A DNA stretch of 57,429 nt, taken from NCBI GenBank assembly GCA_026398065.1, contig JAPLTR010000271.1:1-57429 (forward strand), read 5' to 3'. The position numbers and the translations under genes are program-made. Below, piece after piece: positions 1 through 57,429 of this stretch (the stretch's first letter is position 1; every line of letters starts with the position of its first letter). Below the pieces are notes generated by a model. It was not told the DNA's origin, ran no database searches, and saw only the letters and a program-made list of their open reading frames with translations. The DNA comes from Verrucomicrobiota bacterium. GTDB taxonomy: Bacteria > Verrucomicrobiota > Verrucomicrobiia > Opitutales > Opitutaceae.

Positions 1-101
1 GATGAGCCGGTGGCGCCGGGGGTGGCCGGGGCGGTCGCGGCCCGCCCGCCGGCGAGGCCGGCCAGCGCGAGGAGCAGGGAGAGCAGGCGGCGCGTGATCA
101 T
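1..101 (-). CDS. Secreted protein, 5' end only (continues beyond window start). Occupies the PilP/PilQ position after the PilMNO-like genes.
   Basis: ATG at 101-99 overlaps the TGA of the upstream ORF (ATGA coupling). The N-terminus MITRRLLSLLLALAGLAGGRAATAP looks like a signal peptide. The fragment is too short to classify. Confidence 0.35.
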   Translation of the reverse strand, partial: MITRRLLSLLLALAGLAGGRAATAPATPGATGS

Positions 102-688
102 TTCTTGCCGAGGAATTCGAGGCTCAGGTCGAGCATGATGCCGCCGCCCGCCGTGCCGCCGCCGCCGCCGGCGCCCGGCACGCCGCTGGAGTCGCGGCGG
201 CTGAAGCCGAAGGCCGTGATGCTGGCGAGGCGCGGGCCGGTTTCGATCGCGAAGAGGAAGGCCACGACCTGCTCATAGGTGCCCGCGACGCGCAGCGTGT
301 AGGGCACCCGGCGATACAGCGCACTGGTGTCGGAGGCGGGCGACGTGAGCGGATGGAGCTCCGGCAGGCGGACCTTGGTCTGCTCCTCGAACTTGTAGAA
401 ATAGAACTGGTTCTCGGCGAGGTTGCTCTCCACCACCAGGTTTTCCTCGATGCGGCGGACGGCCTCGCGGACGGCGGCGAGCTCCTCCCGCTGGGTCGAG
501 CCGCCCACGAGCAGGGCAAACATCTCGTCGCCCTCCTTGGCGCGGGCCTCGCGGATGATCTCCAGGTCCGCGTTTTGCTGGATGAAAAACCACGTCGCCC
601 CGGCGAGCGCGAGGGTCACGACGGTGCAGACCGCGCAGTAGGGAAAGCGGCGGACAAAGGCGACGAACTGCGCGAGGCGGAAGTTCAT
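98..688 (-). CDS. pilO: PilO-like type IV pilus/T2SS inner-membrane assembly protein
   Basis: 196 aa. Short basic N-terminus, one TM helix (CAVCTVVTLALAGATWFFI), a coiled-coil, then an alpha/beta C-domain. 4-nt overlap with the PilN-like gene. The Gly-rich C-terminal tail is atypical. Confidence 0.5.
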   Translation of the reverse strand: MNFRLAQFVAFVRRFPYCAVCTVVTLALAGATWFFIQQNADLEIIREARAKEGDEMFALLVGGSTQREELAAVREAVRRIEENLVVESNLAENQFYFYKFEEQTKVRLPELHPLTSPASDTSALYRRVPYTLRVAGTYEQVVAFLFAIETGPRLASITAFGFSRRDSSGVPGAGGGGGTAGGGIMLDLSLEFLGKK

Positions 689-1296
689 GGCTTCGAGTTC
701 TTGAGACGGAAGGTCATCTCGAAATTGAACGTCTCCCCGACATTGACCCCGCTGCCGCGGTCGATGTTGGTGAGGGCGATCTCGCGGAAGAGCGGGCCGA
801 TCTTGGGGTCCGCCTTCAGCTGTTTCTCATAGTTTCGCAACAGGAGGGTGGCGCGCTGCGAATTGTCGCGGACATTGCCGCGGACGAGGATCCCGGCGTC
901 GGTCCACTCGATCATCTCGATCACGACCTGGTCGGGCCGCGTGCGGCCGAGGTCGGCGACAAAGCCGGACACGAACAGCGTGGGCTTCACGAGGGCGTAG
1001 GCCTGGTCGATCTTGGCCGCCTCGATGGCGTACTCCCGCTGCATGTGCTTGATGTCGGCCACCTCGGCGCGGTTGTCGACGATGCGCTGCTCCCAGTCGC
1101 GGATCTCGGCGCGCAGGCTCGAGTTCACGGAGAAGCGCCAGCCGGCGTACAGCAGCATGGCGAGCGTGACCGCGCTGAACACCGCGTTGATGAGGAAACG
1201 CGTGCCGACGACGTTGTCCTCGGGCAGCTCGGCCACGAGGCGGACGTCCACATGCCAGTGGGGGCTCAGGCCGATGGGATCACGTTCGCGGCTCAT
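685..1296 (-). CDS. pilN: PilN-like fimbrial assembly protein
   Basis: 203 aa. Cytoplasmic N-terminus, one TM helix (FLINAVFSAVTLAMLLYAGW), and a coiled-coil (EIRDWEQRIVDNRAEVADIKHMQREY). Overlaps the PilM-like stop by 17 nt. Gene order is M-N-O. Confidence 0.5.
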   Translation of the reverse strand: MSRERDPIGLSPHWHVDVRLVAELPEDNVVGTRFLINAVFSAVTLAMLLYAGWRFSVNSSLRAEIRDWEQRIVDNRAEVADIKHMQREYAIEAAKIDQAYALVKPTLFVSGFVADLGRTRPDQVVIEMIEWTDAGILVRGNVRDNSQRATLLLRNYEKQLKADPKIGPLFREIALTNIDRGSGVNVGETFNFEMTFRLKNSKP

Positions 1297-2338
1297 TGGT
1301 GGCGAGGGGGGCGAGCTGGGCGATCAGGCTCAGCGGTTGAAACCACGACCGGGTGGGCGCCGGCGCGCCGTCGGGGAGGCTGAGGCCGACCGAGGGCAGC
1401 CAGACCGCGTAGTCGGGCACGAGAAACTCCAGGTCGACGGCGGCGCAGAGCGCCTCCTCGAGCCAGCCGAGACGCGAGGGGAGCTGGGAGCAGTAGAGCG
1501 CCCCGATGGGCTGGCCGGTCTGCATTTCAAAGTAGTCGATCGCGGGCCGGAGGTGGCGGGTGAGCATGCGCACGAGCCGGCGGCTGTGGGTGCGCAATTC
1601 GTCGGTGGGGGCGAACAGCGCGTCGCGGGCGACCCCGATGTCGGGCGCGGCGAGCTCCTTCATGGCGGCCTCCATCACCGACAGCAGCCCATGGGGCAGC
1701 GTGGCGGGCGTGTGCACGCCGTCCTTGGCGAGAAAATAGATGCGGGTCTGGCCGAGGCCGATCTCGCACACGACGACTGCGTGCGGATACGACGTCTCCC
1801 GGATGTAGCGCGTGAGGGCGCCCAGGAGCGGCAGGCTGCCGACCTCGAGCCGGCGGGGGCGGATCGCGAGTTTCCGCAGGCGCTGCTGGAGGTCGCGGAC
1901 GCCGGACAGCGGCAGTCCGAACAGCAGCCCGGGACGGGCCGGAGTGGCGGCGGTGAACTCCTCGCCCTCGATGGGATGGATCGCGGTGACGAGCCAGTCC
2001 TTGACGCTGGGGATCTTGGCCGACTCGGCCAGGAGCGCGGGCAGAAACCCCGGTTCCGCCAGGCGGCGCGAGTTGATGATCTCCCGTTGCAGCACGCGCT
2101 CGACCGGATGGAAGCCGCAGAACCCCGTGAGGTAGCCGGGACCGCGGTTGGGAAACGCCCGGGCGATCCAGTCCGTGATCGCGGCATCGTCCGCCGTCGC
2201 CGGCAGCTCGGCAAACATATCCACCTCGAGGGGCTTTTCATGGAGCCGGGCCAGCCGCGCAAGCTGCACGCCGTGGTCGTTCTGATTGAACAGAACGCCA
2301 TTGCGCTTGTCGCGGGTGAACATCGAGAGGGCCGCCAT
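1280..2338 (-). CDS. pilM: PilM-like actin-fold pilus assembly protein
   Basis: 352 aa from ATG 2338 (the track ORF starts at TTG 2389). VVVCEIGLGQTRIYFLAKDG resembles an actin/HSP70 phosphate-binding motif. The position is directly upstream of the PilN/O-like genes. Divergent sequence. Confidence 0.45.
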   Translation of the reverse strand: MAALSMFTRDKRNGVLFNQNDHGVQLARLARLHEKPLEVDMFAELPATADDAAITDWIARAFPNRGPGYLTGFCGFHPVERVLQREIINSRRLAEPGFLPALLAESAKIPSVKDWLVTAIHPIEGEEFTAATPARPGLLFGLPLSGVRDLQQRLRKLAIRPRRLEVGSLPLLGALTRYIRETSYPHAVVVCEIGLGQTRIYFLAKDGVHTPATLPHGLLSVMEAAMKELAAPDIGVARDALFAPTDELRTHSRRLVRMLTRHLRPAIDYFEMQTGQPIGALYCSQLPSRLGWLEEALCAAVDLEFLVPDYAVWLPSVGLSLPDGAPAPTRSWFQPLSLIAQLAPLATNEPRT

Positions 2339-2435
2339 GTAGGGGGTTTGATCGGGACGACTAGGGCCAAAACACCATGGGGCTGTCAACCCGGGTGAAA
2401 CCGGACCGGCGCGGGGGCGGCGGGTTCTGCCAAAG

Positions 2436-4277
2436 CTACGGCAGGGTGACTTTCTCGGCCGGATCGGTCAGCTCGCGCAACTCGGCGATCTCGTAGGGGC
2501 TGTCGACGCCGCTGATCACGGCGGTGCGCAGGGAGGTGTCGTAGTGGAGGTTGGTCGCGTGGTTGAAGTAGACGTTCGAAGCCGAGAGCGCGCCATGCAG
2601 TTGCTCGTTGTAACCGCTATTCCACATGTGGAGGTAGGCATTGGGCATGTAGATCACTCCATGGAAGTACACGTTGCTCCAAAAATAATGATACCCGGAG
2701 GAGTTATAGGAGCTGGTGCCCAGAATGATGCAGCGCTTGGGATCCGCCGTCTGATTGTCGATGCCGCCGCCACTGTCGCTCCCGATATAAAGCCGCCCGC
2801 CAAAATGGACCTCCAGCGAAGCGATGGGGTAGGTGGCGTTGCTGGTGATGTTGATTTTTCCGGTCCCTCGGATGTAGAAATCGGCGCTAGCGCTGGGCCG
2901 GACATCGATGACGACCGGTTTGTTGATGACAAGAATGTCACCCGAGTTGAGATCGATGTCCCCGCTCGTGTAGTAATAATATTTTCCGTCCGCGGCATTC
3001 ACATTGTCACTTCCACGCGGGAGCTGGAGCGTGCCGGACCCCGGCAGAGGCGACGATAGGGAAAGCGCATTGATGGTGGTGGGAGACACGCTTTGGATGT
3101 CGAACTGCGGGATGTAGGGGCTGCGGCTGAGGCGCGTCAGGTCGATTTTGGGGGAAGGCGTCGGTGAGGTCGAGACCGAGGCCGCCGTCACCATGCCCGA
3201 GGTGCTGTTGGTATAGAGCGGGACATAGGGAGCCGACGACGCGGGCGCGGCGACGTAGCCGTTGACGCGCACATTGGTGATGGCCACCGCCGTGCCGTTC
3301 GTCTTGCCACCGGCCACGACCGCGGAGGAACCGATGTTCGGGTTGGCGGCGGTGAACGGAGCGCTGGTCTGATTGTAGGAACCGAGGAAGGAATTGTAGC
3401 TGTCCACCACTCCCGCGCTGCTTAGGTTGGTATAGGAGGCCGAGGCGACCGCATTGGGGAACAGGGAGGCGGGAGCGAGCGTGGCCCGCAACTGGGTTCG
3501 GAGCGTCGTGGAATTGCTGTCCGGCAAAGTCGCCACCCCCTCGGCATAGATGACCGGCGCACTGACCCAGTAGGTGGTGTTCGGCGGCGCATGGGCAGTG
3601 TGGGCCACGAGGCACCGGTAGGCCATGCCGCCGGTGTAAACGATATTGTCCACCGCATAGGTGGTGGCGGAACTCCAGTTCCCGGCGGTGAGCGCCGTCC
3701 AGTAAGTGGTGTTGGGCGGGACCTGGCCGATGTTGCCCGTGGTGCAGCGATAAGCGGTGCCACCGGACAGCACGATATTGTTGATCTGGTAGTTCGCCGA
3801 CGGAGTCCAGGACTCCGGGGCGCTTTTCCAGTAGGTGTTGTTGTACGGGGCTTCATTGCCCGGGGGCGCGGCGATGCAGAGATACCAGACTCCCATGTAC
3901 CACACAAAATCGCCGACCGCATAGGTGAGCGACATGCTCCACGGCGTCGCTTTCTTCGTATCCAGATAGTGGTCCACCCGGATATTCACCGAGGCGGTGA
4001 TGCCGCTGTTTCCATAGCGGCTGCTGGCGATCGAAAGGGTTCGGGTGGCGGTGACCCCGGAAAGCGACCAACTGCTGAACGTGTTGGCATTGTAGGACCG
4101 CAGGGCGCGCTCCAGCCCCATCTGCGCCAACTGCCGGCTCACGGCCTGCGCGTAGGTGCGGTTGCTCAGCTTCATCGCCTGATTGCTCAACGCGAGAAAA
4201 CTAGCCAGCGCGATGCCCAGCACCGTGACACACGACAGCGCAACCAGGACGACCGAACCTCTTTGGCGACGGTGCAT
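2436..4277 (-). CDS. PilX-like minor-pilin/tip protein carrying three CBM5/12 (chitin-binding type 3)-like repeats
   Basis: 613 aa. The N-terminus RQRGSVVLVALSCVTVLGIALASFLALSNQ is a PilX_N-type hydrophobic anchor. Residues ~110-241 hold three repeats of W-x4-Y-x2-(GD/N)-x-V-x-(Y/S/T)-x-G-x2-Y-x-C followed by PPNTTYW. The C-terminus is Ser/Thr/Asn-rich and beta-rich. ATGA overlap with the upstream prepilin gene. Confidence 0.6.
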   Translation of the reverse strand: MHRRQRGSVVLVALSCVTVLGIALASFLALSNQAMKLSNRTYAQAVSRQLAQMGLERALRSYNANTFSSWSLSGVTATRTLSIASSRYGNSGITASVNIRVDHYLDTKKATPWSMSLTYAVGDFVWYMGVWYLCIAAPPGNEAPYNNTYWKSAPESWTPSANYQINNIVLSGGTAYRCTTGNIGQVPPNTTYWTALTAGNWSSATTYAVDNIVYTGGMAYRCLVAHTAHAPPNTTYWVSAPVIYAEGVATLPDSNSTTLRTQLRATLAPASLFPNAVASASYTNLSSAGVVDSYNSFLGSYNQTSAPFTAANPNIGSSAVVAGGKTNGTAVAITNVRVNGYVAAPASSAPYVPLYTNSTSGMVTAASVSTSPTPSPKIDLTRLSRSPYIPQFDIQSVSPTTINALSLSSPLPGSGTLQLPRGSDNVNAADGKYYYYTSGDIDLNSGDILVINKPVVIDVRPSASADFYIRGTGKINITSNATYPIASLEVHFGGRLYIGSDSGGGIDNQTADPKRCIILGTSSYNSSGYHYFWSNVYFHGVIYMPNAYLHMWNSGYNEQLHGALSASNVYFNHATNLHYDTSLRTAVISGVDSPYEIAELRELTDPAEKVTLP

Positions 4278-4912
4278 CAGGGGAGAACCGTCTTGTTGCG
4301 GAGCAGCAACCGGGGCGACGCGACCTGGTAAACGCTGGTCAGGGTGCCGTTACGACTCGTGCCCGCCTGCGCGCTAAGCGTCAGCGAGACCTGCTTGATC
4401 CCCAGCAGGTAGTTGACGTAGCTCGTGTAGGGGTTCCCTGAATTATCGTAATAGCTGAAAGTGCAGCTCAGCAGGCTGCTGTGCAGCGTGAGACCGGTGC
4501 TGGTGTTCACATCGATCCGGGCGAGACACTTGGGCGGCACGGAGTAACCGCCGACCGTCTCGGCCACGGCCACCGTCGCGGGCGGAACGATCGTGCCCTT
4601 GTTGTAGTAATAGATCACGTTCTTGGTGCCGCCCGTGCTCTGGGGCACCGTGAGCGTCACCTGGGAATCGGAGGGTGAGGTGACGGCCGACGCCAGCTGC
4701 ACATCCTGCGTGAAATACGCCAGCGTGCGCCGACCCTGAGCCTCAAGCGTCGGCTGGTTGGGATCCCCAAACCCGATCGTCCGCGTATAGCTGCGCGCCA
4801 CAAAGACGTAGCTCGACAGCACCGCCGTCATCACCATCAGCGAAAGACTGACCCCGATGATAAGCTCGGCGATCGTGAAACCGCCCCGCCGGCTGGAAGG
4901 ATGCCGTCTCAC
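4277..4912 (-). CDS. Prepilin-type N-terminal cleavage/methylation domain protein (PilW-like minor pilin)
   Basis: 211 aa with a GTG start. MRRHPSSRRGG|FTIAELIIGVSLSLMVM is a class III signal peptide with the G|F..E motif. GTGA overlap with the upstream gene. Confidence 0.7.
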   Translation of the reverse strand: MRRHPSSRRGGFTIAELIIGVSLSLMVMTAVLSSYVFVARSYTRTIGFGDPNQPTLEAQGRRTLAYFTQDVQLASAVTSPSDSQVTLTVPQSTGGTKNVIYYYNKGTIVPPATVAVAETVGGYSVPPKCLARIDVNTSTGLTLHSSLLSCTFSYYDNSGNPYTSYVNYLLGIKQVSLTLSAQAGTSRNGTLTSVYQVASPRLLLRNKTVLP

Positions 4913-5418
4913 GATTGCCGGTAGCTGAGATGCAGCCCGTTTTTCCCATACCAGGCCGAGTTCGCACAGGTATGGGTGGTGGTGAGACGGGCGCCGCCGC
5001 TCGTCAGGCGGCTGGAGGTGACGACCCAGGTCACGGTGAAGTTTACCTCGCGGATGTTCGTGACGGGGTCGGGATTCGTCACCGTTCGCGTGAGCGTGAA
5101 ACGCACGACAGCATTGGCCGTGTTGTTGTCGCCCAGCGCCAGCCGCGCCGCGTCAAACTGCGAATCGATCGTGAGCGTGGTGCTGGCGGTCGGCAGGGCG
5201 CTGATGGTCGACCAGGTGGCAAGGTACAGCTCCTCGATCTCGTGATTGATGATCTGCGTCGCGAGGGTCTGCCGGCGCGCGTGGTCCATGGTGGTGGACG
5301 TCACCGTCACAGCCTCGATCAGGCCGATGAAGCCCACCATCAGGATAAGCGTCGCCATCATCACTTCGATCACAGTGAAACCGGCGGAGCGGCGGAAAAT
5401 TTGAGCGAGGTTAGTCAA
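4909..5418 (-). CDS. Prepilin-type minor pilin (PilV-like)
   Basis: An in-frame TTG at 5418 gives the leader MTNLAQIFRRSAG|FTVIEVMMATLILMVGFIGL, a 13-aa leader with the G|F..E motif. The track ORF extends to 5529, but that would give an implausibly long Arg/Pro-rich leader. Confidence 0.65.
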   Translation of the reverse strand: MTNLAQIFRRSAGFTVIEVMMATLILMVGFIGLIEAVTVTSTTMDHARRQTLATQIINHEIEELYLATWSTISALPTASTTLTIDSQFDAARLALGDNNTANAVVRFTLTRTVTNPDPVTNIREVNFTVTWVVTSSRLTSGGARLTTTHTCANSAWYGKNGLHLSYRQS

Positions 5419-5686
5419 CGCGGGTGGGACAAAATCTGTTATGCACCCGGCGACACCTCCGCAAGCCCAAGGCGGGAGCGGCGGGCGCGCCCGACCGCAC
5501 CACCTCCTCAGGGAGGGTGCGGATCGCAACGGACGAAGGGGAAATCGGCGGGGGCGGGTGCATGGCGGCGATCAGCCGGTCCAATCGCGAGGGGAAGAAT
5601 TCCGCGCCATCCGATGGCGTCAAGGGGGTCATCGCCGCAATCCCTCCGTAGTGAGTGAGTGGGGGTAAGTACGCCGATCCATTCTG

Positions 5687-5816
5687 TCCCAATCCCGGGA
5701 TCGTTTTTTCCCGCATTGCACACAACCGGGCCGGCTCCGAACCGCGCAGCTAGTTCATATTATCTTTGATAAACAATGGTTTACGAACTTCTATCCGAGC
5801 TGGCACGCGCATTGCA
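5687..5816 (+). promoter_or_regulatory. Sigma54 promoter module P1: UAS palindrome, A/T tract and -24/-12 element
   Basis: TGGCACgcgcaTTGCA at 5801-5816 has exact GG-N10-GC spacing. The palindrome TCCCAatccCGGGA at 5687-5700 lies 101 nt upstream of the GG. An A/T-rich tract sits at 5752-5790. The ATG of the next ORF is 30 nt downstream. Confidence 0.8.
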
Positions 5817-5845
5817 AAGGGAGGGCTCAACTCACTCACATCACC

Positions 5846-6124
5846 ATGAAGACTTCCTTCACCGCCTTCTCGCTCATTCTCGCCGCCGGGTTTCCCGGCT
5901 CGCTCCTCGCCGAATTCGCCGGCGTTTCCCTGCCGGCGGCGCTCGAGCCCGGCACGACCTTCGGGGTCGCCGTGGCCGTCCTGACGCTCCTCACGGCGTT
6001 CTCCGACTACACCCGGCATCCCTCCGCGCTCGTCGCGGGCGCGGCCGGCGCGACGCGCGACTCCGCCCTCGCGTCCGCCACGCGGACCGACGCCGCCACG
6101 GAAGAACGCCGCCTCGCCGCGTGA
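5846..6124 (+). CDS. Small (92 aa) secreted/membrane protein, first gene behind sigma54 promoter P1
   Basis: MKTSFTAFSLILAAGFPGSLLA|EF looks like a signal peptide, and a second hydrophobic segment follows (TTFGVAVAVLTLLTAF). Third-codon positions are G/C-rich in this frame. I recognised no similar family. Confidence 0.45.
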   Translation: MKTSFTAFSLILAAGFPGSLLAEFAGVSLPAALEPGTTFGVAVAVLTLLTAFSDYTRHPSALVAGAAGATRDSALASATRTDAATEERRLAA

Positions 6125-6192
6125 ACCTGACGGCGCAACTTCCTTCCGCCCGTCATCTTGACAGTCCCGACGCGCCCCTTGTCACTTCCCGC

Positions 6193-7560
6193 ATGTCAGA
6201 CGCGCCCCCGCATCGCATTTTGATCGCCGACGACCAGGCGGACGTGCTCGAAGCCCTCCGCCTGCTCCTCAAATGCGAGGGCTACGCCACCGAAGTCGTC
6301 AAGTCCCCGGCTGCCGTCATCAAGGCCGTCGAGGCCCGCGACTACGCGCTGGTGCTGATGGACCTCAACTACGCGCGTGACACCACGAGCGGCCAGGAAG
6401 GCCTGGAGCTGTTGCAAAAGCTCGCCGCCATCGACGCGACGCTCCCGGTCGTCGTCATGACCGCGTGGGCCAGCGTCGATGTCGCCGTCGAGGCCATGCG
6501 CCGCGGCGCGCGCGACTTCGTCACCAAGCCGTGGGACAACCCGCGTCTCCTCGCGATCGTCCGCAATCAGATCGACCTCGGCCACGCCGTCCGCGCCTAC
6601 CGCCGCCTCGAGCAGGAAAACCAACTGCTCCGCACGTCCGGCAAATCCGGCCCGACGCTCATCGCGCAGTCCGCCGCGATGCGTCCGGTCCTCGACGTGA
6701 TCGCGCGCGTCGGCCCGTCCGACGCCAATGTCCTCATCACCGGCGAAAACGGCACCGGCAAGGGCCTCGTCGCCCAGGCGCTGCACGCGGTGTCCGCGCG
6801 CGCGGGAAAACCGTTCATCTCCGTCAACATGGGCGGCCTCCCCGAAGGGGTCTTTGAGAGCGAACTCGTCGGCCACGTGCGTGGCGCGTTCACCGACGCG
6901 AAATCCGACCGCGCGGGCCGCTTCGAACTCGCCGACAGCGGCACGCTCTTCCTCGACGAGATCGGCAACATCCCGCTCTCCCAGCAGGCCAAGATTCTCC
7001 GGACGATCGAGACGGGCGAATTCGAGCGCGTCGGCTCGTCGCGGACCTTCCGCGCCAACGTCCGCCTCGTCTCCGCCACCAACTCCGACCTGCAGGCCGA
7101 GGTCGCCGCGGGGAAATTCCGCCAGGACCTCCTCTTCCGCCTCAACACGATCCAGCTCCACCTGCCGCCGCTCCGCGAGCGCCGCGAGGACATCGAGCTG
7201 CTCGCGCAGCATTTCCTGAAGGCGCACGTCGACCGCTACCGGAAACCGATCACGGGCTTCGACGCCTCCGCGCTCGACGCGCTCCGCGCCTATTCCTGGC
7301 CCGGCAATGTCCGCGAGCTCGACCACTCCGTCGAACGCGGCGTGCTCATGGCGCCCGGCAAAGTCGTGCGCGCCGCCGACCTCGGCCTCAACGCCGCGCA
7401 GGCCACGCCACGGCTCGAGGAAATGAGCATCGAGGAAGTGGAGGCGTTTCTCATCAAGAAGACCCTCGCCCGCTGCGACGGCAACGCCCGCAAGGCCGCC
7501 GAGGAGCTCGGCCTGAGCCGCAGCGCGTTTTACCGGCGGCTGGAAAAGTATGGGCTCTGA
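6193..7560 (+). CDS. NtrC-family sigma54-dependent response regulator (enhancer-binding protein)
   Basis: 455 aa from ATG 6193. Receiver domain (ILIADDQADVLE...LVLMDLNY). AAA+ sigma54-interaction domain with GENGTGKG Walker A, a GAFTDA loop and LFLDEIG Walker B. C-terminal Fis-type HTH (ARKAAEELGLSRSAFYRRLEKYGL). The upstream part of the track ORF (5776-6192) is an Arg-rich read-through and is not counted. Confidence 0.9.
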   Translation: MSDAPPHRILIADDQADVLEALRLLLKCEGYATEVVKSPAAVIKAVEARDYALVLMDLNYARDTTSGQEGLELLQKLAAIDATLPVVVMTAWASVDVAVEAMRRGARDFVTKPWDNPRLLAIVRNQIDLGHAVRAYRRLEQENQLLRTSGKSGPTLIAQSAAMRPVLDVIARVGPSDANVLITGENGTGKGLVAQALHAVSARAGKPFISVNMGGLPEGVFESELVGHVRGAFTDAKSDRAGRFELADSGTLFLDEIGNIPLSQQAKILRTIETGEFERVGSSRTFRANVRLVSATNSDLQAEVAAGKFRQDLLFRLNTIQLHLPPLRERREDIELLAQHFLKAHVDRYRKPITGFDASALDALRAYSWPGNVRELDHSVERGVLMAPGKVVRAADLGLNAAQATPRLEEMSIEEVEAFLIKKTLARCDGNARKAAEELGLSRSAFYRRLEKYGL

Positions 7561-7676
7561 GCGGCGGTGAGCTTTAGGCTGTAGGCCACCCGCCATTCCC
7601 GCTAGCGATCCGGCGCATGAAAAACTATCGCGCACTCCCTGTGGGAAAAACCTGATGGGCTGCAGACCGCCGTCTC

Positions 7677-9026
7677 ATGCCTAAATCCAACCGCAGGTTC
7701 TCCCACGATCAGGTCGTATTTTTCTACGCGCTGCTCGCCGGTCTCCCCTCGGTCGCCGTCGCCATGTATTTCCTCTGGCTGGACGATCCCGCGCCCGCGG
7801 CGAAGATCCAGTGGACGTTCACGCTGCTGATCGCGGGGTTCTGGTTCGGTTTCGCCGCCGCCACGCGCAACCGCGTCGTGCGCCCGCTGCAGACGATGGC
7901 CAACCTCCTCTCCGCGCTGCGCGAGGGCGACTTCGCCGTCCGCGCCCGCGGCGCCCGCCGGGACGAGGCGCTGGGCGACGTGATGTTCGAGATCAACACG
8001 CTCAGCCGCACGCTGCAGGACCAGCGCCTCAACGCCCTCGAGGCCACCGCCCTCCTCCGCACCGTGATGGAGGAGATCAACATCTCCATTTTTGCCTTCG
8101 ACGCCGACCGCAAGCTCCGCCTCGCCAACCAGGCCGCGCAGCTCCTGCTCAACAAGCCCGCCGAGCGCATCCTCGGCCGCGACGCCGCCGAGATCGGCCT
8201 CGCCGACTGCCTCGACGGCGAGCCGACCCGCCTCCTCCAGATCACGTTCCCCGGCGGCACCGGCCGCTGGGGCATGCGGCGCAGCCAGTTTCGCGAGGGC
8301 GGGCGGCCGCACCAGCTCGTCGTCATCGCCGATCTCAGCCGCACGTTGCGCGAGGAGGAGCTGCTCGCGTGGCAGCGCCTCGTGCGCGTCCTCGGCCACG
8401 AACTCAACAACTCGCTCGCGCCGATCAAATCCATCGCCGGCAGCCTCAGCTCGCTCCTCCGCAATCCCAAGCGCGCGCCGGACTGGGAGGACGACATGCG
8501 CAGCGGCCTCGACATCATCGCGTCGCGTTCCGAGAGCCTCGCGCGCTTCATGCAGGCCTACGCGCGCCTCGCCCGCCTCCCCCAGCCCACCGTCGCGCCC
8601 TGCGAGATCACGGACCTCGTGCACCGCGTCGTCGCGCTCGAGCGCCGCCTCCCGGTGCGCGTGCTCGGCGGGCCGAACCTCACGCTCGCCTGCGACGCCG
8701 CGCAGATCGAACAGGTCCTGATCAACCTCGTGAAAAACGCCGTCGAGGCCGCGCTCGAGCAGCGCGCCGAGGGCCAGGCCGACGCCACCGTGCGCCTCTC
8801 GTGGCGCAGGACGGGCAACGTCGCCGAACTCCTCGTCGAGGACGACGGACCGGGCATCGCGCAGACCTCGAACCTCTTCGTCCCGTTCTTCACGACGAAG
8901 CCCGAGGGCTCCGGCATCGGCCTCGTCCTCTGCCGCCAGATCGCCGAGAACCACGGCGGCTCCCTCGCCCTCGCCAACCGCCCCGGCGACACCGGCTGCC
9001 TCGCGACCCTGCGGCTGCCGGCGTAA
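7677..9026 (+). CDS. Sensor histidine kinase (2 TM, minimal external loop, HAMP, PAS-like, HisKA, HATPase)
   Basis: 449 aa. TM1 is VVFFYALLAGLPSVAVAMYFLWL, the loop is DDPAPAAKIQ, and TM2 is WTFTLLIAGFWFGFAAA. H-box LGHELNNSLAPI. ATP-lid boxes NLVKNAVEA, DDGPGI and GSGIGL. Confidence 0.9.
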   Translation: MPKSNRRFSHDQVVFFYALLAGLPSVAVAMYFLWLDDPAPAAKIQWTFTLLIAGFWFGFAAATRNRVVRPLQTMANLLSALREGDFAVRARGARRDEALGDVMFEINTLSRTLQDQRLNALEATALLRTVMEEINISIFAFDADRKLRLANQAAQLLLNKPAERILGRDAAEIGLADCLDGEPTRLLQITFPGGTGRWGMRRSQFREGGRPHQLVVIADLSRTLREEELLAWQRLVRVLGHELNNSLAPIKSIAGSLSSLLRNPKRAPDWEDDMRSGLDIIASRSESLARFMQAYARLARLPQPTVAPCEITDLVHRVVALERRLPVRVLGGPNLTLACDAAQIEQVLINLVKNAVEAALEQRAEGQADATVRLSWRRTGNVAELLVEDDGPGIAQTSNLFVPFFTTKPEGSGIGLVLCRQIAENHGGSLALANRPGDTGCLATLRLPA

Positions 9027-9041
9027 TCAAACTCAGGATAC

Positions 9042-9059
9042 GCCGCGGCCCTCCGCGGC
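9042..9059. terminator. GC hairpin in a convergent intergenic region (possible bidirectional terminator)
   Basis: GCCGCGG-ccct-CCGCGGC is a 7-bp stem with a 4-nt loop. It lies between the HK stop (9026) and the stop of the minus-strand gene (9066). There is no U-tract. Confidence 0.3.
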
Positions 9060-9065
9060 CGCGCG

Positions 9066-11729
9066 CTATCTCTCGATGAACAGCGCCCGCTGGTCGCCGA
9101 TCCCGATCCACTGTTTGGCGAACGGCAGGTAGTTGATCAGCACGCCGTTGTTGCCCTGCATCGCGTTCTTCCGGCCGTCGAACAGCATGAGCGCCCCGTG
9201 GGTGTCGTCGACCGGCACGTAGATCGCAACGAGCGTGTCGATCGTCTCCGGGATGTAGTTCGCCAGCTGCTGGCGTGCGCGCGCCTCCGCGTAGTGCAGT
9301 TGCTCGGGGGTCGGATGAAACTGCCCCTGCACGGTGATTTCAAACGGCTCCTCAATCAGCGAGCGGCGGTAGGGCCACTTGAGTTTGGCATTGCGCAGCT
9401 CCTCTGCCGTCGGCGCGTGCGGCGGACTCACGATCTGCCGCCAGGCGGTGAGATGCATCGCGAGGGACGGGGGATGCCGGATCCCCTGCCGCACGCTCCC
9501 GACCGCGAGCAGGACGCCCAGAACCCAGCCCGCGGCCACCGCGGCCCAGGTCGCCGCCTGGCGCGGGGGAAAGTTCAGCCGCACCTCGTCGGCGGGGATC
9601 GCCACCGTCTTCACCTCGGCGCAGATCCGCTTCAGTTCCGCCGTCGCGGCCGCCAGCGTCGTCGGCTGGCCGGTGGCGATGGCGAGGCGTCGGAGCTCCG
9701 TTTCACAGCGGCCGATCCCATCGCGCCAGGCCCAGGGGGTCGTCTCCGCGATCCAGCGGCCCACTGACACCGCCTGTTCACGGTTGGTCAGCAGCCGCAG
9801 GCCCAGGGCAAGCACGATGGGGGTCAGCCCCAGCAGCACGCCGGTCGGCCCCGGCACGTGGACCGCCAGCAGCAGGATGCCGCCGATGCCCGCCGCCGCA
9901 AACAGCCACCGCCGGCCAAACACCATCGGGCCCGCCTTCATCGCCAGCTCCAGCCGGCCCCAGAACACGATCTTCACCAGGGCCGCGGCCCGCTTCAGCA
10001 GCTCCGCGAGCCGCCGCTGCCGGACCTCTTCATGCGTGAGAAAACCGAACCGCGGCGCCTCCTGCTCCATCCGGGCGAGCACCAAAATCATCACGGGCGT
10101 CGGGTGCGGGACCGAGAAAACCCGCTCCACCGCGGCATCCGTCGTCATCGCATAGCGCGTTTTCATTTTCAGCCGGGTGGCCGTCAGCTCCGTTTCGCCG
10201 GTCAGCGCCAGCCGCCACAACGCCGCCGGATCGCCCAGGTCGGCCGGCTTCACGCCGACCTGTTTTTCAAAAAAGAGCTCCGCATCGAGGACCCATTTCA
10301 CCAGTTCCTCCAGCAGGTCCGCCGCGGTGTGGTCGTAGCGGCGCACCTGGGCCACCAGCGCCGGCTCGGACAGCACGATCAGCTCGGTGCGGAGGGTCGC
10401 AAACTCCTCCGGCCGATCGAGGGCCGCCCGCAGGTTTTCCGGATTCAACGCCTTTCCCTTCCACCGAAAATGCCCCTGCGCCAGGGAGTTTAGCGCGAGC
10501 GTCGCCACCACCAGGTGGCGGAGCTTGGGCTCGACCTTGGTCAGCGCGGTCGACTTCTCCAGTGCGCGCACCGACTCGATTTGCGCCCAGTCCCGGCGGT
10601 GCGTTTCCGATTCCGCCAGAAACTTGGCGAGCGTGCCGGCCTGGTTGGCGGCCAGCGCATGCTCCTCCACCCTCGCGCAATGCTCCGGGCCCAGCAGGCG
10701 GTCGGCCGCCTCCGCCGCGGAATGGCTGCGGCCGTCGATGCGAAAGAAACGTTCGAGCCGCGCGGAGTTGTAGCGTTCGACCGGCAGCTCGCCAGCCAGC
10801 CACGACCGCACGCTCTCCGCCCCCCACCGTCCGTCCATCGAGCTTGTCAGCAGGCCGCGCAACAGCCGCGCCAGCCGCGGCTCGAGCGCCCCCATCAGCT
10901 CCACCGCGCCGGCCCGCAACGTCCCGGTCGCTCGCTCAAACAGGAGCGCCTCGGCCAGCCCGCCCAGACTTTGCGGCAGACCCGCCCGCAGGTCGGGCGG
11001 CACCAGCGTCACTACGTGCCGGCCGATCATGAACTGCTGCACCACCCGGCCCACCGACCACCAGTCCCACGCGAGCAGGGCGGACCCGGGCGAATGCTTG
11101 AACAGCCCGGCCGTCTCCGGCGGCGCGTACAGCGGATCCGCCTCGATCATGATCAGGCCCTTCTGCTCGGTCTCGGTGACCCGGTCCAGTCCCCCCACGA
11201 CAAAGTGCGGGCCCGCCGGTTCCTCCCGGACGAAGATCCAGTCCGCGTTCAGTTGAAAATGCCCCAGTCCCGCGGCGTGCAGCGCCTCGACGGCCAGCGC
11301 CAGCTGCCTCACCAGTTCGGCCGTAACCTCCGCCGTCGGTTCGCTCTGATCCGCCCGCCAGCGCCGCAGCGAAACTCCCGCCACCCCCTCCCAAACCTGG
11401 ACCAGCCCGTCCGCCGTGAGGTGCGACTCGATCGGCCGCTGCCAGTGGGGACACGGGATTGCCCGCAGCCGTTCGAATCTCGCCGTCCGGCCCTTGACGT
11501 CGTCGGCCGCCGCAAACGTGCGCAACAGCACCCCTTCGCCGGTCGTGAGATCGGTCGCCTGATACCAACCGGTCGTCGCGTCCCCCCACACCCCGGACAC
11601 CTGATAGCGCCCGTTCCAACATGCTCCGACCACGACCCGCCCCGCCGCGGGCCCGGGGCGCGAAGAGGGGTCCTTCGCTTCCAGACCGACAGCCCCGGAG
11701 GCGGGGGAATCGATGGTTTCTGAGAGCAT
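9066..11729 (-). CDS. 887-aa membrane protein with an N-terminal degenerate Hanks-type kinase (pseudokinase) domain
   Basis: The kinase-fold landmarks are present but the catalytic residues are lost. VLLRTF replaces VAIK, HAAGLGHFQLNADWIFV replaces HRDLKPxN, GGLD replaces DFG, and YAPPE and WDWWSVGRVVQQFMIG are retained. A long helical middle region follows, then ~3 TM helices (aa ~608-745) and a ~140-aa C-terminal domain of unknown type. Confidence 0.6.
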   Translation of the reverse strand: MLSETIDSPASGAVGLEAKDPSSRPGPAAGRVVVGACWNGRYQVSGVWGDATTGWYQATDLTTGEGVLLRTFAAADDVKGRTARFERLRAIPCPHWQRPIESHLTADGLVQVWEGVAGVSLRRWRADQSEPTAEVTAELVRQLALAVEALHAAGLGHFQLNADWIFVREEPAGPHFVVGGLDRVTETEQKGLIMIEADPLYAPPETAGLFKHSPGSALLAWDWWSVGRVVQQFMIGRHVVTLVPPDLRAGLPQSLGGLAEALLFERATGTLRAGAVELMGALEPRLARLLRGLLTSSMDGRWGAESVRSWLAGELPVERYNSARLERFFRIDGRSHSAAEAADRLLGPEHCARVEEHALAANQAGTLAKFLAESETHRRDWAQIESVRALEKSTALTKVEPKLRHLVVATLALNSLAQGHFRWKGKALNPENLRAALDRPEEFATLRTELIVLSEPALVAQVRRYDHTAADLLEELVKWVLDAELFFEKQVGVKPADLGDPAALWRLALTGETELTATRLKMKTRYAMTTDAAVERVFSVPHPTPVMILVLARMEQEAPRFGFLTHEEVRQRRLAELLKRAAALVKIVFWGRLELAMKAGPMVFGRRWLFAAAGIGGILLLAVHVPGPTGVLLGLTPIVLALGLRLLTNREQAVSVGRWIAETTPWAWRDGIGRCETELRRLAIATGQPTTLAAATAELKRICAEVKTVAIPADEVRLNFPPRQAATWAAVAAGWVLGVLLAVGSVRQGIRHPPSLAMHLTAWRQIVSPPHAPTAEELRNAKLKWPYRRSLIEEPFEITVQGQFHPTPEQLHYAEARARQQLANYIPETIDTLVAIYVPVDDTHGALMLFDGRKNAMQGNNGVLINYLPFAKQWIGIGDQRALFIER

Positions 11730-11848
11730 GCTGCGTTAACCCCAATCGCTCGATTTCCGAACGACTTAAGGCCGATGGTATTTCTACTCTACGGCGCAGC
11801 GGGGCCTTTCCCTCTGAGTAGTCCCGCGCCGTCCGGCTTTCCGACCTG

Positions 11849-11977
11849 TCCCACTTCTGGGAAATCCACGTCCCACCAACGCGGCCTGGATCGCCGACCC
11901 GTTTTCCATCGAAAATTTCTTTCCACTCTTTTCCAACGACTTATCCACCGTCGCATCCCTTGGGCACGACCGCTGCA
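11849..11977 (+). promoter_or_regulatory. Sigma54 promoter module P2 (upstream of the MacA-like gene)
   Basis: GGGCACgaccgCTGCA at 11962-11977 has GG-N10-GC spacing. The palindrome TCCCActtcTGGGA at 11849-11862 lies 100 nt upstream of the GG. AAATTTCT at 11913-11920 sits about 50 nt upstream of the GG. Confidence 0.7.
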
Positions 11978-11998
11978 AACATCCCCGCACACACACAC

Positions 11999-13252
11999 AT
12001 GGACATCGCGCGCCCCGACCAATCCAAGCTCAAGCGGAAGAAACTCATTATCTATATCTCGGTCGCCGTCGTCATCCTCGTCGGCATCACCGTCCTCTTG
12101 GCGCGCCTCAAGCCCGCCGCCCCCACCGTCGAGCGCAACCTCGTCTGGATCGATACGGTGAAGCGCGGCCAGATGCTCCGCCAGGTCCGCGGTCTCGGCA
12201 CCCTCGTTCCCGAGGAGATCCGCTGGATCGCCGCCCGCACCCAGGGGCGCGTCGACAAGATCATCCTCCGCCCCGGCGCGATCGTCACTCCCGAGAGCGT
12301 GATCCTCATGCTCGCCAACCCCGACGTCGAGCAGGCCGCCGCCAACGCCGACTCCCAGCTCAAGGCCGCCGAGGCCGAACTCGCCAATCTCCGCGTCACC
12401 CTCCAGTCCGGCGTCCTCGCCGCCGAATCCGTCGCCGCCAGCGCCAAGGCCGACTACGAAACCTCCCGGCTCCGCTCCGAGGTCAACGAACAGCTCGCCA
12501 AGGACGGCCTCATCTCCGACCTCGACCGCCGCCTCTCCAAGGTCACCGCCGAACAGGCCGCCACCCGCAACGGCATCGAGCAAAAACGCTTCGCCTTCGC
12601 CCAGGACGCCATCGCCCCGCAGCTCGCGGTCAAACAGGCCGAGGTCGACCGCCTCCGCGCCCAGGCCCGCCTCCGCCGCGACGAACTCGAGGCCCTCACC
12701 GTCCGCTCCAGCATGAACGGCGTCCTCCAACTGCTCCCCGTCGAGGTCGGCGCGCAGGTCCAGCCCGGCTCCAACCTCGCCCGCGTCGCCGATCCCACCA
12801 GGCTCAAGGCCGAGATCCGCGTCGCCGAGACCCAGGCCAAGGACATCCTCAAGGGCCAGCTCGCCCAGGTCGACACGCGCAACGGCGTCGTCGAGGGCAC
12901 CGTCGCCCGCATCGATCCGTCCGTGCAAAACGGCACCGTCACCGTCGATGTGCTGATCACCGGCGCCCTCCCGAAGGGCGCGCGCCCCGACCTCTCCGTG
13001 GATGGCACCATCGAGCTCGAGCGCCTCACCGAGGTCGTCTACGTCGGCCGCCCCGCCTTCGGCCAGGAGAAGAGCGAGGTCGGCATCTTCAAGCTCGACG
13101 CCGAGGGCGCCTACGCCACCCGCACCCGCGTGAAGCTCGGCCGCAGCTCCGTGAACACCATCGAGATCGTCTCCGGCCTCCAGCCCGGCGACCGCGTGAT
13201 TCTCTCCGACATGTCGCCGTGGGATTCCAACGATCGCATCAAACTCAACTGA
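11999..13252 (+). CDS. MacA/HlyD-family periplasmic adaptor (membrane fusion protein)
   Basis: 417 aa from ATG 11999. Basic N-terminus plus a TM helix (KRKKLIIYISVAVVILVGITVLLA). Lipoyl/barrel-sandwich motifs (GRVDKIILRPGAIV, MNGVLQLLPVEVGAQVQPG). A long coiled-coil hairpin in between. Confidence 0.85.
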   Translation: MDIARPDQSKLKRKKLIIYISVAVVILVGITVLLARLKPAAPTVERNLVWIDTVKRGQMLRQVRGLGTLVPEEIRWIAARTQGRVDKIILRPGAIVTPESVILMLANPDVEQAAANADSQLKAAEAELANLRVTLQSGVLAAESVAASAKADYETSRLRSEVNEQLAKDGLISDLDRRLSKVTAEQAATRNGIEQKRFAFAQDAIAPQLAVKQAEVDRLRAQARLRRDELEALTVRSSMNGVLQLLPVEVGAQVQPGSNLARVADPTRLKAEIRVAETQAKDILKGQLAQVDTRNGVVEGTVARIDPSVQNGTVTVDVLITGALPKGARPDLSVDGTIELERLTEVVYVGRPAFGQEKSEVGIFKLDAEGAYATRTRVKLGRSSVNTIEIVSGLQPGDRVILSDMSPWDSNDRIKLN

Positions 13253-13321
13253 TTTCCTGAAACTTTTCACCCGGTCGGGGGCTTTACCTTCCAGCTCCTC
13301 CCTCCTCGACCCACTCCCGTC

Positions 13322-13396
13322 ATGATCGCCCTCACCATCCTCCTTGCCCTGATGATCGCCTTTGTCGCCCACGACACCGCCGACCAGCAGCGCTGA
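13322..13396 (+). CDS. Candidate 24-aa single-TM micro-protein between the adaptor and ATPase genes
   Basis: ATG...TGA encodes MIALTILLALMIAFVAHDTADQQR. Third positions are G/C-rich. It sits in an otherwise unexplained 192-nt gap. The only evidence is the ORF itself. Confidence 0.25.
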   Translation: MIALTILLALMIAFVAHDTADQQR

Positions 13397-13444
13397 GTCC
13401 TTTCCCTCCGCCTCGTCTCCACGACCAACCTACCTTCCCCCACC

Positions 13445-14146
13445 ATGTCCTCGACGAATCCCTCCCTCATCAAGCTCGACGGCGTCACCAAGGTCTTCCT
13501 CACCGACGAGGTTGAGACGCACGCCCTCTCTGGCATCCACCTCGACATCCGCCAAGGCGAGTACGTCGCCATCGCCGGCCCCTCCGGCTGCGGCAAGTCC
13601 ACCCTCCTCTCCATCCTCGGCCTCCTCGACTCCCCGAGCGACGGCACCTACACCCTCCACGGCCGCCCCGTCCAGCACCTCTCGCTCCCCGAACGCGCCC
13701 GCATCCGCAACCGCGAGATCGGCTTCATCTTTCAGTCGTTCAATCTCATCGGTGACCTCACCGTCTACGAAAACGTCGAGCTGCCCCTCACCTACCGCGG
13801 CATGCCCGCCAGCGAGCGCAAGGCCGCCGTCACCGCCGCCCTCGAGAAGGTCGGCATGGGCCACCGCGCCAAGCACCTCCCCTCCCAGCTCTCCGGCGGT
13901 CAGCAGCAGCGCGTCGCCGTCGCCCGCGCCCTCGCCGGCTCGCCCGCCGTCCTCCTCGCCGACGAGCCCACCGGCAATCTCGACTCGAAAAACGGCGACT
14001 CCGTCATGGCCCTCCTCGCCGACCTCCACAAGGGCGGCGCGACCATCGTGATGGTCACGCACGACACCCGCTTCGCCCGCCACGCCGAACGCACCATCCA
14101 CATCTTCGACGGTCGCGTCGTGCAGGAGCAGGTCGAGCAGCATTGA
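13445..14146 (+). CDS. MacB/LolD-type ABC transporter ATP-binding protein
   Basis: 233 aa. Walker A GPSGCGKST, Q-loop, signature LSGGQQQRVAVARAL, Walker B VLLADEPTGNLD, and H-loop VMVTHD. Confidence 0.92.
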   Translation: MSSTNPSLIKLDGVTKVFLTDEVETHALSGIHLDIRQGEYVAIAGPSGCGKSTLLSILGLLDSPSDGTYTLHGRPVQHLSLPERARIRNREIGFIFQSFNLIGDLTVYENVELPLTYRGMPASERKAAVTAALEKVGMGHRAKHLPSQLSGGQQQRVAVARALAGSPAVLLADEPTGNLDSKNGDSVMALLADLHKGGATIVMVTHDTRFARHAERTIHIFDGRVVQEQVEQH

Positions 14147-14214
14147 GCCGCGCGGCTCTGCGCCGCCCGGCGCCCAGGGTCTGATCAGCCCTCGCTTTCC
14201 CTCTTCCCCTTCCA

Positions 14215-16576
14215 GTGCTCTCCGACCTCCGCTTCGCTTTCCGCCAGCTCGCCAAGTCCCCCGGCTTCACCGTCGTCGCCGTCGTCGCCCTGGCCCTGGG
14301 CGTCGCCACCGCGACGACGATGTTCACGTTCTACAACGCGCTCGTCGTCCGGCCGATCCCGTTTCTCCTCCGTCCCCGATTTTAACGACATCCGGCGCAC
14401 GTCGCAGACCCTCGCCAACGCCCTCACGTCTTGGAACCGCACCTACATCCTCGGCACCGGCGAACGCCCGGAGCGCGCCCTCGGCTCCTGGATCACCGCC
14501 GATGCGTTTCAGACCCTCGGCGTCCAGCCCCACCTCGGCCGCCTCTTCCGTCCCGACGAGAGCAAACCCGGCTCCCCGCCCGTCGCGATCCTCAGCTATG
14601 CGCTCTGGAAGCGCTCGTACGGCGGATCGCCCGAGATCCTGAACCAGACCGTCACGCTCAACAACGCCCCGGTCACCGTCGTCGGCGTGATGCCCGAGGG
14701 CTTTGCCTTTCCCGAGCTTTCCCAGCTCTGGCAGCCCTTCCCCGACGACCAGCAGTCGTCCGAAAACGACCGCGGCTCCCACGGCTGGCCGATGTACGCG
14801 CGCATGAAGCCCGGCGTCACGATCGACCAGGTGCAGGCCGAGCTCGACACCCTCGCCGTCCGCCTCGAACAGGACCACCCGAAGACCAACAGCGGCCTGC
14901 GCTTCCGCGCGCTGCTCGTCCACGAGGAGGCCGTGCGCGACGAAAAGCTCGCCCTCCGGCTCATGATGGGCGCGGTCATCGCCGTCCTCCTCATCGCCTG
15001 CGGCAACGTCGCCAACCTCCTCCTCGCGCGCGCCGCCAGCCGCACGCGCGAGATCGCCATCCGCGCCGCCCTCGGCGCCGGCCGGCTCCGGCTCTTCGGC
15101 CAGCTCCTCACCGAGAGCCTCCTGCTCGGGCTGTGCGGCGGCGTCGCCGGGCTCATGCTCACGTTCTGGCAGATCGACTTCGTCCTGGGTTTCATCCCGA
15201 TCGAGATCCCGTTTTGGATCCGCTTCGACCTCGACTGGCGCGTGCTCACCTTCGCGCTCGTCGCCACCCTCGGGTCGAGCCTGCTCTTCGGCCTCGTCCC
15301 CGCGCTCCAGCTCTCCCGCCCCGACCTCGCCCATGAGCTCAAGGACGGCGCCCGCGGCGGCACCGGCTCCGGCCGCTCCCGCCGCTTCCGCAGCTACCTC
15401 GTCGTCGCCCAGCTCGCGCTCACCCTCGTCCTCCTCGTCGTCGCCGGCCTGATGACCCGCAGTTTCCTCCACCTGCAAAACACCGATCCCGGCCTCGATC
15501 CCCGCGGCGTCTTCACCTTCCGCACCGGCATCCCGCAGACCATCGAGCGGGACGAAAAGGTCTGCGCCAAATTCTTCGCGACCGCCGAACAGCGCCTGCG
15601 CGAGATCCCCGGCGTCGAGCAGGCCGGCTTCATCAGCTACCTCCCGGTCGCCAACAACTCCAACTACCACGGCTTCACCCTCGAGGGCCGCCCCGAGGCC
15701 CCGCCCGGCCAGAATCCCCACGCGCTCTTCCGCGTCGCCACACCCGGCGTCTTCCCGGCGCTGCGCATCCCCCTGCGGCGCGGCCGGCTCTTCGATGAAC
15801 GCGACCGCGCCGACAGCCCGCCCGTCGCCCTCGTCAGCGAAGCCTTCGTCCGCCAGCATTTCGCCTCCGAGGATCCCCTCGGGCGCCGCCTCTCCCTCGA
15901 GGAGCAGAAGGACGGCGAGCCGAAACGTTACGCCACCATCGTCGGCGTCCTCGGCGACATCGTCCAGCGCCCCACGGCCAAGGAACCCGAGCCATCCATC
16001 TGGATGGCGGCCGCCCAGAAACCCGAGTATTTCATGAACGCCGTCATGCGGGTGCAGGGCGATCCGGCCTCCTACCAACAGGCCGCCAAGGACGCCGTGG
16101 TCGCCGCCCGCGCCGGCATCCCCCTCTACAATCCCGCTCCGCTGACCAAGATCGCGAGCGACGCGATGTGGTCCCAGCGGTTCTTCGGCGGACTCTTCGT
16201 GGGCTTCGCCGGTGTCGCCCTCTTCCTCGCCGCCCTCGGCATCTACGGGGTCATGGCCTACTCCGTCTCCCAGCGCACCCAGGAGATCGGCGTCCGCATG
16301 GCGCTCGGCGCCGAGCCCGGGGTCGTCGTGCTCATGATCCTGAAGCAGGGACTCCTGCTCGTCGCCATCGGTCTCGCCCTTGGTTTCATCGGCGCCTGGA
16401 TCACCGCCCAGTTCCTCGCGAGCCTCCTCCACGGCATCGAACCCCACGATCCGCCCACGTTCGGCTGGGTAACTGTGATCCTGATCGGCGTGGCCTGGGT
16501 GGCCTGCTGGCTTCCGGCGCGACGGGCCGGCGCGCTGAGCAGCCGCTGGCGTTCGCGCGGCGTCAGCCGGCCATGA
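14215..16576 (+). pseudogene. ADOP-type duplicated FtsX permease, paralogue 1: 5' deletion/frameshift and non-canonical 3' end
   Basis: GTG 14215 gives the family N-terminus (M)LSDLRFAFRQLAKSPGFTVVAVVALALGVATATTMF...RPIPF, then a TAA at ~14384. The family sequence resumes in the +1 frame at ~14366 (SVPDFNDIRRTSQTL...), with roughly 20-25 residues missing. The C-terminus ends LPARRAGALSSRWRSRGVSRP instead of the family ending RRAxRVDPMxALRxE. Confidence 0.7.
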
Positions 16577-16619
16577 AAGGCAAACGCCTGCGCGCTGCCT
16601 GTGTAGGTCCACATCGCCG

Positions 16620-16832
16620 TCAGAGCCCTGCGGCCGACAACTCGCGGTCCGTGCGTTCAAAATCCGCCCGCGAAAATTTCCTCCCTGCGTCCATCTCGCG
16701 CATGAGCATGCTCACGCGTGACCGTCGCGCCGCCGCTTGCGGCTCCGCCTGCTCGCGCAAAAACTCCGCGAGCTCCAGTTTTTCAGCCGCAGTCAGTGCC
16801 TCGGCCGCTTTCTTCATTTCGGCGAGCGACAT
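16620..16832 (-). CDS. Small antitoxin-like protein (addiction-module-component-like), orphan
   Basis: 70 aa: MSLAEMKKAAEALTAAEKLELAEFLREQ...EMDAGRKFSRADFERTDRELS. It resembles the short helical 'putative addiction module component' antitoxins. It lies antisense inside the permease operon, and no intact toxin gene follows. Confidence 0.35.
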   Translation of the reverse strand: MSLAEMKKAAEALTAAEKLELAEFLREQAEPQAAARRSRVSMLMREMDAGRKFSRADFERTDRELSAAGL

Positions 16833-16912
16833 GCTGTCACCATAGCCGCCCACCCCTCTTCGTCAATCCACCACCCCCTCGCCGCGCGTTGCCCGTTGCT
16901 CGCTCCGTCCCC

Positions 16913-19266
16913 GTGCCCGACCTCCGCCACGCCTTCCGCTCCCTCGCCCGCACCCCCGGCTTCACCGTCGTGGCGGCGCTGACGCTCGCGCTCGGCATCG
17001 GGGCCTCCACCGCGATCTTCTCCGTCGTCCACGCCCTGCTCCTCTCGCCCCTCCGCTACGGCGATGCCCGCCCCCTGGTCCAGCTCCGCTCCTCGCACCC
17101 CCAGCAGGGCTTCGCCGGTCTCGCCCCCGCCACGGTCATGGAGATCGCGACCACCGCGCAATCCTTCGAGACCGTCGCGGCGCAGACTTACTACTACTAC
17201 AACCTCACCAAGATCGGCACCGCCGCCCGCATCACCGGCCTCCAGGCCACCGCCGACTATTTCAAACTCTGGCAGGTGGCCCCGCTCCTCGGCCGCACGT
17301 GGAACGCCGACGATTGCCGTGCCGCCAGCCCGCCCGTCGTCGTCCTCTCCGAACAGATCTGGCGCAAATACTACGCCGCCAACCCCGGGATCCTCGACCA
17401 GCCCATCACCATCGACGACGTCGCCGTGACCGTCATCGGCATCATGCCCGCGTCCTTCCAGGATCCATGGGGCAACGGCGGGCTCTGGCGTCCGATCGCG
17501 ACGGACGGCGACGCTCCGCGCGACCGCAGCTCCCGCTACTGGAGCCCGTTCGCGCGGCTCAGGCCCGGCGTCACCCTCGCGCAGGCCAACGCCGAGCTCG
17601 CCACCCTGGCCGCCCGTCTCAGTGAGACGTATCCGGAAAACTATCGCGGCTGGACGCTCGTCACGGGCGACCTCCAGCGCGCCGTCGTCGGCGACTACCG
17701 CACCGGCCTACTCGTCATCCTCGGCGCCGTCGGCTGCGTCATGCTCATCACCTGCACCAACGTCGCCGGCCTCAACGTCGTGCGCGCCGCGGCCCGCCGC
17801 AAGGAGCTCGCCGTGCGCATCGCCCTCGGCGCGTCCCGCGGCCAGCTCCTCGGCGAACTCCTCGCCGAGAGCCTGCTCCTCGCCCTGATCGGCGGCGTCG
17901 GCGGCGTGCTGCTCGGCAGCTGGGGCATCGACGCCCTCCTCGCCACCCTCCCCGGTGGCGGCGGCATCCCTCGCGCCGACGAGATCGCCCTCAACGGCCC
18001 CGTGCTGGCCGCCGCCCTCCTCCTCACCCTCGTCACCGGTCTCGTCTTCGGCCTCGCCCCGGGCTTCACCGCCGCGCGCGTCGACGCCAACGACGCGCTC
18101 AAGGCCACCGCCCGCTCCTCCGCCCATCCCGCCGTGCGGCGGGTCCGCTCCATCCTCGTCGTCACCGAGATCGCCCTCGACGTCTTCCGAGACGACGACA
18201 CCGGTGAGATGCCAGCCGTGTGCTTTCCCTGACCGTCTCCCTCTCCGACCAACGCTACAAGACCCCCGCGCAGCGCCTCGATTTCTACCACCGCGCCCTC
18301 ACCGAAGTGGCCGCCGTGCCCGGCGTCGCCGCCGCGGGCTTCACCAACACGTCGCCCTTCCGCTGGGGCATTCCCGTCACTCTCGTCCCGGTCGGCCGCG
18401 ACGGCACGGTCGCCGAGGCCAATGTCCCACAGACCTACTACGACTCCGTCAGCGCCGACTACTTCCGCGCGGCGGGCATTCCGCTGCTGTCCGGCCGGCT
18501 CTTCGACGCTTCGGACCGGGCCGGCGCCAAGCCCACGGTCATCCTCAGCGAGACCACCGCCCGCCGCCTTTTCGACACCGCCGATCCGGTCGGTCGCGAG
18601 GTCGCCAGCGCCGCCAACCCCGCCTCGCGTTTCGAGGTCGTCGGCGTCGTCGGCGACGTCCGTCGCCTGGGCCTCTCCAGCACGCCGCCGCCCCAGGCCT
18701 ATCGCTCGCTCGACCAGCGCCCCACCGCCTTCGCCACGCTCATGGTGCGCACCACGCTTCCGCCCAACACCCTCGCCAAGTCCGTGACCGCCGCCCTCGC
18801 CCACGTCGATCCCGACACGCCCATTTCCGAGGTGTCCGCCATGGACGCGGTGGTCAGCCGCACGGTCACCCAGCCCCGGCTCTACGTGATCCTCTTCACG
18901 GTCTTCGCCCTGCTCGCCCTGCTCCTCGCCGCCATCGGCCTGTACGGCCTGGTCGCCTACAGCATCGCGCAGCGCACGCGCGAATTCGGCATCCGCGCCG
19001 CCCTCGGCGCCAGCCCCCGCGAGGTCCGCACCCTCGTCCTGCGCGAGGGCCTCCTCCTCGTCGGCGTCGGCCTCGCCCTCGGTTTCGTCGGCGCCCTGGT
19101 CGCCACGCGCTTCCTCGCGGAAATGATCACCGACACCTCCGTGCACGACCCGGTCGTCTTCGTCGTGGTCCCGCTCGTCCTCGCCGCCACCGCCCTCGCC
19201 GCCTGCCTCATCCCCGCCCGCCGCGCGATGCGCGTCGATCCGTCCGTCGCCCTGCGGACGGAGTAG
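16913..19266 (+). pseudogene. ADOP-type permease, paralogue 2: internal deletion/frameshift removing the first TM helix of the second FtsX half
   Basis: GTG 16913 gives (M)PDLRHAFRSLARTPGFTVVAALTLALGIGASTAIFS. The frame ends at 18232 after ...ILVVTEIAL-DVFRDDDTGEMPAVCFP*. The family sequence resumes in another frame from ~18208 (DASRVLSLTVSLSDQRY...) and runs to the canonical end RRAMRVDPSVALRTE*. About 24 conserved residues (ALVLLxGAGLLxRSF..VDPGF) are absent. Confidence 0.7.
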
Positions 19267-19305
19267 CGCGCAGTCTCAAACCACCTCTCACGGCTCGCTC
19301 GCCGC

Positions 19306-19340
19306 CTACTCGCTACTCACTACCCGCTACTCGCTACTTT
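19306..19340 (+). repeat. 5 x 7-bp tandem repeat leader (CTACTCG CTACTCA CTACCCG CTACTCG CTACTTT)
   Basis: Read directly. It is followed by CTCCCC and ATG 19347. Confidence 0.9.
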
Positions 19341-19346
19341 CTCCCC

Positions 19347-21764
19347 ATGTCCGACCTCCGCTCCGCTTTCCGTACCCTGCGAAAGACCCCCGTCCTCTCG
19401 CTCGTCATCATCCTGTCGCTCGCCGCCGGCATCGGCGCCAACACCACCATCTTCAGCTGGCTCAACAGCGCCGTCTTCCACCCGCTCCCCGGCGTCACCA
19501 CCGATCTGATCGCCCTTGAGGCCCGCAACGCCGCCGGCACCTATCCCGGCACCTCGTGGCTCGAATACCGCGATCTCGTGGAACGCCTGCCCTCGTTCTC
19601 CGGCCTCGCCGCCCAGCGTCCGCGCACCTTCTACCTCGGCGACAACGAGCGCGGCGAACGCCTCTGGGGCGAATTCGTCTCCGGCAATTTCTTCGAGGTC
19701 CTCGGCGTGCATCCCGCCCGCGGCCGGTTCTTCCGCCCCGACGAGGCCACAAACCCCGGCGGCGCGCCCGTCGCCGTTATCTCCGATAATTTCTGGCGCC
19801 GTCATTTCTCCGGCTCGGCCGAGGCCATCGGCCAGACCATCAAGCTCAACAACCGTCCGCTCACCGTCATCGGCATCGCCCCGCCCGGCTTCGCGGGCGC
19901 GTTCAACGCCCTCGGCTTCGACGTGTGGATCCCGCTCACGATGTCGTCCGAGCTCATGCCCGCGAGCCGTGAGCTCACCGACCGCGACACCCGCGCCTAC
20001 ATCCTCCTCGGCACGCTCAAGCCCGGCGTCTCCCGCGCCCGGGCCGAGGGTGAGGTCGCCGCCGCCGCCCGCTCCCTCGCCGCCGAACACCCCGGCACCA
20101 ACGACGGCATCCGCTACGAACTCCTGCCGCTCTGGCGCACCCCGCGGGGCGGCGCGATCCTCAGCGGCGCGCTCGCCACCCTCCAGTTGTTCGCCGTCCT
20201 CATCCTCGTCATCGTCTGCGTCAACACCGCCAACCTCCTCCTCGCCCGCGCCTCCGTCCGTCGCCGCGAGATGGGCATTCGCCTCGCCATCGGCGCCGGT
20301 GCCGGCCGCATCATCCGGCAACTCCTCACGGAGAGCGTCCTCCTCGCCCTCCTGGGCTCCGCCCTCGGCCTGCTCCTGGCCCTCTGGGGCGTCGACGCCA
20401 TCCGCCACATCCCCGTCCCGACCAACATGCCCGTGCGTCTCGGGGCCGAACTCGACTGGCGCGGCCTGCTCTTCGCCGTCGGCACCGGAGCCGCCAGCGG
20501 CCTGCTCTTCGGTCTCGCCCCCGCCCTCCAGCTCGCGCGCTCGGATGTGCAGCACGCCCTCCGCGGCGGGCGCGGGACGCTCTCCGGCCGCAGCCGTCTC
20601 CGCGATTTCCTCGTCGGCACCGAGGTCGCCGTCGCCCTGGTCATCCTCGTGCTCGCCGGGCTCTTCCTGAAGAGCTTCCGCAACGCCCAGACCGTGGACG
20701 CCGGCTACTCGGCCGACCGCGTCCTCCTCGCGTCCGTCGATCTCGTCGGCCGAGGCTACAGCCGGGCCACAATGCGCACCTTTCTCCGCGACGCCCAGGC
20801 CCGCCTCGAACAGATTCCTGGTGTTGAGCGCGCCGCCGCCGCCAACACCCTGCCACTCGATGTCCGCGGCGCGCCGAAATCCGCGCTCACCATCGATGGC
20901 GCTCCACGCACGCCCGGCGACACCGCCCAGGTTCTCTTCTACACCGTCACCCCCGGCTACTTCGCGACCATGGGCATCCACGTGGTCAATGGCACCGACC
21001 TCGCACCCCTGGATCAGGAGAAACGCACGCCGGACGCCGTCATCAGCGAGGAAATGGCGCGCCGCTTCTGGCCCGGTGTCTCGCCCCTCGGCCATCATTT
21101 CCGCCTCAGCGAGCAGGACGACGACTACGAGGTCGTCGGAGTCGCCCGGGAGAGCAAATACGAGAGCCTCGCCGAGCGCCCGCAGGCCGCCGTGTGGCTC
21201 ACCGCCCGCACGGGCGCGATCTTCACCCCCGTACTCCACGTCCGCGCCCGCAGCGGCGACCCGCTCGCGCTGCTCACCCCGATGCGCGCCGCCCTGCGCA
21301 CCCTCGATCCCGAGCTCGCGCTCTACGATGGCCGCACGCTCGCCCAACATATCGACAACAACCTCTTCCTCCAGCGCGTCCCCGCGCAGATGCTCAGCCT
21401 CCTCGCGCCTCTCGCCCTCCTGCTCGCCGCCATCGGCCTCTACGCCGTCCTGGCCTACACGGTCGCCCAGCGCACCCAGGAGATCGGCGTCCGCCTCACG
21501 CTCGGCGCCACACCCGCCTCCGTCGTCGGCCTGATCGTGCGCGAGGGCATGCAGGTCGTCCTGTTCGGCGCCGCCGCCGGCTGGCTCGTCGCACTCGCCC
21601 TCGGCTACACCTTCTCCACCCGGTTCGTCGGCGTCTCTCTCGGCGACCCGGTCATCTACGGCGGCATCCCCCTCCTCCTCCTCGCCGTCGCCGCCCTCGC
21701 CTGCTGGTTCCCCGCCCGCCGCGCCGCCCGCGTCGACCCGATGATCGCGCTGCGTGCAGAGTAG
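19347..21764 (+). CDS. ADOP-type duplicated FtsX/MacB permease, paralogue 3 (intact)
   Basis: 805 aa from ATG 19347. MSDLRSAFRTLRKTPVLSLVIILSLAAGIGANTTIFS... Two FtsX-type 4-TM modules, each with a large periplasmic domain. Ends RRAARVDPMIALRAE*. Confidence 0.88.
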   Translation: MSDLRSAFRTLRKTPVLSLVIILSLAAGIGANTTIFSWLNSAVFHPLPGVTTDLIALEARNAAGTYPGTSWLEYRDLVERLPSFSGLAAQRPRTFYLGDNERGERLWGEFVSGNFFEVLGVHPARGRFFRPDEATNPGGAPVAVISDNFWRRHFSGSAEAIGQTIKLNNRPLTVIGIAPPGFAGAFNALGFDVWIPLTMSSELMPASRELTDRDTRAYILLGTLKPGVSRARAEGEVAAAARSLAAEHPGTNDGIRYELLPLWRTPRGGAILSGALATLQLFAVLILVIVCVNTANLLLARASVRRREMGIRLAIGAGAGRIIRQLLTESVLLALLGSALGLLLALWGVDAIRHIPVPTNMPVRLGAELDWRGLLFAVGTGAASGLLFGLAPALQLARSDVQHALRGGRGTLSGRSRLRDFLVGTEVAVALVILVLAGLFLKSFRNAQTVDAGYSADRVLLASVDLVGRGYSRATMRTFLRDAQARLEQIPGVERAAAANTLPLDVRGAPKSALTIDGAPRTPGDTAQVLFYTVTPGYFATMGIHVVNGTDLAPLDQEKRTPDAVISEEMARRFWPGVSPLGHHFRLSEQDDDYEVVGVARESKYESLAERPQAAVWLTARTGAIFTPVLHVRARSGDPLALLTPMRAALRTLDPELALYDGRTLAQHIDNNLFLQRVPAQMLSLLAPLALLLAAIGLYAVLAYTVAQRTQEIGVRLTLGATPASVVGLIVREGMQVVLFGAAAGWLVALALGYTFSTRFVGVSLGDPVIYGGIPLLLLAVAALACWFPARRAARVDPMIALRAE

Positions 21765-21860
21765 TTTTTGCCACGGATTGCACGCCCTAAGGGACTTCCT
21801 CGCTCCGCTCGATCTCCACTGTGCCGCGAAGATTTGCTCATCTGATGGGCGCAGCTCAGA

Positions 21861-22193
21861 TTGGCCGCCTTGAAATCCAGCCTGTCCCGCCCCGACCCCG
21901 ACTTCCCCGCCTTTGTCAGCGAGCAGCTCGCCGCGATCCCCGCGCTCAAGAGCCGCCCGATGTTCGGCGCGCACGGCCTCTATTCCGGCGACACTTTCTT
22001 CGGGATCGTCTGGCGCGGCTCGCTCTATTTCCGGACCTCTCCCTCCACCGTCGCCGACTACGATGCCGCGAATGCCAGCTGGTTTCAGCCCAACCCCCAG
22101 CAGGCCCTGAAAACCTACCGCGAAGTCCCCGCCTCCGTCCTCGCCCGTCCGGCCTCGCTCCTCGCGTGGGCCCAACGCGCCATCGCCTGCTGA
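21861..22193 (+). CDS. TfoX N-terminal-domain protein
   Basis: 110 aa with a TTG start. RPMFGAHGLYSGDTFFGIVWRGSLYFRTS... matches the TfoX_N pattern (MFGG.GLY..G..F......LY.K). Confidence 0.6.
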   Translation: MAALKSSLSRPDPDFPAFVSEQLAAIPALKSRPMFGAHGLYSGDTFFGIVWRGSLYFRTSPSTVADYDAANASWFQPNPQQALKTYREVPASVLARPASLLAWAQRAIAC

Positions 22194-22250
22194 CGTCGCC
22201 CGCGCGCTTTGACGCCTTCGCGGCCCCCAAACCGGTTCACCCCGCAGTCG

Positions 22251-22379
22251 TCCCATTTCTGGGATGACGACGTTCCATCGTCGGACGCGCCGGCGCGCCC
22301 GTCCCGGCTTGGCTAAATTTTTAAGCGTTGCCCCGCCGGGCTTTGCCGCGCGACCCCGCCCCCGGGCACGCCCTCTGCA
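22251..22379 (+). promoter_or_regulatory. Sigma54 promoter module P3 (upstream of permease paralogue 4)
   Basis: GGGCACgccctCTGCA at 22364-22379 has GG-N10-GC spacing. The palindrome TCCCAtttcTGGGA at 22251-22264 lies 100 nt upstream of the GG. AAATTTTT at 22315-22322 sits about 50 nt upstream of the GG. Confidence 0.7.
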
Positions 22380-22489
22380 AACTCCCCCGCGCCGACTCCG
22401 CGCTTACCCAATTTCGCGGATTCCGGTTTTCGTTTTACCACCATTCCGTCCCTCGCCGCTCGCACCGCCACGCCCTCCCGCTCCCTCCG

Positions 22490-25012
22490 ATGCTCCTCGA
22501 AACCTTCCTCCAAGACCTCCGCCTCGGCGTCCGCGTGCTCATCAAGGAAAAGAGCTTCTGCGCCCTCGCCGTCGCCGTCCTCGCCCTCGGCATCTGCGCG
22601 GTCACCACCCAGTTCAGCGTCGTCAACGGCGTCATGCTCCGCGGCTTCTCGTTTCCCAACGCCGACCGCCTGATGAGTGTGCAGTTCATCGATCCCGCGC
22701 CCGCCCAGCCAAACCAGTTCGGCAACAACACCCAGGTCTTCGCCCTCGACTACCAGGAGATCGCCGCCAGCCAGAAATCCTTCGACCTCGTGGCCGCCTA
22801 CATCAACGGCTCCACCGTCAACCTCACCTACGAGGGCAAGCCCGAGCGCTACACCGGCGCCTACGTCACGGAAAACTTCTTCAAGATTCTCGGCGTCACC
22901 CCGGCCCGCGGCCGCGACTTCACCGCCGCCGACAACCGGCCCGGCGCCGAGAAGACCGCCCTCATCTCCCACGAGCTCTGGCAGGCCAATTTCGGCGGCG
23001 CCCCCGACATCGTCGGCAAATCTGTCCGCCTCAACGGCCGCGCCGCCGTGATCATCGGCGTGATGCCCCCGGGCTTCGCGTTCCCCGTCAACGAGCAGCT
23101 CTGGATCCCTCTCTTCACCGAGTTCCCGCCCAAGCCCCGCAACGAGCGTAATGCCCAGGGCAATACCCCCGCCGTCATCGGCCTGCTCCGCCCCGGCGTC
23201 AGCGTCGAACAGGCCAACAGCGAGATCTCCACGTTCGCCACGCGCCTCGCGCAGGACTTCCCCGACAGCAACAAGCAGTTCAGCGTCGGCCTCGTCCAGC
23301 CGCTCATCCGCACCTTCACCCCCGTCCAGATCCGGGGCCTCCTGCTCTCGATGCTCGGGGTCTGCGTCGCCGTCCTCTTCCTCGCCTGCTCGAACGTCAT
23401 GAACATGCAGTTCGCGCGCGCCACCCTCCGGGCCAAGGAGCTCGCCATCCGCTCCTCCCTCGGCGCGACCCGCTGGCGCCTCGTCCGCCAGATGCTCACC
23501 GAGAGCCTCCTCCTCGCCACCATCGGCGGCGTGGTCGGCGTCATCCTGGCCTACAAGGCCACCGACTTCCTCCAGGCCACCGTCAAGAACCTCCCCAACC
23601 CCATCCCGTCCTACATCACCTTCGACATCGATGGCCGCGTCCTCGCGCTCATCGTCGCCATCACGATGCTCGCCGCCATCGTCTCCGGCGTCGTCCCCGC
23701 CTGGCTGGCCTCGCACGCCAACCCCAACGACGCCCTCAAGGAGGGCGGCCGCGGCAACACCTCCCGCGCCATCAACTTCATCACGCGCGGCCTCGTCGTG
23801 TTCCAGATTTTCCTCACCTGCATCATCCTCATCGCCTCGTTCCTCCAGTTTCAGTCCATCCTCCGCCAGCAGAAGCTCGAGTACGGCTACAACACCACCG
23901 CCCTCGTCTCCGCCCGCATGGGGCTCATGGACGGCGACTACCCGACCGGCGACGCCCGCCGCCTCTTCTACGACCGCCTGCTCCGCGAGCTCCGCGCCTC
24001 CCCCGAGGTCGAGGCCGCCGCCCTCACCAGCCGCTTCCGCATGACCTTCGCCGGCAACGGCCCGATCGAGATCGAGGGCCGCGAGTACAAGGAGAACCGC
24101 GACCGCCCCAACGCCAACTTCGAGAACGTCACCGACGGCTACTTCGCCACGCTCGGTCAGAAGCTCCTCGAGGGCCGCGATTTCACGGCCGACGACACCG
24201 ACCTCCGGCAGCCCGTCGCCGTCGTGAATGCCTTCTTCGCCAAGAAATATTTTGGCACCGGGAGCGCCCTCGGCCGCCGCTTCCGCACCGTCGGCAACAA
24301 CGGCCAGCTCTTCGGAGCGTGGCGCACTATCGTCGGCGTCGTCTCCGATGTTCGGATGCTCGGCCCGTTCAACAATCCCAATGTCGACGCCGCCGGCTTC
24401 TACGTGCCGCTGTACTCGACCGTCTTCGGCCCCGCCGCCGCCCCCGTCGGCCAGCAGTTCACCACTGTCCTCGTCAAACCCCGTGGCGTCCCCGCCGCCA
24501 CCTTCGCCAACAACCTCCGCCGCCTCACCCAGCGCGCCGACGCCAATCTCCCGCTCTACTTCGTCGGCACCCCCGCCGAGAACATCGACAGCTTCCTCGG
24601 CCAGAACCGCGTGCTCGCCGCGATGTTCAGCACCTTCGGCGTCGTCGCGATGATTCTCGCCGCCGTCGGCCTCTACGGCGTCACCAGCTTCTCCGTCAAT
24701 CAGCGCACGTCGGAATTCGGCATCCGCATGGCCCTCGGCGCCGACCAGACCAACATCCTCGTCATGGTCCTCCGTCAGGGCTCCGTGCAGCTTGCCCTCG
24801 GCCTTGTCTTCGGCCTCGGCCTCGCCCTGCTCATCGCGATCCTCGGCGCCGAGGCCATCGGCAATGCCCTTTCCAACATGATCAGCCCGAGCGACCCGCT
24901 CACGTACCTCGCCGTCGCCGTCCTCCTCTCGGTCGTCTCCTTCGTCGCCACGCTCATCCCCGCCCGCCGCGCCACCCGCGTCGACCCCATGATCGCGCTC
25001 CGGGCGGAGTAG
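22490..25012 (+). CDS. ADOP-type permease, paralogue 4 (intact)
   Basis: 840 aa from ATG 22490. MLLETFLQDLRLGVRVLIKEKSFCALAVAVLALGICAVTTQFS... Ends RRATRVDPMIALRAE*. Confidence 0.88.
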   Translation: MLLETFLQDLRLGVRVLIKEKSFCALAVAVLALGICAVTTQFSVVNGVMLRGFSFPNADRLMSVQFIDPAPAQPNQFGNNTQVFALDYQEIAASQKSFDLVAAYINGSTVNLTYEGKPERYTGAYVTENFFKILGVTPARGRDFTAADNRPGAEKTALISHELWQANFGGAPDIVGKSVRLNGRAAVIIGVMPPGFAFPVNEQLWIPLFTEFPPKPRNERNAQGNTPAVIGLLRPGVSVEQANSEISTFATRLAQDFPDSNKQFSVGLVQPLIRTFTPVQIRGLLLSMLGVCVAVLFLACSNVMNMQFARATLRAKELAIRSSLGATRWRLVRQMLTESLLLATIGGVVGVILAYKATDFLQATVKNLPNPIPSYITFDIDGRVLALIVAITMLAAIVSGVVPAWLASHANPNDALKEGGRGNTSRAINFITRGLVVFQIFLTCIILIASFLQFQSILRQQKLEYGYNTTALVSARMGLMDGDYPTGDARRLFYDRLLRELRASPEVEAAALTSRFRMTFAGNGPIEIEGREYKENRDRPNANFENVTDGYFATLGQKLLEGRDFTADDTDLRQPVAVVNAFFAKKYFGTGSALGRRFRTVGNNGQLFGAWRTIVGVVSDVRMLGPFNNPNVDAAGFYVPLYSTVFGPAAAPVGQQFTTVLVKPRGVPAATFANNLRRLTQRADANLPLYFVGTPAENIDSFLGQNRVLAAMFSTFGVVAMILAAVGLYGVTSFSVNQRTSEFGIRMALGADQTNILVMVLRQGSVQLALGLVFGLGLALLIAILGAEAIGNALSNMISPSDPLTYLAVAVLLSVVSFVATLIPARRATRVDPMIALRAE

Positions 25013-25072
25013 CCTCCGAAATCGTTCTCTTTCCTCGTTCTCTTAATCTTTCTCCTCCCCCTTTTCCCGCGC

Positions 25073-25128
25073 CACCATTCGTCATTCCCCTCCAATCGAA
25101 AATCGAGAATCCAAAATCGAAAATTCCC
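25073..25128 (+). repeat. 8 x 7-bp phased leader: CACCATT CGTCATT CCCCTCC AATCGAA AATCGAG AATCCAA AATCGAA AATTCCC
   Basis: Read directly. The A/T-rich 35-bp part (25094-25128) recurs at 27647-27680 with one mismatch. Confidence 0.9.
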
Positions 25129-25141
25129 CCCGCCGGCCCTC

Positions 25142-27568
25142 ATGTTTCACGCCCTCAAAACCGCCGTCCGCCAGCTCACCAAGACCCCCGGCTTCACCGC
25201 CATCGCCGTCCTCACGATGGCCGTCGCCATCGGCGCGTGCACCGCCCTCTTCAGCGTTCTCCAAGCCGTCGTCCTCCGCCCGCTGCCGTATCCGAATCCC
25301 GATACGCTCGTCAGCCTCTGGGCCATCAACCCCGAACGCAGCCTTCAGGCCCCCGCTCTGTCCTGGGCGAAGTTTGAGGCCTATCGCACCCGCACCGATG
25401 TCTTCGCCGACATCAGCATGTCCGCCGGCAACGGCTTCACTCTCACCGAGGGCAAGGGCGATCCCGAACAAGTCTTCGGCACCCATGCCTCCGCCAACTT
25501 CCTGCCCATCCTCGGGCTCCAGCCGCTGCGCGGCCGCCAGTTCACCGCCGAGGAGGACAAAGAGGGCGGCCCCTCGGTCGTGATGATCAGCGCGCGCCTC
25601 TGGAAGACCCGCTTCGGCTCCGACCCCGCCATCGTCGGCCGCGTGCTCCAGATTGACGGCGTCGCCCGTGAAGTCGTGGCCGTCCTGCCCGAAAAGATCC
25701 CCGTCCCGTTCAACAACGTCGACATCCTCGTTCCCCGGCCGCTCGAGCTTCCCTACCTCACCCCCCAGCAGCGCGCCAACGCCATCGTTCATCAGGCCAT
25801 CGCCCGTCTCGCCCCCGGCGTCACCCTCGAGCAGGCCAATCTCCGCATCAGGGAGATGGCCGCGCAGTTCAAGGCCGCCAACGCCAACACCCTCGACGCC
25901 GCCAACGCCAACGAGGTCCGCACCATCTCCCAGCAGGTCCTCGGCAACCTCACCCGCACCTTCTGGACACTCGCCGGCGCCGTCGCCGCCGTCCTCCTGA
26001 TCGCCTGCGCCAACATCGCCAATCTCTTCCTTGCCCGCGTCAGCGCCCGGCAGAAGGAAATCGCCGTGCGCCTGTCGCTCGGCGCGCAGCGCGGCGCCGT
26101 GATCCGCCAGTTTCTCGCCGAGAGCACCGTCTTCTCCGTCGTCGCCGGCGGCCTCGGCGTGATGCTCGCCTGGTGGAGCCTCCGCGGCATCCAGCTCCTC
26201 GCCGGCCAGCAGATCCCCCGCGCCGAGGAGATCGGCCTCGACCCCGTCGTCCTCGCGTTTTCCCTCGTGGTCGCCCTCCTCTCCGGACTCCTCATCGGCC
26301 TCTACCCCGCGTTGCAGGCCTCGCGCACCGATGTGCAGACCGTCCTCAAGGACTCCTCCCGCGGGGCCGGCGGCGGCACGGCCGCCAAGGCGTTCCGCCA
26401 CACGCTCGTCGTCCTCCAGGTCGCCGTGTCGCTCGTCCTCCTCATCTCCGCCGGCCTGCTCGTGCGCAGCTTCCACAAGCTGCAGACCGCGGAGCTGGGC
26501 TTCGCCGCCGCCGGTCGCGCCTACGGCATCGTCAACCTCCCGAGCACGCGCTACGCGAAACCCGAGGCCTCCCGCGAATTCTTCCGCCGGCTGCAGGAGC
26601 GCCTCTCCGCCGCCCCGGAGCTCGCCTCCGGCGCCGCCATCAACGGCCTCCCCCTCACCGGCCAGGGCTTCCTCTCGCCCTACGGCGTGCAGGGCCGAGC
26701 GCTCCCGCCCATCCATGAGCGCCCGCTCGCCAATATCCGCACGCTCACCCCCGCGTACTTCGCCACCCTCGACATCAAGCTGCTCTCCGGCCGCTTCTTC
26801 ACCGAGCAGGACCGCTTCGGTGGCGAGAGTGTCGCCATCATCAACGAGACCCTCGCGAAAAAACTGTTCCCCAACGACTCGCCCCTCGACCACGCCTTCG
26901 TCACCGGCCCCAACAGCGACCTCATCACCCGCATCGTCGGCGTCATCCGCGACGTGAAGTCCGCCGGCCTCGCCGTCCCGCCGCCCGACGAGATCTACTA
27001 CCCGCGCGACCAGCGGGGCGGCGCCTTCATGTGTGTCGTCGCGCAGGCCCGGCCCGGCCTCGCCGCCAGCGCCGTCATCCCCGTGCTCCGCCGCCTCCTC
27101 GCCGAGCTCGATCCCACCGTCGCCCTCGCCCTTCCGCAGACGATGGAACAGCTCGTGAGCCAGTCCATCGGCGTGCAGCGCGTCACCATGGCCCTCCTCA
27201 TCTGCTTCGCCGCCATCGCCGCGCTCCTCGCCGCCGTGGGCGTGTATTCGGTGATGGCCTACAGCGTCGCCCAGCGCACCGGCGAGATAGGCGTGCGCAT
27301 GGCCCTCGGCGCAAGCCATGCCGACATCCTCCGTCTCGTCCTCCGCAGCGGCGCCACCCAGGTCGGCCTCGGTCTGGCCCTCGGCCTCGGCGGCGCCCTT
27401 GCCGCGAGCCAGCTCCTCGCCCAGTTCCTCTACGAGGTCAGGCCCTTCGACCCGCTCGTCTTCGCCTCCCTTGCCGCCGCCTTCGCCCTCATCGCCACCC
27501 TCGCCTGCCTCATCCCCGCGAGACGCGCCACCCGCGTCGACCCCATGGTCGCCCTGCGGACGGAGTGA
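25142..27568 (+). CDS. ADOP-type permease, paralogue 5 (intact)
   Basis: 808 aa. MFHALKTAVRQLTKTPGFTAIAVLTMAVAIGACTALFS...RPLPYPNPDTLV... Ends RRATRVDPMVALRTE*. Confidence 0.9.
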   Translation: MFHALKTAVRQLTKTPGFTAIAVLTMAVAIGACTALFSVLQAVVLRPLPYPNPDTLVSLWAINPERSLQAPALSWAKFEAYRTRTDVFADISMSAGNGFTLTEGKGDPEQVFGTHASANFLPILGLQPLRGRQFTAEEDKEGGPSVVMISARLWKTRFGSDPAIVGRVLQIDGVAREVVAVLPEKIPVPFNNVDILVPRPLELPYLTPQQRANAIVHQAIARLAPGVTLEQANLRIREMAAQFKAANANTLDAANANEVRTISQQVLGNLTRTFWTLAGAVAAVLLIACANIANLFLARVSARQKEIAVRLSLGAQRGAVIRQFLAESTVFSVVAGGLGVMLAWWSLRGIQLLAGQQIPRAEEIGLDPVVLAFSLVVALLSGLLIGLYPALQASRTDVQTVLKDSSRGAGGGTAAKAFRHTLVVLQVAVSLVLLISAGLLVRSFHKLQTAELGFAAAGRAYGIVNLPSTRYAKPEASREFFRRLQERLSAAPELASGAAINGLPLTGQGFLSPYGVQGRALPPIHERPLANIRTLTPAYFATLDIKLLSGRFFTEQDRFGGESVAIINETLAKKLFPNDSPLDHAFVTGPNSDLITRIVGVIRDVKSAGLAVPPPDEIYYPRDQRGGAFMCVVAQARPGLAASAVIPVLRRLLAELDPTVALALPQTMEQLVSQSIGVQRVTMALLICFAAIAALLAAVGVYSVMAYSVAQRTGEIGVRMALGASHADILRLVLRSGATQVGLGLALGLGGALAASQLLAQFLYEVRPFDPLVFASLAAAFALIATLACLIPARRATRVDPMVALRTE

Positions 27569-27586
27569 CGATCACCAACCAGCCGT

Positions 27587-27614
27587 CTGCATTCGACCTT
27601 CGTCATTGGTCATT
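27587..27614 (+). repeat. 4 x 7-bp tandem repeat (CTGCATT CGACCTT CGTCATT GGTCATT)
   Basis: Read directly. Same NNNCATT family as 25073, 30145, 35070 and 40634. Confidence 0.85.
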
Positions 27615-27646
27615 TCCCCTCCCGCAACCACCCCGCGGCCCCGCCG

Positions 27647-27680
27647 AATCGAAAATCGAGAATCCCAAATCGAAAATTCC
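27647..27680 (+). repeat. A/T-rich heptad element AATCGAA AATCGAG AATCCCA AATCGAA AATTCC abutting the ATG
   Basis: 33/34 identical to 25094-25127. Directly precedes ATG 27681. Confidence 0.9.
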
Positions 27681-30095
27681 ATGTCTCTCCTCCGCCACGG
27701 CCTCACCTCCCTCCGCCGCGCCCCGCTCCTTGCGCTCACCATCGTCGCGACCCTGGGCGTCGCCCTCGCCGCGACCGTCATCGTCTTTTCGTTTCTCAAC
27801 TCCTTCCTCCTTCGACCCCTCCCCTACGGCGACGGCTCGCGTCTCGTGGTCGTGTATGAGCACTCCCTCGTCGGCGGACGCGACAACTCCACCCGCGTCA
27901 CCTACGGCAATGTCGTGGCCCTCCACGAACGCGCCACCGCCTTCTCGCGCAGCGGCATCTTCCGCAACGAGTCCGCCACCTTCCGCGGCGCCGATTCCAG
28001 CGAGACCGCCTTCGTCCAGCGCGTCACCGCCGAGATCTTTCCGATGATGGGCGCGCGCGCCGCCCTCGGCTCCGTGATCACGCCCGCGAACATCCAGACC
28101 GGCGGCCTCCGCGCCCTCGTGCTGTCCGATTCGCTCTGGCGCCGCCGCTTCGGCGCCGATCCCACCATCGTCGGTCGCACCATCCAGCTCGACCAAACCT
28201 CGTTCCAAGTCGTCGGCGTCATGCCGGCCGACTTCGTCGTGCCCACCGGCGACGACAGCCCCCAGGCCTGGGCCGCCCTCCTCCGCTCCGACTACGATCC
28301 CGCCGAGCGCACCCAGCGCCGCCACCACTTCTGGGGCGAACTCGCCCCCGGACGCAGCCTCGTCTCCGCCGAGGCCGAACTCGCCACCCTCGCCGCCCAG
28401 CTCCGCCGCGAGTTCCCCCGGGAAAACGCCGACCGCGGCCTCCGCGTCGTCTCGCTCCGCGACGACCTGCTCGGCAACTTCGGCCGCCAGTTGTTCCTCC
28501 TGCAGGGCGCCGTGCTGCTCGTGCTGACCGTCGCCTGTTTCAACTGCCTCTGCCTGCTGATCGCCCGCGCGATTCAACGCCGCCGGGAGTTCGCCGTGCG
28601 CCTCGCCCTCGGCGCCTCGGTGCGCCACCTCCTCGCGCAGCTCTTCGCCGAGTCGCTCTGGCTCGCCGTCCCCGCCGCGGCCCTCGCGTGCGGGCTCGCC
28701 GCGCTCGCCCTGCCCTTCGGCGTCTCCCTCCTCCCGCCGCTCGGCCCGCTGCCGGCCCCGCAGGTCGATGCCACCGTGATCGCCGCCGTATCGCTGGCCG
28801 CGGTCGGCCTCGCCGCCATCTTCAGCGCCGTCCCGCTGCTGCAGGCCCGCCGCCTCAATCTCGAGGCCACGCTCCGCGAGGGCGGCCGCACCGCCGGCTC
28901 GCGCGGCTCCGCCCGCGCCGCCCGCTTCCTCGCCGCCGGCCAGATCGCCGTCGCCCTCGCCCTCCTCATCTGCGGCGCGCTCCTGGTCCGCAGCCAGGAC
29001 GCGCTCCAGCGCGTGGATGTCGGCCTGCCCATTGCCGAGTTCGACCAGTTCCGCATCGGTCTCCGCGGCGACGCCTACACGGCCAGTCCCGCCCGCCGCG
29101 TCCAGTTCTTCGAGCGCCTCCGCGAAAACCTCCTCACGATTCCTGGTGTCCGCGACGTCGGGGTGGCGAGCTTCCTCTTCTCCCGCCCACCCGGCGGCTA
29201 CACCGGCTTCGTGCAGGAGGGCGACGGTCTCCAACTCTCCGATACGCCCAAGCGCGCCCTCCCCAACTACGTCCTCCCCTCCACGCTCAACGCCCTCGGC
29301 TTCCGCCTGCTCGATGGCCGCCTCCTCGCCGACACCGACGACGCCAGCCATCCGCCGGTCGCCGTGATCAGCGCCTCTGTCGCCGCCAAATACTGGCCCG
29401 GCCAGTCGCCGCTGGGGAAACGCGTCCGGCTCGACGTCCCCCGCGTCACCGCCTGGGCCGAGGTCGTCGGCGTCGTCTCCGATGTGATCGGCACCGGCGC
29501 CGAGCCGCGCGTGGTCGACACGTTTTATCTCACCATCGCGCAATGGACCCCGCCCGGCCTCGGCATGGGCTTCATCGTCCGCCACAGTGGCACCGCGCCC
29601 GACGAGCGCCAGCTGCAGCGCGCCGTCGCACAGATCGATCCCGCCATGCAGCTCTTCGCCCATCTCTCGCCCTCGGCGATCTATGCCCGCAGTCTCTGGC
29701 AGGTGGGCTTTGTCACGAAACTCGTCGGCGCCTTCGCCCTCATCGCCGTCGCTCTCTCGCTCGCCGGCATCTACGCCGTCAACTCCTTCTTCGTCGCCCG
29801 CCGCATCAACGAATTCGGCATCCGCGCCGCCCTCGGCGCCACGCGCCTTGACCTCCTCCAGCTCGTCCTCCGCGACAGCCTGCGCCTCACCGTCGCCGGC
29901 CTCGCCGCCGGCGCGCTCCTGGCCTTCGCCGCCAGCCGCGGTCTCACCAACCTCCTCTACAACGTCCCCGCCCTCGACCTCCTCGTTTACACGGCCGCCG
30001 CCCTCGCCATGACCCTCGCCTGCGCCGGCGCCACCCTCCTCCCCGCCCGCCGCGCCGCGAAAGCCGACCCCCTCACCGCCCTCCGCGCGGAATGA
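27681..30095 (+). CDS. ADOP-type permease, paralogue 6 (intact)
   Basis: 804 aa from ATG 27681. MSLLRHGLTSLRRAPLLALTIVATLGVALAATVIVFS...RPLPYGDGSRLV... Ends RRAAKADPLTALRAE*. Confidence 0.88.
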   Translation: MSLLRHGLTSLRRAPLLALTIVATLGVALAATVIVFSFLNSFLLRPLPYGDGSRLVVVYEHSLVGGRDNSTRVTYGNVVALHERATAFSRSGIFRNESATFRGADSSETAFVQRVTAEIFPMMGARAALGSVITPANIQTGGLRALVLSDSLWRRRFGADPTIVGRTIQLDQTSFQVVGVMPADFVVPTGDDSPQAWAALLRSDYDPAERTQRRHHFWGELAPGRSLVSAEAELATLAAQLRREFPRENADRGLRVVSLRDDLLGNFGRQLFLLQGAVLLVLTVACFNCLCLLIARAIQRRREFAVRLALGASVRHLLAQLFAESLWLAVPAAALACGLAALALPFGVSLLPPLGPLPAPQVDATVIAAVSLAAVGLAAIFSAVPLLQARRLNLEATLREGGRTAGSRGSARAARFLAAGQIAVALALLICGALLVRSQDALQRVDVGLPIAEFDQFRIGLRGDAYTASPARRVQFFERLRENLLTIPGVRDVGVASFLFSRPPGGYTGFVQEGDGLQLSDTPKRALPNYVLPSTLNALGFRLLDGRLLADTDDASHPPVAVISASVAAKYWPGQSPLGKRVRLDVPRVTAWAEVVGVVSDVIGTGAEPRVVDTFYLTIAQWTPPGLGMGFIVRHSGTAPDERQLQRAVAQIDPAMQLFAHLSPSAIYARSLWQVGFVTKLVGAFALIAVALSLAGIYAVNSFFVARRINEFGIRAALGATRLDLLQLVLRDSLRLTVAGLAAGALLAFAASRGLTNLLYNVPALDLLVYTAAALAMTLACAGATLLPARRAAKADPLTALRAE

Positions 30096-30144
30096 CGAAT
30101 ACCGGATGACGGAGGCCCCCCGCACCGGTCGCCCCCTCGCAATC

Positions 30145-30186
30145 CGTCCTTCGTCACTAGCCATTAGGCATTGGTCATTCGTCATT
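30145..30186 (+). repeat. 6 x 7-bp tandem repeat (CGTCCTT CGTCACT AGCCATT AGGCATT GGTCATT CGTCATT)
   Basis: Read directly. Followed by CCCC, 42 nt before ATG 30229. Confidence 0.9.
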
Positions 30187-30228
30187 CCCCGGTAACCTTT
30201 CCCTTCCCGGCGAGTTTTCGGTTGCGCC

Positions 30229-32641
30229 ATGCTTGCCGATCTCAAGTTCGCCCTCCGCCAGCTCGCGAAATCCCCCGGCTTCACCGCCGTCGCCGTCCTC
30301 TCCCTCGCCCTCGGCATCGGGGCCAACACCGCCGTCTTCAGCCTGATGAAGGCCGTCCTGCTCGAAATGCTGCCAGTCAGGGCCCCGCAGGAACTCGTCA
30401 TCTTCAACTGGCTCGCCGAGGAAAACGTCGGCCCTCAGTCCTCCAGCGGCTGGAGCACCACGGAGCCCGGTTCCAACCAGCGCACCAGCACGTCGTTTTC
30501 CCTCGCCACCTTCGAGGCGTTTCAAAAACAGCCCGGTCCCCTCTCCGCCGTCTTCGCTTTCGCCCCCACCGGTGGATTCAACGTGATCGTCGATGGTACC
30601 GCCGAGATCGCGGGCGGCTGTCAGGTTGCTTCCGGCGGCTATCATCTCGGACTCGGCGTCACGGCCGCCGCCGGCCGCCTTTTCACCCCCGCCGACGACC
30701 TTCCTTCGGCCGAGCCCGTCGCCGTGATTTCGTACCGCTACTGGCAGCGCCGTTTCGGTGGCGACCCGGCCGCCATCGGAAAATCCATCACGGTCAACGG
30801 CGTCCCCACCATCCTGATCGGCGTCACCTCTCCCTCGTTCAACGGCACGATGCAGGTCGGCGAAGTCACCGACATCACGATCCCCCTCGCCCACGAGACC
30901 CGCCTCAGCCGTTCTCCCTACGACAACCGCAAGCCCGGCTATTGGTGGGTCCGCATCATGGGCCGGATGTCCCCCGGCGCCACGCTCGCCCAGGCCCGCG
31001 GCGCCCTGGAGGGCGTCTTTCACGAAACCGCGCGCGGCAACGTCAGCGCGAGCACCTGCCCGGCGCGCCCGCCGTCGACCCCGCCACGATTCCCCTGCCT
31101 CAGCTCCGCGCCGAGCCCGGCGGCCAGGGTCTCTACGAGGCGCGGCGCAACTACGAGCAGTCGCTGCGGCTCCTCCAGGGCGTCGTCGCCCTCGTCCTGC
31201 TCGTCGCCTGCGCCAACGTCGCCAATCTGGCCTCGTGTTCTCCCTCTGGGGGGCGCGGGCCCTCCTTGCCCTGAAGCCGTTTGGCTCCGGCACGCTCGAT
31301 CTCGACACCTCCCTCGACTGGCGCGTGCTGGGCTTCACCTCCGCCATCGCGCTCGCGACCGGCATTGTCTTCGGCCTCGCCCCCGCCCTCCGCGCCACGC
31401 GCCTGAACCTCACCGCCGAGTTCCAGGGCGGCGCGCGCACCCTCGGCGCCGGCTCGCGCTCCGCCCTCGCGAAATCCCTGATGGTCGTCCAGGTCGCCCT
31501 CTCCCTCGTGCTGCTCGTCGGCGCCGGGCTGTTCGTCCGCACGCTGCGCAACCTCCAAAACGTCGATGTCGGTTTCAACCGAGAGCAGTTGCTGCTGTTT
31601 CAGATCAACGCCGCCGCCAACGGCGCCACCGGCCCGCAGTCCCTCGCCCTTTACGAGCGCATGCGCACCCGCTTCACCACCCTGCCGGGCGTCAACCGCG
31701 TCTCGTTCGGCCGCATGCCGACGCTCAGCCAGAACAACTGGACCTCCGGCGTCATGGTGCCCGGCTACGTCCAGACCGAACGCTACGACAGCATCCGCCT
31801 GAACGGCGCCGGCCCCGACTACCTCGCCACCCTCGGAATCCCGCTGCTGCGCGGTCGCGATTTCACCGACCGCGATGTCCACGGCGCGCCCAAGGTCGCG
31901 ATCGTCAACCAGGCCTTCGCCAAAAAATACCTGGGCTCGGAGGAGGAGGTCATCGGCCGCCGCTTCTCCACCGACCGCAAGGCCACGACGCCCGACATCG
32001 AGATCGTCGGCCTGATGCGTGACGCGCAGTATTCCCATGTGAAGACGCCCCCGCCGGCCGTCGCGTTCTTTCCCTACGCCCAGCTCAATCCGGACAACGC
32101 CGGCATGGGTCATTTCATCCTGCGCTATCAGGGTGGCGAGGCCGCGCTCATCACCGCCCTCCGCGCCGCCGCGCGCGAGATCGACGCCACGCTCCCCATC
32201 ACCAACATCCGCACCCAGCAGGAACAGCTCGACCGGCTCTTCACCCAAGAGCGGCTTTTCGCGACCCTGTGCAGCCTCTTCGGCGGCCTGGCCCTCGTCC
32301 TCTCCGCCATCGGTCTGTACGGCCTCATGTCCTACGCCGTCCACCGCCGCACCGGTGAAATCGGCCTGCGCATGGCGCTCGGCGCGCTCCCACAAAACGT
32401 GCTCTCCATGGTCGTCCGCGAATCCCTCGTCCTCGTGCTCGTCGGCGTGGCGGTCGGCGTCGCCGCCTCGCTGGGTGCAACGCGCACCATCGCCAGCCTC
32501 CTCTTCGGCCTCTCCGGCACCGACCCGCTCACCTACGGTCTCGTCGCCCTCGGCCTGATCGCCGTCGCGCTCTTCGCCGCCCTGCTCCCGGCCCGCCGCG
32601 CCAGCCGCATCGATCCGATGCAGGCGCTGCGCACCGAGTAG
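30229..32641 (+). pseudogene. ADOP-type permease, paralogue 7: one frameshift plus an internal deletion
   Basis: ATG 30229 gives MLADLKFALRQLAKSPGFTAVAVLSLALGIGANTAVFS. The family sequence shifts frame at ~31040-31052 (..GVFHETARGN / ..EHLPGAPAVDPATIPLPQLRAEPGGQGLYEARRNYEQSLRLL..ACANVANL). It shifts again at ~31229-31240, resuming at VFSLWGARALLALKPFG. About 45 conserved residues (LLARA..REIAVRLALGA..TESLLLA..) are absent. The canonical end RRASRIDPMQALRTE* is present. Confidence 0.7.
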
Positions 32642-32721
32642 CCATCGGTCCCTCGCCGCGGACCTCGCGTCCTTTTACCTTCGATTTCTCCGCCGTTCTC
32701 CGCACGTTGGCCGGCAGCCCC

Positions 32722-35019
32722 ATGCCCGCCTTCGCCCTGACCATCTTTACCGGTGCGTTCCTGCTTTTCCAAATCCAGCCCCTCGTCGGCAAATACATCC
32801 TGCCGTGGTTTGGCGGCGGGCCGGGCGTGTGGACGACCTGCATGTTGTTTTTCCAGCTGGTGCTGCTCGGGGGCTATGCCTACGCCCACACCGTCAGCCG
32901 CCACCTGAAACCGCGCTCGCAGGCGGTCCTTCACACCGTCCTGCTCCTCGCCGCGCTCGCTTCGCTCCCGATCACGCCGGGGGACGCTTGGAAGCCCGCC
33001 GCCGGCAGCGACCCGGCATGGCGCATCCTGGCCCTGCTCACTGTCAGCCTCGGGCTCCCGTACTTCGTGCTCTCCGCCACCGGTCCGCTCATGCAGGAGT
33101 GGTTTCGCCGCACGGTGCCCGGAGCCTCGCCCTACCGGCTCTACGCCCTCTCCAACGTCGGCTCGCTTCTCGCCCTGATCAGCTACCCGTTCTACTTCGA
33201 GACGAATTTCACCCGCCTCGCCCAGGCGCGCTTCTGGTCGTGGGGCCTCGTCTTCTATGCCACATGCTGCGGCTGGTGCGCCTGGCGCCTCTGGCGGACC
33301 CCGCCCGTGGCGGAACCCGCCGCGGCTCCCGGCACCACCGGGGACATCGCCCGCCCGACGGCCTCTCAACGCGCGCTCTGGGTGTGCCTGCCCGCGGTCG
33401 CCTCAGTACTCCTCCTCGCCGTCACCAACAAGATGTGCCAGGACGTGGCCGTCATCCCGTTCCTCTGGGTCCTGCCGCTCGCGCTCTACCTCCTCTCGTT
33501 CATCATCAGCTTCGACAGCCCGCGCTGGTATTCGCGGTTTTACTACACGGTGATGCTGGCCGTGGCGCTCGTGGCGGTGTGTCTCGCCCTGTTTGCCGGC
33601 GCCGACATGCCGATTGTCCAGCAGGTCGTGATCTACTCGGCCACGATGGCCGTCGGCTGCATGATCTGCCACGGCGAGTTGTACCGCCTCCGGCCGGATC
33701 CCGCCCACCTGACGTCGTTCTACCTCCTGATTTCCGCGGGCGGCGCGCTTGGCGGCCTGTTCGTGGCGCTCGTCGCCCCCGCCGTCTTCAATAATTTCTA
33801 CGAGATCCACCTCGCCCTCGCCCTGGTGGTGGTGCTGCTGCTCGCCGTCTGCTTCACGGACCGCGCAGCGCTGACTCCCCTCCGCTGGCGCGTGCTCGCC
33901 GGCCTCCTCGGCCTCGCCTCGGTCTACGGCCTCGACCGCGCGCTCACTTTCGGTGCGACCTGGGCCCGGTACCGCAGCGACCCCGGTTTCTCCAGGGTCG
34001 CGGATTTTTGGTCCGCGTCCCAAGTCGCCGGCCTGCACTGGCCGCTCTGGGTGCTCGCCGGACTCCTGTTCGGACTGGGCTTCGTCCTTCTCCGTCGACG
34101 CCCCGCCGCCCTTGACGGCCATCGCGCCACCTGCGCCTTGCTCGGCGCGGGACTGTGCGCCCTCGTGGTCGTCCTCGGCGTGCAGATCAAGAACTCCTCC
34201 GCCGGCGCACTCGTGAGCACGCGCAATTTCTACGGCGTCCTCTCCGTTTACGAGTACGACAAGGACCGGCCCGACTCCCACTACTACCTGCTCCAGCACG
34301 GTCGGATCACGCATGGCATCCAGTTCGCCGCGCCCGATCGCGAACGGATGATCACCTCGTACTTCGGGTCGCGCACCGGCCTGGGCCTCGCCTTGCGCCA
34401 GTTCCCGCGGCAGCAAAACCAGCGGATCGGCCTCCTCGGCCTCGGTGTCGGCACGATCACCGCCTACGGCAAACCGGGCGACTACATCCGCGTCTACGAG
34501 ATCGACCCGGAGGTGAAACGCGTCGCCGAGAAACCCTTCACCTACCTCGCCCGGAGCTCCGCTCAGATCGAACTCGTCATGGGCGACGGCCGTCTCTCCC
34601 TCGAAAACGAGCCGCCGCAGAATTTCGATTTCCTCATCATGGACGCCTTCAGCAGCGATGCCGTGCCCGTTCACCTGCTCACCAAAGAGGCTTTCGAAAT
34701 CTACACCCGCCACCTCAAGCCGGACGGCGTCATCCTCGTCAACATCTCCAACCGCTACCTCAACCTGCGTCCCGTCGTCGAAAACGCCGCGCGGGAATTT
34801 CACTTCGAGTCCCACCACATCGAGTGCGAGGACGGCAGCGACGACGAGGACGAGGGCGCCTGGTGGCTCTACGGCTCGACGTGGATGGTGCTCAGCAAAA
34901 ACCGGGAGTTCATGCTGAACCCCGCCCTCCGCACGGCCGCGAGCCCCGGCTCGCCGGGTCCCAACGGCATCCCCCTCTGGACCGATGACTACACCAGCAT
35001 GTTTCGCGTGCTCCAATAA
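32722..35019 (+). CDS. Polytopic membrane protein fused to a spermidine synthase-like (class I SAM-fold aminopropyl/methyltransferase) domain
   Basis: ~765 aa from ATG 32722 (an alternative TTG lies at 32707). Many TM helices in the N-terminal ~480 aa. The C-terminal part reads ...IGLLGLGVGTITAYGKPGDYIRVYEIDPEV...MGDGRLSL...FDFLIMDAFSSDAVPVHLLTKEAF...LKPDGVILVNIS, typical of spermidine-synthase-like proteins. Confidence 0.65.
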   Translation: MPAFALTIFTGAFLLFQIQPLVGKYILPWFGGGPGVWTTCMLFFQLVLLGGYAYAHTVSRHLKPRSQAVLHTVLLLAALASLPITPGDAWKPAAGSDPAWRILALLTVSLGLPYFVLSATGPLMQEWFRRTVPGASPYRLYALSNVGSLLALISYPFYFETNFTRLAQARFWSWGLVFYATCCGWCAWRLWRTPPVAEPAAAPGTTGDIARPTASQRALWVCLPAVASVLLLAVTNKMCQDVAVIPFLWVLPLALYLLSFIISFDSPRWYSRFYYTVMLAVALVAVCLALFAGADMPIVQQVVIYSATMAVGCMICHGELYRLRPDPAHLTSFYLLISAGGALGGLFVALVAPAVFNNFYEIHLALALVVVLLLAVCFTDRAALTPLRWRVLAGLLGLASVYGLDRALTFGATWARYRSDPGFSRVADFWSASQVAGLHWPLWVLAGLLFGLGFVLLRRRPAALDGHRATCALLGAGLCALVVVLGVQIKNSSAGALVSTRNFYGVLSVYEYDKDRPDSHYYLLQHGRITHGIQFAAPDRERMITSYFGSRTGLGLALRQFPRQQNQRIGLLGLGVGTITAYGKPGDYIRVYEIDPEVKRVAEKPFTYLARSSAQIELVMGDGRLSLENEPPQNFDFLIMDAFSSDAVPVHLLTKEAFEIYTRHLKPDGVILVNISNRYLNLRPVVENAAREFHFESHHIECEDGSDDEDEGAWWLYGSTWMVLSKNREFMLNPALRTAASPGSPGPNGIPLWTDDYTSMFRVLQ

Positions 35020-35069
35020 CGCCACGACCTCCTCCGTAGGCCGCCCGCTCGCGGGCGCTTTCATCCCCT

Positions 35070-35090
35070 AGCCATTCGACATTCGTCACT
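35070..35090 (+). repeat. Heptad array AGCCATT CGACATT CGTCACT interrupted by the IS630 insertion (continues at 36337-36357 as AGTCCTT CGACACT CCTCTGG)
   Basis: Read directly. Removing the IS and one TA restores a phased 6 x 7-bp array that ends at ATG 36358. Confidence 0.8.
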
Positions 35091-36337
35091 AGTGTAGTGT
35101 CCCGCAATTGACTCGGCATAACGGCGGCCGGCCGGCCGGGCCCGACTTCAAGAGCGGTTGCTCGCGGTGGAGGAGCGGGGTTTGGGTTGCGTGGAGCCCG
35201 GCTCGATCTGGTCGAGCCGTTGGCGGGCGCGAGCGATTTTTTCGAGGATGGACTCGATGCTGGCAGTCCACACGAAAGGCGCAGGAGCGGCGTTCCAAGC
35301 GGTGAGAAACTCGGTGATGGCGCGTTGCAGTTCGCACACGCTGTGAAAGACACCGCGCCGCACGGCCTTTTGGCTGAGTTCGGCGAACCACCGTTCGATC
35401 AGATTGAGCCAACTCGAACTGGTCGGGATGAAGTGCAGCACAAACCGGGGATGCCGGGCCAGCCAGCGCCGGACGCGCACGTGGCCGTGCGTGCCATAGT
35501 TGTCGAGGATCAGGTGCAGGGCTTTCCCGCTAGGGAACTCGGCATCGAGTCGTTGGAGAAACTTCAAAAACTCCTGGTGCCGGTGCCGAGGATAGCATTG
35601 GCCGATCACCCGGCCCTCGACGACTTGCAGGGCGGCAAACAACGTCGTGGTGCCGTGGCGGTGGTAGTCGTGCGTGTAGGTCCCACAGCGACCGGGCTTG
35701 AGCGGCAGGCCGGGCTGCGTGCGATCCAACGCTTGAATCTGGCTCTTCTCATCGACGCACAGCACGACCGCGTTCTGCGGCGGCGTCAGGTAGACGCCGA
35801 CCACGTCGGTGAGCTTCTCCAAGAACTTCGGGTCACGGGAGAGTTTGAAGCTTTTGGTCAGATGCGGTTTGAGCCCGTGATCCTGCCAGGCCCGTTGAAT
35901 CGTGTTTTTGCTGACCCCTTGCGCGCGGGCCATCTGGCGCGTGCTCCAGTGGGTCGCGCCAGCCGGCTTGGTTTGGAGCGTGGCATCGATCCACTGCCCG
36001 ACGCGCGCAGCGGTGTAGGAGCGTTTGCGCCCACGCCCGGCGGCAATCTCCCACACACAGCCGATGCCTTGCTCGCGCACCCGCCGTCGCCACAGCGCGG
36101 CGGTCTCACGCCGAATCCCCAGTGCGCTCGCGGTCGCCTTGTCGGACTGCCCTTGCGCAGCCCCGCGAATAATCCGGGCACGAAGCACCACCTGCTGCGG
36201 CGTCGATCCCGCACGGATCCATTGCTCAAGGCGGATCTGCTCCGCGTCCGACAAAACCACCGGCAAACTTGTTCGCGACATCCGGCCATCCTACCGGCCG
36301 AACGCTTATGCCGACTCAATTGCGGGACACTACACTA
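35090..36337 (-). mobile_element. IS630-family insertion sequence (1244 bp) with 30-bp terminal inverted repeats and a TA target duplication
   Basis: Left IR GTGTAGTGTCCCGCAATTGACTCGGCATAA (35092-35121) matches the reverse complement of 36306-36335 at 29/30 positions. TA flanks both ends (35090-91 and 36336-37). Single transposase ORF. Confidence 0.92.
35148..36281 (-). CDS. IS630-family DDE transposase
   Basis: 377 aa. N-terminal HTH domains. Catalytic region ...VLCVDEKSQIQALDR...LHLILDNYGTHG...SSWLNLIERWFAEL, the typical IS630/Tc1-like DD(35)E pattern. Confidence 0.9.
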   Translation of the reverse strand: MSRTSLPVVLSDAEQIRLEQWIRAGSTPQQVVLRARIIRGAAQGQSDKATASALGIRRETAALWRRRVREQGIGCVWEIAAGRGRKRSYTAARVGQWIDATLQTKPAGATHWSTRQMARAQGVSKNTIQRAWQDHGLKPHLTKSFKLSRDPKFLEKLTDVVGVYLTPPQNAVVLCVDEKSQIQALDRTQPGLPLKPGRCGTYTHDYHRHGTTTLFAALQVVEGRVIGQCYPRHRHQEFLKFLQRLDAEFPSGKALHLILDNYGTHGHVRVRRWLARHPRFVLHFIPTSSSWLNLIERWFAELSQKAVRRGVFHSVCELQRAITEFLTAWNAAPAPFVWTASIESILEKIARARQRLDQIEPGSTQPKPRSSTASNRS

Positions 36338-36357
36338 GTCCTTCGACACTCCTCTGG

Positions 36358-36783
36358 ATGAAACCCACCCGCGCCGCCGCCGTCCGGCCTCGCGCCGTCA
36401 AACCCGAGCACCCGCTCCAGTGGCTCGCCGAGCCCCTGCTGGATGAACCGTCCTTCGTCCTCAAGTCGTGGTTCGGCGGCCGCACGATCATGTTGCACGG
36501 CCACCACCACCTTTTCCTGACCACGCAGGGTGAGCCGTGGCAGGGCGTGCTGGTCTGCACCTTTAAAGGGCACCACGACAGCCTGCGCGCCGACTTCCCG
36601 TCGCTCGCGCCGCACCCCGTGCTGGGCAAATGGCTCTACCTGCCGGAAACCTCCGAGACCTTCGAGGCCGACGCCCGCCGTCTTGTCCAACTCGTCCGCG
36701 CCCGCGACCCCCGCCTCGGCATCCCGCCCTCCCCGAAAAAGAAACGCGCTAAAAAGCACGTCCGCTTCGGCGACAAATTGTAG
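36358..36783 (+). CDS. Hypothetical 141-aa protein (weak TfoX_N-like pattern) with a Lys-rich tail
   Basis: ATG 36358. ...LKSWFGGRTIMLHGHHHLFLTTQGEPWQGVLVCT... The C-terminus is PPSPKKKRAKKHVRFGDKL. The IS630 copy sits 20 nt upstream of the ATG. Confidence 0.4.
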   Translation: MKPTRAAAVRPRAVKPEHPLQWLAEPLLDEPSFVLKSWFGGRTIMLHGHHHLFLTTQGEPWQGVLVCTFKGHHDSLRADFPSLAPHPVLGKWLYLPETSETFEADARRLVQLVRARDPRLGIPPSPKKKRAKKHVRFGDKL

Positions 36784-36816
36784 GGGCCCAACTCGCCCGC
36801 GCCCCCATCCGCCCCC

Positions 36817-37902
36817 TCACCGCGCTGCCACAAACGGCTCGATCGCCCGCAGCCCCGCGCCCGCACACGCCGCGTCACGCTGTGCCGGCTCCGCAAACAG
36901 ATACACCGCGTAGCCGCCAAAGCCGCCGCCGCAGTACTTCCACGCGAGCGCCCCCGGCAGATCCGCCCGCAACTCCGCCATGCCTTCGGCCCGCTGCACC
37001 GCATACGACTGCCGCACTGCGTCGGCGAGACCCGCCAGACTGCTTTGCCAGACCGCGTCGCGCGCCGTCGCGCCCGCCCGTGCGATCGCATCGTAGTTCC
37101 GCGCCCCGCCGACCATCGCCGGGGTGTCGTGCTCGCTGCCCGTCCAGAGCAGCGCCATGCGCCCGCGCAGGAACTCCCCGCCCGTCTTCACGTCGAGCAC
37201 CGGGCGCGGACCGCTGCGCCACGCGCACAGTCCCGTCTCGGCGATCACCGCCGGATCCTGCCAGCCCACGCCGAGGTCGAGTTCCGACCCGATGCCATCC
37301 TTGCCGTTGAGCAGCGCCCACGCTCCCGAGCCGCCCAGGCCCGCATTGCGCTCGTAGGACCACTCGCGCAACGACACCGTCGGCGAGATCGCACAGTTCA
37401 CGATGTACGCCCCCGCCCGCGCGAGCCGCGGCACGTCGAGCCAGCCGCCGCCGAAATCCACCCGCAGCGGCGCGACCTCGGGCGCCCGGATGAACTTCAC
37501 GATCTGCGTCGTCGAGATCGGGGTGAACTTCGGCGGCGTCTTCGGCATCACCACATAGCTAGCCCCCACCTCCGCGCACAGCGCGCGCTTCAGCGGCCCG
37601 TACTTGTCGTCGTCCGTCACCGCGAGGATGTTCGGCCGCAGGCGCAAAAAGTGGTCCTTGAAATCGACGCCCTCCTCCTTCCCTTCGCCCACGACGACCT
37701 CGTCCACCATCTCCAGGGCCGCAATGAGCGCGCGCTTGTGCTCGTCGGGCAGGGAACTCCGCCGCTGCTTGTGGTGCCAGAGCACGTCGTTCGACGCGAA
37801 ACACACCGTCAGGTGGTCGCCCAGCGCCCGCGCCTCGCGGAAAAACTGCACGTGGCCCGCATGGAGGATGTCGTAGCAGCCGGAGACAAAGACGCGGATC
37901 AT
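36817..37902 (-). CDS. Fusion of a cytidylyltransferase-like nucleotidyltransferase and a GHMP-type kinase
   Basis: 361 aa from ATG 37902. MIRVFVSGCYDILHAGHVQFFREAR carries the (H/T)xGH motif of the cytidylyltransferase family. The C-terminal part has the GHMP-like motifs NAGLGGSGAWALL and YCGGGFGGYAVYLF. Confidence 0.6.
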   Translation of the reverse strand: MIRVFVSGCYDILHAGHVQFFREARALGDHLTVCFASNDVLWHHKQRRSSLPDEHKRALIAALEMVDEVVVGEGKEEGVDFKDHFLRLRPNILAVTDDDKYGPLKRALCAEVGASYVVMPKTPPKFTPISTTQIVKFIRAPEVAPLRVDFGGGWLDVPRLARAGAYIVNCAISPTVSLREWSYERNAGLGGSGAWALLNGKDGIGSELDLGVGWQDPAVIAETGLCAWRSGPRPVLDVKTGGEFLRGRMALLWTGSEHDTPAMVGGARNYDAIARAGATARDAVWQSSLAGLADAVRQSYAVQRAEGMAELRADLPGALAWKYCGGGFGGYAVYLFAEPAQRDAACAGAGLRAIEPFVAAR

Positions 37903-38075
37903 GGTGGGTTCGGATCGAAAGGGAGGATCGTCACGCTCTCCGCCCCACCCGCACCCCGTCAACCTGCGATTTCCTCCAAAAATCGTTCTCGTTCCTCGTC
38001 ATCGTTCTCTTTCGTCAGGCACCCGGGGTCGGCGGAAAACCGAGAACCATCGAAAGCAAGCTGACCGAGGAGCTC

Positions 38076-38924
38076 CTACCGCGCCCCACCCCGCTCCCGG
38101 TACTCCGTCGGCGTCATGCCGGTGCACCGCACAAACGCCCGCGAAAACACCACCGCGCTGCGATACCCCACGCGCGGCGCGATCGCATCGAGCTTGTCCC
38201 CCGTGGTCGCGAGCAGCTCCTGCGCCCGCTGTATCCGCATATAGGTGACGTGCTCCATCGGCGTGCGGCCCAGCTCGCGCCGGCACAGCCGCCGCAGGTG
38301 TTCCGCGCTCAGCGAACACTCCTTCGCCAGCGTCCCGAGCTTCCACTCCGCCGTCAGGTCGCGCGCCACCGTTTCCCAGAGGGCGCCCACCCGCGACCCG
38401 CTCCGCCACGGCCGCGCCCGGCGCCAGGCGAGCCCGTGCGCCAGCGACACCCAATGGCGCACCATGTCCGCCTCACGGTCGCCCTCCCACTCCGCCCGCA
38501 GCCCCGCGATCACGCGCCCAAACTCCTCCGCCCCCTGCGCCTGCCGCAGGGGCGAACCCGCCCCGACGAGCGGCTTCGTCCACGGCGCCTCGTCGTACCG
38601 CACCCACGCAAACACCCAGCGCTTCCCCGGCACCGCGTGAAACGCATTGAGCACCCGCGGCGGCGCGAGGCACAGCGAGCCCGCCGCCACCCGCTGCCAG
38701 CGCCCCTCCAGCCACACGCGTCCCTCGCCTTCGAGGCACGCGAGGAAAAAGCTCCCGGACGGCGCCAGCCGCACGCGGCTGTAGGGCGCATGCACCGTGT
38801 CGATCCCCAGCCACGCGATGTGCTGCGTCTTCAGCTCGGGGCACTGTTTCGCGTCCAGCGACCACCGTCGCGTGCGCGCGCCATCGACGGTCGTTTCTTT
38901 CCAGATGTGGGGGGGCGTCGGCAT
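38076..38924 (-). CDS. AraC-family transcriptional regulator
   Basis: 282 aa from ATG 38924. Cupin-like N-terminal domain. C-terminal double HTH ...LAKECSLSAEHLRRLCRRELGRTPMEHVTYMRIQRAQELLATTGDKLDAIAPRVGYRSAVVFSRAFVRCTGMTPTEYR. Confidence 0.85.
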   Translation of the reverse strand: MPTPPHIWKETTVDGARTRRWSLDAKQCPELKTQHIAWLGIDTVHAPYSRVRLAPSGSFFLACLEGEGRVWLEGRWQRVAAGSLCLAPPRVLNAFHAVPGKRWVFAWVRYDEAPWTKPLVGAGSPLRQAQGAEEFGRVIAGLRAEWEGDREADMVRHWVSLAHGLAWRRARPWRSGSRVGALWETVARDLTAEWKLGTLAKECSLSAEHLRRLCRRELGRTPMEHVTYMRIQRAQELLATTGDKLDAIAPRVGYRSAVVFSRAFVRCTGMTPTEYRERGGAR

Positions 38925-38973
38925 GGGCTGAACCGCCCCCAGCACCTGCGCCAACTCCCCCGCCCCCGCAAGC

Positions 38974-39001
38974 GAATGTGCAAAATCGTCAGTTGAATGT
39001 G
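38974..39001. promoter_or_regulatory. Direct repeat GAATGTG-N14-GAATGTG in the divergent AraC/sulfatase intergenic region (candidate AraC-type operator)
   Basis: GAATGTG occurs at 38974-38980 and 38995-39001, 21 bp start to start (two helical turns). This spacing is typical of AraC-family direct-repeat half-sites. Confidence 0.4.
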
Positions 39002-39068
39002 TGCGATCCGGCCTTGTTCCGCCCCGTGATCGGCCCAAGGGTTCCCTTCCCCGTTCGCGGTTCGCCGA

Positions 39069-40601
39069 ATGCCCACCCCTCGCCTACGCCCGCTTCTCCT
39101 CGTCGTCCTCGCGGCGCTCTCCGGTCTCCGCGCCGCCGATACCCCTGCACGGCCCAACGTCCTGTTCATCGCCGTCGACGACCTGAAGCCCATGATCGGC
39201 GCCTACGGCGACCGCCTCGCCCGCACGCCGAACCTCGACCGCCTGGCCGCCCGCGGGCTCCTCTTCGAAAACGCCTACTGCAACCAGGCCGTCTGCGCCG
39301 CCTCGCGCAACAATCTCCTCGTCGGCTCCCGCTCCACCACCCTCGGCATCTACGGCCTCGCCCTGAATTTCCGCCGCTCCGTCCCCGACGCCGTCACACT
39401 CCCGCAGTATTTCATGCGGCAGGGCTACCGGACCGAGGGCATGGGAAAGATTTTCCACGTCGGCCACGGCAACACCGACGATCCCGCCTCCTGGAGCGTC
39501 CCGTTCAAAAAGGACAACGTCGTCGACTACGCTCTCCCCGAGAGCACCGACGGCGGCAAGCTCACCCGCGAGGCCGCCCTCTTCAGCAACGCCCAGCCCG
39601 GCGTCCCCCTCGGGCAGCTCCCCCGCGGCGCCGGCTGGGAAAACGCCGACCTCCCCGACACCGCCTACGCCGACAGCCGCATCGCCGATCACGCCATCGC
39701 GAGCCTGCGCGGCGCGAAGGAAAAGCCCGCCGAGCCCCTCTTCCTCGCCGTCGGCTTCGTCCGCCCCCACCTCCCGTTTTCCGTGCCGAAAAAATACTGG
39801 GACCTCTACGACCGCGCCACGCTTCCGCTCGCCGTCCGCCGCACTCCGCCCGACGGCGCCCCCGCGTACGCCGGCAAAACTCTCGGCGAACTCAACCAGT
39901 ACAAGCCCTTCCCCGAAAATCCCCCACTCTCCGAGGAACTCGAGCGGACCGCGATTCACGGTTACTATGCGAGCGTCTCCTACATGGACGCCCAACTCGG
40001 CCGCGTCCTCGACGAACTCGACCGCCTCAACCTCGCCGCCAACACCATCATCGTCCTCTGGAGCGACCACGGCTGGCACCTCGGCGACCACGGCATGTGG
40101 ACGAAGCACACCAACTACGAGCAGGCTACTCACATTCCCCTCCTGATCGTGGCCCCCGGCGTCACGCGTCCCGGCACCCGCACCACCGCCCTCGTCGAGA
40201 CCGTCGATCTCTATCCCACTCTCCGTGACCTCGCGCACCTTCCCACCGTCGCCGTCCCGCAGACGCTCGACGGCCTTAGCCTCGTCGCGATTCTCCGCGA
40301 CCCCGCGACCGCCACGATCCGCGACCACGCCACGCACGCGTACCCGCGCAACGTCCCCGGCCGCGGCGAACTCCTCGGCCGCGCCATCCGCACCGCCCGC
40401 TACCGCCTCGTCGAATGGAAAAAGATCGGCGCCCCCGCCGACACCGCCGATCTTGAGCTCTACGACTACGAGACCGACCCCCTCGAAACCAAAAACCTCG
40501 CCGCCTCCCAGCCCAAGGTCGTCACCGAACTCCGCGCCATCCTCGCCCGCCAGCCCGAGGCGAAACCCCGCCCCGGTGCCGCCGCCACCCAGCCCAAATA
40601 A
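39069..40601 (+). CDS. Secreted sulfatase (iduronate-2-sulfatase-like, formylglycine-dependent)
   Basis: 510 aa. Signal peptide. NVLFIAVDDLKP metal-site motif. Active-site box QAVCAASRNNLLVG (C-x-A-x-R at 39294-39308). Later motifs LWSDHGWHLGDHGMWTKH. Confidence 0.88.
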   Translation: MPTPRLRPLLLVVLAALSGLRAADTPARPNVLFIAVDDLKPMIGAYGDRLARTPNLDRLAARGLLFENAYCNQAVCAASRNNLLVGSRSTTLGIYGLALNFRRSVPDAVTLPQYFMRQGYRTEGMGKIFHVGHGNTDDPASWSVPFKKDNVVDYALPESTDGGKLTREAALFSNAQPGVPLGQLPRGAGWENADLPDTAYADSRIADHAIASLRGAKEKPAEPLFLAVGFVRPHLPFSVPKKYWDLYDRATLPLAVRRTPPDGAPAYAGKTLGELNQYKPFPENPPLSEELERTAIHGYYASVSYMDAQLGRVLDELDRLNLAANTIIVLWSDHGWHLGDHGMWTKHTNYEQATHIPLLIVAPGVTRPGTRTTALVETVDLYPTLRDLAHLPTVAVPQTLDGLSLVAILRDPATATIRDHATHAYPRNVPGRGELLGRAIRTARYRLVEWKKIGAPADTADLELYDYETDPLETKNLAASQPKVVTELRAILARQPEAKPRPGAAATQPK

Positions 40602-40633
40602 CTCCCCTGCACCCCTCGTCACGTTTCACCCTC

Positions 40634-40668
40634 CGTCAATAGACATTAGACATTCGTCATTAGTCATT
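40634..40668 (+). repeat. 5 x 7-bp tandem repeat (CGTCAAT AGACATT AGACATT CGTCATT AGTCATT)
   Basis: Read directly, 16 nt before ATG 40685. Confidence 0.9.
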
Positions 40669-40684
40669 CCATCCCCCTCTCACC

Positions 40685-41560
40685 ATGCCCAACCCTTGGA
40701 CCGGAAAAGGAAACCCTTACACGCGCGAGGAAGTGCGCGCCCGCCTGCAGGCGACGCTCAACAAGGGCGACGCCATCATTGCCGCCGGTGCCGGTACCGG
40801 CATCAGCGCCAAGTTCATCGAGAAGGGCGGCGCGGACCTCATCATCATCTACAATAGCGGCCGCTTCCGCATGATGGGCCACGGCTCCACCGCCGGCATG
40901 ATGGCCTACGGCGACGCCAACGCCATCGCCATGGAGATCGGCGAGTATGAGGTGCTCCCCGTCGTCGAGGAAGTCCCCGTCATCTGCGGCGTCCACGCCA
41001 CCGACCCGCGCCGCCGCATGTGGCACTGGCTCGGCCAGGTGAAGGAGATGGGCTTCTCCGGCGTGAACAATTTCCCCACCCACACCATCGTCGACGGTCA
41101 TTTCCGCGGCGTCCTCGAGGAGACCGGCATGTCCGTGAAAAAGGAATACGAGATGATCGCCCTCGCGCGCCGCATGGACCTCTTCTCCATCGTCTATGTC
41201 GGCAGCCCCGAGGAGGCCATCGAGATGGCCAAGGCCGGCGCCGACGCCATCATCGCCCACGTCGGCACCACCGTCGGCGGCAGCATCGGCGTGACGAGCG
41301 CCGTCGTCAGCTGGGATCACACCATCAAGCGCACGCAGGACATCATCGACGCCGCCTCGACCATTCGGAAGGACATTTTCTTCCTTTGCCACGGCGGCCC
41401 CATCAACACCCCCGACGACGCCCACCGCGTCATCTCCGCCACCACCTGCGACGGCTTCGTCGGTGCCAGCAGCCTCGAACGCATGGGCGTCGAGGAATCC
41501 CTCACCAACCTCACCCGCAAATTCAAATCCCTGAAGCGCAAACCCGCCGCGAAATCCTGA
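40685..41560 (+). CDS. TIM-barrel protein of the PEP-hydrolase-like / 'TIM-barrel signal transduction' family (C-terminal half of plant Tm-1-like proteins)
   Basis: 291 aa. ...IIAAGAGTGISAKFIEKGGADLIIIYNSGRFRM...GVNNFPT...ADAIIAHVGTTVGGSIG...FFLCHGGPI... The family was recognised by eye. It usually occurs next to a UPF0261 gene. Confidence 0.6.
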   Translation: MPNPWTGKGNPYTREEVRARLQATLNKGDAIIAAGAGTGISAKFIEKGGADLIIIYNSGRFRMMGHGSTAGMMAYGDANAIAMEIGEYEVLPVVEEVPVICGVHATDPRRRMWHWLGQVKEMGFSGVNNFPTHTIVDGHFRGVLEETGMSVKKEYEMIALARRMDLFSIVYVGSPEEAIEMAKAGADAIIAHVGTTVGGSIGVTSAVVSWDHTIKRTQDIIDAASTIRKDIFFLCHGGPINTPDDAHRVISATTCDGFVGASSLERMGVEESLTNLTRKFKSLKRKPAAKS

Positions 41561-41621
41561 GTTCCCTTGGGTCGCAGAGAACACAGAGAAGGCACCGAGC
41601 CCACCGAGAATTCGTGTGTCT

Positions 41622-41657
41622 CTCCGTGATCTCCGTGCCTCCTCCGTGATCTCCGTG
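41622..41657 (+). repeat. Direct repeat of CTCCGTGATCTCCGTG (2 copies, 20-bp period) in the intergenic region
   Basis: Copies at 41622-41637 and 41642-41657. A related GTGCCTCCGTGTCTCTGTGG occurs at 46651-46670. Confidence 0.8.
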
Positions 41658-41676
41658 TCGAAAACATAAATTCCCC

Positions 41677-42129
41677 ATGTCGTCCCCCGCCGACCGCCGC
41701 TTCGTCCAGATCGCCGACGCCCTCCGCGAGCCCAACGCCTGGACCAACAACGAGTGGCTTTGCCGTCCCGACCTCGTGTCCGCCGAGAAGCTCCTCCTCG
41801 TCCGCGCCAATATGGACCCGATGCACTGCCATCCTTTCCACTATCACCCGCACCGTGAGGAGATCATCTATGTGGTCTACGGTCGCGCCGAGCAGTGGGT
41901 CGGTCAGGACTACCGCATCCTCGGTCCCGGCGAGATGGCCCACATCCCCGCTGGCACGATCCACGCCACCTACAACCCCCACGCCGAGCCGCTCGTCTTT
42001 CTCGCGATGCTCTCCCCGGCCAAGCTCCCCGATCCCCTCGCCGCCGCCCCCGACCCCTGCGACGTTTCCTCTCAGGAACCCTGGGCCAGCCTCCGCCGCG
42101 GCCTGAAGCCCTGCGTCACCCGTTTCTGA
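41677..42129 (+). CDS. Cupin-domain protein
   Basis: 150 aa. HCHPFHYHPHREEIIYVVYGRAE...GEMAHIPAGTIHATYN carries the two cupin metal-binding motifs. Confidence 0.75.
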   Translation: MSSPADRRFVQIADALREPNAWTNNEWLCRPDLVSAEKLLLVRANMDPMHCHPFHYHPHREEIIYVVYGRAEQWVGQDYRILGPGEMAHIPAGTIHATYNPHAEPLVFLAMLSPAKLPDPLAAAPDPCDVSSQEPWASLRRGLKPCVTRF

Positions 42130-42189
42130 CCCTCTTCCCAGTCCCCTCCGTCTCTCCGTCTCTCCTGCGCGCCTCGCGCACCCCACCCC

Positions 42190-45100
42190 ATGAAACGCCT
42201 CCTCGCCCTCGCCACCGTCTGCGTCCTCGCGCTCGCGTCCGCCCTCTCCGCCGCCGACGCCCCGCTCCGCGTCTTCATCCGCTCCGGTCCCAAGTCCCAC
42301 GGCCCCGGCCAGCACGACCACCCCCGCTTCCTCGCCGACTGGGTCCCGCTGCTCAATTCCCGCGGAGCCGTCGCCAGCGGTGGCAACACGTTTCCCTCGG
42401 CCGCGCAACTCGCCGAGACTGACGTCCTCGTCATCCACGCCCAGGAGGGCGGCAACATCACCGGCGACGACCGCACGAACCTCGAGGCCTACCTCAAGCG
42501 CGGCGGCGGCCTCGTCGTGATCCACGCCGGCGCCGTCTCCCGCGACCCCGACTGGTACAAATCCATCCTCGGCGGTTCGTGGCGCTTCGGCACCACCAAG
42601 TGGCTCGAGGCCCCGATGCACCTCTATTTCATCGACCGCGCCCACCCCATCACCCGCGACGCGTCTAACTGGCAGATGGACGACGAGATCTACTATGACA
42701 TGGACCTCTCGCCCGACGCCCACGTCCTCGCCACCGCCTACACGCCCAAAGCCATCGACACCGGCGGCCGCGGCAACAAGGAGGCCCAGGCCCGCGCCGC
42801 CGAAGCCGTCGCGAAAAACAAGGCCGTCAACATCTACGACATCCAGCCGCAGCTCTGGACCTACGAGCGCACGATCGACGGCGGCACGCGCCCCTACCGC
42901 GCCTTCGTCTCCCTCCCCGGTCACCTCTATGTGAATTTCAACCGCCCCAACTACCGCGCCATCCTCCTCCGTGGCATCGCGTGGGCCGGGCAGCGCAAAA
43001 ACGCCGACGAACTCTGCCGCGGCGACGAACTCGGCGAAGCCCTGCGCTACCCCGAAGGCGGCCCCACCGCGCCGTCGAAGGCCGCCGCCAAGATCGAGGT
43101 TCACCCCGACTTCAAGCTCTCCCTCGTCGCCTCCGAGCCCCTCATCAACAAGGTCATGAACATCGATTGGGATGAAAAAGGCCGCCTCTGGGTCTGCGAG
43201 ACCCCCGAGTATCCCAACGGCCGCCGCAAGCCCAACACCGCCATCTGGAAGGACAGTGGCACGCTCAAGCCCTTCGTCCCCGAGCGCGACCCCGAGGACA
43301 GCATCTCCATCCTCACCGACACCAACGGTGATGGCATCATGGATACGAAGAAGGTCTTCGCCGACAAACTCGAGCTCGTCACCAGTTTCGTCCTCTACAA
43401 GACCGGCGTCATCGCCGCCACCTCGCCCGACATCTGGCTGCTGGAGGACACCAACGGCGACGGCGTGTGCGACAAGCGCACCAAGCTCTACACCGGCCTC
43501 GGCATCAACGACACCCACGCCGTCATCAACAATCTCCGCTGGGGCCACGACGGCTGGATCTACGCCACGCACGGCTACAGCCGCGGCGATGTGAAGTCCG
43601 GCGACGGTACCAAGTCCTTCGGCCCCGATGGCAGCGGGGTCGTGCGCTTCAAGCCCGACGGCTCGGCCTTCGAGCAATACTCCAGCCGCAATGGCAACAC
43701 CTGGGGCCTCGACATCACGTGGGACGGCCAGGTCTTCTGGACGCAGCCCACCAGCGGCACGGTGTTCTTCCACACCGTCCTCCCCGAGAGCGTCCTCGCC
43801 AAGGGCAAGCTCCCCGGCGTCACCTCGTGGAAGGGCATGATCACCAATCAGCGCACCTATCCGAAGATGGAGTGGCCCGAGCAGGCCTATGTGCAGATCG
43901 ACCAGGTCGGCCGCTTCACCGCCGCCGCCGGTTGCGCGATCTACGAGGGCGGCGCGTGGCCCGACAAGTGGAACTACAGCTACTTCACCACCGAACCCAC
44001 ACTCAACATCGTCCACCACGAGTTCGTCCGCCGCGACGGCGTCAGCTATTCCGTCGAAAAGGAAAAGGGCCGCGAGGAGACCGAGTTCATGCGCAGCACC
44101 GATCTCTGGTTCCGCCCGATCGAAAACCGGGTCGGCCCGGACGGCGCGCTCTACGTTGTCGATTTCTATAACCAGGCCGTGATCCACAACGACACGCGCG
44201 GACCGCAGCACAGCCCCGCCAACGCCGCCGTCCGCCCCGACCGCGACCACTACTTCTCCCGCATCTGGCGCGTGCAGCACAAGGACGCGAAGACCCTCCC
44301 CGCCGTCGCCCTCGACCGCACCAACCTCGCCAGCCTCATCCAGACCATCGAGACGAGCCCCAATACGCCCACGAAAAAACTCGCCCTCCGCCTCGGGCAT
44401 GAGAACTTCCCCGGCGACGCCCGTCTCAATGCCGTCACCCCCAAGATGGGCAGCCCCGCTTTCGCGCGCTACTATGCCGCCAGCGTCGCCTCGACCCCCG
44501 CGCAGCGCGCCGCGATCCTCGCCGAGTTCGCCGCCGCCTCCGATGACTGGACGAAGTCCGCCCTCATCGCCGGCGCGACCGAGCACGCCACCGACTTCGT
44601 CACCGACGCTCTCGCGAGCAAAGCCGACGCCGCCGCGCTGAGCGCTTTTGTCACCGCGCTCGCTCCGGCCATCCCGCCCACCGACGCCGGCCGCCTCGTT
44701 CAAGCCGCCTCCGCGCAGCCCGGCCCGCTCGGTGCCAGCCTCCTCCGTGGCCTCGCCCAATCCGGCACCGCCCTCCCTGCACTCGATGCCCCCACCACCG
44801 CGGCGCTGAAGACGCTCCTCGCCGCCCCCGAAACCGCCGCCAGCGCCCTGCTCCTCACCGCCAGGTGGGACAAGGCAGGCACTCTCGCCGACACCATCAC
44901 GCAAACCGCGCGCCGCCTCCTCACCGACATCGCCGACGCCAAGGCCTCCGATGCCCGCCGCGCCGAGATCGCCACCGCCCTCGTCGCGCTCCCCATCTAT
45001 CGCGCCGAAGCCCTCGCCAAGATCGGCGCGCTCCTCAGCGACCCCGCCGCTTCCGACGCGACCAAGGCTCCGCTCCTCGCCACTGTTGGCGAACTCGCCG

Positions 45101-46566
45101 GTCGCGAGGCCGCCGACGTGCTCATCACCGCCTATGTCCAGACGAAGTCCCCCGCGATCTTCGAGCAGTTGCTAAAGCGTCAGGAGACCGCCCTCGCCGT
45201 GCTCGCCGCGCTCAAGTCCAACCGCCTCACCCCCGCCGCCATCGGTCCCGCCAACATCGCCCGCCTCCGGACCCATCCCAACAACCGCGTGGCCAGCGAG
45301 GCCGCCGCCGTCCTCGGCGCCGCCAACGCTGGCTCCAAGGAAAAGGACGCCCTGATCGCCAAGCTCCTCCCCGAAATCCAAAAGCCCGGCGATGTCGCCA
45401 ACGGCCGCGAGCTCTTCGCCACCGCCTGCGCCATCTGCCACAAGTTCGGCGATGTCGGCCTGCGCGACGTCGGTCCCCCGCTCGCGGGCATCGGGGCACG
45501 CAGTGCCACCGAGTTGCTCACCTCCATCGTCGACCCCAACCGCCAGGTCGAACCCAACTTCTGGCAGTGGAACATCACGACGAAGAAGGGCGAGACCTTC
45601 GCCGGCGTGATCATCTCCGAGACCACCGCCAGCCTCACCGTGCGTAACCAGGGAGGTGATACAGAAATCAAGACCGCCGACATCGCCACGCGCGAAAACA
45701 CCCGCCGCTCCCTCATGCCCGAGGGCTTCGAAGGCCTCGGCGCCCCCGTGCTCCGCGACCTCATCGCCTACCTCGCCGCCAGTTCGACCGCTCCGCTCGC
45801 AGCCACCGCTTCGCCCGGCGCCGTTTCGACCCCCGACCTCACCCCCAAGGCCGGCGGCCGCGGCGACGCCCCGCTCCCCGAGCCCACCCCGATCGTCTGG
45901 GAGCCCCGCAAGACCCGCGTCCTCCTCATCGGCGGCGGCAGCTCGCACAAGTTCGGCGAATTCTTCGGCAAGGCCGACAGCGCCACCCTCCGCGCCGCCG
46001 GGTACACCGTGAACTACACCGAGGACCGCGATCAGGCCACCACCAACCTACCTCAGGCCGATGTCGCCGTGATCAGCGTGAACCGGAAATTCTTCGACAC
46101 GCCCGCGTACCGCAAAGCCCTCTTCGCCTTCGCCGCCGCCGGCAAGGGCATCGTCATGCACCATCCCGGCACCTGGTACGGTTTTGCCGAATGGCCAGAG
46201 CTCAACGCCCAGATCGTCGGCGGCGGCGCCCGCGGACACGACCGCATCGCGAAATACTCCGTCAACGCCCTCAAACCCGCCCACCCGATCCTGCAGGGCG
46301 TGCCCGCCACCTTCGAGGTCGAGGACGAGCTCTACTACATCAACGCCGAGCCCGACAAGATCCCCGCCGGCACCTCTCCCATCGAGGTCCTCGCCGAGAC
46401 CTCGCCCTCCGTGAAATACAAAGCCCCGCACCCCGTCGTGTGGGTCACGAAGCACCCCACCGCCCGCATCGTTGGTCTCACCATCGGCCACGACGAGCGC
46501 GTCCACGGCCTCGATCCCTTCAAGACCCTCCTCGTCAATTCCGTGAAGTGGGCGAGCGGAAAATAA
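42190..46566 (+). CDS. 1458-aa secreted multidomain protein: ThuA-like, beta-propeller 'membrane-bound dehydrogenase' domain, HEAT-like repeats, c-type cytochrome, second ThuA-like
   Basis: Signal peptide. N-terminal ThuA-like region (LRVFIRSGPKSHGPGQHDHP...VVIHAG...). FKLSLVASEPLINKVMNIDWDEKGRLWVCETPEYPNG plus TDTNGDG repeats. CAICH at 45427-45441. C-terminal ThuA-like region (RVLLIGGGSSHKF...GIVMHHPG...HPVVWV...). Confidence 0.75.
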   Translation: MKRLLALATVCVLALASALSAADAPLRVFIRSGPKSHGPGQHDHPRFLADWVPLLNSRGAVASGGNTFPSAAQLAETDVLVIHAQEGGNITGDDRTNLEAYLKRGGGLVVIHAGAVSRDPDWYKSILGGSWRFGTTKWLEAPMHLYFIDRAHPITRDASNWQMDDEIYYDMDLSPDAHVLATAYTPKAIDTGGRGNKEAQARAAEAVAKNKAVNIYDIQPQLWTYERTIDGGTRPYRAFVSLPGHLYVNFNRPNYRAILLRGIAWAGQRKNADELCRGDELGEALRYPEGGPTAPSKAAAKIEVHPDFKLSLVASEPLINKVMNIDWDEKGRLWVCETPEYPNGRRKPNTAIWKDSGTLKPFVPERDPEDSISILTDTNGDGIMDTKKVFADKLELVTSFVLYKTGVIAATSPDIWLLEDTNGDGVCDKRTKLYTGLGINDTHAVINNLRWGHDGWIYATHGYSRGDVKSGDGTKSFGPDGSGVVRFKPDGSAFEQYSSRNGNTWGLDITWDGQVFWTQPTSGTVFFHTVLPESVLAKGKLPGVTSWKGMITNQRTYPKMEWPEQAYVQIDQVGRFTAAAGCAIYEGGAWPDKWNYSYFTTEPTLNIVHHEFVRRDGVSYSVEKEKGREETEFMRSTDLWFRPIENRVGPDGALYVVDFYNQAVIHNDTRGPQHSPANAAVRPDRDHYFSRIWRVQHKDAKTLPAVALDRTNLASLIQTIETSPNTPTKKLALRLGHENFPGDARLNAVTPKMGSPAFARYYAASVASTPAQRAAILAEFAAASDDWTKSALIAGATEHATDFVTDALASKADAAALSAFVTALAPAIPPTDAGRLVQAASAQPGPLGASLLRGLAQSGTALPALDAPTTAALKTLLAAPETAASALLLTARWDKAGTLADTITQTARRLLTDIADAKASDARRAEIATALVALPIYRAEALAKIGALLSDPAASDATKAPLLATVGELAGREAADVLITAYVQTKSPAIFEQLLKRQETALAVLAALKSNRLTPAAIGPANIARLRTHPNNRVASEAAAVLGAANAGSKEKDALIAKLLPEIQKPGDVANGRELFATACAICHKFGDVGLRDVGPPLAGIGARSATELLTSIVDPNRQVEPNFWQWNITTKKGETFAGVIISETTASLTVRNQGGDTEIKTADIATRENTRRSLMPEGFEGLGAPVLRDLIAYLAASSTAPLAATASPGAVSTPDLTPKAGGRGDAPLPEPTPIVWEPRKTRVLLIGGGSSHKFGEFFGKADSATLRAAGYTVNYTEDRDQATTNLPQADVAVISVNRKFFDTPAYRKALFAFAAAGKGIVMHHPGTWYGFAEWPELNAQIVGGGARGHDRIAKYSVNALKPAHPILQGVPATFEVEDELYYINAEPDKIPAGTSPIEVLAETSPSVKYKAPHPVVWVTKHPTARIVGLTIGHDERVHGLDPFKTLLVNSVKWASGK

Positions 46567-46613
46567 TCCGGCCGGTTCCCCTCGGTATCAGACTTCACCA
46601 CCGAGGCCCGGAG

Positions 46614-46649
46614 CCGCAGGAATGATCGTCGACCCTGCGGTCTTTTCGC
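46614..46649 (+). terminator. Hairpin plus T-tract (candidate intrinsic terminator), preceded by a second hairpin at 46580-46606
   Basis: CCGCAGG-N13-CCTGCGG is followed by TCTTTTCGC. Upstream lies CCTCGGT-N13-ACCGAGG. Both lie after the stop at 46566. Confidence 0.4.
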
Positions 46650-46686
46650 TGTGCCTCCGTGTCTCTGTGGTTCAGCTTAATCGACC

Positions 46687-47940
46687 ATGCCTACCATCGC
46701 CGTCCTCGGCACGTTTGACTCCAAAGGACCCGAACATGCGTTCATTGCCGAAGCTCTGCGCCGCGGCGGGTTTGGGACGCTTCTGATCGACGTCGGCAGC
46801 CTCGACGCCCCCACGCTCACGCCCGACATCCCGCGCGCCGAGATCCTCGCCGCGCTCAACGCGCCCGACACCGCCGCCATCCTCGCCCGCCGTGACCGCG
46901 GCGAATGCGTCACTCTCATGGCCCGCGCCGCCGCCGCGTGCGTCAAGGCCCTCCACCTTGCCGACCGGATCCACGGAATCATTTCCCTGGGCGGCGGCGG
47001 CGGCACGGCCATCGCCACCGCCGCGATGCGCGCGCTTCCCATCGGGTTTCCGAAGCTCATGGTCTCCACGCTCGCGAGCGGCCAGACCGCCCCCTACGTC
47101 GGCACCACCGACATCACGATGATGCCCGCCATCGTCGACGTCTCCGGCCTCAACCGCGTCTCGCGCGCCATCTTCACCAACGCCGCCGGCGCCATCGCCG
47201 GGATGGTCACCGCCCACACCGCCTTTCTCTCCGCATCTTCCGATCACTCCCCGGGCGCCCATTCCTCGCCCGACCGTCCCCTGATCGTCGCCAGCATGTT
47301 CGGCAACACCACCGCCTGCGTCACCGAGGCCAAGCGTCTCGTCGAGGCCGCCGGCTACGAAGTGCTCGTCTTCGCCGCCACCGGCAACGGCGGCCGCGCG
47401 ATGGAGTCGCTCATCTTGAGCGGCCTCGTCGCCGGCGTCCTCGATATCACGACCACCGAGTGGGCCGACGAACTCGTCGGCGGCGTCCTCACCGCCGGCC
47501 CCACCCGCCTCGACGCCACCGCGCAGGCCAAAATCCCCGCGATCGTCGCCCCTGGCTGCCTCGACATGGTCAACTTCGGCGTCCCCGCCAGCGTCCCCGC
47601 CCAGTTCGCCGGCCGCACCTTTTACCCGCACAACCCGCAGGTGACGCTCATGCGCACCACCCCCGCCGAATGCACCGAGCTCGGCCGCATCCTCGCGGAA
47701 AAGATCAACCGCTACACCGCCCCCGTCACCGTGCTCATCCCGCGCCGCGCGCTCAGCCTGATCAGCGCACCCGGCCAGCCCTTCCACTCCCCCGCCGCTG
47801 ACGACGCCCTCTTCACGTCGCTCCGCACCCATCTCCGCCCCGACATTCCCGTCATCGAGCACGACGTCGAGATCAACGACCCCGTCTTCGCCCGCGCCTG
47901 CGCCGCGGCGCTCCTCGCCCACCTCACCCCTCCGCCCTGA
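46687..47940 (+). CDS. UPF0261 / Tm-1-like ATP-binding domain protein
   Basis: 417 aa. MPTIAVLGTFDSKGPEHAFIAEALRRGG...ISLGGGGGTAIATAAMRALPIGFPKLMVSTLASG...ASMFGNTT... matches the N-terminal half of Tm-1-like proteins by eye. Confidence 0.6.
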   Translation: MPTIAVLGTFDSKGPEHAFIAEALRRGGFGTLLIDVGSLDAPTLTPDIPRAEILAALNAPDTAAILARRDRGECVTLMARAAAACVKALHLADRIHGIISLGGGGGTAIATAAMRALPIGFPKLMVSTLASGQTAPYVGTTDITMMPAIVDVSGLNRVSRAIFTNAAGAIAGMVTAHTAFLSASSDHSPGAHSSPDRPLIVASMFGNTTACVTEAKRLVEAAGYEVLVFAATGNGGRAMESLILSGLVAGVLDITTTEWADELVGGVLTAGPTRLDATAQAKIPAIVAPGCLDMVNFGVPASVPAQFAGRTFYPHNPQVTLMRTTPAECTELGRILAEKINRYTAPVTVLIPRRALSLISAPGQPFHSPAADDALFTSLRTHLRPDIPVIEHDVEINDPVFARACAAALLAHLTPPP

Positions 47941-47949
47941 TTCGCCGCC

Positions 47950-50900
47950 ATGCGCCTACCCCTCTACCCCGTCGTCCTGCTTGCCTTCCTTTCCCTGGTC
48001 CCCGCGCTCCGCGCCGAACCCAAAACCCTCTTCGACGGCCGCACCCTCGCCGGCTGGGAGGGCGACTCCAAATGGTGGCGGGTCCAGGACGGCCTCCTCA
48101 CCGGCGGTTCCACCACGAAGAAGATTCCACGCAATTTCTTCCTCGCGACCGTCGCCTCGTACCAAAACTTCGACCTTCGCCTGAAGCTCAAACTCACCGG
48201 CGATCCCAAGACCGGCATGATCAACAGCGGCGTGCAGATCCGCAGCCTGCGCGTCCCCGACAACACCGAGATGTCCGGCTACCAGGTCGACGCCGGCGCC
48301 GGCTACTGGGGCACCCTCTACGACGAATCGCGCCGCAACAAGGGCATCGCCGCCTCCGCCAACCCCGGCGCCGTAAACGCTGCCGTGCGCCCCGACGATT
48401 GGAACGACTACCGCATCCTCGCTGAGGGCCCGCGCATCCGTTCGTGGATCAACGGCGTCGCCGCCCTCGACTACACCGAGGCCGACCCCGCCATCGCGCT
48501 CGATGGCCACCTCGCGATCCAGATCCACAGCGGCGGCATCGCCCTCGTCCAGGTGCGCGACATCGTGATCGAGGAGCTTCCGCCCACGCCCGACGCGCCG
48601 ACATGGGACAAGGTCGGCCATCCCAAGCCGCGTCCGCCCGTCGCCCCAAAGTCCGCCGCCCCCGCTCCCTCGTCCCCGGCCACCACCCCGGCTCTGCCCG
48701 GCCGCGACCTCACCTACAACGCCATCACCACCGGCCCGCGTTCGCCCGAGGAGGAGCGTCTCTCCTTCACGCTCCCGCCCGGTTTCGAGATCGAGCTCGT
48801 CGCCGCCGAATCCGAGGGCCTCGGCAAATTCGTCAACGTCACTTGGGACGCCCGCATGCGCCTCTGGTCGATGACGGCCCTCGAATACCCCGTCGACGGC
48901 AACGAGCAAAAGGCCGCCTCCGACGCCCTCTTCGCCGCCGGGGGCCGCGACAAGGTCGTGGTCTTCGACGCGCCCTACGCCACCCCCGCACCCGGCCGCG
49001 CCGCCGTCACCACCCCGCCGCGCATTTTTGCCCAGGGTCTCGTGATGCCCCTCGGCGTCCAGCCCTATCAAGACGGCGCCCTGGTCCAGTACGGCACCGA
49101 CATCCGCTTCTACCGCGACACCGACGCCGACGGCCGCGCCGACCGCCATGAGGTCATCCTCACCGGCTTCGGTACCCAGGACTCGCACCTGTTTCCCCAC
49201 CAGTTTCTCCGCCAGCCCGGCAGCCAGATTTTCGTCGCCCAGGGACTCTTCAACTACTCGAAGGTCCGCCGGCCCGACGGCCGCCCGTTCGCCGACGGCT
49301 CCACAGAAATCGCGTTCAACCAGTGCAAGCTCGGTCGCTTCACGCCCGACGGCGCCCAGTTCGAGAGCCTCACCGCCGGCCCCAACAACATCTGGGGCCT
49401 CGTCACCTCGCGCGAGGGCGAGACGTTTTTTCAGGAGGCCAACGACCAGGGCTACCCCGTCATGCCCTACGAGCCCGGCGTCTGGGTCACCACCGGCTCG
49501 AAAGACCGCCTCCGCCCCTACCAGCCCCTCATGCCCCCGCCGCTCGCCCCCGCGCAGATGGGCGGCACCGGCCTCAGCGGCCTCGCCCTCGCCGAGGACC
49601 GCGACGGGCTCTTTCGCCGTATCGGAGCACCCGATACCGACCGCTCGGCAAAGGTCTTCTTCCTCGCCAATCCCATCACCAACATCGTCAACGCCGTCCG
49701 CGCGATCGCCGAGGATGGCCGCTACCGGTTCGAAAAGCTCCCCGACTTCCTCACGACCACCGACAAATGGTTCCGCCCTGTCGCGATCCACTTCGGCCCC
49801 GACGGCGCGCTCTATCTCGTCGACTGGTACAACAAGATCATCTCGCACAACGAGGTCCCGCGCACCCACCCCGACCGCGACAAAACCCGCGGCCGCATCT
49901 GGCGCATCCGCCACCGCGACCAGCCGCGCACCACCCCGCCCGATCTCACCCGTCTCGATGACCGCGCGTTGGTCGCCCAGCTCGGCGGACCCAATGCCCT
50001 CGTGTCCCGGCTTGCCTGGCTTGAGCTCACCGACCGCCGTGCCACCGCCATCGCGCCCGACCTCGCCCAACTCGCGGCCGACCGCTCCGCGCCCACCGAC
50101 CGCCGCCTCGCCGCCCTCTGGGCGCTCGAAAGTCTCCAGCCCATTTCGACTTCGCTTCTCCTCACGCTCGCCGCCGATCCCGCGCCCGCCCTCCGCCACG
50201 AGGCCGCCCGCCTCGCCGCCGCGCACCCACGGCCCGAGTCGGAATTTGTCTCGATCGCCACCCCGCTCGTCGCCGATGCCAGCCCTGCCGTGCGCGGCGC
50301 CCTCGGCGACGCCCTTCGTCGCGTGCCGCACGCCGGCGCGCCCGTCATGCTGCTCGCGGCCCAGCTCGGCCGCGAAGCCCTCCCCACCGCCTTGCCCTGG
50401 CCGCGCTACGAACGCGAATTCGAGCGCTACCTCGCCCGCTGGGCCATGGAGCTGAATCCCGCCTCCACGCAGGCGCTGCTGCAGTCGCCCGCCGGTCGCG
50501 CCCTGCCCCTCGAAAACCGCGTCCTCGCCACCCTCGCCCTCGGGGGCAAGGACGCCGCCACCGGTCTCGCCCGCCTCACGCCCGAGCTCGCGCGGCCCCT
50601 CGGCGACGAGGAGGTCCGGACCCTCGCCGCCCACTTCGCCGAGCCCGCCGTCCGCGACGCCCTTTCCCAATCCCTCGCCTCGCCCGCCACCCGCTCATCC
50701 GTCCTCCGCGCCCTGCTCTCGCTCCGCACCAGCCTCGATCCGACTCCTCTCACCGCGGCCCTCACGTCCGCCGCCCGCGCCCTTCTCACGGGCCCCACTC
50801 CCGCCGATGCCACGCTCGGCGCCCAGGTCGCCGGGGCGTTCAAGCTCGCCGCCGCCGAACCCGAACTCACCGCCCTCCTCACCTCGCTTGAAGATCCGAA

Positions 50901-52341
50901 ATCTAAAGCCGAAAATTCCCCCGCCCTCGCCGCCCTCCGGGCCCTCCGCGAAAACGGCCTCGGCCCGGTCGCCACGTTCGAACGCCTCGCACGCACCGCC
51001 GACGCCATCACCCGCGACGAGGCGCTTGCTGCGCTCGCCGCCTCCCGCGCTCCGGATGCGCCCGCGCGCCTCGTCCAACTCCTCCCGGCGCTCACCACCT
51101 CCCAACGCGGCACCGCGCTCGACCGCCTCGCCGGCACCGCCACCGGTGCCGCCGCCATTGTCGCCGGTCTCCGCGCCCAGACCGTCGCCAAAGCCGACGT
51201 CGGGGTGAGCACCGCCGACAAGCTCCGCACCCTTCTCCCCACCGACCCCACGGTCGCCGCCCTCTGGCAGGAACTCGGGGGCGACGCCCAGCGCGCCCTC
51301 CGGCTCGACGGCGCCAATGGCGACTTCTCCGCCACGCAACTCACACTCGCCGGTCCGTTCACCGTCGAATGCTGGGCCAAGCTCGACCCCGGCATCAACA
51401 ACCTCGACTCACTCCTCAGTGCGCCCGGTCACGTCTCGGTCAATTTCCACGCCGCCCAGTTCCGCGTCTGGATCGGCGACGGCACCAATGACATCGTCGT
51501 GGCCAGGAAGAAAACCGTCCCCCACGTCTGGACCCACTACGCCGTGACGCGCGACGCCCAGGGCCTTTTCCGCCTCTATCTCAACGGCGAACTCGACGCC
51601 ACCAGCACCGCCGCCAATCCGGCGACGCTCGACCACCTCGACCTCGGCCGCACCAATCCGAAAAACGGCGGCACCGCCGGCTGGCTCGCCGAGTTCCGCG
51701 TCTGGAACGTCGCGCGTTCCCCCACCCAGATCCGCGAGACCTTCGACCGCAGCTTCGCCGACCCCGCCGCCCGGCCCGCCGGTCTCACCCACGTCTTCAC
51801 CGGCGCCAGCTGGGGGCCCCTGAACGGCCACGCCCGCGTCGATTTCACCGACGACGCCCCGGCGCTGCTCACGGCGGCCGAGGCCGCCGTGCAGGAGCAA
51901 AAATTTGCCCGCTTCCGCGCGCTGGCCAACACCCGCGGCAACCCCGATCAGGGCAAAGTCCTCTTCACCACGATCTGCCTCGCCTGTCACCAGCACGCCG
52001 GCAAGGGCGGCCAGATCGCGCCCGCGCTCGACGGCGTCGGCAACACCGGCGTCGAAGCCCTCCTCCGCAACATTCTCACCCCGAGCGCCGCGATGGAAAG
52101 CGCCTACCGCACTTTCCGCGTGGTGCTGAAAGATGGCAGCGTCCGCGACGGCTTCCTCGCCGAGGAGTCCCCCGAGGCCCTCGTCCTCCGCACCCCCGGC
52201 GCCGAGGACCGCCGCATCGCCCGCGCCGACATCCGCCAGACCGGCTACCTCCGCCGCTCCCTCATGCCCGAGGGCCTCCTCGAAAGCCTCCCGCCCGAAC
52301 AAGTGAGCGACCTCTTCGCGCACCTGAAGTCGCTCCGGTAA
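47950..52341 (+). CDS. 1463-aa secreted multidomain protein: DUF1080-like (3-keto-disaccharide hydrolase fold), beta-propeller dehydrogenase-like domain, HEAT-like repeats, LamG/ConA-like, c-type cytochrome
   Basis: Signal peptide. LFDGRTLAGWEG...WRVQDGLL...NSGVQIRS...YRILAEGPRIRSWINGV...LAIQIHSGG. FEIELVAAESEGLGKFVNVTWDARMRLW. LRLDGANGDF...FTVECWAKLD...WTHYAVTRDAQGLFRLYLNGEL. CLACH at 51976-51990. The start lies 10 nt after the UPF0261 stop. Confidence 0.75.
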   Translation: MRLPLYPVVLLAFLSLVPALRAEPKTLFDGRTLAGWEGDSKWWRVQDGLLTGGSTTKKIPRNFFLATVASYQNFDLRLKLKLTGDPKTGMINSGVQIRSLRVPDNTEMSGYQVDAGAGYWGTLYDESRRNKGIAASANPGAVNAAVRPDDWNDYRILAEGPRIRSWINGVAALDYTEADPAIALDGHLAIQIHSGGIALVQVRDIVIEELPPTPDAPTWDKVGHPKPRPPVAPKSAAPAPSSPATTPALPGRDLTYNAITTGPRSPEEERLSFTLPPGFEIELVAAESEGLGKFVNVTWDARMRLWSMTALEYPVDGNEQKAASDALFAAGGRDKVVVFDAPYATPAPGRAAVTTPPRIFAQGLVMPLGVQPYQDGALVQYGTDIRFYRDTDADGRADRHEVILTGFGTQDSHLFPHQFLRQPGSQIFVAQGLFNYSKVRRPDGRPFADGSTEIAFNQCKLGRFTPDGAQFESLTAGPNNIWGLVTSREGETFFQEANDQGYPVMPYEPGVWVTTGSKDRLRPYQPLMPPPLAPAQMGGTGLSGLALAEDRDGLFRRIGAPDTDRSAKVFFLANPITNIVNAVRAIAEDGRYRFEKLPDFLTTTDKWFRPVAIHFGPDGALYLVDWYNKIISHNEVPRTHPDRDKTRGRIWRIRHRDQPRTTPPDLTRLDDRALVAQLGGPNALVSRLAWLELTDRRATAIAPDLAQLAADRSAPTDRRLAALWALESLQPISTSLLLTLAADPAPALRHEAARLAAAHPRPESEFVSIATPLVADASPAVRGALGDALRRVPHAGAPVMLLAAQLGREALPTALPWPRYEREFERYLARWAMELNPASTQALLQSPAGRALPLENRVLATLALGGKDAATGLARLTPELARPLGDEEVRTLAAHFAEPAVRDALSQSLASPATRSSVLRALLSLRTSLDPTPLTAALTSAARALLTGPTPADATLGAQVAGAFKLAAAEPELTALLTSLEDPKSKAENSPALAALRALRENGLGPVATFERLARTADAITRDEALAALAASRAPDAPARLVQLLPALTTSQRGTALDRLAGTATGAAAIVAGLRAQTVAKADVGVSTADKLRTLLPTDPTVAALWQELGGDAQRALRLDGANGDFSATQLTLAGPFTVECWAKLDPGINNLDSLLSAPGHVSVNFHAAQFRVWIGDGTNDIVVARKKTVPHVWTHYAVTRDAQGLFRLYLNGELDATSTAANPATLDHLDLGRTNPKNGGTAGWLAEFRVWNVARSPTQIRETFDRSFADPAARPAGLTHVFTGASWGPLNGHARVDFTDDAPALLTAAEAAVQEQKFARFRALANTRGNPDQGKVLFTTICLACHQHAGKGGQIAPALDGVGNTGVEALLRNILTPSAAMESAYRTFRVVLKDGSVRDGFLAEESPEALVLRTPGAEDRRIARADIRQTGYLRRSLMPEGLLESLPPEQVSDLFAHLKSLR

Positions 52342-52394
52342 CGACCGGCGGCCCGCGCTTGCCTCGCCGCGTCGCAACGGCCCGAATCCTCCCC

Positions 52395-54080
52395 ATGAGC
52401 GAACCCGCCGCGGCCCCCTTTTCCGCGCCTGCCTTTCTCCCTTGGTGGCGCCGCCCCGGCCTCCTGATCGCCGCGGTTGCCCTCGTTGCTTCCGCCCTGG
52501 CCTTTGGAACGACGCTCGGCGGCTATTTCCTCGGCGACGACTTCGGTTATGCCTCCCGTTTCTTCAATCTGCCCTTCTCGGCCTGGCCGCGGCTCTTCGT
52601 CAACGAATGGTCCGAGGGCATCTGGGGCCTCCAGTTGCGCGAACTCCGTCCGTTGACCGCGCTCAGCCTGATGATCGACGCCCATCTCTGGGGCGGCAAT
52701 GCCGTCGGTTTCCGCGTATCGAATCTCCTGATTCATTCCCTCAGCGCCGCCCTCGTCGGTCTGATCGCCTGGCGCGCCTCGGGCCGAGCCCTCGCCGTCG
52801 GCCTTGCCGGTGCGCTGCTCTTCGCCGTGCATCCGGCGCATGCCGAGCCCGTCCTGTGGATCACCGGTCGCGTGGACATGGTCGCGACGCTGTTCTACCT
52901 CGCGGGCTGCTACGCCTTTCTACGCTACCGCGAGACCGCCCTCGCCCGCTGGTCCGTCGCCCTCGCTGCCGCGTACGCCGCCGCCGCCTTCTCCAAGGAG
53001 TTCGGCCTCACCCTCCCGATCATGCTCCTGGTCGCCGACCTCGTCTGGCGTCCGGGCCGGGCCCCGTCGTCGGCTCGCCCGTGGAAGAATCTCCTCGTTC
53101 CCTACGGCGCCTGCGCTGCGGTGTTTGTCATCTACTATTTCTGCCGGCGCGCTGCGTTCGGCCCGGGTGGCACGGGCGCCGCGCTCCCTGATTTCGCCAG
53201 CACCGCGTTTCACGAACAGTTCGCCCAGCGCCAGCTCACGTATCTCGGCCATCTGTTTCCGCCGCTCGGCACCTGGTTCGCCGAGGGCACGCCCCTGCTC
53301 GCCCAGCATGCCGTGCGCACGCTCCTGATCGTTGTCGCAGTCGTGACGCTCGCGCTCATCACCTATCTCTGGTCACGACGACGTCGTCGCCACGCTTCCG
53401 CCCCCTCCGCCCCGCCCACCTCTGGCGGCGTGTTCTTCGGTCTCGGCTGGTACCTCGTCGCCACGCTGCCGCTTGTCATCACCTACGTCTCCGCGCGGCA
53501 CCTCTATCTCGCCTCCGCCGGTGTCTGCGTCGCCTTCGCCCTCCTGCTCCACACGCTCTTTCGCGTCCGCACGGTCTTTGCCCTCGCGACCGTCGCCCTC
53601 GCCGCCCTGTTCAGCCACCGCCTGACCCAGACCAGCGACCCATGGCGCGACGCCGGCCGCCGCTCCCACGAGGTCGCCCGCGAACTCGCCTGGGTCGCCG
53701 CGCACGCCAAGCCCGGCGCCGCCGTGTTCATCGACCTCCCGCCCAGCATCCGGGGTGCCTTCTTCTGGGAATGGGCCACCCCCTTCGCCCTGCGCCCGCC
53801 CTTCACCTCCGAGCCGCTCGACGCCCGGTTCGTCATCCTCGAGGACATGGCGACCCATTTCGACTGGGAGCGCTGGCACCAGCGCCCGGTTTTCGCCAAG
53901 CTCGCCACCATCACCGAGGAGAGCTGGCTCATCCAGTCGTTCGACGCCGAACCGACCCGCCGCCTCGCCCTGCCCGCGGCCAGGATCCGCGCCGCCGCGC
54001 CGCCGTTCATCGCCGCCCCCACCACGCCGCACCAGCACGTCGCGTGGCGCAAATTCCTCGAGCGCGCCACCGCGCCCTGA
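52395..54080 (+). CDS. Polytopic membrane protein, GT-C (ArnT/PMT-like) glycosyltransferase-like
   Basis: 561 aa from ATG 52395. About 10 TM helices. The first loop carries an acidic motif (YFLGDDFGY). ...AVHPAHAEPVLWITGR... resembles the TMTC/PMT-like bacterial family. Weak call made by eye. Confidence 0.4.
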   Translation: MSEPAAAPFSAPAFLPWWRRPGLLIAAVALVASALAFGTTLGGYFLGDDFGYASRFFNLPFSAWPRLFVNEWSEGIWGLQLRELRPLTALSLMIDAHLWGGNAVGFRVSNLLIHSLSAALVGLIAWRASGRALAVGLAGALLFAVHPAHAEPVLWITGRVDMVATLFYLAGCYAFLRYRETALARWSVALAAAYAAAAFSKEFGLTLPIMLLVADLVWRPGRAPSSARPWKNLLVPYGACAAVFVIYYFCRRAAFGPGGTGAALPDFASTAFHEQFAQRQLTYLGHLFPPLGTWFAEGTPLLAQHAVRTLLIVVAVVTLALITYLWSRRRRRHASAPSAPPTSGGVFFGLGWYLVATLPLVITYVSARHLYLASAGVCVAFALLLHTLFRVRTVFALATVALAALFSHRLTQTSDPWRDAGRRSHEVARELAWVAAHAKPGAAVFIDLPPSIRGAFFWEWATPFALRPPFTSEPLDARFVILEDMATHFDWERWHQRPVFAKLATITEESWLIQSFDAEPTRRLALPAARIRAAAPPFIAAPTTPHQHVAWRKFLERATAP

Positions 54081-54199
54081 TCACGCCCCCCCTCGCGCTC
54101 CCCTCCGGCTCCGCCGCCAGCCGCACCGTATTCAAAAATCAAACACACCCTGTTCGCCGGGGCTTCACCCTCCTGATCGCGCGCGAGGCGCCTCCGCCC

Positions 54200-55003
54200 T
54201 CAGTGCGCCGCCAGCCAGTCGCGCACGCGCGGGTTGAAATCCCCGATCCGCTCCCAGTGAAACGCATGGCCCGCGCCCGCGTACAGGTGCAGCTCCGCGC
54301 CCGGGATGCCGCCCGCGACTTCCTCCGCCATCCAGCGCGGCGTGAAGATGTCCGCCTCGCCGCCGATCACGAGCGCCGGCACCCGGATCTTGCCGAGCTC
54401 GCGCACGGTGTCGTGCCCCAGGCACGCCGCCGCCTGGGCCTCGAGTGCGTGGAGCGGCTGCGGCGCCGCGCCCTCGGCCGCCTGCTTGCGCCCGTCCATC
54501 AGACCCGCGAGCCCCGCCGCGTCGTCCCACGTCGGCTTCGAGAAGATCAGGAGCTGGATGTACGTCATGAACTCCTCCGGCCGCAGCCGCGCCTTGATCG
54601 CCATCATATGCTCGAACACCCCGCGCGCGTACGCGTCGCACCGCGCCCACGGGCACATCAGCACCAGCGAGCGCACGCGCCCCGGATGCCGCAGCGCGAG
54701 CTGCTGTGCGATGATGCTGCCCATCGAACAGCCCACCACGCGCACCTGCTCCAACCCGAGCGCATCGAGCAACCCGACGAAGTCGTCCGCCATCATCGCG
54801 CTCGTGTACGGCCCCGCCGGCTTGTCCGTCAGGCCCACGCCGCGGTTGTCGGGCAGGATGCACCGGAAACTTTTCGCCCAGAACTCCGCGTGCTTCTCCC
54901 ACACCCCGCCGGGCGCGGTGATGCCCATGATGAGCAGCACCGGCTCGCCGGCGCCGCGCTCCTCATAGTACAGCCGGATTCCGTTGGTCGTGACGTGGGG
55001 CAT
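54200..55003 (-). CDS. Alpha/beta-fold hydrolase
   Basis: 267 aa. Oxyanion region PVLLIMGI, nucleophile elbow GCSMG, and a C-terminal GAGHAFHWE histidine motif. Confidence 0.8.
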   Translation of the reverse strand: MPHVTTNGIRLYYEERGAGEPVLLIMGITAPGGVWEKHAEFWAKSFRCILPDNRGVGLTDKPAGPYTSAMMADDFVGLLDALGLEQVRVVGCSMGSIIAQQLALRHPGRVRSLVLMCPWARCDAYARGVFEHMMAIKARLRPEEFMTYIQLLIFSKPTWDDAAGLAGLMDGRKQAAEGAAPQPLHALEAQAAACLGHDTVRELGKIRVPALVIGGEADIFTPRWMAEEVAGGIPGAELHLYAGAGHAFHWERIGDFNPRVRDWLAAH

Positions 55004-55066
55004 GGCAAAAAATCGTATCCAGTTTAATATTACAATCGGGGTGTCACATTCCGCCTTCCGCCACCC

Positions 55067-55894
55067 TCACCGCTTCAGCGCCGGGATCAGTGTTTCGCGG
55101 ATCCACTTCCCGTCGTGCGTGGTCACGCCGTCCGGGTCCTCGACGGCCTGCGCCGCCTCGTCCTCGCAGACGATCCAGCCCGCGTACTTCCGGTCGAGCA
55201 GCCACTGCGTGATGCCCACGAGGTCGACCTTGCCCTCGCCCATCAGCGCAAACTCCGGCTGTCCGTCCCAGTCCTTGAAGTGCACCAGGTTGATCATCTC
55301 GGCGTACTCGCGCATCTTCGCGAGCGGGTTCATGCCGCCGTTCGCCATGTGGCCCACGTCCGGCGTCCAGCCCGTGACCGAGCGGTCGAGCCGCTCCAGG
55401 ATCGCGCGGTAGTCCGACTCCGTGCGGTTCGTCGAGTGGTGCGGCGAGTTCGGATGGAAACTCGCCGGCACGCCCGCCTTCGCCGCGCGCCGCGACACCG
55501 TGTTGAGGTTCGCGACGAGGTTCTTCTGGCGCTGCTCCAGGTCGTGCCGCCCCTCGGGCATCTGCACCGTGCACAGCGTCGCGCCCGGGAAACGCTTCAG
55601 CAGCGCGATCGTCGCGTCCGCCTGCTCGCGCTCACTGGCCGTTTCCTCCGGTCCGTTCCACGACAGCACGAGCGCGATCGCGGCGAGGTCCAGCCCCGCG
55701 TCCTTCAGCGCCCGCTCCAGTTTGTCCGCGTTGAAATACTCGCCCATCCACCCGTGGCTCGGTGAGAAGCCCTGGAAGCCCGCCTTCGCGGTGACTTCGA
55801 TCATGTGCCCGATCCGCCCCGCATGGGCGCGACCCGAGTCTTTCATGAACCACGTGTAAGTTTCAGCGCCGAAGCGGAAGGGGAGGGGTGACAT
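55067..55894 (-). CDS. Xylose-isomerase-like TIM-barrel protein (sugar phosphate isomerase/epimerase family)
   Basis: 275 aa from ATG 55894 (the track ORF is extended upstream). ...FGAETYTWF...FHPNSPHHS...DVGHMANGG...VHFKDWDG... is the typical metal-ligand pattern. Confidence 0.7.
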   Translation of the reverse strand: MSPLPFRFGAETYTWFMKDSGRAHAGRIGHMIEVTAKAGFQGFSPSHGWMGEYFNADKLERALKDAGLDLAAIALVLSWNGPEETASEREQADATIALLKRFPGATLCTVQMPEGRHDLEQRQKNLVANLNTVSRRAAKAGVPASFHPNSPHHSTNRTESDYRAILERLDRSVTGWTPDVGHMANGGMNPLAKMREYAEMINLVHFKDWDGQPEFALMGEGKVDLVGITQWLLDRKYAGWIVCEDEAAQAVEDPDGVTTHDGKWIRETLIPALKR

Positions 55895-56071
55895 AAGAAA
55901 AAGCTCCGCCGATTCAGCGCGCGATCCGCCGCGATTCAACCCGGATGTGGCCTCGCCCCGCACAATCCTCCGCCGCCTGCCCTCTGCCCCCGCCCATCCC
56001 ACCGCCTTCACGTCGGCTCCCTCCGCCCCGTCCCGCCTCCCCTCGCACGTATGACATGCTCCCGCCGCGTT

Positions 56072-56199
56072 TCCCAAAAGTGGGAAATCCGCATTCCACA
56101 AACGAACCCCCAGCCGCCATCCGCTCCTTTCATGTAAATTTCTAGTCATTGCTAATCATCCCCTTAAACAGAATCGCCCGCTACGGCACAGCCGTTGCT
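56072..56199 (+). promoter_or_regulatory. Sigma54 promoter module P4
   Basis: CGGCACagccgTTGCT at 56184-56199 has GG-N10-GC spacing. The palindrome TCCCAaaagTGGGA at 56072-56085 lies 99 nt upstream of the GG. AAATTTCT at 56136-56143 sits about 49 nt upstream of the GG. ATG 56228 is 29 nt downstream. Confidence 0.75.
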
Positions 56200-56227
56200 A
56201 AACATCTGGCGCGCATCCGCTCCCGCC

Positions 56228-56494
56228 ATGAAAACCTTCCCGCTGACTTCCGTGTTTTTCGCCGCCTCACTGCTCCTGCCCCTCCTCGGTGGCGATACGT
56301 CCGATTGCTCGGCGGCCGTGTCCGCGCTGAAATCCGTCGCGGCCCGCGCCGGAATGGCCCGCGCCGAGTCCGCGCCCGCCAAGGCCCCTCCGGCCCTCGC
56401 GCCCGAGACTGCCCGGCCGCCGGCCGCCGCCGCGCCACGCGCCGAGGCCCCGCGCCCCGCCCGCCGCGACCGCCCCGCCCACCGCTTCATGTAA
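56228..56494 (+). CDS. Small (88 aa) secreted Ala/Pro/Arg-rich protein, first gene behind P4
   Basis: MKTFPLTSVFFAASLLLPLLGG... looks like a signal peptide. Third positions are G/C-rich. Its position matches that of ORF 5846 behind P1. I recognised no family. Confidence 0.4.
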   Translation: MKTFPLTSVFFAASLLLPLLGGDTSDCSAAVSALKSVAARAGMARAESAPAKAPPALAPETARPPAAAAPRAEAPRPARRDRPAHRFM

Positions 56495-56577
56495 GGCCCA
56501 CGCACGCTCCCCGGCTTCTTCCCGCGTATTCTCGTCATCACCTTTCCCGCCCGCTGCTCCCGTCCGCCGTCCGCCCC

Positions 56578-57240
<663 letters not shown>

Positions 57241-57271
57241 GCTTCCGACGTCCACCCACCACCCCCACCCC

Positions 57272-57429
57272 ATGAACCGTAGCTTTCCCCGCCTATTCTC
57301 CTGGTTATTCCTCGCTAGCATATGCCCCTTGGTTTCCCCCGGAGCCGAGGCTTCGGCTCCGACCAAGTCGCAGTTTATTTATATCCTGCGCCTCGTGCCC
57401 CGACTGCATGCAGATGCCGCGTGGACGCC
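57272..57429 (+). CDS. Secreted protein, 5' end only (runs off the window)
   Basis: ATG 57272. MNRSFPRLFSWLFLASICPLVSPGAEA is a signal peptide, followed by SAPTKSQFIYILRLVPRLHADAAWT. Open to the end of the window. Confidence 0.4.
   Translation, partial: MNRSFPRLFSWLFLASICPLVSPGAEASAPTKSQFIYILRLVPRLHADAAWT

Follow-up and report, generated by a model that had tools for sequence, protein, structure and literature searches.

Promoters of the NtrC, ZraR, and AtoC type, such as glnAp2 and zraP of E. coli, combine a GG-N10-GC core with tandem dyads approximately 100–140 bp upstream and with an A/T-rich or IHF-type region between the dyads and the core. The activators of these systems consist of a receiver, an AAA+ domain, and a Fis-type HTH, and they are autoregulated together with their kinases. 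In ZraPSR, which is concerned with envelope stress, a small periplasmic protein is produced from a sigma-54 promoter under the cognate two-component system. Two ABC systems are also relevant. MacAB-TolC uses MacB, an ATPase fused to its permease, and BceRS-BceAB is a type VII (FtsX/MacB) ABC system with the permease BceB that is genetically tied to an OmpR-type regulator and a short-loop, two-helix kinase.

We analyzed a window of 57,429 nucleotides, which is an entire contig. Its G+C content is approximately 68%, and the closest relatives of its proteins are found in Opitutaceae and other Verrucomicrobiota. The window contains four similar modules, P1–P4, and P4 lies close to the contig end. 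From the sequence, we consider it highly probable that P4 is an enhancer-dependent sigma-54 promoter and that it belongs to a four-promoter regulon under the two-component system encoded at 6193–9026.

P4 resembles the NtrC/ZraR/AtoC-type promoters in its core, its tandem dyads, and the A/T-rich or IHF-type region between them, and the activator of the window has the same domain order and would likewise be autoregulated with its kinase. The P4 dyad, TCCCA-N4-TGGGA, differs from theirs, the activator carries GAFTDA and scores below the equivalog cut-offs, and the targets of P1–P4 are export components rather than nitrogen, zinc, or acetoacetate genes. The small signal-peptide proteins encoded first behind P1 and P4, together with the NtrC-type two-component system, suggest an analogy to ZraPSR, whereas these small ORFs are not homologous to ZraP, CpxP, or Spy. 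The regulon resembles MacAB-TolC and the ADOP family in having an HlyD-type adaptor, MacB/LolD-type ATPases, and ADOP permeases, with an OEP in relatives; unlike MacB, its ATPase is a separate polypeptide, and its permeases are internally duplicated. The likeness to BceRS-BceAB is the tie between a type VII ABC system and a short-loop two-helix kinase, with the ATPase gene (ABC4, see below) located, in many genomes (approximately 25 loci), right beside the genes for the regulator and the kinase. In contrast to Bce, the regulator is NtrC-type and predicted to depend on sigma-54, the permeases are ADOP rather than BceB, and the system belongs to diderm organisms and includes an adaptor and an outer-membrane channel. 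Because the regulator class and the permease family differ, the system is not a member of the Bce family and is only a possible functional analogue.

Predicted promoter elements of P4

P4 lies in a divergent intergenic region, in which the following features were located.

55067–55897, minus strand: xylose-isomerase-like TIM-barrel gene on the other flank of the intergenic region
55898–56227: divergent intergenic region of 330 nt that holds P4
56070–56087, plus strand: UAS site 1, a perfect 7+7 inverted repeat TTTCCCAAAAGTGGGAAA (TTTCCCA-AAAG-TGGGAAA)
56072–56085, plus strand: core of UAS site 1, TCCCA-N4-TGGGA
56094–56107, plus strand: UAS site 2, a weaker, degenerate dyad (TTCCA-CAAA-CGAAC)
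56129–56166, plus strand: A/T-rich tract
56135–56144, plus strand: conserved A/T block TAAATTTCTA, approximately 48 nt upstream of the -24 GG
56154–56166, plus strand: IHF-like site AATCATCCCCTTA (AATCAT-CCCC-TTA), read from the sequence
56184–56199, plus strand: sigma-54 -24/-12 element CGGCACAGCCGTTGCT (CGGCAC-N5-TTGCT), with the GG at 56185–6 and the GC at 56197–8

UAS site 1 is the sole zero-mismatch dyad match in the window and is proposed as the main site at which the NtrC-type activator binds as a dimer. The center of site 2 is located 22 bp, or about two helical turns, downstream of that of site 1, and its consensus (gTtCCac...CGgac) occurs at the same offset in 18 modules. The tandem dyad stands 113 nt upstream of the P4 GG, a spacing that is fixed across 28 modules. 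The consensus of the A/T block (aatttt.ta) also keeps a fixed offset across 18 modules; the block may mark a DNA bend or a site for an architectural protein. The IHF-like candidate is centered at approximately -50 relative to the predicted start and differs at one position from the IHF consensus WATCAANNNNTTR; its CA(A)-N4-TTA pattern recurs at the same offset in most modules. With regard to the -24/-12 element, the GG and the GC have the exact 10-nt spacing of sigma-54 promoters, and 10 of the 12 specified positions of TGGCACG-N4-TTGCW are matched, the first base being C where the consensus has T. Canonical -24/-12 numbering would place the transcription start at approximately 56210. A search of 55000–57429 gave no Rfam match.

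The four modules and the two-component system

The other three modules and the regulatory genes are arranged in the window as follows.

5687–5816, plus strand: P1 module, before a 92-aa signal-peptide ORF (5846–6124), the activator, and the kinase
6193–7560, plus strand: NtrC-type sigma-54 activator (Pfam), the proposed regulator of P1–P4
7677–9026, plus strand: cognate histidine kinase (Pfam HAMP, PAS, HATPase_c)
11849–11977, plus strand: P2 module, before an HlyD-type adaptor (11999–13252), an ABC ATPase (13445–14146), and ADOP permeases to approximately 21.8 kb
22251–22379, plus strand: P3 module, before ADOP-family duplicated permeases (22490–32641)

The first-pass annotation had read the same UAS, A/T tract, and -24/-12 geometry in all four modules. 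This reading was confirmed: every element of P4 is present in its place, and the four modules align with shared blocks. The annotation had also put P4 34 kb from the regulator, which is in fact the distance between P3 and P4. The window ORFs scanned contain just one sigma-54 activator, at 6193–7560; this is the proposed regulator, and it lies 48.5 kb upstream of P4.

This activator contains the domains Response_reg (5e-22), Sigma54_activat (9e-62), AAA_lid_14, and HTH_8 (7e-13), which gives it the receiver, AAA+ domain, and C-terminal Fis-type HTH of the NtrC family. Its scores were below every NCBIfam equivalog cut-off (AtoC, 393 against 714 bits; NtrC, 373 against 559 bits; ZraR, 356 against 760 bits). 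The loop motif, with which activators of this family contact sigma-54, is GAFTDA rather than GAFTGA, as it is in all 24 of the 24 orthologues. GAFTDA has been listed among the variants in which activity should be retained, and the functional D. vulgaris EBP DVU2106, for which target operons have been reported, carries it (PMC4641369). The annotated ORFs of the window do not include rpoN, and its presence in the genome is implied only by the encoded Sigma54_activat protein. The kinase, as read from its translation, has helices at residues 13–35 and 46–63, a loop of approximately 10 residues between them, and HAMP from residue 64. This is the topology of intramembrane-sensing kinases, and because the outer loop is so short, the kinase probably senses within the membrane or via a partner protein. 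The kinase gene adjoins the activator gene in the window and in approximately 25 other loci. An assignment of the pair to the PEP-CTERM system (PrsR/PrsK) was considered and rejected on scores below the cut-offs (activator, 373 against 503; kinase, 69 against 300).

The genes behind P2 and P3 are rich in permeases. P3 is followed by four more genes for permeases of the ADOP type, and one of these genes is broken into two ORFs that overlap. The MacB_PCD plus FtsX permeases passed the ADOP cut-off (TIGR03434) with 694 and 761 bits against 622. The window as a whole has at least seven permease genes for two ATPases.

We then examined whether the modules exceed chance. The -24/-12 string, searched alone with up to one mismatch, gave 3 matches against 2.7 expected, so a match by itself is at chance level. 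The plus strand of the window contains exactly four occurrences of the dyad TCCCA-N4-YGGGA and exactly four of the core GGCAC-N6-TGC, and the two are always paired (5687/5802, 11849/11963, 22251/22365, and 56072/56185; 115, 114, 114, and 113 nt apart, respectively). A simulation of 300 windows with a Markov model yielded a mean of 0.32 dyads per window and not a single dyad–core pair. These results indicate that the combination of the dyad with the -24/-12 element is far beyond chance. The patterns used for the counts and the simulation were derived from the window itself; therefore, weight matrices were built from 14 modules of other genomes only and applied as an independent test. With the promoter matrix, P1–P4 were the top four sites of the window at 18–24 bits (P1, 24.0; P4, 21.6), and the next best site scored 11 bits. 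With the UAS matrix, P3 (38 bits), P4 (29.2 bits), and P2 (approximately 24 bits) were the three best sites, and the next scored 5.7 bits; P4 was thus second in both lists. The UAS of P1 scored only 5.1 bits, because 6 extra nucleotides separate its site 1 from its site 2.

Genes downstream of P4

Three genes are visible between P4 and the contig end.

56228–56494, plus strand: small ORF of 88 aa that starts MKTFPLTSVFFAASLLLPLLGG and ends RPAHRFM
56578–57240, plus strand: ABC4, a stand-alone ABC ATPase of 220 aa (Pfam ABC_tran, E 1e-29), 83 nt after the small ORF
57272–57429, plus strand: 5′ part of a secreted YCII-like gene with a signal-peptide-like start, 31 nt after ABC4 and cut by the contig end

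The small ORF begins 30 nt after the GC of the -12 element, at 56228, in agreement with the signal-peptide ORF that had been annotated about 30 nt past it. Its product has a signal-peptide-like N-terminus and a Pro/Ala-rich middle and is mostly of low complexity. In this frame, G+C is highest at the third codon position (GC3 of 0.85), as it is in nearly all P4-type small ORFs, which is consistent with coding. Common to these ORFs are a signal peptide, a middle rich in Pro, Ala, Ser, and Thr, and a C-terminus of the form ...[HWML]xFM or ...HMLMI[SR]. Their 3′ end, TTCATG-TRA, is invariant, which could reflect a constraint at the protein level or at the DNA/RNA level. Counterparts between the module and ABC4 were found in at least 12 related loci and were absent in at least 8. 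In the loci without the small ORF, the module lies 27–34 nt before the ATG of the ATPase. The direct placement before the ATPase at these loci indicates that the ATPase is the conserved target of the module and the small ORF an insertion specific to certain lineages.

The small ORFs behind P1 and P4 had been likened to each other. A signal-peptide-like N-terminus is indeed common to both, but the 92-aa and 88-aa products are not homologous. Neither has a match in Pfam or NCBIfam. A profile search of 5.8 billion clustered proteins returned 7 relatives of the P4 small ORF, all unnamed or hypothetical, and the sole relative that carried a source name came from a Verrucomicrobia MAG.

No terminator was found between the small ORF and the ATPase gene, which is the second MacB-type ATPase that had been expected behind P4. 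The Walker A, Q-loop, LSGGQ, Walker B, and H-loop motifs are all intact in the ABC4 translation. These canonical motifs and the best NCBIfam similarities (DarD, MacB, FtsE, and LolD) place it among the nucleotide-binding subunits of MacB/type VII systems. It scored under every curated cut-off (DarD, 253 against 375; MacB, 195 against 966; LolD, 181 against 308; FtsE, 191 against 265) and is a member of none of these named equivalogs; unlike MacB, it has no permease fusion. ABC4 is 44% identical to the other ATPase of the window (13445–14146), and no permease adjoins it in the window. A RiPP or darobactin-like system, to which weak DarB, DarC, and DarD similarities pointed, was also considered; it was rejected on three grounds: scores far under the cut-offs, a signal peptide of the Sec type on the small ORF, and the lack of a maturation enzyme encoded nearby.

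With the P4 ATPase as the query, scans of one-genome-per-species and metagenome contigs gave a set of 160 loci. The part of the YCII-like gene inside the window encodes 52 residues, which are 53% and 43% identical to the proteins encoded after the ATPase in loci L007 and L002 (133/134 aa); those proteins match Pfam YCII (E 5e-10 and 4e-9, respectively). In both of these loci, the YCII gene is followed by a further module and then by a TolC-like OEP gene. The OEP gene follows ABC4 in 20 loci, and in 2 more with YCII in between, whereas ADOP permeases come next in only about 4. ABC4 orthologues stand directly before ADOP permeases in L004, L006, L014, and L018 and behind them in many loci.

An OEP gene is absent from the window ORFs scanned. 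Exact-protein look-ups of ABC4 and of the neighboring hydrolase returned no record, and the genome and metagenome scans gave no contig above 88% protein identity. As no same-species contig was found in the collections, the genes past 57429 can be predicted only from synteny. The most likely continuation is the remainder of the YCII-like gene (roughly 133 aa in full), possibly a further module, and then a TolC-like OEP gene of roughly 500 aa, whose product would be the outer-membrane channel for the P2 and P3 pumps. More FtsX-type permeases had been expected past the contig end, and this is probably wrong. The first-pass annotation had held that downstream genes unrelated to export would speak against it; a TolC-like gene is related to export, and the synteny-predicted continuation is therefore not of that kind.

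Conservation of P4 and its proposed link to the activator

The module was found directly upstream of an ABC4 orthologue (72–88% identity) in 21 loci. Six close ABC4 homologues lack a module directly upstream (L001, L002, L006, L007, L010, and L013), which counts against our reading of P4. When P4 was aligned with 5 orthologous upstream regions, the blocks TCCC..GGGA, TTCC..CG, A..TTCT, TT, and GGCA..CG.TGCTAAA were invariant and the DNA between them had diverged; the alignment is a phylogenetic footprint. This footprint, the synteny in the 21 loci, the geometry shared with P1–P3, and the detection by foreign-trained matrices support the earlier reading of P4 as part of a dispersed regulon.

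The UAS of P4 is assigned to the activator at 6193–7560 only by their co-location. In four related loci (L027, L028, L092, and L099), the genes form the string module, ABC4, TolC-like OEP, activator, and kinase, and the activators are 79–81% identical to that of the window. In approximately 25 Acidobacteriota loci, ABC4 lies immediately before the orthologous activator and kinase genes. The P4-type dyad was not found in these activator-bearing Acidobacteriota loci with the patterns used, and their enhancer sequence, if any, differs from TCCCA-N4-TGGGA. This linkage in relatives indicates that the P4-type ATPase is an evolutionary companion of the two-component system. In the genome of the window, the unit is split between P1 and P4, and both halves keep the module. 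This arrangement is the strongest argument that the activator of the window reads P4.

It is nevertheless conceivable, if improbable, that P4 is a real sigma-54 promoter read by a different enhancer-binding protein encoded elsewhere and that the activator at 6193–7560 serves its neighboring operons only. The gene string of the four loci speaks against this, since a P4-equivalent module there drives an operon that includes the orthologous activator and kinase. Moreover, the window, L027, and L028 all use this dyad, and their C-terminal HTH segments hardly differ, the recognition stretch being the same in all three. P1, which is the activator's own promoter, does have the most divergent UAS (5.1 bits against approximately 23–38 bits for P2–P4), the visible part of the genome amounts to only 57 kb, and bacteria often carry many NtrC-family paralogues; the dyad core and its spacing are, however, common to P1–P4.

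Spacing of the dyad and the core

In 47 Opitutaceae-like loci (570 kb), we found 40 dyads, 31 of which were paired with a sigma-54 core, and the distance was 109–114 nt in 28 of the 31 pairs. No other dyad–core spacing was found within 300 nt in these loci. The remaining 1.18 Mb of loci, mostly from Acidobacteriota, contained 6 dyads, and none of these was paired at 100–126 nt.

These distances bear on the nature of the dyad. Dyads of 14–18 bp are typical of dimeric repressors, and the NCBIfam/TIGRFAM description of the ADOP family ties it to PadR-type regulators in Acidobacteria. The dyad could be the operator of a conventional repressor or activator, for example of the PadR type, with sigma-70-type transcription and an incidental GG-N10-GC, given that the core string alone is not statistically unusual. 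We regard this as very unlikely. In 28 independent cases, the dyad keeps a fixed distance of 109–114 nt from a GGCA-N7-TGC that is conserved, which indicates enhancer geometry and not operator geometry. In addition, no sigma-70-like promoter was detected in 55800–57429, and the window ORFs scanned include no PadR gene.

It is hardly credible that P1–P4 are copies of some dispersed repeat, such as a recombination remnant or a miniature mobile element, or that they resemble one another by chance and have no regulatory role: the window does carry an IS transposase gene (35148–36281), but the copies share short blocks only and not the whole 130 bp, every copy is intergenic and points at export genes, the blocks are kept at orthologous positions where the proteins are only 72–85% identical and the flanks are not conserved, and the simulations yield no pair.

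Discussion

If P4 is an enhancer-dependent sigma-54 promoter of the regulon, as we propose, the kinase, sensing its signal probably within the membrane or via a partner, would phosphorylate the activator, which would assemble on the tandem dyads at 56070–56107. The intervening DNA would loop, aided by the conserved A/T and IHF-like block, and ATP hydrolysis by the activator would open the complex of the sigma-54 holoenzyme on CGGCAC-N5-TTGCT. The operon transcript predicted to start at approximately 56210 would carry the genes for the secreted 88-aa protein, for the stand-alone MacB-type ATPase, and for the YCII-like protein and, judging from synteny, probably also for the TolC-like outer-membrane channel. 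Together with P2, which would supply the adaptor, the other ATPase, and ADOP permeases, and with P3, which would supply further ADOP permeases, P4 would allow the co-induction of all parts of MacAB-TolC-like envelope exporters.

A more speculative reading, to which we give a low probability, is that ABC4, the short-loop kinase, and the activator form a transporter-coupled signalling unit, a sigma-54 counterpart in diderms of Bce flux sensing. The activity of the ADOP/MacB exporters would be reported to the kinase, which would tune P1–P4, and the lineage-specific secreted proteins ending in ...xFM would be periplasmic feedback modulators or cargo. If so, the adjacency of ABC4, activator, and kinase in Verrucomicrobiota and Acidobacteriota would mark a widespread, undescribed control circuit for 'orphan' ADOP permeases.

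In the literature searched, only two papers came up in which the ADOP family is mentioned, and we found nothing that links the family to sigma-54 or that describes such a regulon in Verrucomicrobia. P4 itself is well supported, but as an element it is of an ordinary kind; the regulon is undescribed, and its mechanism is conventional. The general principles of sigma-54 regulation are unchanged by it. If P4 works as proposed, the TCCCA-N4-YGGGA dyad, the interval of 109–114 nt, and the GGCA-N7-TGC core would provide a signature with which genomes of Opitutaceae can be scanned for envelope-export regulons. For the scarcely studied ADOP permeases, there would be a link with an ATPase and with one specific sigma-54 two-component system, and an adaptor, two ATPases, at least seven ADOP permeases, and probably an outer-membrane channel would form a coherent regulon of this poorly studied family.

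Histidine kinase and promoter modules

The histidine kinase (7677-9026) contains two transmembrane helices (window 7677-7870) joined by a linker of only ~10 residues, without a periplasmic sensor domain. This topology is that of the intramembrane-sensing type.

Among the four predicted sigma-54 promoter modules of the window (P1-P4, each with UAS dyads and a -24/-12 element), the -24/-12 element of P1 gave the highest score (24 bits), and its UAS score was poor (5 bits). The latter value is due to the gap between UAS sites 1 and 2 of P1 (5687-5730), which is longer by ~6 bases (a T-run) than those in P2-P4 and in all of the foreign modules. The spacing and scores of P1 may imply a weaker or different autoregulation. 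In the leader of P2, a short (CA)n run, cacacacacaca, was observed at 11985-11998, directly 5′ of the HlyD ATG.

3′ ends of the P4-type small ORFs

The 3′ ends of the small signal-peptide ORFs located behind P4 and its counterparts were compared using the window (56480-56497), L003, L009, L012, L016, L017, and L082-L085, where L numbers denote related loci retrieved with the P4 ATPase. Nearly all of the P4-type small ORFs terminate in TTCATG followed by TAA or TGA, and the encoded proteins thus end in FM. In the small ORF of L008, the stop codon is mutated and the frame continues past the usual end. The string TTCATGTAA of the ORF ends is also present within the A/T tract of P4 (56131-56139). 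The constraint on the ORF end may act at the protein level or at the DNA/RNA level.

Other genes and base composition

The following genes were also found in the window.

9066-11729, - strand: 887-aa protein, weakly similar to protein kinases/Kdo kinases; gene located between the P1 operon and P2 and oriented opposite to both
16718-18232 / 18220-19266 (span 16718-19266): ADOP-type (duplicated FtsX-type) permease, apparently split, ORFs overlapping in different frames
21861-22193, + strand: TfoX N-terminal-domain protein (110 aa), directly 5′ of the P3 UAS
30229-32022 / 31235-32641 (span 30229-32641): ADOP-type permease, apparently split in the same manner
35148-36281, - strand: IS-type DDE_3 transposase with HTH domains, separating the P3 permease array from the remainder of the contig
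42190-46566 and 47950-52341: two very large proteins (~1460 aa each), DUF7133 combined with cytochrome c motifs and either ThuA or 3-keto-disaccharide hydrolase domains

The two apparently split permease genes may represent frameshifts, pseudogenes, or assembly errors. The TfoX-domain gene may account for the regulator that the first-pass annotation supposed near 22 kb. No homologue of the 887-aa protein was found in the retrieved related loci, and the two ~1460-aa proteins have no relation to the regulon.

Throughout the window, the GC skew was strongly negative (-0.2 to -0.3) in stretches with + strand genes and positive in those with - strand genes (1-5.5 kb), which indicates that the coding strand is markedly C-rich. 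The skew was locally reversed at the transposase gene.

Related loci

L027 contains a divergent back-to-back pair of modules (9701-9972), one predicted to drive an ADOP permease and the other the P4-type ATPase, a TolC-like outer-membrane protein, the activator, and the kinase; a single intergenic region therefore carries two predicted enhancers and two predicted sigma-54 promoters. In the Acidobacteriota loci (L029-L079), two distinct types of ATPase, resembling those of P2 and P4 (~44% identity), often adjoin one another and precede the activator-kinase pair. The Opitutaceae dyad was not found in these loci. Their activators exhibit 64-70% identity to the Verrucomicrobial NtrC-type activator across phyla, and this level of sequence identity suggests horizontal spread or strong constraint.
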